64,000 nucleotides of DNA from NCBI GenBank assembly GCA_964016885.1, contig OZ024746.1, positions 60,884,001 through 60,948,000 of the forward strand, in the 5' to 3' direction. Every line of letters starts with the position of its first letter. The first letter of the stretch is position 1. The translations under genes were made by a program, and so were the position numbers. Of the stretch, positions 1 to 64,000 are shown piece by piece. The notes beneath the pieces were generated by a model. The model did no database searches and was not told the DNA's origin. It saw only the letters and a list, made by a program, of their open reading frames with translations. The stretch is from Eledone cirrhosa (lineage: Eukaryota).

Positions 1-463
1 AATTTTCCTTATGAATGATTTACAGTTCGTCGGGAACAACAAAGTTCATAAATCCATAATCAACGTTTCTAGACCTTCACAGTCTCACCATCAGGAGGTG
101 GAATGTTGTTGGCTTTGTTACTGTCTCATTTATTGTAGGTAAATGTACCACACGAAATTTTCATCGCCATCATTTGTGTTGGCTTTATTACAGGAATTTG
201 AAATTTTATGTTTGCCTGTTAGACATATACATCAACTCTCATGTGTTTATGCGGCCTTTACGCTGTCTGTGTTTATCTTAGCATTGCATTGCAATATAAG
301 TACTGCTTCCATAAATAATGGTACATTTTTGTTGGGAACTCTGCATAATATGGATGTATTGTCCATTTGTATTTTTCTTTGGGCTTTATCTTGTGTCGTG
401 TGGTGTAGTGGAATCTTGGGCTTGTACAGGTAATTAAAGTGTGTATACATTTTTTGAGACACA

Positions 464-498
<35 letters not shown>

Positions 499-570
499 TG
501 AGATGGAGGGTTTGTGGTGGACCATAACGTACCAGAGTACTCGATACTTAGGGTAGTAGAGTGGGTAATA

Positions 571-664
571 GGAAAAGAGTCAGGACCCCGACGGCTGAGC
601 TCCGGCCGTTCGGATCTAGTTGTTGAAACGGCCGGAGCTCACCCGTCGGGGTCCTGACTCTTTT

Positions 665-666
<2 letters not shown>
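571..666. repeat. Long palindrome / foldback element, copy 1
   Basis: GGAAAAGAGTCAGGACCCCGACGGCTGAGCTCCGGCCGTT...AACGGCCGGAGCTCACCCGTCGGGGTCCTGACTCTTTTCC, flanked by TA on each side. Confidence 0.9.
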
Positions 667-726
<60 letters not shown>

Positions 727-1269
727 TTTGTATATATAAAAGAAAGAAGTAGGAGAGAAAATAAAAATTAGTATTTGACATGTGAGCAAAATAAGAATGG
801 GAAGAAAACAACAAAGCGAAAGAAATACGAATAAAAACGGGGAGAGAAGAATAACGAGACGGTAAATGAGAGTAATTGTGAAAGAGTGTGAAAAAGTGGA
901 TAATTAAATAAGAAAATATAAAAAGGAGAAGTTATAAAGTCACTTCTTTATATAACTTGATGTGAAAACAGATTTTATTTGTTTCTATTCTATTGTATTG
1001 GCTTACAGCGTAGTTCTGTCTCTTTGTTGCTTTCATTTATAGTTAATTATTGCTGTTCAAAAGATAGTGCAATAATGAATGGCTAGAACAATACACTAAA
1101 CCAGAGGTTTTCAAGGGGTGGGTGCTGTTACCCCCCCCCCCCCCCCCCGGGAGGACGTTGAGAAGGTCCAGGGGGCGTTGTGGCCTAAGGAGGTACTGGG
1201 GGAGCGGTACAGATGATATAATATCATATCAAATATCTAAAAAGTCTAAAGTCTGTCTTAAGCCAGAAG

Positions 1270-1475
1270 ACTCATTTGGCCGGTGCTTATCCCGGTTTCA
1301 TGGCGTGAAGCGACTGAGAGTACAAGACTCCCCCCTGGACAGGACGCCAGTCCATCGCAGGGTTAACCCGACTCCCCAGCTATTGTGGTACTCATTTTCA
1401 GCTGAGTGTACTGGAGTAATGTGAAATGAAGTGTTTTGCTCAAGAACACAATACGCAACCAAGGAATCGAACCCA
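1270..1475 (-). mobile_element. CORE/V-domain-like SINE fragment
   Basis: Minus strand has a B box GGTTCGATTCC, a CORE-like TGTGTTCTTGAGCAAAACACTT...CTCAGCTGAAAATG and a V-domain-like CCTGCGATGGACTGGCGTCCTGTCCAGGGG. Domain names are recalled from memory. Confidence 0.6.
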
Positions 1476-1945
1476 CCACCACCAATACCACCACCACCAC
1501 CACCACCATCATCATCATCTTCATCATAATGATGATCATGATGATCTCTCTTCTCCACATACTTCTCGTTATCATCATCATCCACCATCATCACCATTAC
1601 CACCATCATAATCATCAACATCGCCACCACCACCATCATCATCATCAATCTCATTATCATCACCATCATCATCATCATCATCATCATCACCTCTATCATT
1701 ACCATCACCACCACCATCATCATCATTATCAAAGCCATCACCATCATCATCATCAATCTCATTATCACCACCACCATCATCATCATTATCACCATCATCA
1801 TCACCACCATCACCACCACCACCATCATCATTATCACCATCATCACCCCCCCCCCTACCAACCACCACCACCACCACCACCACCATCACCATATTCATCA
1901 ACACCCCCTCCCCACTACCACCACCACCACCATATTCATCACCTC
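1474..1945. repeat. (CAC/CAT)n compound microsatellite
   Basis: Read directly. Similar tracts lie at 11776-11945, 30330-30497 and 31788-32120, and (AAG)n at 18862-18988. (CA)n, (TA)n, (GA)n, (CATA)n and (CTAT)n tracts are numerous. Confidence 0.95.
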
Positions 1946-2318
1946 TAACCTCACCCCTACATCAGCTAGCTTCACCACTACCGTACCACGACACTTAGCT
2001 ACTACAATAATTATAACAACAATATTGTTATCCATTTTCCATGTATCTCCTCCCATTAGACACAGAACAATGTACCAGCTGAGCTGAGATTCTTTTTCTA
2101 GGAGATTCTATCTATTTCTTGGCCGTTCAAACCATTTTCTCCCACTTGGCAAAGACCAGTCAGACATATGTACTTCAGATGTGTTGTTTTCCATTCCATT
2201 TTTTAAACAAATTATTCTATCACATGACATTTTTATCATATTATCATAGAAAATGAAAGAAAGAAAGAAAAAGAGAAAGAAAGATGGAGCGATAGATAGA
2301 AAGAGTCAGTGAGAGAGA

Positions 2319-2385
<67 letters not shown>

Positions 2386-2527
2386 TGTGTGCGAGTGAAA
2401 CACACACGGGCGGAATATTTTCGCAATTATTTCATCTCAAATCACACGCGTACACACATCTACCTCTTCCCCCCTTTCTCTCTCCATCAATCTATCTATC
2501 CATCTATCCATCTATCTACCTATCTAT

Positions 2528-2576
2528 CCTTTGTATTTGTCCCCTTCTTTTGTGCCCCTGTGGCTAATAAAGAAAC
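2528..2576 (+). mobile_element. 49-bp 3'-terminal stub of the (CTAT)-associated Tx1 family
   Basis: Near-identical to the last ~49 bp of the element ending at 29112 (CCTTTGTATTTGTCCCCTTCTTTTGTGCCCCT(G/A)TGGCTAATAAAGAAAC). CTAT/CCAT repeats lie on both sides. Confidence 0.85.
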
Positions 2577-2577
2577 A

Positions 2578-2632
<55 letters not shown>

Positions 2633-2639
2633 ATACATA

Positions 2640-3001
2640 TAAGTATCACTTTAGAAAGAGAATCAGAGTGGAGAGAGGCACTGCACCCCAGTAAATTTAC
2701 TGAAAAATGGGTGAATGAAGCAAAAATGGCCCGAGTGATTGGGCCTTCTCTTTTTATAAGCCTGTAGGTTGAAGAAGAGAGCAAAGGGAAGAAAGGAGCA
2801 CTTGCACAACACGCTCCTGGAGTTGAGGGTTGTTCTATCGACGGGGTATTAAACAACCCATTTGTGACGCTTCCCCCCTATTAGGGATTTCGATTGTTGT
2901 AATTGTTTGTTTTTATATTTTTTACACGACTGTATGTAAAATCCCCGGCATGTCTTTGTATTGCCCCCTTTTCTTGTGCACCCTTGTGGCTAATAAAGAA
3001 A
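2640..3001 (+). mobile_element. 5'-truncated Tx1 copy (ORF2 C-terminus + 3' UTR)
   Basis: Encodes KYHFRKRIRVER...EALHPSKFTEKWVNEAKMARVIGPSLFISL* (with a frameshift), matching the Tx1 ORF2 C-terminus. It ends GGCTAATAAAGAAAT-ATATCTAT and starts just after a (CTAT)n tract. Confidence 0.88.
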
Positions 3002-3450
3002 TATATCTATATACATATACACGCACATATAATGTGTGTGTATATGTATATATATGCATGTGTATGTATGTATGTATGTATGTATGTATGAATCTATCTA
3101 TATACCTATCTCTCTATCTATATACATACACACACACACACACATATATAATGTGTGTGTGTATGTATGTATGTATGTGTGTATGTATGTATGTGTGTGT
3201 GATATATTTTATACTATTTAATAATGCTATATTTCACATTTTGTGTTCAAATCACGCTGAGGTCAACGTGACCTTTTAACATTCTGTCATCAATAAGTTG
3301 GTGACAAAGTAGGTCTTTTTAGACTTTTAGACATAGCACTGCTTTACCTACACAGCGAAGGGGCAGTAAATGGAACCCTAAACAAATGCTTGCTCAATAC
3401 TTTAACTTGGCATTCAACAACTGTCTGGTTACCCAAATATGCAGTCGAAA

Positions 3451-3523
<73 letters not shown>

Positions 3524-3654
3524 TTACCTCAGCAATAATACCCCGAAAGTTACTTGTTCTCCCAGGGTTTCCAGGTAATTCGAAGTTTTGGTACTGATCG
3601 CCGTTTATATCCGTCTCTGCAATCAAAAGAGAAAATATTATATATATATGTATA

Positions 3655-3723
<69 letters not shown>

Positions 3724-3800
3724 GTGTGTGTGTGTAAATATATATATATATATGTATATATATACACATACACATGTATATACCACACACACACACATTC

Positions 3801-3834
<34 letters not shown>

Positions 3835-3856
3835 GGTATATATATATGTGTATGTG

Positions 3857-3936
<80 letters not shown>

Positions 3937-5138
3937 CACATACACACACACATATATATACATATACATATATATATATATATGTAATAATAATACATTT
4001 GAAGACTAAAATCCAAAGAGGGGTCGATATATATATATGTGTGTATATACATATTCCAACTGACGAAAATTTATGAAATAAAAGTACTGCGAAAAAATAT
4101 AGAATGAACAAAGAGTATTATGTATGTCCCCGTAACTCCTTGGGGTATCTTAGGGGGTACAGTAGTGACATACGGCGTTTCTAGGGCATTTATTAAAACC
4201 TGCCAGAGCTCATCTCCTCTCAAGGTGTGAATACAACAGATTTCTTCCAGAGAAGGATTGCGAGTGTGAAAGACTGGACGTGGAAAGAGATGTAGCGAAA
4301 GAATCGACCCCGGTATTAGACTGGTACTTATTTTTAGCGACTTTGAATGGATAAAATGCAAAGTTGACCTGGGCGGAATTTGAACTCAGAGAGCAGAGAG
4401 CAGAGAGTCGAAATGAATACCGCAAAGCATTCTATCCGATGTTCTAACGATTCTGCCAATTCGCTATGTCTAAGTCTTAGTAACTGAATTACGAAGTATG
4501 GTTGAAGAAGTGTTGTTTGAATTTGCCTTCTATCATCCATACATATTTTCTATGTTCTGTCAACTGGTTTGGTTTCGTAGAATTAACTCCTGTTCCCTAT
4601 ATCATCAATTCGGTATTACACAACTTATTGATCAGGCGTGGAAGTTTCTGCATGTGCAACTTTCCCCAGATGATTTTGTTGGCTTATGTGCAATTATTTT
4701 ATGCATATTAGTACAGCTATATCTGAATCTTAAGTAGTTCACATTAAAGAGATTTTTTTTTATAGCGCTGATGAATTGGAAAATGCTTATCGTTAAATGC
4801 TTATCGTTAAAAGGAAGGTTTTGGCAATATTTGACTTGGCATTTAAGGGAAAGCAGTGTAAGAACCACGTATGACCACTGTTTACAGGGGCATCTTTTAA
4901 TTCTAATATGAGGTTGCCTTATCATATATTTCCTTATTTAAAGAAAGGTTGAAAATATTTCTACTTATGTTACTAACTATGTTTTAAACGTGTGGTTAGG
5001 TGGAAATAGTTAATATAAATGTAGTAACTCGCATAAGACCGGATCTGTTTATTATAGCTGTTTCTTCTGAGTGAACTAGATGTTGCCATATCGTCTGCAA
5101 TTGTCTAACGATATTCTAGGCCATACCAGGAATATATC

Positions 5139-5205
<67 letters not shown>

Positions 5206-5399
5206 CCACACATAAACATACATACATAGATACATACAGACATGCATGGACATATATATACATACATACACATACACACACACACGCACACGCACACACA
5301 TATATATATATGTTCATCAGTACACACGTATCAAATTATATAATGAAAAGACGCATATGTTGATGTTTATATGGAGATCGGAAACCAGATTTCAGCCTA

Positions 5400-5466
<67 letters not shown>

Positions 5467-5607
5467 CCTACAAACACACACACACGCACGCAGTCGTGTT
5501 AATTCGAACACAAGCATATACATTCTAACATACATCAAATGCATGCATATACACTTTTTTTATACACCCACATACTGATGTTTATACGGACAAACAATAT
5601 CCTCACA

Positions 5608-5671
<64 letters not shown>

Positions 5672-6938
5672 ACACTCTCTCACACACACACATGCATAAA
5701 CACCCTTCTGAATATACATAAATAGATTTGTATAGAATATACATGTGTGTGATTTCCACGTAGACTCAGAAATATACACAGTACACATCCGAATACACAC
5801 ACATGCATATATGCAAATATACATACATGCGTGTATGTTATGTATGTATGGGCGGAAGAACTCATAAGGGTCAACGGCCATCCAAAAGTGTGTAAATATG
5901 TATATACACATGTACATATGTATATGTGTATGTGTATGTGCGTGGGTGCATGTGTATGTATATGCGCGGGGACATAGAAATAGTCGGGCTGGACACCCGA
6001 TCGCGCGGTTAAACCACTGGGAGTGAAGGACCCCTAGCCTTTGTCAGGGCATTCTTCTAGGAGAAGGAAACTGGGATAACTCCGACATAAAATCTGCGGC
6101 TCAGAAGTTACCGATGATGTTGATCTTTTCTTCTTTTCGGGTTTCAGCTACTGTCGCTCAGAGAGTGGGATTGGCTCAGTGCACAGTCTTTCATCACTTT
6201 TAAAAATATCTTCACGCACAGGCATTGCACGATAGAATTAATTAATAATTATTAATAATGGTATATCGTGCAATGATCATACTCGATAACGAGGGGGCAG
6301 CCATCATCATGTATGTATGTATGTATGTATGTGTGTATGTGTGTATGTATGTATGTGCGTGTGTGTATGTGTGTTTGTATGTCTGTATGTATGTATATAT
6401 GCATGTACGTGTGTATGTATGTGTGTGTGTGTGTCTGTTTGTCTGTATATATGTGAGTATGTATGTATGTATGTATGTATGTATGTATGTATGTATGTAT
6501 GTATGTATGTATGTATGTATGTATGTATGCATGTATATGTATGTGTGTGTCTGTGTGTGTGTCTGTCTGTATGTATGTCTGCATGTATCATGGCTGTATA
6601 TTAACACAGTATAGGCAGATATGAAATAGAAATCTAGAATGAGCCTCCATCGGTTTCGAGATGATCGTTCCAGTTGTTCGATCAACGGAACAACCTGTTC
6701 ATGAAATTAATGTGCATCCTTTACGTAATTCTCAGGGAGATTCAGTGTACATACTGTGTGATAAGGGCGGCTCATTGAATTACAGGTACAGTTTAATCTA
6801 TAGGCTTCCTAACAGTTTCCATCTACCCAGTTTCACTCACAGACCTGAGGCCAAAGTAAATGACACTTGTCCAAGATGCCACGCAGTGGGATCGAACCTA
6901 GGACCATTTTTTGCGAAGCGAATTTCATAAGGCACTAA

Positions 6939-7205
6939 TCTATATAATAAGAGCGTTGTCCATCCGTCCGTCCGTCTCTATGTCCGTCACGCTCACTTTA
7001 TATAGAGAGGGGCAGCGCCAAGCGAGAGATACGTACATAGATAGAGAGAGAAATGGGAACGCCATGTGTTTTCGAGGTGACAGAAAGAGGTAGATAGATA
7101 AAAAGTTACGACATCGCCTTCATCTATATATATATATAGAGAGAGAGAAGGAGTGCCAAGCGAAAGGGATGTACAAAAATATAGAGAGGGAAAAGAACGT
7201 CATTT

Positions 7206-7249
<44 letters not shown>

Positions 7250-7385
7250 TGTGTGTGTGACAGAAAGAGGGAGACGTCGCCCTCACTGTATAGAGAGAGG
7301 GGGGCGCTAAACGAAAGAGATGTAGATAAATAATTAGAGAGAGAGAGAGTGACAGAAAGAGGGAAGAGACGTCGTCCTCATTTAT
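6939..7385 (+). mobile_element. Probable Helitron 5' end with internal degenerate GA-rich repeats
   Basis: A|TCTATATAATAAGAG followed by (TCCG)n-like repeats, a typical Helitron 5' layout. Degenerate GA-rich repeats follow. Confidence 0.5.
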
Positions 7386-7481
7386 TCCCTTACCATCCTC
7401 CGGGGAAACGCCTTCTCCATCCTATTTGCCGGGGCTGTGGGGATGCCAGCACGATGTGGGACCCCATTTGCTCACCATACG
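7386..7481 (+). mobile_element. Short fragment of the CRE-like element 3' region
   Basis: CCCTTACCATCCTCCGGGGAAACGCCTTCTCCAT...GGGACCCCATTTGCTCACCATAC matches about 21574-21664. Confidence 0.8.
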
Positions 7482-7875
7482 GATTAATAGGCAAAGTTAT
7501 AAACTATTGTGTATAAATAATATAGACACCCATATGGCATATTTGGATATACATTAGAGCCAACAGTGGAACCTGTATGTAGTTGAAGCTCGACCTGCTT
7601 GAAAAAACAGTCAAACCACCCTCGAAATTCACGAAGGAAGGAAGGTGGCATTGCATAATGTCCCCTGAATATCTTATCCCTTGAACAAGTGCAATGGTCA
7701 TAAGTGGAACGTCTTTGATCATATGTCTGTTCTTTCAAAGTTGATCTGGTTCCAAAAAATATACAAGAACAGCTTTAATAATAGTAAGTTTAATGACAAT
7801 AACAACTTACACGCATATATGGGATATAGTACACCTCTCTCTATTGGAGTGAAAGCAACTGGTGCGTGTGTTTCT

Positions 7876-7908
<33 letters not shown>

Positions 7909-8101
7909 CATAGTTTTACACACAAATACACACATAATGTGAAGACATACGCACACATATGTATGTATGTATGTATGTATGCATGCATGCAGATATGTAT
8001 GTATGCATGTATGTATGCACGCATGCATGCATGTATGTAAATATATATAAATATATATATAATTCCATTCCGCCCGTCCCCTCAATCTATTTCTCATTCT
8101 T

Positions 8102-8137
8102 TCTTCTGATGAAAGACTAGCGTCCGAAACGTTAAGA
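8102..8137 (+). ncRNA. Minimal type I hammerhead ribozyme-like motif (Penelope-associated type)
   Basis: TCTT-CTGATGA-AAGACTAGCGTCC-GAAACGTT-AAGA: both core motifs, stem I TCTT/AAGA and palindromic helix III AACGTT. Stem II is short (GAC/GTC). Confidence 0.6.
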
Positions 8138-8579
8138 CCCTCTTCCTGCTATATCAAACGTTAACCTAATATATACCTTCCATATACTGTACCGATTGTG
8201 TTGTTATTTCTGTTTATCTTTTACATACACACATATATATATATATGGTGGTACAATGTGTGAAGTTAAATGAAGACTTGTTAAAATGATAGACACACGT
8301 GACCAACGGGTCACGTGGCAGCCAACTTCGAAACCTAATTCTTTATAAGTTTCATGTCTGTCGGAGGTGACCAACATAACGAAGGTGATAGGGGTAGAGT
8401 TTAGGCCTGCAAAGAAGAAGGTTGAGGAACATGGTTAGTGGAGGGGGCGTGTCCTGTGATGAATGCACTGATTGACGTTTGTATATGTTTGTATATATGT
8501 GTGTGTGCGAGCCTGCATGAGCAATGAAACACAGATGTGTGTGTGTGTTTGCGTATTTGTCTTTCTGTCTGTTCGTCCA

Positions 8580-8644
<65 letters not shown>

Positions 8645-9012
8645 CCTACCTATCTATCTACCTATCTATTTATTGCCTTTCATCCTTACGGGGTCGATAA
8701 AATAAAGTACCAGTAATGTACTGGGTAATTGCTGGCCTTGTGCCAAAAATAGAAACAATTATATATATATATATATAATGGATTGGCAGTATTGGTAGAC
8801 GCCAAGCTTTGTAGCATAGAATTACGGCCCTTTACGGTCTGAGTTCAAATCCCCCAGAGGTTCACTTTTCCTTTCATCCTTACGGTGTCGATAAAATAAA
8901 GTACCAGTAATGCACTGAGGTCCATTTAATCGATTTTCCAATCCCCCCAAAAATTGTTGGCCTTAACAGCATTGTAATCAATGTATGTATACATTGATTT
9001 TTTGGGAACACC

Positions 9013-9097
<85 letters not shown>

Positions 9098-9298
9098 TGC
9101 AGATGTAGGTATTTTGGCAAGCTCGCTGGATACATCAGTTGCGTGTTGCAACGTTCAAAATATAAACAAACGTATTTATTTCACAAAAGCACAGACGGCT
9201 TATCGTCATTGTTACTGCCGATATGCCACCCAAAAGTCTCCCAGCCTGGCCGCAAGATCAGATTTTCCAGAAGAAAAAATGTTACTAGAGCAACAGAG

Positions 9299-9797
9299 AG
9301 ACTAAGCTTCGCGATTACCATCAACAAAGCTCAGGGTCAAACCCTAAAAGTAGCTGGCCTTCATCTGGGAAAACCATGCTTCTCCCATGGTCAATTGTAT
9401 GTAGGATGCTTTAGGGTCATTTCGCCAAACAATCTCTTCATCTTTGCTCCCGAGGGCCGAACAAAAAATATTGTATACTCTGAGGCCCTAACAATGTAAT
9501 TTATGTATTTTCTGTTACTTGGAATTTCCATTATGGTTGTACAAATTATTGTAAAGTTTGTTAAACAATTTGTTCTCGGTTCAGTTTTTATTGTTGTAAC
9601 TATCAATTTTCTTTAACGTACTGGCTGCTGAACTGGGGAATCCTAAAAACTATTCAAACCCAACACCAAAGCACGTTAACCCCCCACCTCGCTGACTTGA
9701 GAGGGTTTGCGGTATCTTTGCACTGGAGTGGAGGAGGGAATCCTGAAAAGATAAAATGCCGGTATACCTAACCGGGCGCCAGCCGGACGCCCAGCTA

Positions 9798-9798
<1 letters not shown>
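9299..9798 (+). mobile_element. Helitron 3' portion: Pif1-like helicase C-terminus plus hairpin-CTAG terminus
   Basis: RLSFAITINKAQGQTLKVAGLHLGKPCFSHGQLYVGCFRV...TKNIVYSEAL (9299-9499) matches RepHel helicase motifs V-VI. The end is CCGGGCGCCAGCCGG-ACGCCCAG-CTAG|T (CTAG at 9795-9798). Confidence 0.9.
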
Positions 9799-9836
<38 letters not shown>

Positions 9837-10134
9837 TTTCCATTTAAAGATAGCGATAACGATATAGAGATATAAATACATATATTCCCACATGCATACA
9901 GACAGATGTAAGAATGCACGCACACACAAATATATGCGTGTCTGATAAGAAACCAGGATTACACACTCACGCAAAAAAAAAAAAATTAGTATATCAGGTC
10001 GTCTTTCTGTTGCGATCCTGCTGCTGATGCTACCGAACAAGACTTGCCCTAGGACATGGCTGGCTGTAAAAACTATTTGGATACGGGTGTTTGTAAACCT
10101 AACTCAGACCTCCTCTCTTATATAGCTGATTTAT

Positions 10135-10342
10135 CCCTTTAGCATTTATATTACTCTGCATTTACTATAGTATGTTCATGGTAAAGGCTTTATCTTACAT
10201 AATATCGAATCTATGAGATTTTGATATTATTTATTTTGAGAACAATACCTTAACATAAGTATGAGCAGCCAGTTACAGCCAGTTTGAACAAGAAGAGGTG
10301 AGAGAATTCTGGCCGAATATGACCGGTTTAAATGCTAAAGGG
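10135..10342. mobile_element. piggyBac-like MITE (~208 bp)
   Basis: TIRs CCCTTTAGCATTTA / TAAATGCTAAAGGG with a duplicated TTAT flank. A second copy lies in inverted orientation at ~30855-31074. Confidence 0.75.
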
Positions 10343-12279
10343 TTATTGCAAATGGCGGTGTAAAAGTTTGGCGTTCTTGTTTCTCCTTTGGTTTGATTAC
10401 ACAATGGTGGGTGTTGTTTCTATCTTCAACAGCTATTTCTAACGTCAACGACTAGACGAGATAATGTAGTTACTTGACCGGCTAAAATTAATAACTAAAT
10501 CTTCCCTTCAATTTAAATAAGGATAAGACACATTGGAAAAATGTAGTCCTTAAAAGATTTTGATGGTAATAGCTGGCATACTTTTGATCATGTCTGCTCA
10601 GTCAGGGCTGACCTAGCTTAAACAACAATAATAACAGCAACCAAAACTACGTGAGCCAATAAGAAATTCTCTTCATGTTAATCTGCTAGAAATAGCAGTC
10701 ATATTTACTTCAAATCACACCATATCGTTTAAGAAGAACCTGAATCAAACCCTGTCACTTTAAGAAGGACACGGGTGAGACCTTACTGTTTTAAGAAGCA
10801 CACAGGTGGGCCCCTATCTTTTAAAGAACACGCATAAGATCTTATCGTTTCAAGTTAACGGGTGGCTCCCCATCATTTTAAGAAGGGCACGGATATGATC
10901 AGAACACACGATCACCGTAAGAAACAGAATAATATTGATTTCTAATTTTAACACAAGGCCAGCAGATTTAGGGGACGGGCAAAGTTGATTAAATCAACCC
11001 AATACTTGACGAGTACTTTATTTTATAGACCTTGAAAGGCTAAGTTTACCTCGGTCGGATTTGATCTCAAAATGTAAAAAAGCCAAAACAAATATCAAAG
11101 TGGAATGTTATCCAACACACTTCCAATTCTGCCAACCCACCGCTCCGACAAGTATAATAATATTACAGAAAATTATAATGGTTTCTAATTTAGGCACAAG
11201 ACCAAACATTTTGAGGGATGGAGAGATTTTGCTGAGACACGAGGCCAGCTGCTGTTGTTGTTGTTGTTGTTGTTGCTTAGATTTAGGTCAATCTTAACTC
11301 AGCAGATCCTAGATCAAAGACATTCTAGCCATGGCAACCCTGTTTTGTTCCTACATGCAAGGTAACTCAGAACCACATTGTCCAATATGTTCTTTTGTAA
11401 CGAGGGTAGTATGTGATTTGAGGGAGATTTCATTGCTATTTCTTGCAGATAGAGTGACCACATAGAGGCCCCCTCGTTGAAAAAGAATGCTATGAAATCC
11501 ATGTAATCGACAACAGAGTAGGAGTCAGACAGAGTTAGATAGAACAATACTAAGTAAGATATACGTTAACAGTCAGAGTAAGTATTAGTTAAACATACAT
11601 TTCTAAGTTTTATCATCTGAATAGAATATACTTCGCTGAGAAACTCTAATAAAACCGAAACATGTCTGTTGCTTTCACCAGTTGGCTTTAAGGACAACAT
11701 CTACTCCTGTCTGTATTATCTTTATTTTCTAAATGATTTGATTTTCTGATTTTATTGGAGTTACCAATAACTTTCACCTCCACCACCACCACCACCACCA
11801 CCTACCACCACCATCAACTACCACAACCATCATCATCACCATCATCAAACACCACCACCACCACCACCACCACCTACCACCACCATCAACTACCACAACC
11901 ATCATCATCATCACCATCATCAAACACCATCACCATCACCATCATGACCTACCATCTTACAAAACGAAAGGGTACATTGAATAAGGTATTCCTAGGTATG
12001 TTATGTATCTGAAAACATATGGATCAGCTCATTCTCACTTGATCCGGTTTTAAACGACAACAGTAAACATCGTCGTTGTCACCATCAACAACGTCCTTCC
12101 CACCTCCCTTCAATAAGCCAATGCAGGGAGGGGGACCTATAGTAAAGCCCCTGACATGCTAGAAATAGTGGTAACACTCCTCATATCACAACCTACTCTC
12201 ATGAAATAGGAAACAGATTTTTTTTTTGCCTTTTTTTACTCGACAAATGGGGTTTCTAATCTATGTAGGAATTGCTTCA

Positions 12280-12430
12280 CTTACCCTTCGGGAAAGGCAT
12301 GAACAACACAAACTTATACGTCAGTATTTCTTCTCTTCTTGTTATATATTTGTGGTGCTGAAACTCGTTGATTATACACTGACGTCAAGTTTTGTAAAAT
12401 GCGCGATAGAGTTGCGCATGCGTCAAGCAA
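12280..12430 (-). promoter_or_regulatory. Possible promoter or first exon: CRE and NRF1-like motifs upstream of a splice donor
   Basis: TGACGTCA at 12380-12387 and TGCGCATGCG at 12413-12422 in unique sequence. A minus-strand AGG|GTAAGT donor lies near 12284. Confidence 0.3.
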
Positions 12431-12724
12431 GCTGCCTCTCTCTATAATCATTTCTGACAAGCACTAGGCCAGAAATTTAGTGGGGGAAGGGACAGTCGAT
12501 TATATCGGCCCCAGTACCTAACAAACATTTAGTCTATCAACACCGAAAGGACGAACGAGAAAGTTGACCTTGGTGCGAATTGAACCAAGAAATCAAAGAA
12601 CCGGAAAGAATACTGCAAAATGCTCCAATGATTAAGTCAATCCACCTGAAGCTGATTCTACAGTGTCGTCATTTACATTACTATCTACCAGAGAGAGAAG
12701 AAAAGACGAAATAAAAGGAAAGGA

Positions 12725-13050
12725 GAAGATAAAAGAAAAAAATGAAATAAGAGAAGTAAAGAAAGGGAGAGGATAAAAAAATGAATGAGATGAAGGAATA
12801 AAGAAGAAGATAAAAGAAAAAAATGAAATAAGAGAAGTAAAAAAAGGAAGAGGATAAAGAAATGAATGAGATGAAGGAATAAAGAAGAAGATAAAAGAAA
12901 AAAATGAAATAAGAGAAGTAAAAAAAGGAAGAGGATAAAGAAATGAATGAGATGAAGGAATAAAGAAGGAGATAAAAGAAAAAAATGAAATAAGAGAAGT
13001 AAAAAAAGGAAGAGGATAAAGAAATGAATGAGATGAAGGAATAAAGAAGA
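12725..13050. repeat. 81-bp purine-rich minisatellite, 4 copies
   Basis: ATAAAAGAAAAAAATGAAAT anchor at 12729, 12810, 12891 and 12972. Confidence 0.92.
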
Positions 13051-13899
13051 AGAAATAGAAAGAATGAGACAGAGTAGAAAAGAGCAAAGAATTGATATAA
13101 GGGCGAGAAAGAATGAAATAAATAAGAGAAGAAAAAAAAAGTGAAATGACAAAAAGGAAGAAAGTTACAGCGAAAGGAAGAAGAGAAAAATAATTGTTTC
13201 TACTTTTAGCACAAGGCCAGCAATTACCCCAGTGTATTACTGGTACTCTATTTTATCGACCCCCGTAAGGATGAAAGGCAAAGTTAACCTCGGCGGGATT
13301 TGAACTCAGAAGAAGAGAACAATAATAAAATGAAATGATATGAAGAAAGAAAAGAAAAAGAAAGAGATAAAAAGAGAACCATAGATGAGAGTAAGTTGAA
13401 ATGAAATAAAAAATAAAAAATTAGATGAAATCACAAAAAAAAAAAAAAAAAAAAAATCGTAAAATAATGAGCTGGACCAAAGACCGAGGAAACTTTGTTG
13501 GAATATAAATGGTTTTGACAGAAAGATTAACTAAATGAGGAGTCGTGTCTTAATACCAATATATCGTTTAATTTTTTAACATCCTATAATGATTTAACAT
13601 AAAATATCCCCACTAAAAACAGGTTTGTTAATTCAAATGTTTATAGTATCTTTACTAGTAGACATGATTACGAAAATTTACAGTAATAAAGTCAAGATTT
13701 CAATTTGTCATAGTACTGTTTTGTACTTTTCAGGAATGTCTTGCTAATGTGGTTTGATCTGGTATGATATAAGAGTTTATTAGGTTGGTAAAATTATTTT
13801 TTTCTCGGCCACAGCGAACACATAAATTCAATACAGAACAAATTAGATGAGTGAAAATGACTGAGAATGTATCTAAACAAAGATTGAGAAGGATGACAA

Positions 13900-14016
13900 T
13901 ATTTTTATACACAGCGTCACATTTTGTACACAACGTCACATATTTTGTATACAACGTCACATATTTTGTACACAACATCACATATTGTGTACAAACGTCA
14001 TATATTTTGTACACAA
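13900..14016. repeat. ~21-bp minisatellite, ~5.5 copies
   Basis: Unit ATTTTGTACACAACGTCACAT. Confidence 0.85.
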
Positions 14017-14596
14017 TGTAGTCCGTAGACCGGGAGAAATGAAGCTGCGGGTTGGATTTTCCACGTGTATCTTAGTTTATCGACCTCTAAGTTAGATAAC
14101 TGATTGAGATTATTGAAAAAATTAGGATTTAGATAACTTTTAGTGTTAGTAACAATATAATAAATATTGTGGCGTTCTATTTTCTCCTCTCTCTCTGACT
14201 ATTGTCACCTTCTCTATTAACACTTGTTGCCTCTTCCTGCACCTCACCCTCTCTGTCCTAATGTCTGCATGTCTGACTGCAACAGATAAGTATTCCAATC
14301 GAGGCCATGGCGAAATTATTTCTCATTGAAAACATAAATATTCGAACACATAGTAATAAGTAGAATAATGGTTCCTTAATTTAGGCACAAGGTCAGCAAT
14401 TGGAAGAGGCGGGGGGGCTTAAAGAAAACTCAATTGTATTGACTCCATTTCTTGACTGATATTTTATTTTATCGAGTCCAGAAGAGTGAAAGACAAAGTT
14501 TATCATGATAATATTTGAACTCAGAATGTAAAGAGTCGAAATAAACACCGCAAATTATTTAGTCCGACACTTTAACGATTCTGCCAACCTAACACC

Positions 14597-14780
14597 TGAT
14601 TGGCAGTATCGTTAGAGGGTCTGACGCCATGCTCTGCAGCAAAGAGTTACGGCCCTTTATGGTCTGAGTCCAAATCCCGCCGAGGTTAACTTTGCCTTTC
14701 ATCCTTACGGGATCGATAAAATAAAGTACCAGTAATGCACTGCGATAATTGCTGGCCTTGTGCCAAAAGTAGAAACAATT
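14597..14780 (+). mobile_element. tRNA-derived SINE, representative copy of the dominant family
   Basis: A-box-like TGGCAGTATCG, B-box-like GAGT(T/C)CAAATCC, central GGTTAACTTTGCCTTTCATCCTTACGG..TCGATAAAATAAAGTACCAG and 3' GCCTTGTGCCAAAAGTAGAAACAATT. Approximate other copies: 4310-4465(-), 8670-8760(+), 8778-8965(+), 10935-11060(-), 12470-12620(-), 13193-13310(-), 14365-14590(-), 15360-15570(-), 17568-17730(+), 22405-22585(-), 29462-29646(-), 31075-31250(+), 40987-41125(-), 45757-45915(+), 46745-47120(-, two). Confidence 0.85.
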
Positions 14781-15032
14781 ATAATGTAGAAAGAGATAGA
14801 AAGTTAAACAATGCAAAATGGACTGGAAGATGAGAAGAAACCGGAACATTATCCTCTGAAAGTTCCTTAAATTCTGAAGAAGGTAATTACAGGTCCCGAA
14901 ATGTTAGGACAGAAAAAAGAACAGCAACAGCAACAGCAAAAAACAAAACAAAGATTACCAGGTAACTAAAAATATATATTGGTGTTATATCAGATGAAAG
15001 AATGGTATTTAACTAATGTATTGGTACGCGAT

Positions 15033-15179
15033 GGGGCCCACCCACAGCCCCGGCGGACAGAATGGAGAAGGCGTTTCCCCGGAGGACGGCAAGGGAGACA
15101 CGCTGGAAAAGCCACTCCAACTCGCGGGGGTCACACCTGCGGCTGGCCAGCTCAGCGCCTATGGTGGTGAGTAAGGGGG
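15033..15179 (-). mobile_element. Fragment of the CRE-like element RLE C-terminus
   Basis: The reverse complement matches about 21495-21650 and encodes LLTTIGAELASRRCDPRELEWLFQRVSLAVLRGNAFSIL. Confidence 0.8.
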
Positions 15180-16029
15180 TAACTTACTTTTTCGTTACGT
15201 CATCTCACAGTCCATTTTGCATTGTTTATCCTTCTATCTCTTTCCACATTATATATCATAATACAATGCTCCAAGCAAACTATAACATTTTAATATTATA
15301 AATTTCTTTTCATTGACACAAGGCCAATTATTTGGGGAGAGAGGTGTATAATACTCCCAAATTACTGGCCTTGTGCCAGTAATTTGGGAGGAGGGGAAAG
15401 TCGATTAAATCGACCCAGTACGTTACTGGTATTTTATTTTATCGACCCCGTAAGGATGAAAGGCAAAGTTAACCTCGGCGGGATTTGAACTCAGATCACA
15501 AAGGGCCGTAACTCTATGCTGCAAAGCATGGCGTCCGACCGTCTACCGATACTGCCAATCCACCGCCCTAAGAGAGGTGAATAATAATCAAGTGGATTGA
15601 TTCAGTATATTTCAGCTTGCCAGGTGTTCGTATGTTTTGTGACACGTTGGGGCTGTACCTGGGAAGTTCCATTCCAAAATGTGGACCTGGTCAAGGGGTT
15701 ATTTTATGAAAGACCAGCGGTTGCTGATCTCCCTTGCCTTCCATCTTTCTAGGTTTAAAAAATCCTTGCTCAACAGTGGAGCTCCAACGAAAGGAGAAGT
15801 GGTACATCTGATGAAGTACATTGCTGTTACATGAATAAAACGAGGTGTGCTGCAGTGAAGCAGGATAAACTCAAGAAGAAAATATTTATTTGATCAATTC
15901 TGGAGTGATCAAGCGTAAAATTGAATCAAGTGAGATTTAAGTTTAGAACGTAAAGGAACATAAACTAAATATTGAAAATAGTTTAGTTCAGCACTCTCTT
16001 AACAATCGAGTAAGCCAAACTAGGGAGCC

Positions 16030-16470
16030 AACGACTTCTACGTGGTCATTCGACCGGCAACAAATAGCAGCCAAATCTTCCTCAAATTATACTATACCAA
16101 TCATAAAAAATACAACAACAAAAGTAAATCGGATAACATAATCTTAGATACACTGCCTTGAATAATGATGGAATAGTGAGACCAGTTTATTCATAGCTTA
16201 TCTGGGACTCAACAGCATCGAAGAAGCTGCCATGAGATTACTTGGCTTATTGAAAATAGCAAGCAAATTTCCCTCAAAACACCCACTACTATCTTACGAA
16301 AAAAAAAAAAAAATGAAATCACAAGGTCATATAATAGTCATAAATACGCTATGTCTGGAAAAGAAAATGACGGGATGATCATGGTTGGAATGCCTGGGAC
16401 AAGTTGATCCTTGCTGAAACACATTTGATTACAAGTCAGCTAAATTAGGGCTGACTTGGAGCGAAACGAC
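16030..16470 (+). repeat. Unclassified dispersed repeat family (two adjacent degenerate copies)
   Basis: The motif GCTAGAAATAGCAGCCAAAT-T-CCTCAAATCACACC...GGATGGTCATGGCTGGAATGCCTTTGATCA recurs degenerately at ~7600-7750, 10470-10730, 11290-11470(-), 12155, 17060 and 29840-30030. Confidence 0.6.
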
Positions 16471-17897
16471 AAACCCAACAAAATATATTTACAAATCTAA
16501 CGAAAAGAAAAAAAAATAAGAAAAGAAAAAAAGACCGCCCCCGCCCACTAAAACACAAGCAAACCTCGAACGACCCTGAAATACATACGGAATATTGACA
16601 ATAACAGTAACAAACCAGGCCCATATAAAGCTGGTAATAGGCTCAGGCCAGATATGAAATACAGACCCCATTCCAAACTGTTCATTAAGTATTTTAGTAA
16701 TCAGTGTTAAATATATACAACTTATGTATGGGTTACGAGTTATAATTATGTATGGGATATATGTACAGAGAAATTTTGTCAGGCAGAGAAAAACTGCGTT
16801 CGGGCCTGGTGGGATTGAAGGAAATCCTCTCAAAATCCAAGAAAATCGAGAGGTTTTATAGAGGGCCCCAACTTTGTTCTTCAGGCCCTGAATTGGTGTA
16901 CATATAATTACAAGTAAGGAAACAGAATAAGATTAGAGTTTGTGTGGAATGTGGTCCCCCAAAATTATAGGTCCTGTCGCCCTCTCTTCTAACCTGGTTA
17001 CCACACCTGTAAACTAATATAAACTACAACAAACTAATATATACTAAATTAATACGAGTTTCTACATGGTCATTCATCCCACTAGAAATCCTTCTCAAAT
17101 GACCCTCTCCACTCCGCCCAATTATCTTTAAAAAGAAAAGAAATTTTTTGATAATGTATTTCAAAAATACCCAAGTCAAAGGAGCAAGGGCCATCGTGAC
17201 TTGCGTGAGGAAGGGAGTAAGTTATCTTCAAATCAGGTACTTAGTCCAAATATTTGCAATAGAGTGGTCTCCGCTAAAGTTACCTCAGGGCAAAGTAGCT
17301 GTTTTAAACCGGGTGGTAGATTAAGTCTACCACCAAAGAACATGAACGGTTACACAGTTGCCCCGAATCAAATTTCACTCAGAAGGGTTTTGCCGACCCG
17401 AAGCGATAGTAGAAGGCATTTGTTTAGGGTGCTGAGAAGTAGGACTGAGAGCGAAACCACGTAGTTGCGAAGAGAACTTCTTAAATTCCTAGGTATATTC
17501 CTTCATCTCCGTCGAGATGGTCATAAGTGAAATGAATAACTTAAAAAAAAGATTTGCACAACCAAGGGGTGGATTGGCAGAATCGTTAGAGCGCCAGACA
17601 AAATGTCCGGCAGTATTTCATTACGAGGTTTTACGTCCTGAGTTCAAATTTCGTCGAGGTTAATTTTGCCTTTTATCTACATGGGGCTGATAAAAATAAA
17701 ATGCCAGTCAGCTATTAAAGTCGATTCAATACTCCTGTAAATCATTCTAGATGTGAATATAATAGCAGACGAAAAAACCCCAAAAAACAAAAAAAAAAAA
17801 AAACAACAAAAACAAAACAGAATAAACTTTGACCTGAATAATAATAACAACAATATTTACAACAGCAAGATTTAAGAAGAAAATCAAAATGACTTAC

Positions 17898-18008
17898 CGG
17901 CGGGAATTTGTTTGGCCAGACAGCAGCTGACTGCTAGGCCTGTTATGACGGAAAGTAGAAGTTTGTAGATATACATTGGTGATCCACAGTAAAAGTCAGC
18001 CGACCAAT
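17898..18008 (-). CDS. Putative host-gene exon (111 bp) encoding a signal-peptide-like hydrophobic segment
   Basis: TTACTTCAG acceptor and CCG|GTAAGT donor. The open frame reads WSADFYCGSP-MYIYKLLLSVITGLAVSCCLAKQIPA (ATG at 17976) and the intron is phase 1. Unique, non-repetitive sequence. Confidence 0.55.
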
Positions 18009-18569
18009 CTGAAGTAATGCCTTGTTGTTGCCACAGCTAATAAACTACTACTACTACTGCTACTACCACTACTATAATTAAAATGATAACAATAATAATA
18101 TTATTAGAGAAACAGCTGTTGTAATATAAACTATTATAGCAACAGTAATGCTATTACTGTATCTAATAGCAATGATGATGTTATGCTATTATAGCATATA
18201 TTAATACTACTACTACTGTTGCTGCTGTTTTTACCGGCCGGTAAAATGACACAAAGTAAGCGCTTAGCTAAGCTTTATGTTATATATAAATATATATATA
18301 TATATGTATATATGTGTGTGTATGTGTATATGTATAAATACAGTATATCAAAAGTTTGTTTGTAAATTGTAGTGTTAGTAAAAGTAGTAATTATAGTTAT
18401 AGTTATAGTTCTTTGAGTAATTGTCGAAGCAATAATACTATTAGTATAACAGCTGGCCGTCAGAACGCTTATATGACTAGTGATGTTTGTATATATTGTA
18501 ACAAGTAGTCATTGCTTACAATAAACACGATGCGTCTGACATTAAATCCTATATTATAATGTATATTGT

Positions 18570-18600
<31 letters not shown>

Positions 18601-19298
18601 TATGTTATATCATACGTATGTAAATATCTATGTTCCGTCTGTCAACATAGGCATATAGCTAACGTGTTAAAAGTCTCGAAGTCTAGCTTGATAGCTTGCT
18701 TGGTTACCAGAGATGTGATGTTTCAGTGATTCCATGCCACTTTTAAAACACTTTGCCCGGCCTTTTGATTCGCCAGAATTAGCAAAAGGAAGAAGAAAAA
18801 AAAAAAAAGACGAAGAAGAAGATGATGATGAAGAAGAAGGAAAACAAATAATGAAGATGATGAAGAAGAAGAAGAAGAAGAAGAAGAAGAAGAAGAAGAA
18901 GAAGAAGAAGAAGAAGAAGAAGAAGAAGAAGGATGAGAAGAAGAAGAAGAAGAAGAAGAAGAAGAAGAAGAAGAAGAAGAAGAAGAAGGATGAGGAGAAC
19001 TAAAAAATAAAATAAAATAAAATAAAAAAATATAAGAAAACTAGTCAAGACGAAGCGAAAGGAAAAAAAATAGGTGGGGTAGGGTGGAAGTGGAGGTGCG
19101 GAAGATTTACGAAAGCAATAATAACAACAACAACAACAACAAAAGAGTAAAGTGTAACTAGCATTGCCGTCACAACAACAACAACAACAACAGCATCAAC
19201 GATGATAAACACTTCGTAGAAGAATAGCCTTTTCTTTTATACTTGATTTTAAACGCACTTTAGTGCAAACACTGGCGATGTTTTGATGTATGTACACA

Positions 19299-19379
<81 letters not shown>

Positions 19380-19754
19380 CCACACACACACACATACAGA
19401 CGCACATACACACATATATTTGTGTGTATATACACACACACACATATATATATACACACACATATGTATAATTACATACACGCATACATTCTCACGACGT
19501 CTATATAAACATATATATATAATATATATATATATATAATATATATATAAATATAATATATATATAATATATATATATATATAATATATATATATATATA
19601 ATATATATATAATATATATACAATGCGACAGTGTGTATGCATGTGTATGCGTGAGTGTGTGTCTGTTTGCGTTTATTTTGTGTGTGTGTGTGTGCATATG
19701 TGTGTGCGTGTGTGTGTGCGTGCGCGTGCGTTTGCGTTTACTCTGTGTGTGTGT

Positions 19755-19785
<31 letters not shown>

Positions 19786-20326
19786 CATGTGCGTATGTGT
19801 GTGTGCATGTGCGTGCGTGTGTGCGCGTGCGTAGGTGCGCGCGCGAGACTGTGTGTATGTATATGCATATGCGCGCGTGTGTAATTGTGTGTGTGTGTGT
19901 AAACAGGTAGGGGTTTGCGCAAATACAAACAAACATACAAACAAACAAACAAACAAACATACAAATAATGAAATAAATAAGTGAAAGAACAAAAAAAAAA
20001 AAGATAACGATAAGCATTGGTGTGAGAAGTGATTTAACAGCTGTGTCTGTTCGTGATGTAGTGTGACGTCGGGTAGCATAAGGGTGGCATAGTATGACGT
20101 AGGGTGGCTGAGGGTGATAGCGTGTATGAAGGACAGGGTGTGAGAACAGGGTAGTGCTAGGGTGGGATAAAGGGAGAGTGCTTGTTTTGGCCGCAGATAT
20201 GGCCAAATGATTATGAAGTTCGCTTTGCAGTTACGTCGTTCAGAGTTCGATTCTAATGCCCTTACCATGCTCCGGGGTAACGCCTTCTCCATTCTGTCCG
20301 CCGGGGCTGTGGGGAGGCCAGCACAT

Positions 20327-21338
20327 GGGACCCCATTTGCTCACCATACAGAGAGATGGGAAGGGTGAGAGAGATGGAGGCGATGACAGTGGGAGTTCGG
20401 CTCTTCCACGTTCGGACCATGGACCCTATTTTCTCCCCATACAGAGAGATGTGGAGGGCGAGAGAGATGGGGAGGGCGAGAGAGATGGAAGAGATGACAG
20501 TGGGAGTTCGGCTCTTCCACGTCCGGACCAGGGACCCCATTTTCTCACCATACAGAGAGATGGGAAGGGCGAGAGAGATGGGAAGGGCGAGAGAGATGGA
20601 AGAGATGGCAGTGGGAGTTCGGCTCTTCCACGTTCGGACCAGGGACCCCATTTGCTCACCATACAGAGAGATGGGAAGGGCGAGAGAGATGGAGGCGATG
20701 ACAGTGGGAGTTCGGCTCTTCCACGTTCGGACCATGGACCCTATTTTCTCCCCATACAGAGAGATGTGGAGGGCGAGAGAGATGGGGAGGGCGAGAGAGA
20801 TGGAAGAGATGACAGTGGGAGTTCGGCTCTTCCACGTCCGGACCAGGGACCCCATTTTCTCACCATACAGAGAGATGGGAAGGGCGAGAGAGATGGGAAG
20901 GGCGAGAGAGATGGAAGAGATGACAGTGGGAGTTCGGCTCTTCCACGTTCGGACCAGGGACCCCATTTGCTCACCATACAGAGAGATGGGAAGGGCGAGA
21001 GAGATGGAGGCGATGACAGTGGGAGTTAGGCTCTTCCACGTTCGGACCAGGGACCCCATTTGCTCCCCATACAGAGAGATGGGAAGGGCAAGAGAGATGG
21101 AGGCGATGACAGTGGGAATTCGGCTCTTCCACGTTCGGACCAGGGACCCCATTTGCTCACCATACAGAGAGATGGGGAGGGCGAGAGAGATGGAAGAGAT
21201 GACAGTGGGAGTTCGGCTCTTCCACGTCCGGACCAGGGACCCCATTTGCTCCCCATACAGAGAGATGGGAAGGGCGAGAGAGATGGAGGCGATGACAGTG
21301 GGAGTTCGGCTCTTCCACGTTCGGACCATATCCTTGTG
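20327..21338 (+). repeat. Tandem array of 10 units of 93 or 111 bp (111 = 93 + 18-bp duplication)
   Basis: The GTGGGAGTTCGG anchor (minor variants) occurs at 20389, 20500, 20611, 20704, 20815, 20926, 21019, 21112, 21205 and 21298. A 315-bp (111+111+93) block is duplicated. Confidence 0.95.
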
Positions 21339-21641
21339 AGCCGCAACCTGGTACAGTCTGTGACTAACCCAGGTTCTGCTGCACGTCGGGCTGAGGAGGT
21401 CAAATTCTCCAAGTACCGGTCGCTCTCCGACAAGTTCGCAGTCGTGCCCTTGGCAGTGGAGACTTCTGGTGTCCTTGGCCCCAGGTCTACCTCTCTACTT
21501 ACCACCATAGGCGTTGAGCTGGCTAGCCGCAGGTGTGAGCCTCGTGAGATGGAATGGCTCTTCCAGCGCATCTCCCTTACCATCCTCCGGGGAAACGCCT
21601 TCTCCATTCTGTCTACCGGGGCTGAGGGGAAACCAGCACGT

Positions 21642-22281
21642 GGGACCCCATTTGCTCACCATACAGAGAGATGGGGAGGGCGAGAGAGATGGAGGCGATA
21701 ACAGTGGGAGTTCGGCTCTTCCACGTCCGGACCAGGGACCCCATTTGCTCCCCATACATAGAGATGGGAAGGACGAGAGAGATGGAGGAGATGACAGTGG
21801 GAGTTCGGCTCTTCCACGTTCGGACCATGGACCCTATTTTCTCCCCATACATCGAGATGGGGAGGGCGAGAGAGATGGGGAGGGCGAAAGAGATGGAGGC
21901 GATGACAGTGGGAGTTCGGCTCTTCCACGTTCGGACCATGGACCCTATTTTCTCCCCATACATCGAGATGGGGAGGGCGAGAGAGATGGGGAGGGCGAAA
22001 GAGATGGAGGCGATGACAGTGGGAGTTCGGCTCTTCCACGTTCGGACCATGGACCCTATTTTCTCCCCATACATCGAGATGGGGAGGGCGAGAGAGATGG
22101 GGAGGGCGAAAGAGATGGAGGCGATGACAGTGGGAGTTCGGCTCTTCCACGTTCGGACCATGGACCCTATTTTCTCCCCATACATCGAGATGGGGAGGGC
22201 GAGAGAGATGGGGAGGGCGAAAGAGATGGAGGCGATGACAGTGGGAGTTCGGCTCTTCCACGTTCGGACCATATCCTTGTG
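21642..22281 (+). repeat. Tandem array of 6 units of the same 93/111-bp repeat
   Basis: Anchor at 21704, 21797, 21908, 22019, 22130 and 22241. Confidence 0.95.
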
Positions 22282-22625
22282 CTAAGAATGTGTGTTAATA
22301 CTGCTGCTGTTGGGATCATAGAGATTATATGTGTGATTTTGTGTGTAGTAGACATCCACGCATTCACACACATCCACGTTTACATTTGTTCGTGTAATAA
22401 AAATGGATTCTACTTTTGACACAAGGCCAGCAATTATCCCAGTTCATTACTTTATTTTATCGACCCCGTAAGGATGAGGGGCAAAGTTAACCTCGGCGGG
22501 ATTTGAACTCAGATCGTAAAGGGGCGTAACTCTATGCTGCAAAGCATGGCGTCCGACCCTCTACCGATACTGCTAATCCACCGCAGTAAAGATAATTATA
22601 TATATATATATATAATACACACACA

Positions 22626-22691
<66 letters not shown>

Positions 22692-23705
22692 GGGAAAATA
22701 GGGTTTGAAAAATTCAATGATTGACCTTTTGGTTATTTAAAAAGTTTCTGTATTAATGTGCTAAGTAATTTGATGATTATTTATATATTTTTGTTTACTT
22801 TTACCAGTTTCAGTTGTGTTTACGGCCTTTTCAAAAAGATTTTCGTTACAGTCTTTCTAGACATTTTATTTTCATTTATATTTATCTCACATGGTTGGTC
22901 GCTTGTGTTATTGCTGAATACAAAGGTTGCCACTGGTTTTAACTTTGTCGCTTACGTCAAGAATACGGTTAATTTAAACAGGCGTAATTTAGGGTTGATT
23001 ATGTGTTTTTTTTTAATAAATTTTTTTTTCATATGCTATCTGGTACCTTCTGAAATTTTACATTTCGTTTTAGTTCCAAACTCAACTCTATATAATAAAA
23101 CTACATGGCTTCTAAACTGTAATCAATTCCATCGCAGTCAACCGAAACTCTAAATTATTTACTTTCAATATCAATAGTCACAATAAGGGAGTTAAGAAGT
23201 TCATATTACAATTCTGAACTCCTGGATTCAGTCTCTCTGCGAGTGTCAACCCAAGCCGAATAGACTGTTCCTATATTTCAAACATCCAATCGTATTACAC
23301 CCGGTTTTACGCTGATTCTATCTGGGATTTACGTTTAGGTTACACGTATAAGTGATAACCCATCTATTTACATGTTATTTTAACGAATAGGTAATTTGGT
23401 TGATCGAACAACTGAATGTTCATCGCCGAAATCGACCGAGGATCCGCCCCCATCCTTTTCTCTGTCACATTATCAAAGAATAAGGTTTTTGAATGTTCAA
23501 GTATGACATTATTAGCAACAATTGCCTCACTCCATTTAATGCCTTCTATTAACTATAGTTAGGCAACGTGGGGGTAAAAACAGATTTTTAAAACTCCTAG
23601 AAATATATAAAAACAAAAATGAAAACGAACTTGCATGTAGACATCAACCGATTTTCAGACTTAGTGCAAGACTTTAAAATGATAAGAGACATTGCATGGC
23701 AAGTT

Positions 23706-23765
23706 TTAAGGTTTACGCCTCTTTAAAGAGTACGATCTCAGCAAAAGAAGTAATATAGCTTCAAA
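23706..23765 (-). CDS. Putative second exon coding part (FEAILLLLLRSYSLKRRKP*)
   Basis: Strong acceptor TTTGTTTTTGTATTTTCAG| at 23766. It is in phase 0 with MASVI, giving a 24-aa ORF. Confidence 0.35.
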   Translation of the reverse strand, partial: FEAILLLLLRSYSLKRRKP

Positions 23766-24051
23766 CTGAAAATACAAAAACAAACAAACAAACAAAGGAA
23801 AAAAAAAGCTTTTAGATTCAGACCCGTCATGATATGAGATAACCTCTTACTCTATAGTAATCACCAACGAATGATAAGTCTTTGGTTGAAATAAACAAAT
23901 CGAATTAGCGGGAAGAAAAATTCAAAATATTTTCGCGCCAAAACGAGAAAGGATTAACCAAAAGAAAGAGAAAAAAGAGAGAAAAATGATTAAAAGGGAA
24001 CAAAAATGCGGTGACTGTATGGAAGAGTGAGGAAGTCTGTGACAGACTTAC

Positions 24052-24066
24052 AATAACGGACGCCAT
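24052..24066 (-). CDS. Putative first coding micro-exon (MASVI) of a host transcript
   Basis: CAAAATGGCGTCCGTTATT|GTAAGT: strong start context that overlaps a YY1-type CGCCATTTT motif, followed by a consensus donor. Confidence 0.45.
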
Positions 24067-24472
24067 TTTGAATTGTCAAATAAGATTCTTGGAATGTTTT
24101 TCTACACCCAGGTTATCTATCTGTCTATCTATCTATCTTTCTCTCTATCAGACGTGTGTAACTTTGCGGAGAAGTTTCCGTTAATTTATGTAAGAAAAAA
24201 ACGTGAGTTTTTAGTTAAATTTTATATTATTGTGTAACTTGACCCCCCCGTCTGGACCTTCAGGTGGTGGGTCAACTCATTTTCGCCCCTACAGCGAAGA
24301 AATATCCGTTTGAAAAATGTTTTCTCCATCGAATCTTGGAAAAAATATTGTAAAAGTTTGATTACGTTATGAACGCTGCGTCCAACGTAATGGTGGTGGA
24401 GAGGCGGTAAGACTACAAAGCTCGCAGTCAACATCGTCTTCTCCCCCTTCCTTCTCAATAGACACTATAGAG

Positions 24473-26339
24473 ATGGAAAGACGAAATGAAAATGCAAAAA
24501 CAAATTCATATCCAAACAACACAAATGACACCAAACAGTTCAATGACAACAAAAATAACAGCAACACCAATAATGATGATAAAAACAACAATGATAACAA
24601 CAACAAAGAAAAAAATAAAGACAACACCAATAACACCAGCATCAAAGACAACAACAACACCAAGGAAAATACGAATAATATCAACATCGGTGACAACAAG
24701 AATAACAACAAGAATAACAACAATAATGACAACACCACCAACACGGATAATTCCACAAAGAAACCAAAAATTCCTTTGCACAGACAGTTCAAAAAAAGGA
24801 GGAACTGATATATCTCGACATAACAAATGCTGAACAACTTTTAAAGGACGCTAGGAGATATGTCACTTTCGAAAAAAATGGTGCTTTCAGCATCAATTCT
24901 CCGGTAGAAATTCGCAAGGAAACTGCTCTCAAAACGATAGTTTTTAGGACAGTTTCCAATTCTACCCGAAAACCAGTCCAATTGTCACAGAAAGAAATTG
25001 AACTGGTTTTCAAAAATTCAATGAATGATATTGCATTCATTCAAAGAAGCAAACTTTTTGGGAGTATTTCGGTACTCATGAAGGATCAATTGACGGCCCA
25101 AAATTACTCTGTGTCGCCAATTGTATCCAACCTGTACACCTTTTTCCCTACATACATGGGAAAAAGGATACAAAAGATCAAAATTACGAGTGTCACACCA
25201 AAGGTGAACATATGGTGGATACTGTGCGGCTTCATCAATTTTGATGAAGACAGAATACTGTCAGTAGGAAAGTCCCCCAGAGATGTATTCAATGGGACTA
25301 GCATTGAAGTTCTGGTGCAAATGAGCCCAGAGCGAATAGCTATGATCCCACAACGTGTACTCCTGGACGGACTCACCTACATAAACTTTTCGGTTGAGGG
25401 TAGGCGGCCTTCATGTTACCATTGCTTTAGCAGGGGTCATCTGAGGGCTTCCTGTCGTAAATTAATGAATAAAAAAAGGCTCTTCTGCCGACACCCATCA
25501 AAACAACACAACCACCAACACCACCACAACAACAACAACACCAACACACAAAAATAACCACAACAAACACAGTCCCACCCAACCCCACTCCACCTAAAAC
25601 CACTGCAAAATCACATACAGACACAACAGCTCCCCAAGACACCCCTCCCCAATCACACAGACGATACAACAGATGAGGCTATCTCGCCATCACCCAGTGA
25701 AGACGAGGGAGAACCCCATCGCTCGAAAAGAAAGAAAAGAAATCACAAAAGCAAAAAACCAGCAAACACTACCACAAACATACAACCACCAACACAAACA
25801 ACAAAAACATCACAAACAAAACCCCCACCTCCTGAAAACAAAATACCTGCAACAAAACGAAAGCACACACAAGAACTACAGACAAAAACAAACACAACAC
25901 AAGAAAATTACACTTACACTTACATAAACACTGAAAAAAAACACTCATGGAGACCATCACGAACGACCCTTCGGTGAAAACCGAAGGGAAAACTTTCGCC
26001 CACTCTATTAAAAATAGCAAAAAACTGAACCTAAAACTGATTAGGGTCCCTATACAAACTTATAGGTCCCTAAAAGAAACATTTGAGAAGGATGTGGGGA
26101 ATTCCTGCGTGAAACCACTCAACCGCGTCCTTCTCAAATGTCTCCCCACCCCAGACACCCCATCCCACCAGACCCCACCCCACCAAACATCTTCGTCCCC
26201 ACCCCGCCGGAAACCACCACCCATCCAAACAACCCCTCCAACACCCCCATGGAAATCGTGCGGCCTGGTCCCCAGGAGACGAAGGGTGAGTGATCTCTTT
26301 TCCTCTTTTAACTTTTCAGCACCAACATGGCCAATATAA
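24473..26339 (+). pseudogene. Disrupted ORF1 of the plus-strand Tx1 element
   Basis: N-rich N-terminus (24473-24808), then 24982-25557 with SVEGRRPSCYHCFSRGHLRASC (paralleling SVEGKRPKCFRCGSKTHLRAFC in the other copy), then Pro/Thr-rich fragments. Broken by stops and frameshifts. Confidence 0.82.
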
Positions 26340-28877
26340 GAGTTGGATGTGTGAACGTACGCGGCCTGGGGATGCCCTGGAAACAGGGCAAACTCTTAAA
26401 CGACCTCACGTCGCACAGTATGGATGTGGTAGCCATTTGCGAGTCCAGGATCCACAGCAAGCGACAGCTGGCCCCCATCTTCGATGACTTTGAGATCTAC
26501 GCATCTCTCTGTCAACCGGGGGGTGGGGGCGGAATTGCCGTTTTGCTGCGGAAACACCTGGGCCTCGTAACACAGACGGTACATCTGGACCCGGAGGGTC
26601 GACTGGTGGTCCTAGACGTTGACGGTAGTGAAGGTGGAGCCTTCAGGCTGGTGGCCGCATATGCCCCATCCGGGACACCGCGGCCAGACTTCTTTAAACG
26701 TCTAGAGACTTTTCTGGGAACGTCCCGCTCCTTGCTTTTAGTGGGGGACTGGAATGGAATCCTAGATGCACGTTGGGACTATGTGGGAGCATGTCCCGAT
26801 AAAGGGGGGTGTAACAGTTAATCGACCGATTTGACCTGGCCGATAGATATCGACTAGATTTTCCGACTGCGCCACTGTGGACGTGGAGTAATCGTAGCGG
26901 AACATCTAGATCGTACCTAGATAGGGTTCTAGTTAGAAATAAGGATAGGGACATGTTAAGCTGTCCACAAATGTTCATGGTTGCCTATTCAGATCACAAA
27001 CTAGTGACCTGCATGGCCAACCTTGATAGAACCCATAGACAAGGACCCGGCTACTGGAAGCTGAACTTGTCGTTACCGACAAGCAAAGCCTACAGTAGAC
27101 GGATTAGCCCTTTAGTTAAACAGCACTTGACAGGGGCCATTGTCAACAACAGATGGTGGTACTCTCTCAAGAGGGCAGTTAGATTAGACTCGATAGTTTT
27201 TAGTAAAGAATTAGCGTTAGATAGAAATAGAACCGAGAAGGAACTGGTAGATAAAGTAGAAGGGGCACGGACCCGTGTTCAGGGGCTGGATTTCTGCAAT
27301 GCACAACAGCAACATCTGCTCAAGGGTCAAGGTGAACGGCTACCTCTCGGAGCCGTTTCATATTACGCGATCCATTCGACAGGGATGCCCTCTCTCCTCC
27401 CTTCTGTACGTACTGACTCTCGAGCCACTACTGCGGAAGCTGTAGCTATTGCAGGGTATCCCTCTGGAACCGGGACTGCGGAAAGCGGTGTCGGCCTACG
27501 CCGACGACGTGACAGTAATGGTGTCGAGCGCCTCGCAAATCGAGGAATCGGCACCTTACTGAAGGAATACGAAAGTTTCACAGGAGCGAAGCTGAACCGG
27601 GACAAGTCCATCGGTTTGCAACTCGGATCGTGGAGAGGCAAACCGATGTCTTCCGATGGCGTCGTCGAACGCTGGACGGAAGGACCGGTAAAGCTGCTCG
27701 GAGTCTGGTTTGGTCCGGACCTCCAGGTGGAGAAGAACTGGAACGAGGTGACGGCCAAGGTGTTTGCACTCACCCAGAAGTGGGCCGAGTGCAAACTATC
27801 CTTGAAAGGTCGAGCGGAGGTGGCGAACACTTTTATAGCGTCCGCCATCTACTACCGCTTGACCGTCGTGCCTTGTCCAGCCAAAACGCTCACCAAAATG
27901 GAGCGCGCGCTCTTCCAATTCCTTTGGAAGAGGCGGGCTCCTTTGGTGAGAGATCCATCTGCTGCCAACACCCTTCCAGCGGAGGGCTGGGGATGACGTG
28001 GCTGACGATGCGCAAACACGCGCTCAGGCTGCGGCATCTCTACGTATTCCTCACTGGACAACCGGTGTGGGCCCCGTTCGTGAGGCGAGCCTTCCCACGA
28101 CTCGTCTCACTGACCGAGCTGCAGTCCTGGGTTCAGCAAAGACCGAGGAAAATGGGCGACTGGCACATCGAATGTGCTCAGGAGCTCACAGCCCTCTGGC
28201 AGGCGGACCCGGCGATCAGTGGAGACTCCACTTCGTCATTCTATAGAGGGTTGATCCGCAGCAAGTGCGACGACGCGCTCGGTGAAATTCTAGGCGTAGA
28301 GGAAGATGAACTGGCCAGTCTGTTCGGTAGGACCTTCCGCCCGGGACCGATGGACAACTTCCAAAAGTCCCTGGCCTGGTAGTGCTACCGAGGAGCTCTA
28401 CCAGTTCGAGACAAGCTCTACAGACATGGGCGCCCGGGCAGGGACCCTGCAAAAAAGATCTGTCCGAGGTGCGTGCGAGACGAAGAAACCGTCGCGCACG
28501 CATTCATACACTGCCCGGGTGTCACCGACCTGTGGGGCTATGTGGAACGACTATTGTCGCGGGTGGGACCAATCCGGTTGACCACCGAGTCCATTGTCAA
28601 TGTCAAACCGCCACCCTCCTTCAAAAACGAAGGAGAGGCGGTTTTCCTTTGTGTGATAGCTATGGCGAAAGAGGTTGTATGGTGGACAAGGTTGAAAGGG
28701 CTGAGGTCAGACATCTTTCTCTCCGGCCAACAACTGATTCTTTTTTTCAAATACCACTTTGGAAGAAGAATCAGGATGGAGAGAGAGGTGCTGTACCCCA
28801 GCAAGTTTTATGAAAGGTGGGTGAAAGTGGCGAGAATGGCCCGAGTGAATGGGCCTTCTCTCTATATCAGCCTGTAG
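26327..28877 (+). pseudogene. Disrupted ORF2 (APE, partial RT, CCHC) of the plus-strand Tx1 element
   Basis: MANIRVGCVNVRGLG...GDWNG (APE) and SYLDR/SDHK motifs are present. Near 27268 the sequence jumps from ELVDKVEGA to [11 protein letters not shown], losing about 300 codons relative to the intact ORF2. RQGCPLS and YADD survive in shifted frames, and the ORF ends VNGPSLYISL*. Confidence 0.9.
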
Positions 28878-30854
28878 GTTGAGGAAAAGGAGGAGGAGAG
28901 GAAGGGAGTACAAACTCTTCGTACTCCTGGTGATGAGGGTTGCACATTTTTTCGGGAGTATGTGTTACCCATATGAACTGTCTCCCCCTATTGGGGAAAA
29001 TCGACTAATTTTTAAATTGCATTTGTGATAATATTTTACGTTTTTATTGTATGTAAACTTCCCCCTTTGTATTTGTCCCCTTCTTTTGTGCCCCTATGGC
29101 TAATAAAGAAACATATCTATGTATCTACACACACATAATAATTCTAACGTGGGTCCATAACCTGTGATAACTTTTGTGACACCACTCGGCGGACGCGTTG
29201 CTCAATGTTATTCGGAAAATATCGATGAGCCTAGCTTTCATTGTCCGTGTTTGTGTTGAAAATTAAGATCGAAGAAAATTTTAAATGAACCCTAGTACGT
29301 GACAGTATTGTATTTTATCAATCTTGGAATAATAAAAGATGAATTTGACTTCGTTGTGGTTTGAACTCAAAATGTAAAATCCCCGTTGAAAATACTTAAG
29401 TTGGTTTTAATTAGGTTTTGAGTTCAAATTCTACCCTGGTTGATAAAATATATACCAATCGAATAATGGTTTCTGATTTAGGCACAAGGCCAACAATTTC
29501 GGGGGAGAGGAAAGTCGATTAAATCAACCCCAGTGCATTACTAGTACTTTATTTATCGACCCCGTAAGGATGGAAGGTAAAGCTAACCTCGGCAGGATTT
29601 GAACTCAGATTATCCGACATTCTACCAAACTGACAATCCACCGCCCTATACCAATCGAATACTGGAATCGTTTGAATGGTCTCTCGGCATGGGTTCTGCC
29701 AGGTTTAAACGGTCCAAGGCACATCGTTTGTCGTGACATCAGGAGCTACGGGTCCATACATACGTACGCTAAGCATACGAAATGTGTAGTCATGTTTCCA
29801 ATATTAATTAAAACAAACTAAGGGACCCTCTATGCGCTCGCTAAACCTCCTAGAAATAATAGCCAAATCTCACTCAAACCACACCATTACTGCCCCAAGA
29901 AAAGAAGAACATTTCGACAATGCAGATCTATAATGGAAAATTAAAATTTAAAAAAACACAAAACAATAAAAAAACTCATAAAAGACGGTATGGTCACGGC
30001 TAGAACGCTTTTGATCACATGTCAGATTAATAATGGCTGAAGTGAAGCTAAAGAACCCTGATGGTGGTAACAACGACAACAACAACAACTACAACAACAA
30101 CAACAGCAGCAGCAACAACAACAACAGCAATTGTTATTATAGTTGTTATGTTTCTTTTGGTGAATTATTTTGTTTTGTAAACAAAGCTGCATTTCCTTTC
30201 TCTATTATTTCTTTGTTTATAAAATTAAAATCAGAGAAACAGCAACAAACAAACTCTTAATGTCTGTCTCTTCCCATTTCCTTTACGTTAAAAAAAGTTA
30301 ATGCAGCGAAAAACAAACCCCCACACCTACATCACCACCGCCAGCACCATCACCAGCACCATCACCATCACCATCACCAGCACCATCACCAGCACCAGCA
30401 CCATCACCAGCACCAGCACCATAACCAGCACCAGCACCAGTACCAGCACCATCACCACCACCACCACCACCACCAGCACCAGTACCAGTACCAGCACATC
30501 TATGATATCTCTATCAATATCGATATCGTTAGAGACGTGAGAGGCCGACAGAGGAGAGGCTAAACAGGATCATCCTGTGTTTATCATTTGACGTAAGAAT
30601 GACACATTTGGAACTATCAGACCTCGTTTTCTCTTCATTTCTGTTTGTCTTACAATTTTTTGTTTTATGTTTTGATTTAAAAAAATCAAATAAACAAACA
30701 AACAACTGTCTGGACCATTAGAACAACAACAACATTAATTTCAACGATTACAACAACTTAAACAACAACAATACCTCTCCCATAATTAAACAAACTTAAA
30801 CAAGAACAACAACTTAAACAACAACGATACCTCTCCCATAATTAAACAAACTTA

Positions 30855-31074
30855 AACCTTTAGCATTTAAACCGGTCATATCAGGCCAGAATTCTCTCAC
30901 CTCTTTCTGTCCAAACCAGCCATAACTGGCTGCTCATACTTATTTTAAGGTATTGTTCTCAAAATAAATAATATCAAATTCTCATAGATTCGATATTATG
31001 TGAGATAATTATGTGAGGTAAAGTGTTTATGGTGAAAATACAAAGTAAATGTAGATTAATGTAAATGATAAAGT
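30855..31074. mobile_element. Second copy of the piggyBac-like MITE
   Basis: Reverse-complement match to 10135-10342; begins TTAA-ACCTTTAGCATTTAAACCGG. Confidence 0.7.
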
Positions 31075-32407
31075 TTGGCAGTATAGGTAGAGCATCAGAC
31101 ACCATGATTTGCAGCATAGAGTTGTGGCCCTTTACGTTCTGAGTTCAAATCCCGCGGAGGTTAACTTTGCCTTTCATACTTTCATACTCGATAAAATAAA
31201 GTACCAGTAATGTACTGGGTAATTGCTGGCCTTGTGCCAAAAGTAGAAACATAATATACATATTTTTAACGCTAAATCGTTAATAACAATATTTGCCGGC
31301 CTATTGGACGCCTTTTTTTTTACGTTATATTTTGACGTTTATAGGCATTTTTATAGACCACGTCCAATATTCGCGGGTGCTCTAGGAAGGTAGCTCCCGC
31401 GAATACCGAGGGACAACTGTGCGTCAATGTCAAAACAAAACACATCAATAAAACACGACTTCAACATCAACAACAACAAATAACTTTTAAATCTTCCACA
31501 AAAACCAGACCAATATAGCAACAACAACAAAACGAACATTTTCAACAAGGTAACAACCTCCCCACAAAATAATACCTTCCACCCGACCCCCACTCCCAAT
31601 AAAACACTATCAACAAAGAACAGCAAGAACTGCAGCAGTAACAACAACAACAACAGCATTAAAGTCGTCAATCTCAACAACAATAACAGCAACTATAACA
31701 ACAACAACAACACCAACAACAACAGGATTGTTATCAACGCCAATAACAACATCAACACTAGATGCTGCTTCTTGTTGCAACAACAGCTACACCACCACCA
31801 CCGCCACCACTAGCACTACCACTACCACCAACACCACCACTAGCACTACCACAACCACCACCACCACCACAACCAGCACTAGCATTACCACCACTACCGC
31901 CACTACCACCAGCGCTACCACCACGACCACTACTACCGCCACTACCACCACCGCCATCACAACCGCCACCACCACCATCACCACCATCGCCACCACTTCT
32001 ACCGCCACTACCACCACCGCCATCACAACCATCACCACTACCACCATCACCACCATCGCCGCTGCCACCATCACCACCATCGCCGCCGCCACCACCACCA
32101 CCACCATCATGATCATCACCATAAACAAGAACAACAACCACAACAATAGCCGCAGTCATTACAAATTAGAAAACCATACCAATATTGGCAAGTCAGTTTG
32201 ATAAGTGAAAAATAAAAGAAAACAAACAAAAACGATAAAAAAGAAAAAAAAAAAATGAAAAAAAAGAAAAGAAAAGATAAAGGAATATAAGAGCTGACGT
32301 AAGACCTATCTACAACTGTCCGAGAATGATCATAAAGATAAGAGGCTTCCGTATACAGACGTAAACATTAGCACGATGTCTCGCGCGCGCGCGCGCGTGT
32401 GTATATA

Positions 32408-32603
32408 GGAAAAGAGTCAGGACCCCGACGGCTGAGCTCCGGCCGTTCCGACAGCTAGATTCGAACTGTTCGGATCTAGCTGTCGAAACGGCCGGAGCTC
32501 AGCCGCCGGGGTCCTGACTCTTTTCATATTACCCACTCTCCTACCTTAAGTATGGAGTACTTTGGTGCGTTATGGTCCACCTGGTTCCTTACCACACTTT
32601 CCT

Positions 32604-32634
<31 letters not shown>

Positions 32635-32762
32635 ACGAAGGAAATGTGGTAAGGAACCAGGTGGACCATAACGCACCAAAGTACTCAATACTTAGGGTAG
32701 TAGAGTGGGTAATAGGAACCAGTAAGACCCCGACGGCTGAGTTCAAGCCGTTTCGACGGCTA
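32408..32762. repeat. Foldback element copy 2 (~118-bp palindrome) plus an inverted partial third copy around (TA)n
   Basis: 32408-32525 is palindromic about TCGAAC-T-GTTCGG. 32526-32608 is inverted-repeated at 32634-32715 across (TA)n. Confidence 0.88.
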
Positions 32763-33349
32763 ATTCTGGACTAAATGAAAATTTATCCTGGTATTTAAAT
32801 AGCCGAGCTTCTCAAGGGGTAATTCCATATATGGTCAAAGTGATTGTCAAAAGTCAGTAGTAATTCTGTGATTGCAAATTAGTAGGGGAGATGGTGGCTA
32901 AACCTGCCAGTAGGAGAAAAAGGGGAGGGGGTGTATTACAACTTATCGTTTTCGGTACGCCTGGCCGACTGAACTCACTCGATATGCAAATTAGGCTGCT
33001 CAGCCGTTAATTTTCATAAGGAAAGTATATACTTTCGAACGTTCAACTATCTGGCAGAAGGGTATACGGTGCTGATGATAGCTAACAAGCTTGAAACTAG
33101 TACATCGTTCCTGTGTTAGTGTTGAACAAAAAGGTGACGTGGTTGCCTTAACACCGTATGGCATAAATCAGGCTGTTCGCTTGTTTACAAACGGACAAAG
33201 CGGGCGTCATAATAAACGTTCGCTAAACTGATACGTACATGTATATATATGTGTACCTGTATGTATATATGTATATATATATATATATGTATATATGCAT
33301 GCTACTGTACGTCTGTATACATATATGTATGTACGTATACATACATGCT

Positions 33350-33430
<81 letters not shown>

Positions 33431-33995
33431 ACATATGTATATGCACATGTGTATATGTGCGTATGTGTGTATGAAATTTGTGTCTATATATCTATGTTCA
33501 CGCTTGGTAAGCATGCATACAATGACGTTTCTTGAAACATTAATGACCATCCTCTAGCAAGTAGCATCAGCAGCAGCAGTAGCAATAGCACCAAGCAGGA
33601 ACAGGAACAGCAAAAACAATGAGAAGGCAGTTACATGTTCCGTTATCGTCGTTGTCGTCATCACCAGTCAGACTAAGTTGCAGATGCAACTACCTAGGTC
33701 ATTGGTTGCATCTGTGTTTGAGATAAGAAATAGAAAGTTGTTTGCATCCTGCTGTCGTAATTTCCAGATGGGCTGCAGATAAAATGGACTATTATACAGA
33801 TCTCACATGCACACACTTGGAGGCACATATGTATGTGTGTATGTATGTATGTGTGTATGTGTGTATGTATGTGTGTATGTGTGTATGTATGTATGTATGT
33901 ATGTATGTATGTATGTGTGTGTGTATGTATGTATGTGTGTATGTGTGTATGTATGTATGTATGTATGTATGTATGTATGTATGTATGTATGTATG

Positions 33996-34095
33996 TTTTC
34001 TCTTTCTCTTAATTTCGTGTATATTTTTTTGACCGGCCACCTTCCTGGTGGCAAGGTTGTAAAAGAAAAGAAATTGTCATCCCATCTGTAAAAAA
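33996..34095 (-). mobile_element. 3'-UTR-only copy of the same RLE element, in (CATA)n
   Basis: 33996-34083 is almost identical to 34214-34300, in the same orientation and with the same 3' junction into (CATA)n. Confidence 0.85.
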
Positions 34096-34213
34096 TGTAT
34101 GTATGTGTGTGTGTATGTATGTATGTATGTATGTATGTATGTATGTATGTATGTATGTATGTATGTATGTATGTATGTGTGTATGTATGTATGTATGTAT
34201 GTATGTATGTATG

Positions 34214-34658
34214 TTTTCTCTTTCTCTTAATTTCGAGTATATTTTTTTGACCGGCCACCTTCCTGGTGGCAAGGTTGTAAAAGAAAAGAAATTGTCATCC
34301 CTTGAATCGCAAGAATGTTTTGCAAATTTTGAAGGTGCCAGCTATCGCAGTCATTTGTAGACTATGAATTAGGGAGCTGCGCTTTTTGTCCGCAAATCCA
34401 AGTTCAGTCATACTTTGGTCCAAGCGGGTTGGTATATAACCCGTAGCACCAATAATGATGGGTATGAAGCTAAAGGTGTATCTTGGATACTGGATTTGTA
34501 AACTCCTCATCAATGGTCCGTAGATGTCCTCCTTCTCCTGTATTTTTCTGACAACGTTTACATCAAGTGGGCAGCTGATCTCCACAACAGAACACGTTTT
34601 CAATGTGTGGTCCCAAACTACAATATCAGGCCGGTTGTGCTTTAATTTGGTGGCAGTT
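34214..34658 (-). mobile_element. 5'-truncated RLE-type (R4/Dong-like) non-LTR retrotransposon embedded in (CATA)n
   Basis: 34295-34658 encodes KHNRPDIVVWDHTLKTCSVVEISCPLDVNVVRKIQEKEDIY...IPIIIGATG, a restriction-like endonuclease RPD..E..K pattern. An ~80-bp 3' UTR follows, then (CATA)n, and (CATA)n also lies upstream. Confidence 0.88.
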
Positions 34659-34849
34659 GTGTGTATGTATGTATGTGTGTGTGTATGTATGTATGTATGT
34701 ATGTATGTATGCATGTATGTGTGTGTGTATGTATGTGTGTATGTATGTATGTATGTATGTATGTATGTATGTATGTATGTATGTATGTATGTATGTATGT
34801 ATAGATAGATGGATGGATGCGTGTATGTATGTTTGTGGGTATGTATATA

Positions 34850-34936
<87 letters not shown>

Positions 34937-35184
34937 TTTCTTTATTAACCACAAGGGTTTACATAAAGTAGACATTAAGGACAGTGCAGGACAATGCAGG
35001 ACGGTACAAATGGGCATTTCTGCGTGTAAAAAACAAAAACAGAGGATGTAACAAAAAATAACAATGAAAAATTCCCCAATAGGGGGCAGACTTCGGAGGG
35101 ACATTTGTGGAGAAAGCCCAGTAAAAAGCCACAATGACCCTGACCACCAAGGCAAGTGCCCTCTCCCAGTTTTCCACCTTTAGT

Positions 35185-38100
35185 TTACAGATATATACTC
35201 AGAGTCGGCCCATTCACTCGGGCCATTCTTGCTTCTCTCACCCATCTTTCAACAAAATGCTGGGAAGAGAGCACTTCCTTCTCTACTCTGATTTTCCTTT
35301 TCAAATGAAATTTGAAAAAGTCAATCAGAGCATCATCGAAGAGGTAAGTGCTCGTCTTCAGCCCTTTCAAACGTGTCCACCATACTATCTCTTTCGCCAT
35401 GGCCACCAGACAGATAAAAACTGCCTGCCCTTCCCGGCTAAAGGAGGAGGGCGGGGCAATCCTCACGATAGACTCAGATGATAGCTGGATCCGTCCTAAA
35501 CGCGACAGCAGGTGTTCGACATAAACCCACAAGTCAGCAATTTTCGGACACTGGACGAGTGCGTGCAGGACGGTTTCGTCGCCCTGCGCGCATCTCGGAC
35601 ATGCCCGGCTGACGGCACCTCCATGCCTGTAGAGTTTATCCCGAACTGGCAAGGCTCCTCGGTAGCACTGCCAGGCCAGAGATTTCTGGAAGTTGTCCAT
35701 AGGCCCTGGCCCGAAAGTTCTCCCGAAGAGATTGGCTAGTTGATTTTCGTCGACGCCTAGAGTTTCCCCAAGTACGTCGTCGCTCTTCCCCTCCACTAAT
35801 CCTCTATAGAACGCCGAGGTGGAGTTTCCACCGATCACATTGCCCGATTGGTCGAGGGCTGTGAGCGCCTGAAGACATTCCAGTCTCCAGGCGCTCCCTC
35901 TCGGTCTTCGCTTGACCCAGGACTGCAGCTCCGTCAAGGAAACGAGCTGGGGAAAAACGCGTCTAGCAAACGGCGACCACACCTGATCACCGTCGAGGAA
36001 GAGGTGGAGATGTCGTAGCCTGAGCGCGTGCCTGCGCATCATCAGCCACGGCATGCCCAGCCCTCCACGTAGCGGGTGTTGCCAACAGATGGACCGCCTG
36101 ACCATCGGAGCACGTCCCTTCCACAAAAAGCGAAAGAGCAAACGCTCCAGCGCAGTCAGGCGAGGCTTAGGACAAGGTACGACGGTTAGGCGGTAGCAGA
36201 TGACAGACGCGATGTACGCGTTAGCCACCTCCGCTCGACCTTTCAGGGATAGCTTCCTCTCCGCCCATTTCTGGGTGAGAGAAGCCACCCTGCTCGTCAC
36301 CTCGTCCCAGTTTTTGTCCGTCTGGAGGTCCGGACCGAACCAGACCCCTAGCAATTTAACCGGTCCGTCCGTCCAGCGCCCGACGACGCTGTTGGACGGC
36401 ATGGACCTGCCTCTCCAGGTGCCGAGCTGCAGGCCCACTGACTTTTCCTGGTTGATCATTGCTCCTGTCACCGCTTCGTATTCTCTTAGTGTAGTGCCGA
36501 TCGCCTCGATGTGTTTGGCGTTCGACACCACTACGGTGACATCGTCCGCATATGCTGACACGGATCTTCCGCATCCTAGTTCGCGCGGGACTCCCCTCAA
36601 CGTCTCCAGTTTGTGCAGTAATGGCTCGAGAGTCAATACGTACAAGAGGGACGAGAGGGGACATCCTTGGCGGACCGAGCGCATGATGTTGAACGGTTCC
36701 GACAGGTGACCGTTCACTCTCACCACAGAGCAGATGTCGCTGTGCATGGCAGCGATCCAGCCTCTGAAGACGGGCCCAAAGCCAGCCGCCCTCGGGACTG
36801 CCGCTAGGTAACGATGGTCGACCCTATCGAAAGCTTTCGACTGATCTAAATTGATCAAGGACCCACCCGTGCCAGGTTCCCTAGCTACCCTCTCTACGAT
36901 GTATCGCATGAGGTGGAGGTTGTCGTGGATGGATCTGTCGGGAATGGCGCATGTCTGCGCCTCTCCCACCAGACCACCAACGACAAGCGCCAACCTCTTT
37001 GCTAGCACCTTGGCCAAAATCTTAAACTCTGTGTTTAGCAGAGTTATGGGCCGGAAATTGTCTATGTTATCCCCCTTGTTCGGATCCTTTCTCAGCAGTG
37101 CCACCGCTCCTCGGCTCACAGAACTGGGAATTCTCCCGTTCTGTTGCCAGTTGCAGTAGACGTCCGCCAAGAGGCCTCCGAACAAGTCTGGCATCTGTAC
37201 GTAAAGTTCATAGGGCAGACCATCCAAACCAGGCGATTTACCCCTTGTGCAGCCAGTCATTGCCTCCCGTACTTCAGCGGCTGTTATCGGCTTTTCGCAA
37301 CACCTCGCCTCAGTGGCCGAGAGCCGCGGCAGTCCGTCGAGGTAGACACTAAAGTCCATCCCTCTACCCGGCCTCCCGCTGCCCCCGAACAGCTGAGCGA
37401 AGTGTCGCTGAAAAGCTTCACACATTTGCCCGGGATCGAGTAGCATGCGCCCGTCGTGGTCCACCAAAGACCGGATCGTGGCTTTGTTGCCACGACGCGC
37501 CTCCGCCACTCGGGCCCATTGAACGGCTTTCGTCCCCTCGTGTCTGAGAGCACGCACCCTAGCTCTGACAACGCAGCCTTCGTGCTTTGCATTGAAGAAT
37601 TGGTCAAGGGCCAATTTCGCCGCAAGCACGTCGGTCGCAATGCCTTTGCTAAGCGCCTCGTCTAATTTTCTAACTAGTTCTCCCTCTGCTCTATTTTTCT
37701 CTATTGCTAAAGCCTTACTAAACCTAATCGATTCTATTCTAATCGCTCTTTTCAGAGCAAACCACCACTTGTTGTTGACGATGGCCCCCGTCAACGCCCG
37801 CTTAACTAGTTCGCTAATCCGGTCTCTGTAGGCCTTGCGCGCTGGTAAGGACGCGTTTAGCTTCCAGTAGCCGGGTCCTCGTCTATGAAGCCTATCTAAG
37901 TCAAGCACACAGGTCACGAATTTGTGGTCCGTGTAGCTGACTATCTTGAATTGTGGACAGCCTATGCTAGACCTATCTATTTCCCTACAAAATACTCTAT
38001 CTAGATATGATCTGGATGACCCTATGCGGTTTGTCCAAGTCCACATTGGCACATTCGGGAAATCCAATCGGTACCTGTCAGACAGTTCAAAACGCCTGAG

Positions 38101-38604
38101 CAGGTTGGTGAGGCTCTTGCACCCTCCACCCCTATCCGCTAATCCCACACAGTCCCAGCGTGCATCTAAGATCCCGTTCCAGTCGCCCACTAACACTAAA
38201 GAGCGGGACGTTCCAAGAAAGGTCTCCAGTCGCCGGAAGAAATCAGGCCGCCCTGCTCCTGTCGGGGCATAGACGGCCACTAGCCTGAAAGCTTGCCCGT
38301 CTCCGCTGGTCACGTCCAGCACCACCAGCTTACCCTCTGGGTCCAGGAAGATGGCCCGTATGGCGAGATCCAAACCTCTCCGAAAAAGCACAGCAACTCC
38401 TCCACCCGATCCAGGACGGCTGGGAGATGCGTACACATCGTAGCCGCCGAAGATCGGTGCGAAGGCCCGTGCTTCGGAGATTCTGGTCTCGCTGATGGCC
38501 ACTACATCTATGTTTAGTGACCTGAGGTCGTTGAGCAGGTGACCCTGCTTCCATGACGACCCCAAGCCACGCGCATTTATGCTGCCTATTCTGAGTGAGG
38601 TCAT
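35185..38604 (-). CDS. Tx1-type ORF2: APE endonuclease + reverse transcriptase + C-terminal CCHC, 1139 aa, uninterrupted
   Basis: APE motifs SINARG, ISET, VYAP, GDWN, SYLDR, TDHK; RT motifs KSPGLDG, FRPITLLN, DQSKAFDRV, QGCPLS, YADD; C-terminal CPRC-x5-ETVLHALVQC. Confidence 0.96.
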   Translation of the reverse strand: MTSLRIGSINARGLGSSWKQGHLLNDLRSLNIDVVAISETRISEARAFAPIFGGYDVYASPSRPGSGGGVAVLFRRGLDLAIRAIFLDPEGKLVVLDVTSGDGQAFRLVAVYAPTGAGRPDFFRRLETFLGTSRSLVLVGDWNGILDARWDCVGLADRGGGCKSLTNLLRRFELSDRYRLDFPNVPMWTWTNRIGSSRSYLDRVFCREIDRSSIGCPQFKIVSYTDHKFVTCVLDLDRLHRRGPGYWKLNASLPARKAYRDRISELVKRALTGAIVNNKWWFALKRAIRIESIRFSKALAIEKNRAEGELVRKLDEALSKGIATDVLAAKLALDQFFNAKHEGCVVRARVRALRHEGTKAVQWARVAEARRGNKATIRSLVDHDGRMLLDPGQMCEAFQRHFAQLFGGSGRPGRGMDFSVYLDGLPRLSATEARCCEKPITAAEVREAMTGCTRGKSPGLDGLPYELYVQMPDLFGGLLADVYCNWQQNGRIPSSVSRGAVALLRKDPNKGDNIDNFRPITLLNTEFKILAKVLAKRLALVVGGLVGEAQTCAIPDRSIHDNLHLMRYIVERVAREPGTGGSLINLDQSKAFDRVDHRYLAAVPRAAGFGPVFRGWIAAMHSDICSVVRVNGHLSEPFNIMRSVRQGCPLSSLLYVLTLEPLLHKLETLRGVPRELGCGRSVSAYADDVTVVVSNAKHIEAIGTTLREYEAVTGAMINQEKSVGLQLGTWRGRSMPSNSVVGRWTDGPVKLLGVWFGPDLQTDKNWDEVTSRVASLTQKWAERKLSLKGRAEVANAYIASVICYRLTVVPCPKPRLTALERLLFRFLWKGRAPMVRRSICWQHPLRGGLGMPWLMMRRHALRLRHLHLFLDGDQVWSPFARRVFPQLVSLTELQSWVKRRPRGSAWRLECLQALTALDQSGNVIGGNSTSAFYRGLVEGKSDDVLGETLGVDENQLANLFGRTFGPGPMDNFQKSLAWQCYRGALPVRDKLYRHGGAVSRACPRCAQGDETVLHALVQCPKIADLWVYVEHLLSRLGRIQLSSESIVRIAPPSSFSREGQAVFICLVAMAKEIVWWTRLKGLKTSTYLFDDALIDFFKFHLKRKIRVEKEVLSSQHFVERWVREARMARVNGPTLSIYL

Positions 38605-38639
38605 GTTTAAAATAGAGTGGAAAAGATGGGAAAGACCAC

Positions 38640-40784
38640 TTACCGTACTTTTGGTAGAGGAGGGATGGTTTTTACATCCCTTTTCACTTGATCGTCTGGT
38701 GAAGGGACCGTTGAATCGTCCCTTCGGCTGGTCGTCGGCTCTTCTAAGAGAATGTCTGAATATACTCTTCGATTGATGGTTCCTCCTAGGTCCCTGAAAT
38801 CACCAACTGCGTTGGGGAATTTCGTTTTAATGTTTGTGTATTGTTTCTGTGCTATTTTTAGCAGTCTTATGTTAGTTGGCGTTTTGATTGGTGCTGGTAT
38901 TATGTAGTCCTGTTGTGAAATGTCTGTGTGTTCAATTATGTAAGTCATTAGTTTCTTGTTGTGTGTGTTTATTGCCGTGCATTTGTTTTTCTGGGGGTGG
39001 GGTGTGGTTCTGCTATTTTCTTGTCGTTGTTGCTGGGTGTGTGTGTTTTGTTGTTGTGTTTGCGATGTTGGTGCTTGTGGTGGTGGTGTTGAAGGTGTTG
39101 TTGGCGGTGGGGTTGTCGCCGGCGGTGATGGTGGTGCTGGTGTGGGTGGTGATGGTGTTGGTGGTGTTGCTGCTGTGGGTCTCTTTGCAGTAGACTTTAC
39201 CCTTTTCTCATTTCTTTCCTCCCTTTTCAAAGGCGACGATGCGCTGCTTCTGCGTTTGTGCCTTCTTGCGACCTTTTGCCATCCCTCTCCCACCTCACAC
39301 TCCATGTCTGATTCTGTAAGGTCGGGGAGGGGTACCAGCTCCACTCTTTCACTTGTTGTTGTTGGTGATGTTTGCACTGGAGTCTCTGTTGCAGCTGCAT
39401 TTGGTATTGCTGTTGTTGTTGTTAATATTTCCACTGCTGCTGCTGTCTTTGATTTCCGTGGAGTGGGTATGGGTGCCACGGACCTATCGTTCCTGGTTGC
39501 CGCTTGTCCTGTTGCTGGTAGCCGTGGAGCCGGATTCGGAAGGAGGGGGGTTTTCTCCTTTCTCAGGGTCTTCTCGTTGCAGAAGGCCCTGAGGTGAGTC
39601 TTCGATCCACAGCGAAAGCATTTCGGGCGTTTGCCCTCAACACTTATGGGCAGTTGAGTGCCGTTATCGAAGTCTATCACATCCGGGATAGCTTCGATGC
39701 ACTCCTGGTTGGTTTGGATTAGCATCTCAATGGAGGAGCCGACCCAATCTTCTCTTACTTTTTTCTGTACTTGCAGTACAGTTGTTTTGTCCTCGATTCC
39801 GACGAGGACAGACGCGGCCAGCCAAGAAGGGGTCATTCCGGGGGGGGGGACGTGGGTCAGTTTGACCCTCACAATTTTTTGCCCGCAGTAGGAGGGCACC
39901 AACACCATTTCCTCGCTCCTTAGGGTCACTACTGATTGGGCCTTTGCCTCCTGGGGTGTGGCAAAAAGTACGTCTACGGTGGCATATTTTTTGCCTCGGG
40001 TGATGTGCGTTTTCCGCTGCCACACAGACCCCAAGGCTTTTTGTATTTGGGCCTCTGTGGCTCTTTCCACCCTACGGGATTTTGTACTTACTGTACGGTA
40101 CGTGACCGTACAGTGCTCTTGGGTCTCGAAAAACTTTTCCGCTGCCTTGCAGATTGCTCGGTGTCCGTTCTTTGTCACCATCTTCTTCGCTTCCTCTAAT
40201 TCCTCATTTGTTATGAGGATTGTTTCCAAGTTTTTCGCAATACCTGCAAATGAGATTGGTTTTTCTCTGCTGTTGTTGTTGTCGTCAGAGCTGCTGGTAC
40301 TTTTGTTGTTGCTGCAGGTACTACGACTACTGCCTCCGCCGCTGTTGCTGTGGTTGTTGTTGGTGTTGCTGCTGCTAATGCTGTTGTTGTTTATGTTGCT
40401 GGTGATGCTGTTGCGGCTGCTACTGTTGTTTTCATTGTCACTGTTGCTGTTGTTATTACGGCTGCTACTGCTATTATTCCTGACGTCAGACGAATGAACT
40501 GGGTTTTCGTATTTCCCGCACACCTGTTTCGTCGCTGTCGTCGTCGTCGTGGAGAAACCTTGCACGCTTTGCACGAGACTTTTCTTTTCTTTCGTCGCTT
40601 GCGAAAGAGAAGGGAGGGAGAGAGACACATTTAAAGAAGGGGGGGGGGGAGAGACAATCTTCTCTCTGCTGTAGTGGTGATTGAGGAAGAAGAAGACGGA
40701 ATGAGTGGGAGTGACGTATGAAATTTCTTTTTCGTAGCCATGTTGTTTTTTGTTTAAAATGAAATTTTGGGTACAAAACCCCAA
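38640..40784 (-). CDS. Tx1-type ORF1 (nucleic-acid-binding, single zinc knuckle); true start uncertain
   Basis: Contains CFRCGSKTHLRAFC (CCHC), an N/S-rich N-terminus, a Pro/Thr-rich C-terminal part and a GWQKVARR motif. It ends 35 bp before the ORF2 ATG. The track start is a TTG; a better ATG at 40741 is out of frame across a C11 run. Confidence 0.88.
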   Translation of the reverse strand: MGFCTQNFILNKKQHGYEKEISYVTPTHSVFFFLNHHYSREKIVSPPPPSLNVSLSLPSLSQATKEKKSLVQSVQGFSTTTTTATKQVCGKYENPVHSSDVRNNSSSSRNNNSNSDNENNSSSRNSITSNINNNSISSSNTNNNHSNSGGGSSRSTCSNNKSTSSSDDNNNSREKPISFAGIAKNLETILITNEELEEAKKMVTKNGHRAICKAAEKFFETQEHCTVTYRTVSTKSRRVERATEAQIQKALGSVWQRKTHITRGKKYATVDVLFATPQEAKAQSVVTLRSEEMVLVPSYCGQKIVRVKLTHVPPPGMTPSWLAASVLVGIEDKTTVLQVQKKVREDWVGSSIEMLIQTNQECIEAIPDVIDFDNGTQLPISVEGKRPKCFRCGSKTHLRAFCNEKTLRKEKTPLLPNPAPRLPATGQAATRNDRSVAPIPTPRKSKTAAAVEILTTTTAIPNAAATETPVQTSPTTTSERVELVPLPDLTESDMECEVGEGWQKVARRHKRRSSASSPLKREERNEKRVKSTAKRPTAATPPTPSPPTPAPPSPPATTPPPTTPSTPPPQAPTSQTQQQNTHTQQQRQENSRTTPHPQKNKCTAINTHNKKLMTYIIEHTDISQQDYIIPAPIKTPTNIRLLKIAQKQYTNIKTKFPNAVGDFRDLGGTINRRVYSDILLEEPTTSRRDDSTVPSPDDQVKRDVKTIPPLPKVR

Positions 40785-41283
40785 TAACTGGTTATTTAAC
40801 CCCGAAGGGCCAAATAACGGACAGAAAGACCCCTCTCACGAGGAGGAGGGTGTCTTTATCAACAATTTGGTTCAAGTTTTAAACAATTTACAATTGTTTT
40901 AACGGTTAAAAATTACTATACCTTACAGAGCCGAGCCTCCGTCAACCATGGCATTCAATAATAATAATAATAATACTTATAATAATAATTGTTTCTACTT
41001 TTGGCCCAAGGCCAGCAATTACCCAGGACATTACTGGTACTTTATTTTATCGACCCCGTAAGGATGAAAGGTAAAGTGAACCTCGGCAGGATTTGAACTC
41101 AGACCGTAAAGGGACGTAACTATGCTGGAATTCTAGGTAATAATCTAGGTAATAATAATGATACTATTTATAGTTATGTATATACTATAAAGAACTATAA
41201 ACAACTATAAACAGGAAAGGTCAGTAATTTCTTACTACCTTATTACCAGTAACAGAAATAGCTCAATGTATATTTATATATAT

Positions 41284-41375
<92 letters not shown>

Positions 41376-42399
41376 GAAATAGATTGATATATATATATAA
41401 AATAAACATATGAAACAATCACAGGGAATAATTTGTAAAGAGTGTAAGCACGCATAGCTAGGTAGGTAACTAATTAAAGTTTGACTAGAACTTCAAATAT
41501 AGATACCTTTTAAAATGATTAATCTCCTTTGTATATATTTCATTAAATATATTTCACCACTAATCGATTAATCACAGTAGTCAAATCCTGGATGTTCACC
41601 AAAGGAGAAAATCCAACTATCTGTGTTTACACAGCAAATGCAAATCTGTGAATGACTCGTACCACATGTTGCATTTAAAAAAAAAATACACACATCGCAC
41701 AGCGTCATCCCAGTGGCGTGAATAGGATTATCGATAGCTAGAAATAGCAGCCGAGTCCATTCAACTGAGTTAGCTCTACAATTAAGGGGCCGTATATATA
41801 TCCAAAATTAAATTAAAGGTGTCATGTCTGAGAGACATGCGCCATATCCACTGCATTCATATATATATATATTATTATTAGTTGTTTGCAGTGGAAAATA
41901 TGAAAATGAATAATAATAAAAAGAAGTGTCTGACAAATAATAGAATAAACGAAGCCGGTATGGAAGGACATTATATAGATATTTAATGAAATCCATAAAG
42001 CAGGAAAGTCATTAATAATTGATAGAATAACCAAACCCGGTATCCAACGATGTAAAATACTTCAGCAAATCAATACGTAAGTGTAAAGTAGGTAAGACCA
42101 TAAAGATTCCAAAGGTTAATATTTGCAATCTAACCTTAAGAAGCGCGGGACTGCGTACGGTTTATAATTTTTTTTATCCCCTTAGTAAAATAAGTTGGAT
42201 AATTTTGAATAAATAATGTATGAATATTACATAATTTATCTACTAAATTTTGTGGCTGCTCATTAAATATATTTTATTACTTATTTAAAGATTCACTTCT
42301 TTAAAATTTTCAAATATCAACACTTCCGGTTAGTAATCGTTTAAATAAATATTCATATATTTCTGTCACTAATTTTCTCCTAATGCAGTTTATATATAA

Positions 42400-42844
42400 C
42401 TAGCAGAGGTACCCGGCGTTGCTCGGATATTAAATGGCAATTGTGTATACCATTTATTTCAATACTTCAGTGCTGCTTCGAAAACTATACTTTTACAAAA
42501 TCATCGGCTTTTTCCAAAAGGGGGTTCCTGCCCCCAGGGGTCCCCTACCCAATATGTGCCAATTCTGAGAGTTCATTCATCTATAGGACAAACGTAGCCC
42601 ATGTGTCAAGTTTTGTGAAAATCGGTTGCGAACTCCAGAAGTTATGACGTTTTGTTGCATTGCACTGCAGTGCTTCGACTCCAAGGAAGTGGTTAAAGTG
42701 GTTAAAGGGGTTATCTGCCGGGGGACCCTATAATCAATATCTGGAAAAATGACAGTGCCCATGACCATCCGGAGTACATAAGTAACCTATGTCTTAAGTT
42801 TGATGAAAATACTGTAGAAATGCATAAGGTTTATACATACGCGC

Positions 42845-42894
<50 letters not shown>

Positions 42895-43475
42895 ATGTGT
42901 GGGTGTGTATGTATTTGTGTGTGCGTGTGTATGTGTATGTCCGTCGGGGCATACATATGTACTGGCCTAAATCTTCACTATTTACTTTTACTATTTTAAT
43001 AACCTTTGTCATTTTCGTTTTCAATTTTATTTACATCATTCTTAAACTCCGGGGCTGGAAATCATTCTGTTATTTTAAATAGAATATTAGTCTAACGACT
43101 CCATTTATACCATAAACTTGGTCTTGTCTTTGCATGAAATTGTTCTTCACGCTCCACATAACGACGTATTATCCTCGCTTTTTTCCCATTCATTGCCAGG
43201 GAACGTCTTCACGAACCAAAATATCGTCTTCCTGTTTTCGTTCGGTTGCAACGTTTCTCGAAATAATTACTTCTGCGTTCACAGATTACTCAATTTGAAT
43301 GGGAAATTCCTGTTTCATCGATTTTCTCCGTAACCATGGAAGATTATAGCTTGAAAGTCGACCCAACGACTCCTCTTCTGCATAACTGTGTAAATTTTCG
43401 CACCAAGCCGTTTCGACGTTTATCCGACTACACCTACATATACAACGTCCGACCACTTCCAATTTATATAGTAGA
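42400..43475 (-). mobile_element. Complete non-autonomous Helitron (~1.08 kb)
   Basis: Minus strand starts A|TCTACTATATAAA and ends CCGAGCAACGCCGGG-TACCTCTG-CTAG|T: 5' TC, subterminal hairpin, CTAG end and A/T target. Confidence 0.88.
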
Positions 43476-45399
43476 TTTGTTTATATATGAATGACAAAAA
43501 GAAAAGTACAAAACTATACATGAATTGTTTCTACTAAACCTTCAATTTAAGATACAACCTACATATTTGATAGGACTCCAGCTCACTTCTTCTTCTTCTT
43601 CTTCTTCTTCTGGAACATTGGGCTGCGAGCCACCCCCACACAACGCCATGTTCTCTGCTTTTCAACTCCACCGTGATGCACGGTGCGTCATGGTGCATCT
43701 AACCATTTTTTTAGGTCTTACTACGGCTGATTTCTTCCAGAGAGAAAGAGAGAGATGGAAAAATGCAGAGAAGATTCATCCCCGGAGGAATAATAAAAAT
43801 TGTTTACATTTCATTTTTTCAAAGCTAAATCTGCCGATCCAAAATCAGTAATTCAACTCCCTGAAAACTTTCAAATACATGCTGTTCTAGCATGAATATT
43901 ATGCTAAGGATAAGCTGTCCACAAAGTAAGATTTACTTGCATATCCCCGCTCATATAAACACATAAATACATGCATACATACATTACAGTTGATATTTTT
44001 TTTTATTAAAGCGTTTTCATATTATATATATATATATATATAGTGACGAAACATAAGTCAATTGCATGAACTCATAATCCTTTATTTACTGCTTTATTTG
44101 TATGAAATTGTAAATAAGACAAAAGTATTAGAACAGGGGAAATAACTCACCGAACGCGATAGTTTTGGGGCCCCAGGGACCACATTTTTCAAGTTAGAGA
44201 TTTGAAACCTCGTCTATTTGCTTCCTTGGTACTTTTTACATAGGTGTGTAAATTTTCATGTCAGTCCGACCACGTCTACTACCATTTAACCGTGCACATC
44301 TGAATTTCAATCACCACCCATTTCACAAATATATATTAGATATCGTCTTTTTTTTTATGTATCATAGATTAGGTTACTGATTACATAAGACAGTGTAATA
44401 CAGTCTTCGTTCAATTTATGTGTATATCGTCAATTACGATTTTATTTGATGTATCATATCTACATGCATATATACTTGCCTATAATATCAATACACACAC
44501 TAAACATGCTAGCAGAAAACCACCCGAAGTGTGGTTTTTCTGCTAGTATAACTTTAAAAAATGTTTAAAATTTCGAAAAGTCTCGGTGGTTTAGAGGTAC
44601 AACTGCTTTTTATATCATTGTATAACTGCCAATTTTGATTGGCAAAGACTGGTCTGAATTCGAAGAAGCCAAAACAAATACTGTACAGTATTTTATCTGG
44701 CGTGTTAACGACAAATTCATTGCCTTAAGAGGGGTCGGCTGCAAAGATAACCAGAGTTTGTGGGGTCTAGCATTTGTAACATCAATGGTAGGTTTTAGTT
44801 GCATGTGTTTTTTCCACGAGTAACGACACTGAGGCCAGAAATTGTTCCCCTGATATGAGCAGTGATTATTGTCTATGAGTTGTTGAAAGATACTAGCTTG
44901 TCATGCCATCATTAACGGTTGTTTTCGAAGTCTCTTTTCTAGGAAACTGTGCAGATTTGACGTGACATGTCAAGATTGCATATGAATGACATCTATACGT
45001 AGAAGGTTGGGGAGTAAGGAAGATTGGTATCATCTACACTGGAGGTGAGAGTAAAGAGGTCGTCAGTGTAGAGGAGAAAGAGTATGGAGGAGGGAGGAAA
45101 GGGTCATGATCAGAACTTGGGGCATACCGAGTTAACACTGAAAATATATTGCACTGCATACAGTGACAGATGGATACTCATACAGACATATAGAAAGACA
45201 CACTCACAAGCATACACACGTGGGCACTATGACACATACACACATGCACACATAAACAAAACTAGGCCAGTAGTGTATAATTTCATTTCACCGGTGCTTA
45301 TCACAATATATATATATATATATATATACATATACATGTAAATATATATATATAAATACAGATAGACACACATACATACGCACACACACACACACGCGC

Positions 45400-45460
<61 letters not shown>

Positions 45461-45578
45461 GGGGGGGGGGTGTATGTGTGTGTGGCTGACTAACAACAGC
45501 ACATGCTCTCCTATCTACTCATTTACCGTTTTCATTTTACTCTCGTCTATCTTCGTTTTTCTTCCCTCTCTCATTTTA

Positions 45579-45614
45579 TCGTCCGATGAGGGGCCAGCGT
45601 CCGAAACGTTAAGA
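45579..45614 (+). ncRNA. Degenerate copy of the same hammerhead-like motif
   Basis: CCGATGA-GGGGCCAGCGTCC-GAAACGTTAAGA; the core has a T>C change. Confidence 0.45.
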
Positions 45615-46552
45615 GGACGTGTATATGAAGGCATATATGATATGTTTACATAAATCTCGTTATTAAGGTTGATTTGACATGATCACCGCTTAAAACCTTT
45701 ATAGCACGATTTATGTATGTTTATTATGCGTACATACCTGCCTATATATCTGTGTTAAGGCGGTGAATTGGCAGAGTGGTTAGAACGTCGGGTAGAATGT
45801 TTTATAGTATTCGTTCCGGTTCTCTGCTCTCTTAGTTCAAATCCCACCGAGGTCAACTTTGCCTTTCATCCTTTCGAGGTCCATAAAAAAAGTACCTGTT
45901 AGTACTGGGGTGGATTCTTCCTCTATGTCTCTTTCTCATTTCTTCTTTCTCACTTTCTATCTTTCTTTGGAAGAAATCTGCTGCACTCGGGCCTGGAGAG
46001 GTGACGGGCTTCGCATGGCTTAAAATGTCCAAGAAACGCCGTATGTCAATACGGCGCCCCTACGACTCTATCAGGAGTTACAGAACTATACATACATACA
46101 CACACCTGTGTTAGGAACCACGCTTTGTTAGTACTGCAACTAGCACACACACACACACACGCACGCACACACACACGCACACACACGCACACACACGCAC
46201 ACACACACGCACACACACGCACACACACACACACACACACGCACACACACGCACACACACACACACACACGCGCACACACACACACACACGCATACGCAC
46301 ACACGCACACGCACACACACACACGCACACGCACACACACACACACACGCATACACACACACACACACACGCATAGACACACACACAAGCATACATACAC
46401 TTAGACACATACATAAACACACACATACTCATACATACACACACACGTATACATATATGGTTTATATGCATACACACAAATGCTGTAACTAGTTGAAATT
46501 TGTCGTGCATGTGTATTTCAATGTCTGTATGTGTACGCGTGTGTATGTGTGC

Positions 46553-46645
<93 letters not shown>

Positions 46646-46648
<3 letters not shown>

Positions 46649-47191
46649 GGTGTCCCCCAAAAACGTATGCACAGCCTTTCCCCAAAATAAAATGATCTAC
46701 AGACAATTCAATTGTATGTACCCTAAAATTTTACATAATTTAAATAATTGTTTCTACTTTTGGGCCGAGGCTCGCAATTACCCCAGTGCATTACTGGTAC
46801 TTTATTTTATCGACCCCGTAAAGTTGAAAGGCAAAGTTAACCTCGGTGGGATTTGAACACAGAATGAAAAGAGCCATAACTCTATGCTGCAAAGCAAGGC
46901 GTCCGACCCTCTACCGATACTGCCAATCCACCGCTCTAATTAAACAATTGTTTCTATTTTGTGCCGAAGGCCAGCAATTACCCCAGTGCATTACTGGTAC
47001 TTTATTTTATCGACCCCGTAAGGTTGAAAAGCAAAGTTAACGCCGGCGAGATTTGAACTGAGAATATAAAGGGCCGTAACTCTATGCTACAAAGCATAGA
47101 GTTACGGTATCTGACGCTCTAAAAAACAGAATTCATTTTGATGCATTTTTGTTGCTGTTGAAGTGTGTATACATTTTTTGGGGACACCCTG
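46646..47191. mobile_element. Tc1/mariner-type MITE interrupted by two tandem SINEs
   Basis: TIRs CAGGGTGTCCCCCAAAAA / TTTTTTGGGGACACCCTG followed by TA. Solo matching TIRs lie at ~437-467 and ~8985-9015. SINEs occupy ~46745-47120. Confidence 0.7.
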
Positions 47192-47814
47192 TATATATGC
47201 CTATGCACGTGCAGTGTATAGGATGGGGCAGGAAGTGTAATGGTGGTTTAACTTGTTATAGTGGTTGAGAGGGTAAAGGTGGTATTGGGGAAGACTGATT
47301 AATAACGTTATTGATGTCGGCAATAGTGGTAGTTGTAGTGGTAGCTGTAGTAGTAGCTGTAGTAGTAATAATGGCGGAGATGGTAGTGTTAATGGCGGTG
47401 GTGATGATGGAAATACTTGTCGTGAATATAGTGGAGGTGGTGGTGTTTCTGCTTCTTTCATAAAATATGCACATATGGCAAGAACAACAAAAACAAACAA
47501 CAAAAAGCAACTGCTGTTATCGTTTTTAAGCAGAGACAGACTCGATCCCTCCTCCGAAAAACAGTGTACCATGCCGGATATTTCTGGACACACACGCACA
47601 TACACACACACAGACGCACATATGAGCGCGCACACATACACACACACACACGCACACACACATACACACACACACACACACACGCGCACACACACATATG
47701 CACACACACACACACACATCCACACATACCACAGCGCGCGCACACACACACACGCGCGCACACACACACACGCGCGCACACACACACACGCGCGCACACA
47801 CACACACGCGCGCA

Positions 47815-47866
<52 letters not shown>

Positions 47867-47918
47867 TAATAAAAACAAATATTATTACAAGATTGGTGCA
47901 AACACACATTATTATGTT

Positions 47919-48020
47919 CAGAAACGCATGCATACACACAGAAACGCATGCATACACACAGAAACGCATGCATACACACAGAAATGCATGCATACACACA
48001 GAAACGCATGCATACACACA
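47919..48020. repeat. 20-bp minisatellite, 5 copies
   Basis: Unit CAGAAACGCATGCATACACA. Confidence 0.88.
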
Positions 48021-48039
48021 TACACGCATGTACACACAT

Positions 48040-49560
48040 TCAGACTGGTAGAGAGCTGTGAGCTCCTGACAACATTCCACATGCTAGTCGTTCAGTCTCA
48101 GTTTTCGCTTGACCCAAAACTGCAGCTCAGTCAAAAAGACGAGCTGCAGAAAGACGTGTCTTACAAAGTGGAACCACATTTACCGTTTAGGAATATCTGC
48201 ATTTGCCGTATCCTCAGCGCATGACTGAGCATGTTCATCCACGGCATTAGCAGCCCTCCACGCAAAGGGTTTTGGCAGCAGATGGACCACCTGACTAGTA
48301 GAACCTGTCCTTTCCACAAGAAGTGAAAGCGCGGGCGCTCACCCTAGCCTGGTGATGCGCGAACTGAGGCAAAGGACGACGGTCAGGCCGTAATATATGA
48401 TGGAAGCGATGTACGCGTTTGGCACCTGTACGCGTTTGGCACTGTTCAATCTTTCAGAGATAGCTTCCACTCGCCCCATTTTTGGGTGAGAGTGGCCACC
48501 CTCCTCATTACCTCGTCCCAATTCTTATCTACCTGGAAGTCCGGACTGACTAAACCAGACTCCGGACAACTTAACAAGTTAGTCCGTCAAGTGTCCGACG
48601 ACGCTGTAAGACGGCATCTTCAGGTGTCGAGCTTCAAACCCACCAACTTTTCCGGATTCATCTTTGCTCTCGTCAACCTTTCATATTCCTCTAAGGAGTC
48701 AACAACCACCTCGATTTCCGAGGTGTTGTACACTATCACGATGACGTCAGCATATACCGACTTAGCAACTCCACGTCCTTGTTCGTGTGGGATGCCTTTC
48801 AAAGGCTCCAGCTTTTGTAGTAGTCACTCAAGAGTCAGCACATACAAAGGAGGAGAGAAGACATTCTTGACAGACCGAGCGCGTGATCTGAAACGGTTTC
48901 GAGTTTACTGCCAACCTTCTCTATGATGTATCGCACGAGGTGGAAGTTTGTCGTGTTTAGACCGTGTCGAGATTGCGCACTTCTGCACTTCTCCGACCAG
49001 ACGTTTGACAACAAATGCCAATCTCTTTGCTAAAAAAAATCTTTGATTGTTTGTTGAGCAGAGTTATGGACTGGAAATGATCAATTGTGTCTCCCTTCAT
49101 CACGTCTTTCCTCATCAATGCTAACACTCCTGACTTACAGAACTGGGAATTCTTCCGTTCTGTTACCAGTTGCAGTTGACAGCTGCGAGGACATCGGCCA
49201 ACAAGTCTGGCATGTCTACATAAAACTCGTAGGGTAGACTATCCATACCGATCGATCTACGTCCCATTCAGCCACTTAGGGCTTCTCGTATCTCGGATAG
49301 TGTTACCGGCTTTTCGCAGCATCTTTCAGCAACTGTTACGGCAGGCTGTCGATGTAGAAACTGAAGTCTGCCACCATCTCCGTCCCCCGCTTGCTCTGAA
49401 CAGTTGTGCAAAGTACTGCTGGAAAGCTACACACATTTGGTTGGGATTGAGCCGAACACGTTCATGTCGATCCGCTAAAGACTGAATTGTGGCTTTGTTG
49501 CTATGGTGTACCTCTGTCACTTAGATACACTACCCTCAGGGGCCTCCCAACGAAGCTCTC
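48040..49560 (-). pseudogene. Older degraded Tx1 ORF2 (RT region) fragment
   Basis: Peptides NKATIQSLADRHERVRLNPNQMCVAFQQYFAQLF, KSVYADVIVIV, EKLVGLKLDT and NAYIASIIYYGLTVV align to the intact ORF2. Many stops and indels. Confidence 0.85.
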
Positions 49561-49586
49561 TCTTCTACTCTCTCTCCGCCCCCTCT

Positions 49587-49632
<46 letters not shown>

Positions 49633-49684
49633 ACACACCCACACCCACCCCCACACACCCACATACATCCACACACACACACAT

Positions 49685-49794
<110 letters not shown>

Positions 49795-50014
49795 AAACAC
49801 ATTTCCATCCCAATTCAAATCACATTTATCAGAAACAGGTACCGTTTCATTTCACAGTAAAGTGGAATGGAAAAACCCCAGAAGAGAAGAAGAACAACAA
49901 AAAAATATACAAAAAGTAACAAATACATTCTGTCATACACCGACATCCGCTCCGGAAAACACAAAACAGACGTCCACACGAAATATATATCTGTACTACG
50001 TCTACAGAGGCTCA

Positions 50015-50530
50015 ATAATCCTTTCTGATTTAGGCACAGGACAGAAATTTGGGGGGAGGGGGGGGGGAGGTCGATTATTTTATCGACTCCGTAAGGATGT
50101 AAGGCAAAGCTAACCTCGGTGAGATTTGAACTCAGAACGCAAAGGGCCGTAAGTCTATGCTGCAAAGCATGGTGTCTGACGCTTTACCGATGCTGCCAAT
50201 CCACCGCCCTTGTAATAATTGTTTCTACTTTTGGCACAAGGCCAGCAATTACCTCAGTGTATTACTGGTACTTTATTTTATCGACCTCGTAAGGATGTAA
50301 GGCAAAGCTAACCTCGACGGGATTTGAACTCATAACTCTATGCTGCAAAGCAGGTTGTCTGACGCTCTACCGATACTGCCAATCCACCGCCCTTGTAATA
50401 ATAATGGTTTATGATTTATGCACAAGGCCAGCAATTTGATGGGAAGAGGAAAGTCGATTAAATCTACCGCAGTGCTTTACTGGTACTTTATATAAATCTA
50501 CCTAGGAAGAATGAAAGGTAAAGTTAACCT
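50015..50530 (-). mobile_element. Three head-to-tail SINE copies abutting the satellite
   Basis: Copies at ~50015-50210, 50215-50392 and 50400-50530 (truncated), joined by the repeated junction CCACCGCCCTTGTAATAAT. Confidence 0.85.
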
Positions 50531-50785
50531 GGTGATTGAAATCTTTTTAATAGTATACACTTTATAAATTACATTATAAATTACATAATATTCATTCATG
50601 ATTTATTCAAAGTAATCCAACTTATTTTAATAACGTGTTCAGAAAAAATATCTCTTACAGTCCTGCAGTCCTCCAATCATTATATATTAGATATACTTTA
50701 TTACAAATATCTCATGTTAACATCTCATGTTAACAACTGTAAAGCAGAGTTAACCTGCCAATGAAGTCTATTTAATAGTATATAC

Positions 50786-51047
50786 CAGGGGTGTTCAACA
50801 TATTTCATTGGCGGGCCACTTTTGAACACTGGGAGAACTGTTAGGCCCATTGATATTTATTAAGCACTATTTCAAATATTCACCACAACTTCTTCCCATA
50901 TCATGGAAGCCCTTTAGTATAGGTCAACTAACAGAAAATTGTATTACTGTTACGAAAATTATTTTAAATAAACCTACACGGTAAAAATTAAAAACGGTCA
51001 TCGCAGGACACTCTGACTGGTCTAGCGGGCTGGATTGTTCACATCTG
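50786..51047. mobile_element. hAT-like non-autonomous element at the satellite edge
   Basis: Left end CAGGGGTGTTCAAC and right end GATTGTTCACATCTG form an imperfect TIR of the CAGGGGTG type. It interrupts satellite-like units. No clear 8-bp TSD. Confidence 0.5.
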
Positions 51048-53304
51048 TAAGGCAGAGTTAACCTGGTCACTGAAGTCTATTTAATAGTATATACTTTATT
51101 ACAAACATCTCATGTTAACTGTAAGGCAGAGTTAACCTAGTCACTGAAGTCTATTTAATAGTATATACTTTATTACAAACATCTCATGTTAACTGTAAGG
51201 CAGAGTTAACCTAGTCACTGAAGTCTATTTAATAGTATATACTTTATTACAAACATATCATGTTAACTGTAAGGCAGAGTTAACCTGGCCACTGAAGTCT
51301 ATTTAATAGTATATACTTTATTACAAACATATCATGTTAACTGTAAGGCAGAGTTAACCTAGTCACTGAAGTCTATTTAATAGTATATACTTTATTACAA
51401 ACATATCATGTTAACTGTAAGGCAGAGTTAACCTGGTCACTGAAGTCTATTTAATAGTATATACTTTATTACAAACATCTCATGTTAACTGTAAGGCAGA
51501 GTTAACCTGGTCACTGAAATCTATTTAATAGTATATACTTTATTACAAACATCTCATGTTAACTGTAAGGCAGAGTTAACCTGGTCACTGAAATTTATTT
51601 AATAGTATATACTTTATTACAAACATATCATGTTAACTGTAAGGCAGAGTTAACCTGGTCACTGAAATCTATTTAATAGTATATACTTGATTACAAACAC
51701 ATCATGTTAACTGTAAGGCAGAGTTAACCTGGTCACTGAAGTCTATTTAATAGTATATACTTTATTACAAACATCTCATGTTAACTGTAAGGCAGAGTTA
51801 ACCTGGCCAATGAAGTCTATTTAATAGTATATACTTTATTACAAACATCTCATGTTAACTGTAAGGCAGAGTTAACCTGGCCACTGAAGTCTATTTAATA
51901 GTATATACTTTATTACAAACATATCATGTTAACTGTAAGGCAGAATTAACCTGGTCACTGAAGTCTATTTAATCGTATATACTTTATTACAAACATCTCA
52001 TGTTAACTGTAAGGCAGAATTAACCTGGTCACTGAAGTCTATTTAATAGTATATACTTTATTACAAACATCTCATGTTAACTGTAAGGCAGAGTTAACCT
52101 AGTCACTGAAGTCTATTTAATAGTATATACTTTATTACAAACATATCATGTTAACTGTAAGGCAGAATTAACCTGGTCACTGAAGTCTATTTAATAGTAT
52201 ATACTTTATTACAAACATCTCATGTTAACTGTAAGGCAGAGTTAACCTGGTCACTGAAGTCTATTTAATAGTATATACTTTATTACAAACATATCATGTT
52301 AACTGTAAGGCAGAGTTAACCTGGCCACTTAAGTCTATTTAATAGTATATATTTTATTACAAACATATCATGTTAACTGTAAGGCAGAGTTAACCTGGCC
52401 ACTGAAGTCTATTTAATAGTATATACTTTATTACAAACATATCATGTTAACTGTAAGGCAGAGTTAACCTGGTCACTGAAGTCTATTTAATAGTATATAC
52501 TTTATTACAAACATATCATGTTAACTGGAAGGCAGAATTAACCTGGTCACTGAAGTCTATTTAATAGTATATACTTTATTACAAACATATCATGTTAACT
52601 GTAAGGCAGAATTAACCTGGCCACTGAAGTCTATTTAATAGTATATACTTTATTACAAACATCTCATGTTAACTGTAAGGCAGAATTAACCTGGTCACTG
52701 AAGTCTATTTAATAGTATATACTTTATTACAAACATATCATGTTAACTGTAAGGCAGAATTAACCTGGTCACTGAAGTCTATTTAATAGTATATACTTTA
52801 TTACAAACATATCATGTTAACTGTAAGGCAGAATTAACCTGGTCACTGAAGTCTATTTAATAGTATATACTTTATTTCAAACATATCATGTTAACTGTAA
52901 GGCAGAATTAACCTGGCCACTGAAGTCTATTTAGTAGTATATACTTTATTACAAACATATCATGTTAACTGTAAGGCAGAATTAACCTGGTCACTGAAGT
53001 CTATTTAATAGTATATACTTTATTACAAACATATGTTAACTGTAAGGCAGAGTTAACCTGGCCACTGAAGTCTATTTAATAGTATATACTTTATTACAAA
53101 CATATCATGTTAACTGTAAGGCAGAGTTAACCTGGTCACTGAAGTCTATTTAATAGTATATACTTTATTACAAACATATCATGTTAACTGTAAGGCAGAA
53201 TTAACCTGGTCACTGAAGTCTATTTAATAGTATATACTTTATTACAAACATCTCATGTTAACTGTAAGGCAGAGTTAACCTGGCCACTGAAGTCTATTTA
53301 ATAG
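51045..53304. repeat. 74-bp satellite, left arm (~30 units; degenerate units back to ~50520)
   Basis: Unit CATGTTAACTGTAAGGCAGAGTTAACCTGGTCACTGAAGTCTATTTAATAGTATATACTTTATTACAAACATCT, period 74 (e.g. 51481 to 51555). Confidence 0.98.
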
Positions 53305-53530
53305 TTTAGCAGTATTAGTTGTAGATGTTATCGAGATGCAAGTGACATAATAACAGCAGAAATTAGAGATGAAATATACGTTTATTTTTTGTTGTAGCAC
53401 AAACAATGGTGTTGTACAGAGGCTGGTATCTGGCGTGTGATCCGTCGGCTTTCCAGTGGCTGTCTGTCTTTTCTTTCTGGCGTTCTCAACCGGCGTTGTT
53501 CTATCAAAGAGCGTGAGGCGTCTTACTACA
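53305..53530 (-). repeat. 3' LTR of the Gypsy element (226 bp)
   Basis: Direct repeat of 58586-58813. Confidence 0.93.
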
Positions 53531-53756
53531 GTACCTCGAGCCAGATTTTCAAATTATTGAAAATCGATGTCATTACTCACATGTGGAGTAAGATGGCGAA
53601 AAATGCAACAAGGGGGAGCTATCCGCTCTAGCAAAAATTGAATCCAGAATAAGGATTTGAAAAATGTTAAAAAAAAAACGACATGCATGCATAAAAAAAC
53701 AAGGCAAAGGAAAAGCAGAAACACAGAGGCAAAAAAAAAGGTGCAGCTAACATAGT

Positions 53757-56700
53757 CTAAATATAGACGGTGCTGCAAAGTTTTTTGGGCCAGTGGACCC
53801 TACGACCTGAACGGGTCGTGGTCTTGTAACGTGGCGATGGTGGTGGTGTAGGGACAGGCGATGATGGTGGATCAGGAACAGTCGTTCGCTCAACAGGCAA
53901 ATACGAAGGGGTTCGTGGATCAGGAACCACAGCGTCCGTATCAAGGTGCGCCTGCTTAAGCCTGTCTAATGCAACTGTCACCCTGGACCCCTTAATATCT
54001 AACGTGAAATACTTAGCCGAGCGCGCTAAGACACGGTAAGGTCCAGTGTAAGGCTGTGTGAGCGGGGGCTTCACCGTATCATTCCTTACAAAGACATGCG
54101 TCCACGAGGCAATATCCCTCGGGACAGCAGTCTTGACAGTTTGTTTCCTAGTGTCCATTGGCGGCAAATCCTGGAAATAGGAGCGCAAACGGGACACGTA
54201 TGAAGCGTGATCTTGGGCATCAAGATCGATAGGGGCAAGCATTTGCCCGGGCAACGTCAGAGGGGCACCGTACAGTACTTCGGCCGGTGAAAATCCAAAG
54301 TCGACCTTCACCGTTGACCGAATCCCTAGTAGCACAATAGGGAGGTACTCGCTCCAATGCGCCGAGTCCATTGAGGCCATTAAGGAGGCCTTCAGTTGGC
54401 GGTGAAAATGCTCCACCATACCATTCGAAGCGGGATGGTATGCCGTAGTTCTAATGCGTTTAGCACCAATTAATTTTGACAGCTCGAGGAAAAGGCTCGA
54501 CTCGAACTGTCGTCCACGGTCGGTAGTTATTGTGGATGGAACTCCATAATGAGAGATCCATCCAGACACAAGAGCACGTGCTGTTGTCTCGGCGGTGATG
54601 TTTTTCAAGGGGATGGCCTCAGGCCATCTCGAAAAACGGTCAATGACGGTAAGTAGATAAGAAAAACCATCGCTGACAGGCCAAGGTCCCACTATGTCAA
54701 TATGAATATGCGAAAAACGCGCACCTGGGTTGGCAAAGGTACCCAGGGGAGCCTTGACGTGTCGATGGACCTTTGATTTCTGGCAAGCGACGCAGGAACG
54801 GCACCAAGCAGCAATTTCACGCCTCATATTTGGCCAGAAAAATCTAGCTGATATGAGCTTTGCTGTGGCAGAAGATCCTGGATGCGAGATACAATGTAAT
54901 CCCAGAAACACGGTCCGACAATGATTCTCTGGAACGAAGGGCCTAGGCACGTCCAAAGAGACGTCGGAGAGAATTTGGCCAACTGCAGTCGACAGAGGCA
55001 AGTATTTCATCTCGCAATTCGCAAACTCGGGCGATGTGACAACCAATGACTCAAGGGGAGGCTGATCCGCAGCCAAACGAGTCAGATCTATGTCAGAGGA
55101 TGACGAGATCGCTGTCACGGGCAAGCGGGACAAAGCATCGGCCGCTGTATTTAGTGAACCCGGAATGTGCTGGATATCACTCGTATATTGCGAGATGAAA
55201 TCAAGGTGTCTCGTCTCTCTGGGCGAGTATTTATCAGCCTTCGCTCTCAAAGCAAAAGTCAATGGTTTATGGTCAGTGAGGATAGTAAATTGTCTACCCT
55301 CTAGCACATGTGAAAAATGTTTCACGGCCAAATAGATGGCTAAAAGCTCTCTTCCAAAGGTGCTGTAGCGCGTCTCAGCAGGATTTAGCTTTTTGGAAAA
55401 AAACTCCAGCGGTTGCTGGTAACCATTGATGTTTTGCTGTAGTACTGCGCCCACAGCGATATCCGATGCATCAACACAAAGCGTTGGCTTTGCACCGGGT
55501 ACCGGGTGAGTCAGTAACGAAGCATTAGCCAAAACAGTTTTGGCGTGCTGAAAATCAGCAAGTTGAGTGTCTGTCAAAGAAATATCTTTGTTCTTCCTCC
55601 GACAATTTTTCAAAATTTATGTCAGGGAGAAAAGCAACTTGGCACAATTTGGCACGAAACGCCTATAAAAGTTAACCAGACCTCAGAACTGGCGTAACTG
55701 ACGTAGTGAGGTCGGTGGAGGCAAATCCTCTATGACCTTAACTCGCTCAGGCCGGGGTCGAATTCCGTCAGCATCGATGACGTGACCCAAGAAAGTCAGT
55801 GACTCAGCGCCAAAAACACATTTGGGTGCATTAAGCTGCACGTTATACGCCTTCAATCGGCGGAAAAGAAGATTCAAATGGTGCGTATGCTGCTCAGGAG
55901 AAGAACTAGCAATGAGCAGGTCGTCAATATAGGTATAGACGAAATCAAGGCCGCGAGTAACCTCATCCATAAACCGCTGAAAAGTACTAGCGGCATTCCT
56001 TAATCCGAACGGCATAGTCAAAAACTCGACAGACCCAAATGGCGTAACTATAGCCGTTTTTGGAATGTAATTTTTATGGACAGGAATTTGATGGTACGCA
56101 CGAATTAAATCCAGTTTGGAGAATATCTTGCATCCCTGCAACGAAGACGCAAAGTCTTGCAGATGAGGGATAGGATAACGGTCCGGTACCGTTATCGAAT
56201 TCAGGCGTCGATAATCTCCAGTAGGTCTCCAATCGCCATTCGCTTTCGGTACCATGTGCAATGGGGACGCCCACGGGCTCGTGGACGGACGAATAATCCC
56301 CATTTGCAGCATATGATCAAATTCTGATCGTGCTGCTTTGAGTTTGTCCGGAGGCAAGCGACGAGGGCGAGAGAAAACGGGAGCACCAGTTGTAGATATG
56401 AAGTGCTCCGTGGTATGAGTAGGTTCATCAAATCGAAAATTCCCCTGTGTCAGTTGCGGGAACGAGTTCAACAACGCATGGAAAGGATCACCGGTGTTAG
56501 CAAGAAAAAATATCGGGCTAACCGTTGGAACTCCTGCTGCCTTGCCAACAACAGTTAATCCCGTGATGCCATCAATTAGGCGTTTACCACGAAGGTCCAC
56601 CGTCAATGAAAAATGGTGGAGAAAATCCGCGCCTAGAATCGGATACGGCAAGGCAGCGACAGTAAATATCCATTTAAACTCGCGCCGCAGATTACGAAAC

Positions 56701-56951
56701 TGCAAAGGTAACGAGATTTGTCCGAAAGTTCGAATCGGCGAACAATTTACTGCCTGCAACTCAATAGGCGTCTCAGGGGGAGTCTCCTTCATACAACACA
56801 CAGGCCATACGGAACAAGCTGCACCTGTGTCAACCAGAAAAGCTCTACCTGACAGCAGGTCCTCAATGAAAAAGTGGCGGTTAGATGTTGTTTCGCAGAG
56901 CGCACTATCCGCCGTTAGTGACTCTGGTCGTCTTTTCCCTCGTAAGCACAA
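53757..56951 (-). pseudogene. pol: Gypsy pol (protease-RT-RNase H-integrase) with two in-frame stops
   Basis: FLVDTGA (protease); [27 protein letters not shown] (RT); [21 protein letters not shown] (RNase H); H-x3-HPG...C-x2-C and [19 protein letters not shown] (integrase). TGA at 55683-55685 and TAA near 55617 are in the same frame as both flanking ORFs. Confidence 0.93.
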
Positions 56952-57691
56952 GGAGGCCTACAACGGGCGGCTTTTTTACCATATCTTTCATGGTAATAAC
57001 AATATGTTGTTCCTGGTGTGTTGGAAGGGCTACGGTGGCGAGAAGTTGAATAACGTCGTGAGCGGCTCCTCTGCCGTCCAAAGGACCTGAATTCCGTGCA
57101 CAACTCCGCCATTTGACGAGTCATGGCTTCCATAGTTATGATTAATTTGTCATCAGACGCTGATGAGCGTGATTGAGGAAGAGAAGAGGAAGCAACGTAC
57201 TTTGGCTTCGAAGTGTCTCTCTTCGTCACCTCTACAATTTTGTCAGCAGAGACAGCAATGTGATCCAGGGTATTCACCTCTAGCATATGGGCTAGGATCG
57301 CCTGTACCTCTTGAGGTAGGCGAGAGAAGAACAATTGCTTCAGGAAAGGGCTATCCTGATCTTGGGAATCGCTCAAATCCCGCAAATGCCGGAGAAAAGC
57401 GGTAGGGGTCCTGTCATCTAATCGTTCGTCCTCGATCAGTGACCGAAAACGACTCTCTACCGACTTACAATTCCTCCTCAAAATCTCGCCCTTCAAAAAC
57501 TCATACGTCAAGTCAGAGGGGGGGTCTGTAATTAGGTCTTGGACCGAATCTGCTAGATTAGGGGGAAGGCCGCTAATCAGTACAGCGAGGCGCTGGTCAT
57601 ATTCGGTCTTACAGACCGTAAAATACGCCTGTAACTGGGCAAACCACATCTTAGGTTTTCTAGTAAAGGCGGGCAAATGTGGTACATTCAT
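56915..57691 (-). CDS. gag: Gypsy gag, 258 aa
   Basis: LPAF...[13 protein letters not shown]-terminus, L(D/G)[11 protein letters not shown] motif, SR-rich linker and [18 protein letters not shown] Cys/His motif. Confidence 0.9.
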
Positions 57692-58566
57692 GTCAACTTT
57701 TAAAATTAAAACAAATATATATACCTATATATCGAAAGAGCAATTAATGCACCCTTGTACAGTGAAAAGAGAACAGCCAATATTGAGAAAAAGTTAAAGG
57801 GCAAAAAGAAACAGACATTCAAAACATAAGGAAATATTCAAAATACATAAAATACAGATATATATCTTTAAAAAAAAAATTTTTCCTTCAACGTCTGTCC
57901 CCTCGCGTTGCCTCAACGAACCAGCCAAATCAAATAAGGTAAAAAAAAAGAGGAAGAAAAAAAATGTTTTTTTTTTTAAAAATATATCCGCGTTGGATAT
58001 CAACAAAGGTAGCCAATGGCTAAAAATCCCTTAGAAAAAGGTAAGGCATGTATATCCCCATGCGGGGCAGTTATGTTCACAAAAAAAAGTTTAGTCTCTT
58101 CTCTCTTGATCAGTCATGGAACACATACGCAATTCAAAAAATGTGTCCGTTACAAAACGGGGAAGGAACGCAACGCCACCTTGGAAAAATACACTTTTTT
58201 CTTTTTTCTTCTGTAAGTTGCGAAAAAGTTGGCAACGGAAATGGAATATTCAAGTGAATAAAAAAAAAAGTCGCTCTAAATTATCGACACGAATGAATCG
58301 TTTTGATATTTCCGATGTGTGGTGGTCTGCGCCGGTAGGGCTATGAAGCTGCCACTCACTATTCCCTGTTTTGGTCAGTGGTTAAACAATGTTGTCGCTG
58401 ATGCTGCTGTCGTTGTTGTTCTCGAGTGTAGCAAAAAGTTTATGAAATACTACTAATTTTTCGATAATTTTAAAAGGATTATTTTTTATTTTCGCAAGAT
58501 GCGAAAAAAAATGCCGACAATGTGGCAATAAAAGGACAATTGATGAAAAAGAAGGGCTGCGTTAAA

Positions 58567-58584
58567 TTCTTACGTCGGTCACCA
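58567..58584 (-). other. Primer-binding site, tRNA-Trp-like (degenerate)
   Basis: TGGTGACCGACGTAAGAA lies 1 nt inside the 5' LTR. It resembles the tRNA-Trp PBS TGGTGACCCCGACGTGAT with a 2-nt deletion. Confidence 0.65.
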
Positions 58585-58585
58585 C

Positions 58586-58813
58586 TTTAGCAGTATTAGT
58601 TGTAGATGTTATCGAGATGCAAGTGACATAATAACAGCAGAAATTAGAGATGAAATATACGTTTATTTTTTGTTGTAGCACAAACAATGGTGTTGTACAG
58701 AGGCTGGTATCTGGCGTGTGATCCGTCGGCTTTCCAGTGTCTGTCTGTCTTTTCTTTCTCTGGCGTTCTCAACCGGCGTTGTTCTATCAAGGAGCGTGAG
58801 GCGTCTTACTACA
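58586..58813 (-). repeat. 5' LTR of the Gypsy element (228 bp)
   Basis: Minus strand reads TGTAGTAAG...TACTGCTAAA. By eye it differs from the 3' LTR by 2 substitutions and one 2-bp indel. Confidence 0.93.
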
Positions 58814-61800
58814 AACATATCATGTTAACTGTAAGGCAGAGTTAACCTGGTCACTGAAGACTATTTAATAGTATTTACTTTACTACAAACATATCATGTT
58901 AACTGTAAGGCAGAGTTAACCTGGTCACTGAAGTCTATTTAATAGTATATACTTTATTACAAACATATCATGTTAACTGTAAGGCAGAGTTAACCTGGTC
59001 ACTGAAGTCTATTTAATAGTATATACTTTATTACAAACATCTCATGTTAACTGTAAGGCAGAATTAACCTGGTCACTGAAGTCTATTTAATAGTATATAC
59101 TTTATTACAAACATATCATGTTAACTGTAAGGCAGAGTTAACCTGGTCACTGAAGTCTATTTAATAGTATATACTTTATTACAAACATCTCATGTTAACT
59201 GTAAGGCAGAATTAACCTGGTCACTGAAGTCTATTTAATAGTATATACTTTATTACAAACATCTCATGTTAACTGTAAGGCAGAGTTAACCTGGTCACTG
59301 AAGTCTATTTAATAGTATATACTTTATTACAAACATATCATGTTAACTGTAAGGCAGAGTTAACCTGGTCACTGAAGTCTATTTAATAGTATATACTTTA
59401 TTACAAACATCTCATGTTAACTGTAAGGCAGAATTAACCTGGTCACTGAAGTCTATTTAATAGTATATACTTTATTACAAACATATCATGTTAACTGTAA
59501 GGCAGAGTTAACCTGGTCACTGAAGTCTATTTAATAGTATATACTTTATTACAAACATCTCATGTTAACTGTAAGGCAGAATTAACCTGGTCACTGAAGT
59601 CTATTTAATAGTATATACTTTATTACAAACATCTCATGTTAACTGTAAGGCAGAGTTAACCTGGTCACTGAAGTCTATTTAATAGTATATACTTTATTAC
59701 AAACATCTCATGTTAACTGTAAGGCAGAGTTAACCTGGTCACTGAAGTCTATTTAATAGTATATACTTTATTACAAACATCTCATGTTAACTGTAAGGCA
59801 GAGTTAACCTGGCCACTGAAGTCTATTTAATAGTATATACTTTATTACAAACATATCATGTTAACTGTAAGGCAGAGTTAACCTGGTCACTGAAGACTAT
59901 TTAATAGTATATACTTTATTACAAACATCTCATGTTAACTGTAAGGCAGAATTAACCTGGTCACTGAAGTCTATTTAATAGTATATACTTTATTACAAAC
60001 ATATCATGTTAACTGTAAGGCAGAGTTAACCTGGTCACTGAAGTCTATTTAATAGTATATACTTTATTACAAACATCTCATGTTAACTGTAAGGCAGAAT
60101 TAACCTGGTCACTGAAGTCTATTTAATAGTATATACTTTATTACAAACATCTCATGTTAACTGTAAGGCAGAGTTAACCTGGTCACTGAAGTCTATTTAA
60201 TAGTATATACTTTATTACAAACATCTCATGTTAACTGTAAGGCAGAGTTAACCTGGTCACTGAAGTCTATTTAATAGTATATACTTTATTACAAACATCT
60301 CATGTTAACTGTAAGGCAGAGTTAACCTGGCCACTGAAGTCTATTTAATAGTATATACTTTATTACAAACATATGTTAACTGTAAGGCAGAGTTAACCTG
60401 GTCACTGAAGACTATTTAATAGTATATACTTTATTACAAACATCTCATGTTAACTGTAAGGCAGAATTAACCTGGTCACTGAAGTCTATTTAATAGTATA
60501 TACTTTATTACAAACATATCATGTTAACTGTAAGGCAGAGTTAACCTGGTCACTGAAGTCTATTTAATAGTATATACTTTATTACAAACATCTCATGTTA
60601 ACTGTAAGGCAGAATTAACCTGGTCACTGAAGTCTATTTAATAGTATATACTTTATTACAAACATATCATGTTAACTGTAAGGCAGAGTTAACCTGGTCA
60701 CTGAAGTCTATTTAATAGTATATACTTTATTACAAACATCTCATGTTAACTGTAAGGCAGAATTAACCTGGTCACTGAAGTCTATTTAATAGTATATACT
60801 TTATTACAAACATCTCATGTTAACTGTAAGGCAGAGTTAACCTGGTCACTGAAGTCTATTTAATAGTATATACTTTATTACAAACATCTCATGTTAACTG
60901 TAAGGCAGAGTTAACCTGGTCACTGAAGTCTATTTAATAGTATATACTTTATTACAAACATCTCATGTTAACTGTAAGGCAGAGTTAACCTGGTCACTGA
61001 AGTCTATTTAATAGTATATACTTTATTACAAACATCTCATGTTAACTGTAAGCCAGAGTTAACCTGGCCACTGAAGTCTATTTAATAGTATATACTTTAT
61101 TACAAACATCTCATGTTAACTGTAAGGCAGAGTTAACCTGGCCACTGAAGTCTATTTAATAGTATTTACTTTACTACAAACATCTCATGTTAACTGTAAG
61201 GCAGAGTTAACCTGGTCACTGAAGTCTATTTAATAGTATATACTTTATTACAAACATATCATGTTAACTGTAAGGCAGAGTTAACCTGGCCACTGAAGTC
61301 TATTTAATAGTATATACTTTATTACAAACATCTCATGTTAACTGTAAGGCAGAATTAACCTGGTCACTGAAGTCTATTTAATAGTATATACTTTATTACA
61401 AACATATCATGTTAACTGTAAGGCAGAATTAACCTGGTCACTGAAGTCTATTTAATAGTATATACTTTATTACAAACATCTCATGTTAACTGTAAGGCAG
61501 AATTAACCTGGTCACTGAAGTCTATTTAATAGTATATACTTTATTACAAACATCTCATGTTAACTGTAAGGCAGAGTTAACCTGGTCACTGAAGTCTATT
61601 TAATAGTATATACTTTATTACAAACATATCATGTTAACTGTAAGGCAGAATTAACCTGGTCACTGAAGTCTATTTAATAGTATATACTTTATTACAAACA
61701 TATCATGTTAACTGTAAGGCAGAGTTAACCTGGTCACTGAAGTCTATTTAATAGTATATACTTTATTACAAACATATGTTAACTGTAAGGCAGAGTTAAC

Positions 61801-64000
61801 CTGGTCACTGAAATCTATTTAATAGTATATACTTTATTACAAACATATCATGTTAACTGTAAGGCAGAGTTAACCTGGCCACTGAAGTCTATTTAATAGT
61901 ATATACTTTATTACAAACATATCATGTTAACTGTAAGGCAGAGTTAACCTGGCCACTGAAGTCTATTTAATAGTATATACTTTATTACAAACATCTCATG
62001 TTAACTGTAAGGCAGAGTTAACCTGGTCACTGAAGTCTATTTAATAGTATATACTTTATTACAAACATCTCATGTTAACTGTAAGGCAGAGTTAACCTGG
62101 TCACTGAAGTCTATTTAATAGTATATACTTTATTACAAACATCTCATGTTAACTGTAAGGCAGAATTAACCTGGTCACTGAAGTCTATTTAATAGTATAT
62201 ACTTTATTACAAACATCTCATGTTAACTGTAAGGCAGAATTAACCTGGTCACTGAAGTCTATTTAATAGTATATACTTTATTACAAACATCTCATGTTAA
62301 CTGTAAGGCAGAGTTAACCTGGTCACTGAAGTCTATTTAATAGTATATACTTTATTACAAACATATCATGTTAACTGTAAGGCAGAGTTAACCTGGTCAC
62401 TGAAGTCTATTTAATAGTATATACTTTATTACAAACATCTCATGTTAACTGTAAGGCAGAATTAACCTGGTCACTGAAGTCTATTTAATAGTATATACTT
62501 TATTACAAACATATCATGTTAACTGTAAGGCAGAGTTAACCTGGTCACTGAAGTCTATTTAATAGTATATACTTTATTACAAACATCTCATGTTAACTGT
62601 AAGGCAGAATTAACCTGGTCACTGAAGTCTATTTAATAGTATATACTTTATTACAAACATCTCATGTTAACTGTAAGGCAGAGTTAACCTGGTCACTGAA
62701 GTCTATTTAATAGTATATACTTTATTACAAACATCTCATGTTAACTGTAAGGCAGAGTTAACCTGGTCACTGAAGTCTATTTAATAGTATATACTTTATT
62801 ACAAACATCTCATGTTAACTGTAAGGCAGAGTTAACCTGGCCACTGAAGTCTATTTAATAGTATATACTTTATTACAAACATATCATGTTAACTGTAAGG
62901 CAGAGTTAACCTGGTCACTGAAGACTATTTAATAGTATATACTTTATTACAAACATCTCATGTTAACTGTAAGGCAGAATTAACCTGGTCACTGAAGTCT
63001 ATTTAATAGTATATACTTTATTACAAACATATCATGTTAACTGTAAGGCAGAGTTAACCTGGTCACTGAAGTCTATTTAATAGTATATACTTTATTACAA
63101 ACATCTCATGTTAACTGTAAGGCAGAATTAACCTGGTCACTGAAGTCTATTTAATAGTATATACTTTATTACAAACATCTCATGTTAACTGTAAGGCAGA
63201 GTTAACCTGGTCACTGAAGTCTATTTAATAGTATATACTTTATTACAAACATCTCATGTTAACTGTAAGGCAGAGTTAACCTGGTCACTGAAGTCTATTT
63301 AATAGTATATACTTTATTACAAACATCTCATGTTAACTGTAAGGCAGAGTTAACCTGGCCACTGAAGTCTATTTAATAGTATATACTTTATTACAAACAT
63401 ATCATGTTAACTGTAAGGCAGAGTTAACCTGGTCACTGAAGACTATTTAATAGTATATACTTTATTACAAACATCTCATGTTAACTGTAAGGCAGAATTA
63501 ACCTGGTCACTGAAGTCTATTTAATAGTATATACTTTATTACAAACATATCATGTTAACTGTAAGGCAGAGTTAACCTGGTCACTGAAGTCTATTTAATA
63601 GTATATACTTTATTACAAACATCTCATGTTAACTGTAAGGCAGAATTAACCTGGTCACTGAAGTCTATTTAATAGTATATACTTTATTACAAACATATCA
63701 TGTTAACTGTAAGGCAGAGTTAACCTGGTCACTGAAGTCTATTTAATAGTATATACTTTATTACAAACATCTCATGTTAACTGTAAGGCAGAATTAACCT
63801 GGTCACTGAAGTCTATTTAATAGTATATACTTTATTACAAACATCTCATGTTAACTGTAAGGCAGAGTTAACCTGGTCACTGAAGTCTATTTAATAGTAT
63901 ATACTTTATTACAAACATCTCATGTTAACTGTAAGGCAGAGTTAACCTGGTCACTGAAGTCTATTTAATAGTATATACTTTATTACAAACATCTCATGTT
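58814..64000. repeat. 74-bp satellite, right arm (~70 units, runs off the window end)
   Basis: Same unit, highly homogeneous, with a few recurrent variants (GAGTT/GAATT, GGTC/GGCC, ATCT/ATAT, AAGTC/AAGAC, 3-bp deletion). Confidence 0.98.

Follow-up and report, generated by a model that had tools for sequence, protein, structure and literature searches.

Tx1-like and R4/Dong-like retrotransposons of Eledone cirrhosa reside in strand-specific microsatellites

Across the genome of Eledone cirrhosa, the copies of two Tx1-like families of non-LTR retrotransposons (A and B) and of one R4/Dong-like family (C) carry their own strand-specific microsatellite at both ends, i.e., (ATT)n for A, (CTAT)n for B and (CATA)n for C, and this near-exclusive residence in one repeat, on one strand, is likely the outcome of enzyme-guided targeting. 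Microsatellite targeting as such was known from Kibi, Koshi, Dong and Waldo, and its principle is twenty years old; what we did not find reported in the literature searched are the repeats at which these clades aim. The window from which the families were drawn is a stretch of 64,000 nt (assembly GCA_964016885.1, contig OZ024746.1, positions 60,884,001-60,948,000 of the forward strand), for which a first-pass annotation had proposed that each family has a microsatellite of its own. That proposal was borne out for motif and strand, and at 5' as well as 3' junctions, but not in the sense of one family per motif.

Target choice by non-LTR elements, and the way in which it changes, is relevant to tools for site-specific gene insertion, and the close relatives with different repeats, the thousands of young A copies and the ORF1/ORF2 recombinants described here make it testable with small proteins. 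On this reading, many of the long ATT, CTAT and CATA tracts of E. cirrhosa would serve as landing pads, with consequences for microsatellite markers, for the annotation of repeats and for assembly.

Three families in the window

The features on which the analysis was built are as follows.

2528-2576, plus strand: 3' stub of B1 (98%), with CTAT-type runs on both sides
2641-3001, plus strand: 3' fragment of another Tx1 family, directly downstream of (TATC)13
24150-29112, plus strand: Tx1-like B1 copy in (CTAT)n that includes its 5' end and is missing ~875 bp from the RT
33838-34819, minus strand: imperfect (CATA)n/(CA)n array enclosing both C copies
33997-34095, minus strand: C stub (33997-34083 matched, plus about 12 unmatched bases), with (CATA)n on both sides
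34215-34660, minus strand: 5'-truncated R4/Dong-like C copy, endonuclease end and 3' UTR, with (CATA)n on both sides
34905-34934, minus strand: (ATT)10 at the 3' junction of A, i.e., (AAT)10 on the plus strand
34935-40956, minus strand: family A, full-length Tx1-like (L1 group) non-LTR retrotransposon of 6022 bp in (ATT)n
35185-38604, minus strand: ORF2 of A, 1139 aa from its ATG, encoding an APE endonuclease, an RT and a zinc finger at the C-terminus, with its catalytic motifs in place
38640-40741, minus strand: ORF1 of A, which encodes a CCHC knuckle and is not in frame with the conserved ATG
40957-40990, minus strand: (ATT)n at the 5' junction of A, with (AAT)6 on the plus strand at 40957-40975

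The A element, to which 22 further full-length copies are 95-99.8% identical, is flanked by (AAT)n at both ends and has no poly(A), as the first-pass annotation had read, and the repeat on its 5' side is the 3' tail of a SINE at about 40990-41130. It had also been called intact, which is true of ORF2, open from its ATG, but not of ORF1, in which the frame from the conserved ATG meets a stop after 36 codons; compared with an open copy, a homopolymer run near 40640 is longer by two bases, and the frameshift may be an assembly error. In at least three copies of A both ORFs are open.

For B, the large copy at 24150-29112 is a 97/94% copy of the 5.85-kb family B1. All three B-type pieces do touch CTAT-type repeats, those on the 3' side at 29113 and 3002 being short and degenerate, but the piece at 2641-3001, taken earlier as the same second Tx1 family, is only 70% identical to B1 and belongs to a different Tx1 family with a B-type end. 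The C copy at 34215-34660 codes for the C-terminal end of the endonuclease, full-length C elements of about 4.2 kb occur elsewhere in the genome, and the sequence bears out that the copy and its stub meet (CATA)n at an identical 3' base. No Rfam match in the window reached the gathering level, and those at the 5' end of C were chance matches driven by the repeats.

Junctions across the genome and what picks the site

Both junctions were tabulated against the genomic background, and the 5' junctions proved to be anything but random. They lay in the family's own motif and strand for 29 of 35 A copies, 46 of 52 B copies and 34 of 37 C copies, with those motifs at 0.38%, 0.61% and 1.55% of 56,800 background positions, i.e., an enrichment of ~60-220x, and of the 124 5' junctions of the three families none lay in another family's motif. 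Genome-wide searches with exact patterns placed (ATT)n before 2,405 of 2,509 A starts and the repeat before 190 of 314 B starts, in each case in one phase. Right upstream of some B starts there are also a few TC units. Among 20 C copies unselected for flank or likeness, CATA stood at the 5' end in 13 of 20 as scored and in 15 of 18 resolved by eye. Most of the copies sampled were best BLAST hits, so that young copies are over-represented. A few junctions go the other way: in one of those 20 C copies the repeat on the 5' side is on the reverse strand, one B 3' end was scored as CATA, and six of 12 truncated A copies are without the motif at the 5' side, three of these being off-target sites with one or two ATT-like units.

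This motif-by-family table largely refutes the view that insertion is random and that copies in microsatellites were kept by selection, or had repeats expanded around them later, and we regard that view as very improbable. The genome is rich in microsatellites, with about 5% of background positions in the six motif-strand classes, and for Drosophila Waldo-A/B a case has been made for passive accumulation (PMC3812793). Retention, however, predicts no sorting by motif or strand, in contrast to the complete absence of junctions in another family's motif, and the copies are young, with a median identity of 97-99%.

Nor is an artefact of assembly or alignment, with contig joins or alignment ends falling in microsatellites, at all credible. 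Long repeats are difficult to assemble, and the ORF1 break of the window's A copy sits in a homopolymer, but the pattern recurs in contigs of chromosome scale at thousands of dispersed sites, whose flanks differ and whose duplications are non-periodic, and element A was found in public runs, with at least half of its words in 11 run entries. (No RNA run was listed among the entries matching A, which has no bearing on expression.) For an empty site, public contigs from four runs were compared with one full-length A locus; in two of the runs they covered both flanks, and no cross-element joint was among those listed, repeat junctions being skipped, a result that speaks neither for nor against an empty allele.

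A repeat encoded by the element at its 5' end cannot by itself account for the pattern, since the motif is also present beside truncated copies: taken alone, they have it at the 5' side in 6 of 12 cases for A, 17 of 22 for B and 32 of 35 for C, upstream of many different truncation points. At full-length 5' junctions, where the phase is fixed, the RNA may contribute some of the repeat units, so that these junctions by themselves are insufficient as proof of a target. The target-site duplications measure 15, 18 and in one case 49 bp in A and 13-15 bp in B, at an offset of 0-1 from the 3' end of the element; since duplications of 13-18 bp begin at the element end, the repeat is the target in A and B, and not only a tail. 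In C, where length could not be read reliably, one weak duplication of 16 bp was found, with which a templated CATA tail remains compatible.

The alternative with most to recommend it, although still unlikely, is that the elements seed their own sites: they would append the repeat to their 3' ends, and the priming of later copies would depend on RNA-DNA pairing with earlier tails or with any matching repeat, the endonuclease being loosely specific. Runs of the own motif are near-universal at 3' ends (35 of 40 for A, 45 of 50 for B, 35 of 37 for C), 40-46% of the 5' junctions of A and B (15 of 35 and 24 of 52) lie in a run that follows the Tx1-type end of an older copy, and both the fixed phase of full-length starts and the poorly readable duplications of C agree with it. 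Such seeding also yields motif-specific insertion, and differs only in what picks the site. Against it, junctions not nested in a copy of the same type match the own motif too (15 of 20, 22 of 28 and 31 of 34 for A, B and C), and off-target A insertions (L017, L138, L146) have a duplication at offset 0 and no added units.

Relation to known elements and shared repeats

The ORF2 of A and B has the Pfam domains Exo_endo_phos, RVT_1 and zf-RVT, which fits the L1 group and Tx1 clade, and its best solved relative is L1 ORF2p (E 5e-50, versus 1e-20 for R2). An upstream ORF1 with a CCHC zinc knuckle is a feature of the same group; the ORF1 translation shows CX2CX4HX4C, and it matched no Pfam family at its cut-off. 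A sequence-specific target with a short duplication, a Tx1-type trait, is likewise present. As to the clade itself, the sole informative name among 46 matches was 'Transposon TX1 149 kDa protein' (Stylophora, 32%), in a comparison that held no reference Tx1. Kibi at (TC)n, Koshi at (TTC)n and the crocodilian families at (TTCC)n/(TTTC)n are of the Tx1 clade (PMC4494074, PMC3812793). A and B are like them in having two ORFs, an APE endonuclease with RT, one microsatellite and several families per genome, but differ from Kibi and Koshi in that their targets are not (TC)n, (TTC)n or other pyrimidine-only runs but the A-containing (ATT)n and (CTAT)n.

C has the architecture of R4, i.e., a single ORF of 1165-1169 aa with RVT_1 and zf-RVT (RT, then a CCHC finger) and an RPD..E motif, as in an endonuclease of PD-(D/E)xK type, and its solved relatives are all R2 proteins. 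In a tree that held no named references it joins an Argonauta protein (100/100), and with the TAA-type, Dong-like family F of the same genome it is 30% identical over full length, on a long branch. The R4 clade has a divergent N-terminal Myb/SANT-like domain and is without N-terminal zinc fingers (PMC7998251); Pfam gave neither at the N-terminus of C, and in that paper HHpred was needed for the domain. Dong, DongAg, DongBg and an ostracod Dong are R4 elements at (TAA)n (PMC3812793, PMC7998251), the target of Dong in most insects, molluscs and cnidarians (PMC7998251). C is like Dong in having one ORF (1169 aa), in which the RT precedes a CCHC finger and a motif of the restriction-like endonuclease type, and in its microsatellite target, but that target is (CATA)n (34 of 37) rather than (TAA)n; it is F that has the target of Dong, with (TAA)n at 28 of 30 3' ends and 10 of 13 resolved 5' ends. 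Waldo (WaldoAg1/2, WaldoFs1) targets ACAY repeats and is of the R1 clade by a cited title (PMC3812793), and (CATA)n, being (ACAT)n, is a repeat that C shares with it; because the endonuclease of Waldo is APE and that of C restriction-like, with no APE domain by Pfam, the shared target is convergent. Like C, the NeSL-related Togen at (TG)n and part of the HERO families combine a restriction-like endonuclease with a microsatellite target, but in other clades and at other repeats (PMC4640811).

The claim that such targets were unreported stands for the pairings of clade and target, with no earlier report of Tx1-(ATT)n, Tx1-(CTAT)n or R4-(CATA)n found in the literature searched, but not for two of the three motifs, TAA (Dong) and ACAY (Waldo) being already known as targets in other clades (PMC3812793). 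A clean partition into (ATT)n, (GATA)n and (CATA)n, also proposed earlier, had to be given up, and with it one family per motif: (CTAT)n is common to at least four Tx1 families, and (ATT/TAA)n to the Tx1 families A and E, to F on the opposite strand and to SINE tails. The split among repeats follows lineage. At 48040-49589, next to (TG)n/(CA)n, lies a relic that was considered as a fourth, TG-targeting family, a reading that found no support; it has no close copies, and its next matches (75-77%) are the ATT family E.

Proposed mechanism and change of target

That the copies keep to one strand of (ATT)n, (CTAT)n or (CATA)n is very probably due to the endonuclease of each family, which would nick its own repeat and prime reverse transcription there. 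Target-primed reverse transcription is an established process, and by its logic the endonuclease would nick the AAT, ATAG or TATG strand, the RNA would be copied from that nick, and the opposite strand would be cut about 15 bases further. The duplicated piece would then be the repeat itself, leaving the target on both sides of each insertion, and arrays would grow; the nesting of A and B insertions in the runs of older copies is observed.

Endonucleases of the ATT and CTAT Tx1 families are 57-65% identical and their RTs 74-79%, and because these families are close relatives, one ATT/CTAT switch may well have occurred within a single Tx1 radiation. Nineteen endonuclease columns separate the two groups, but as all rest on one split they are indistinguishable from shared ancestry. 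It is possible, if on balance doubtful, that an octopod Tx1 endonuclease was re-aimed between (ATT)n and (CTAT)n, in either direction, via a small number of changes that include residue 184 (Ile vs Ser), at the tip of the hairpin that reads the DNA, and that an R4-type lineage went from (TAA)n to (CATA)n; these would be natural matched pairs for target change, with repeat-duplicating insertions adding to the microsatellite load of the host.

In the Tx1 families, ORF2 would determine the target. The Tx1L endonuclease is sequence-specific in vitro (PMC1950540), and three recombinants that have the endonuclease of A (93-98%) together with a different 5' UTR and ORF1 (about 52%) likewise begin in (ATT)n.

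Junctions of the three families

The families compared are represented in the window by the following copies.

Copies of families A, B and C (window coordinates)
34935-40956, minus strand: family A, two-ORF Tx1-like element in (ATT)n, 6,022 bp
24150-29112: family B, Tx1-like element in (CTAT)n, full family length 5.85 kb, this copy without about 875 bp of RT
34215-34660: family C, R4/Dong-like element in (CATA)n, 3' end of a single-ORF element
33997-34095: family C, stub

The first-pass annotation had proposed that each family targets a microsatellite of its own, and each was indeed found to sit in its own repeat, on one strand and at both junctions. Four probes, the 5' end of B and the 3' end of each family, were run against the 3.0-Gb genome, longer stretches were fetched around most of the 40 best matches of each, and both junctions were mapped, with a 5' match requiring that 13 of 16 bases, at most 4 bases from the junction, fit the repeat on the given strand. 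By this rule family A began in (ATT)n in 29/35 copies (full-length 23/23, truncated 6/12), family B in (CTAT)n in 46/52 (full-length 29/30, an (AT)n run at locus L117 being counted as a miss; truncated 17/22), and family C in (CATA)n in 33/37, or 34/37 when the L167 copy is counted from its real 5' end, which lies in (CATA)21. Five of the 40 A copies were left out: one at which the wrong stretch was fetched (L125), one with only 27 bases of flank, visibly ATT (L026), and three recombinants. For B, the fetched stretch was too short at 8 of the 30 3'-end loci, and 30 of 40 matches were fetched in each search; for C, 37 of the 40 best matches were fetched. At 56,800 background positions, taken from twenty arbitrary stretches of 10 kb, the match rate was 0.38% for ATT, 0.61% for CTAT and 1.55% for CATA, so the 5' junctions were far from random, with own motifs about 60 to 220 times enriched, and none of the 124 5' junctions scored showed the motif of a different family or a reverse-strand repeat. 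The 3' junctions lay in the family's own motif in 35/40 (A), 45/50 (B) and 35/37 (C) cases, and one B 3' end was scored as CATA. That the microsatellite-specific insertion of A, B and C is real is well supported.

Best matches favour young copies (median 97-99% alike), and exact patterns were therefore counted across the whole genome. Eleven bases of (ATT)n directly preceded 2,405 of 2,509 A starts, and a strict CTAT/CTCT pattern preceded 190 of 314 B starts; exact C 3'-end words numbered 4,516, and a separate pattern, C ends followed by CATACATAC, was found 2,693 times. In a C sample drawn blind to the flanks (20 of the first 21 sites listed), CATA was scored at 18/20 3' ends and 13/20 5' ends, with two more of the latter matching by eye; of the remaining 5' ends two lay beyond the fetched stretch, one abutted (CAGA)n, one was a miss and one was a reverse-strand repeat.

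Target, tail and mechanism

Repeats at a 5' junction might instead be the tails of older elements, and nested junctions, which follow the 3' end of an older Tx1-type element within 200 bases, made up 15/35 for A and 24/52 for B. Junctions free of nesting also lay in the family's own motif (A 15/20, B 22/28, C 31/34). Full-length starts show a fixed repeat phase, so the truncated copies carry the weight of the 5' test; the fixed phase may indicate that the RNA includes a few repeat units from upstream, which would pair with the target. Target-site duplications, readable only where the repeat is imperfect, measured 15 and 18 bp in A, with one of 49 bp; 13-15 bp (three cases), 9 bp (an off-target site) and 25 bp (one tandem case) in B; and 16 bp in one weak case in C. 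In A they open with ATTATT directly at the last base of the element, and hence no tail was added there; in C, a templated CATA tail is possible. The unusually long 49-bp duplication belongs to an off-target, truncated A copy (L017) and opens with two ATT units.

Motif, strand, duplications and nesting were read directly from copies of A, B and C. Target choice in these element groups is reported to be set mainly by the endonuclease (PMC4494074), and Tx1L-EN almost exclusively nicks its own target (PMC1950540). By analogy, the AAT, ATAG or TATG strand would be nicked, reverse transcription would be primed from that nick, and a second cut would fall about 15 bases further on. Since the duplicated piece is itself repeat, insertion would lengthen the arrays and draw more copies into them. 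In a recombinant subfamily (A2; L148, L150 and L151) the ORF2 of A stands behind a different 5' UTR and ORF1 (~52% at the amino acid level), and all three copies, full-length and scored apart from the 35 A junctions, start in (ATT)n; that the target is kept with another ORF1 and 5' UTR suggests that in A it is determined by ORF2 or by the 3' end.

Shared motifs and a probable target switch

The suggested partition of microsatellites held by lineage, but not as one family per motif, since (CTAT)n is shared by B and at least three more Tx1 families (B3-B5), situated upstream of B copies, and (ATT)n by A, E and F. Family E, a second ATT Tx1 family, had its 3' ends in (ATT)n at 26/29 loci, its 5' ends being seen only roughly. 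Family F, a Dong-like RLE element with a 1141-aa ORF (L251-L300), lay in (AAT)n at 28/30 3' ends and at 10 of 13 resolved 5' starts (20 in all). It occupies the strand opposite to A within the same ATT/TAA arrays, in the 3' flanks of 11/40 A copies, and in 9/30 cases its end met a Tx1 end tail to tail. Further ATT runs come from SINE tails.

In quick endonuclease and RT trees the CTAT families came out as a single clade (support 96 and 100). The endonuclease tree joined A to E with weak support (80), and the RT tree left these two unresolved. Between ATT and CTAT families, identity is 57-65% for the endonuclease and 74-79% for the RT, and this closeness, with the trees, would imply one target switch within the Tx1 radiation, in either direction. 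Nineteen endonuclease columns separate the ATT from the CTAT groups, which, given a single split, are indistinguishable from ancestry. One of these columns, residue 184 (Ile in 6/6 ATT rows, Ser in 9/9 CTAT rows), sits in a stretch whose L1 counterpart is the hairpin between T192 and S202; in L1-EN a hairpin loop graft altered nicking preference, single point mutants retained specificity, and the authors weigh loop shape and flexibility above sequence (PMC1950540).

Microsatellite-targeting elements as such are already known: listed targets include TC (Kibi), TTC (Koshi), TAA (Dong), ACAY (Waldo) and AC (Mino) (PMC3812793), crocodilian Tx1 families favour TTCC/TTTC (PMC4494074, section 15), Togen targets TG (PMC4640811), and TAA is reported as the Dong target for most insects, molluscs and cnidarians (PMC7998251). 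The portion of PMC7599744 consulted gives no target for Rex6, and a 2026 annotation of Octopus vulgaris, which names Dong-R4 and L1-Tx1 families as active, does not use the word "target" in its main text (PMC13282606). New here are the CATA target in an R4-type family and, between Tx1 families that are close relatives, the switch of ATT and CTAT; in the papers searched, neither (ATT)n nor (CTAT)n was reported as a site of Tx1, nor (CATA)n as a site of an R4-type element, and the novelty of these clade-target pairs is a matter of "not found" rather than "absent".

Element structure and neighbouring repeats

The A element had been described as intact, which holds for ORF2, whose 1139 aa read open from the ATG and include an APE endonuclease, an RT and a zinc finger, but not for ORF1. 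Here a long stop-free frame exists, but two extra bases in a homopolymer near 40640 bring in a stop 36 codons after the conserved ATG. Both ORFs were open in 3 of 22 other full-length copies read (L128, L130, L142). At least half of the family A sequence words were present in 11 public runs under 8 coded organism labels; the family is little changed across several labels, through close relationship or recent spread. A and B both have a splice-donor-like GT(A/G)AGT where ORF1 ends and an AG shortly past the ORF2 stop.

Splice-donor-like GT(A/G)AGT and AG (window coordinates)
38638-38645 and 35175-35190, minus strand: family A
26285-26292 and 28870-28880, plus strand: family B

Two short pieces had also been assigned to the second Tx1 family; 2528-2576 is indeed B, but 2641-3001, only 70% alike, belongs to another Tx1 family. 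An old, decayed Tx1 relic (48040-49589; 66-75% to B) has (TG)n on its 5' side, and no close copies of it were found in the genome.

Full-length C copies are ~4.2 kb, with an ORF of 1169 aa that carries RT, a CCHC finger and an RPD..E endonuclease motif. The solved relatives of its protein are R2 proteins and its sole named close relative is from Argonauta hians (52%); among molluscs, R4-Dong elements are reported to be almost confined to cephalopods (PMC10294476). Together these make an octopod the likely host. In one C copy (L157, 411-4391) the ORF is preceded by a duplicated RT fragment in the same frame, and the fusion gives an open frame of 1326 codons. An unclassified repeat of ~610 bp (L167, 4556-5166, and the flanks of L157, L174, L177 and L179) has (CATA)n on both sides, lies on the same strand as C and often beside it, and had no match in Rfam; a non-autonomous element targeted to CATA is one possible identity. 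Another recurrent 3' end before (CATA)n, upstream of C at L153, L155, L163 and L064, is possibly a second CATA-associated family.

Elsewhere in the window are a tandem array of 93/111-bp units (20217-22294), an inverted repeat (32397-32762; 88% across 290 bp), to which a copy at 467-672 is related, and a Gypsy-like LTR element (53305-58813) with RT, RNase H, integrase and 228-bp terminal repeats 98% alike, which lies inside a 74-bp tandem satellite running from ~51045 to the window's end.
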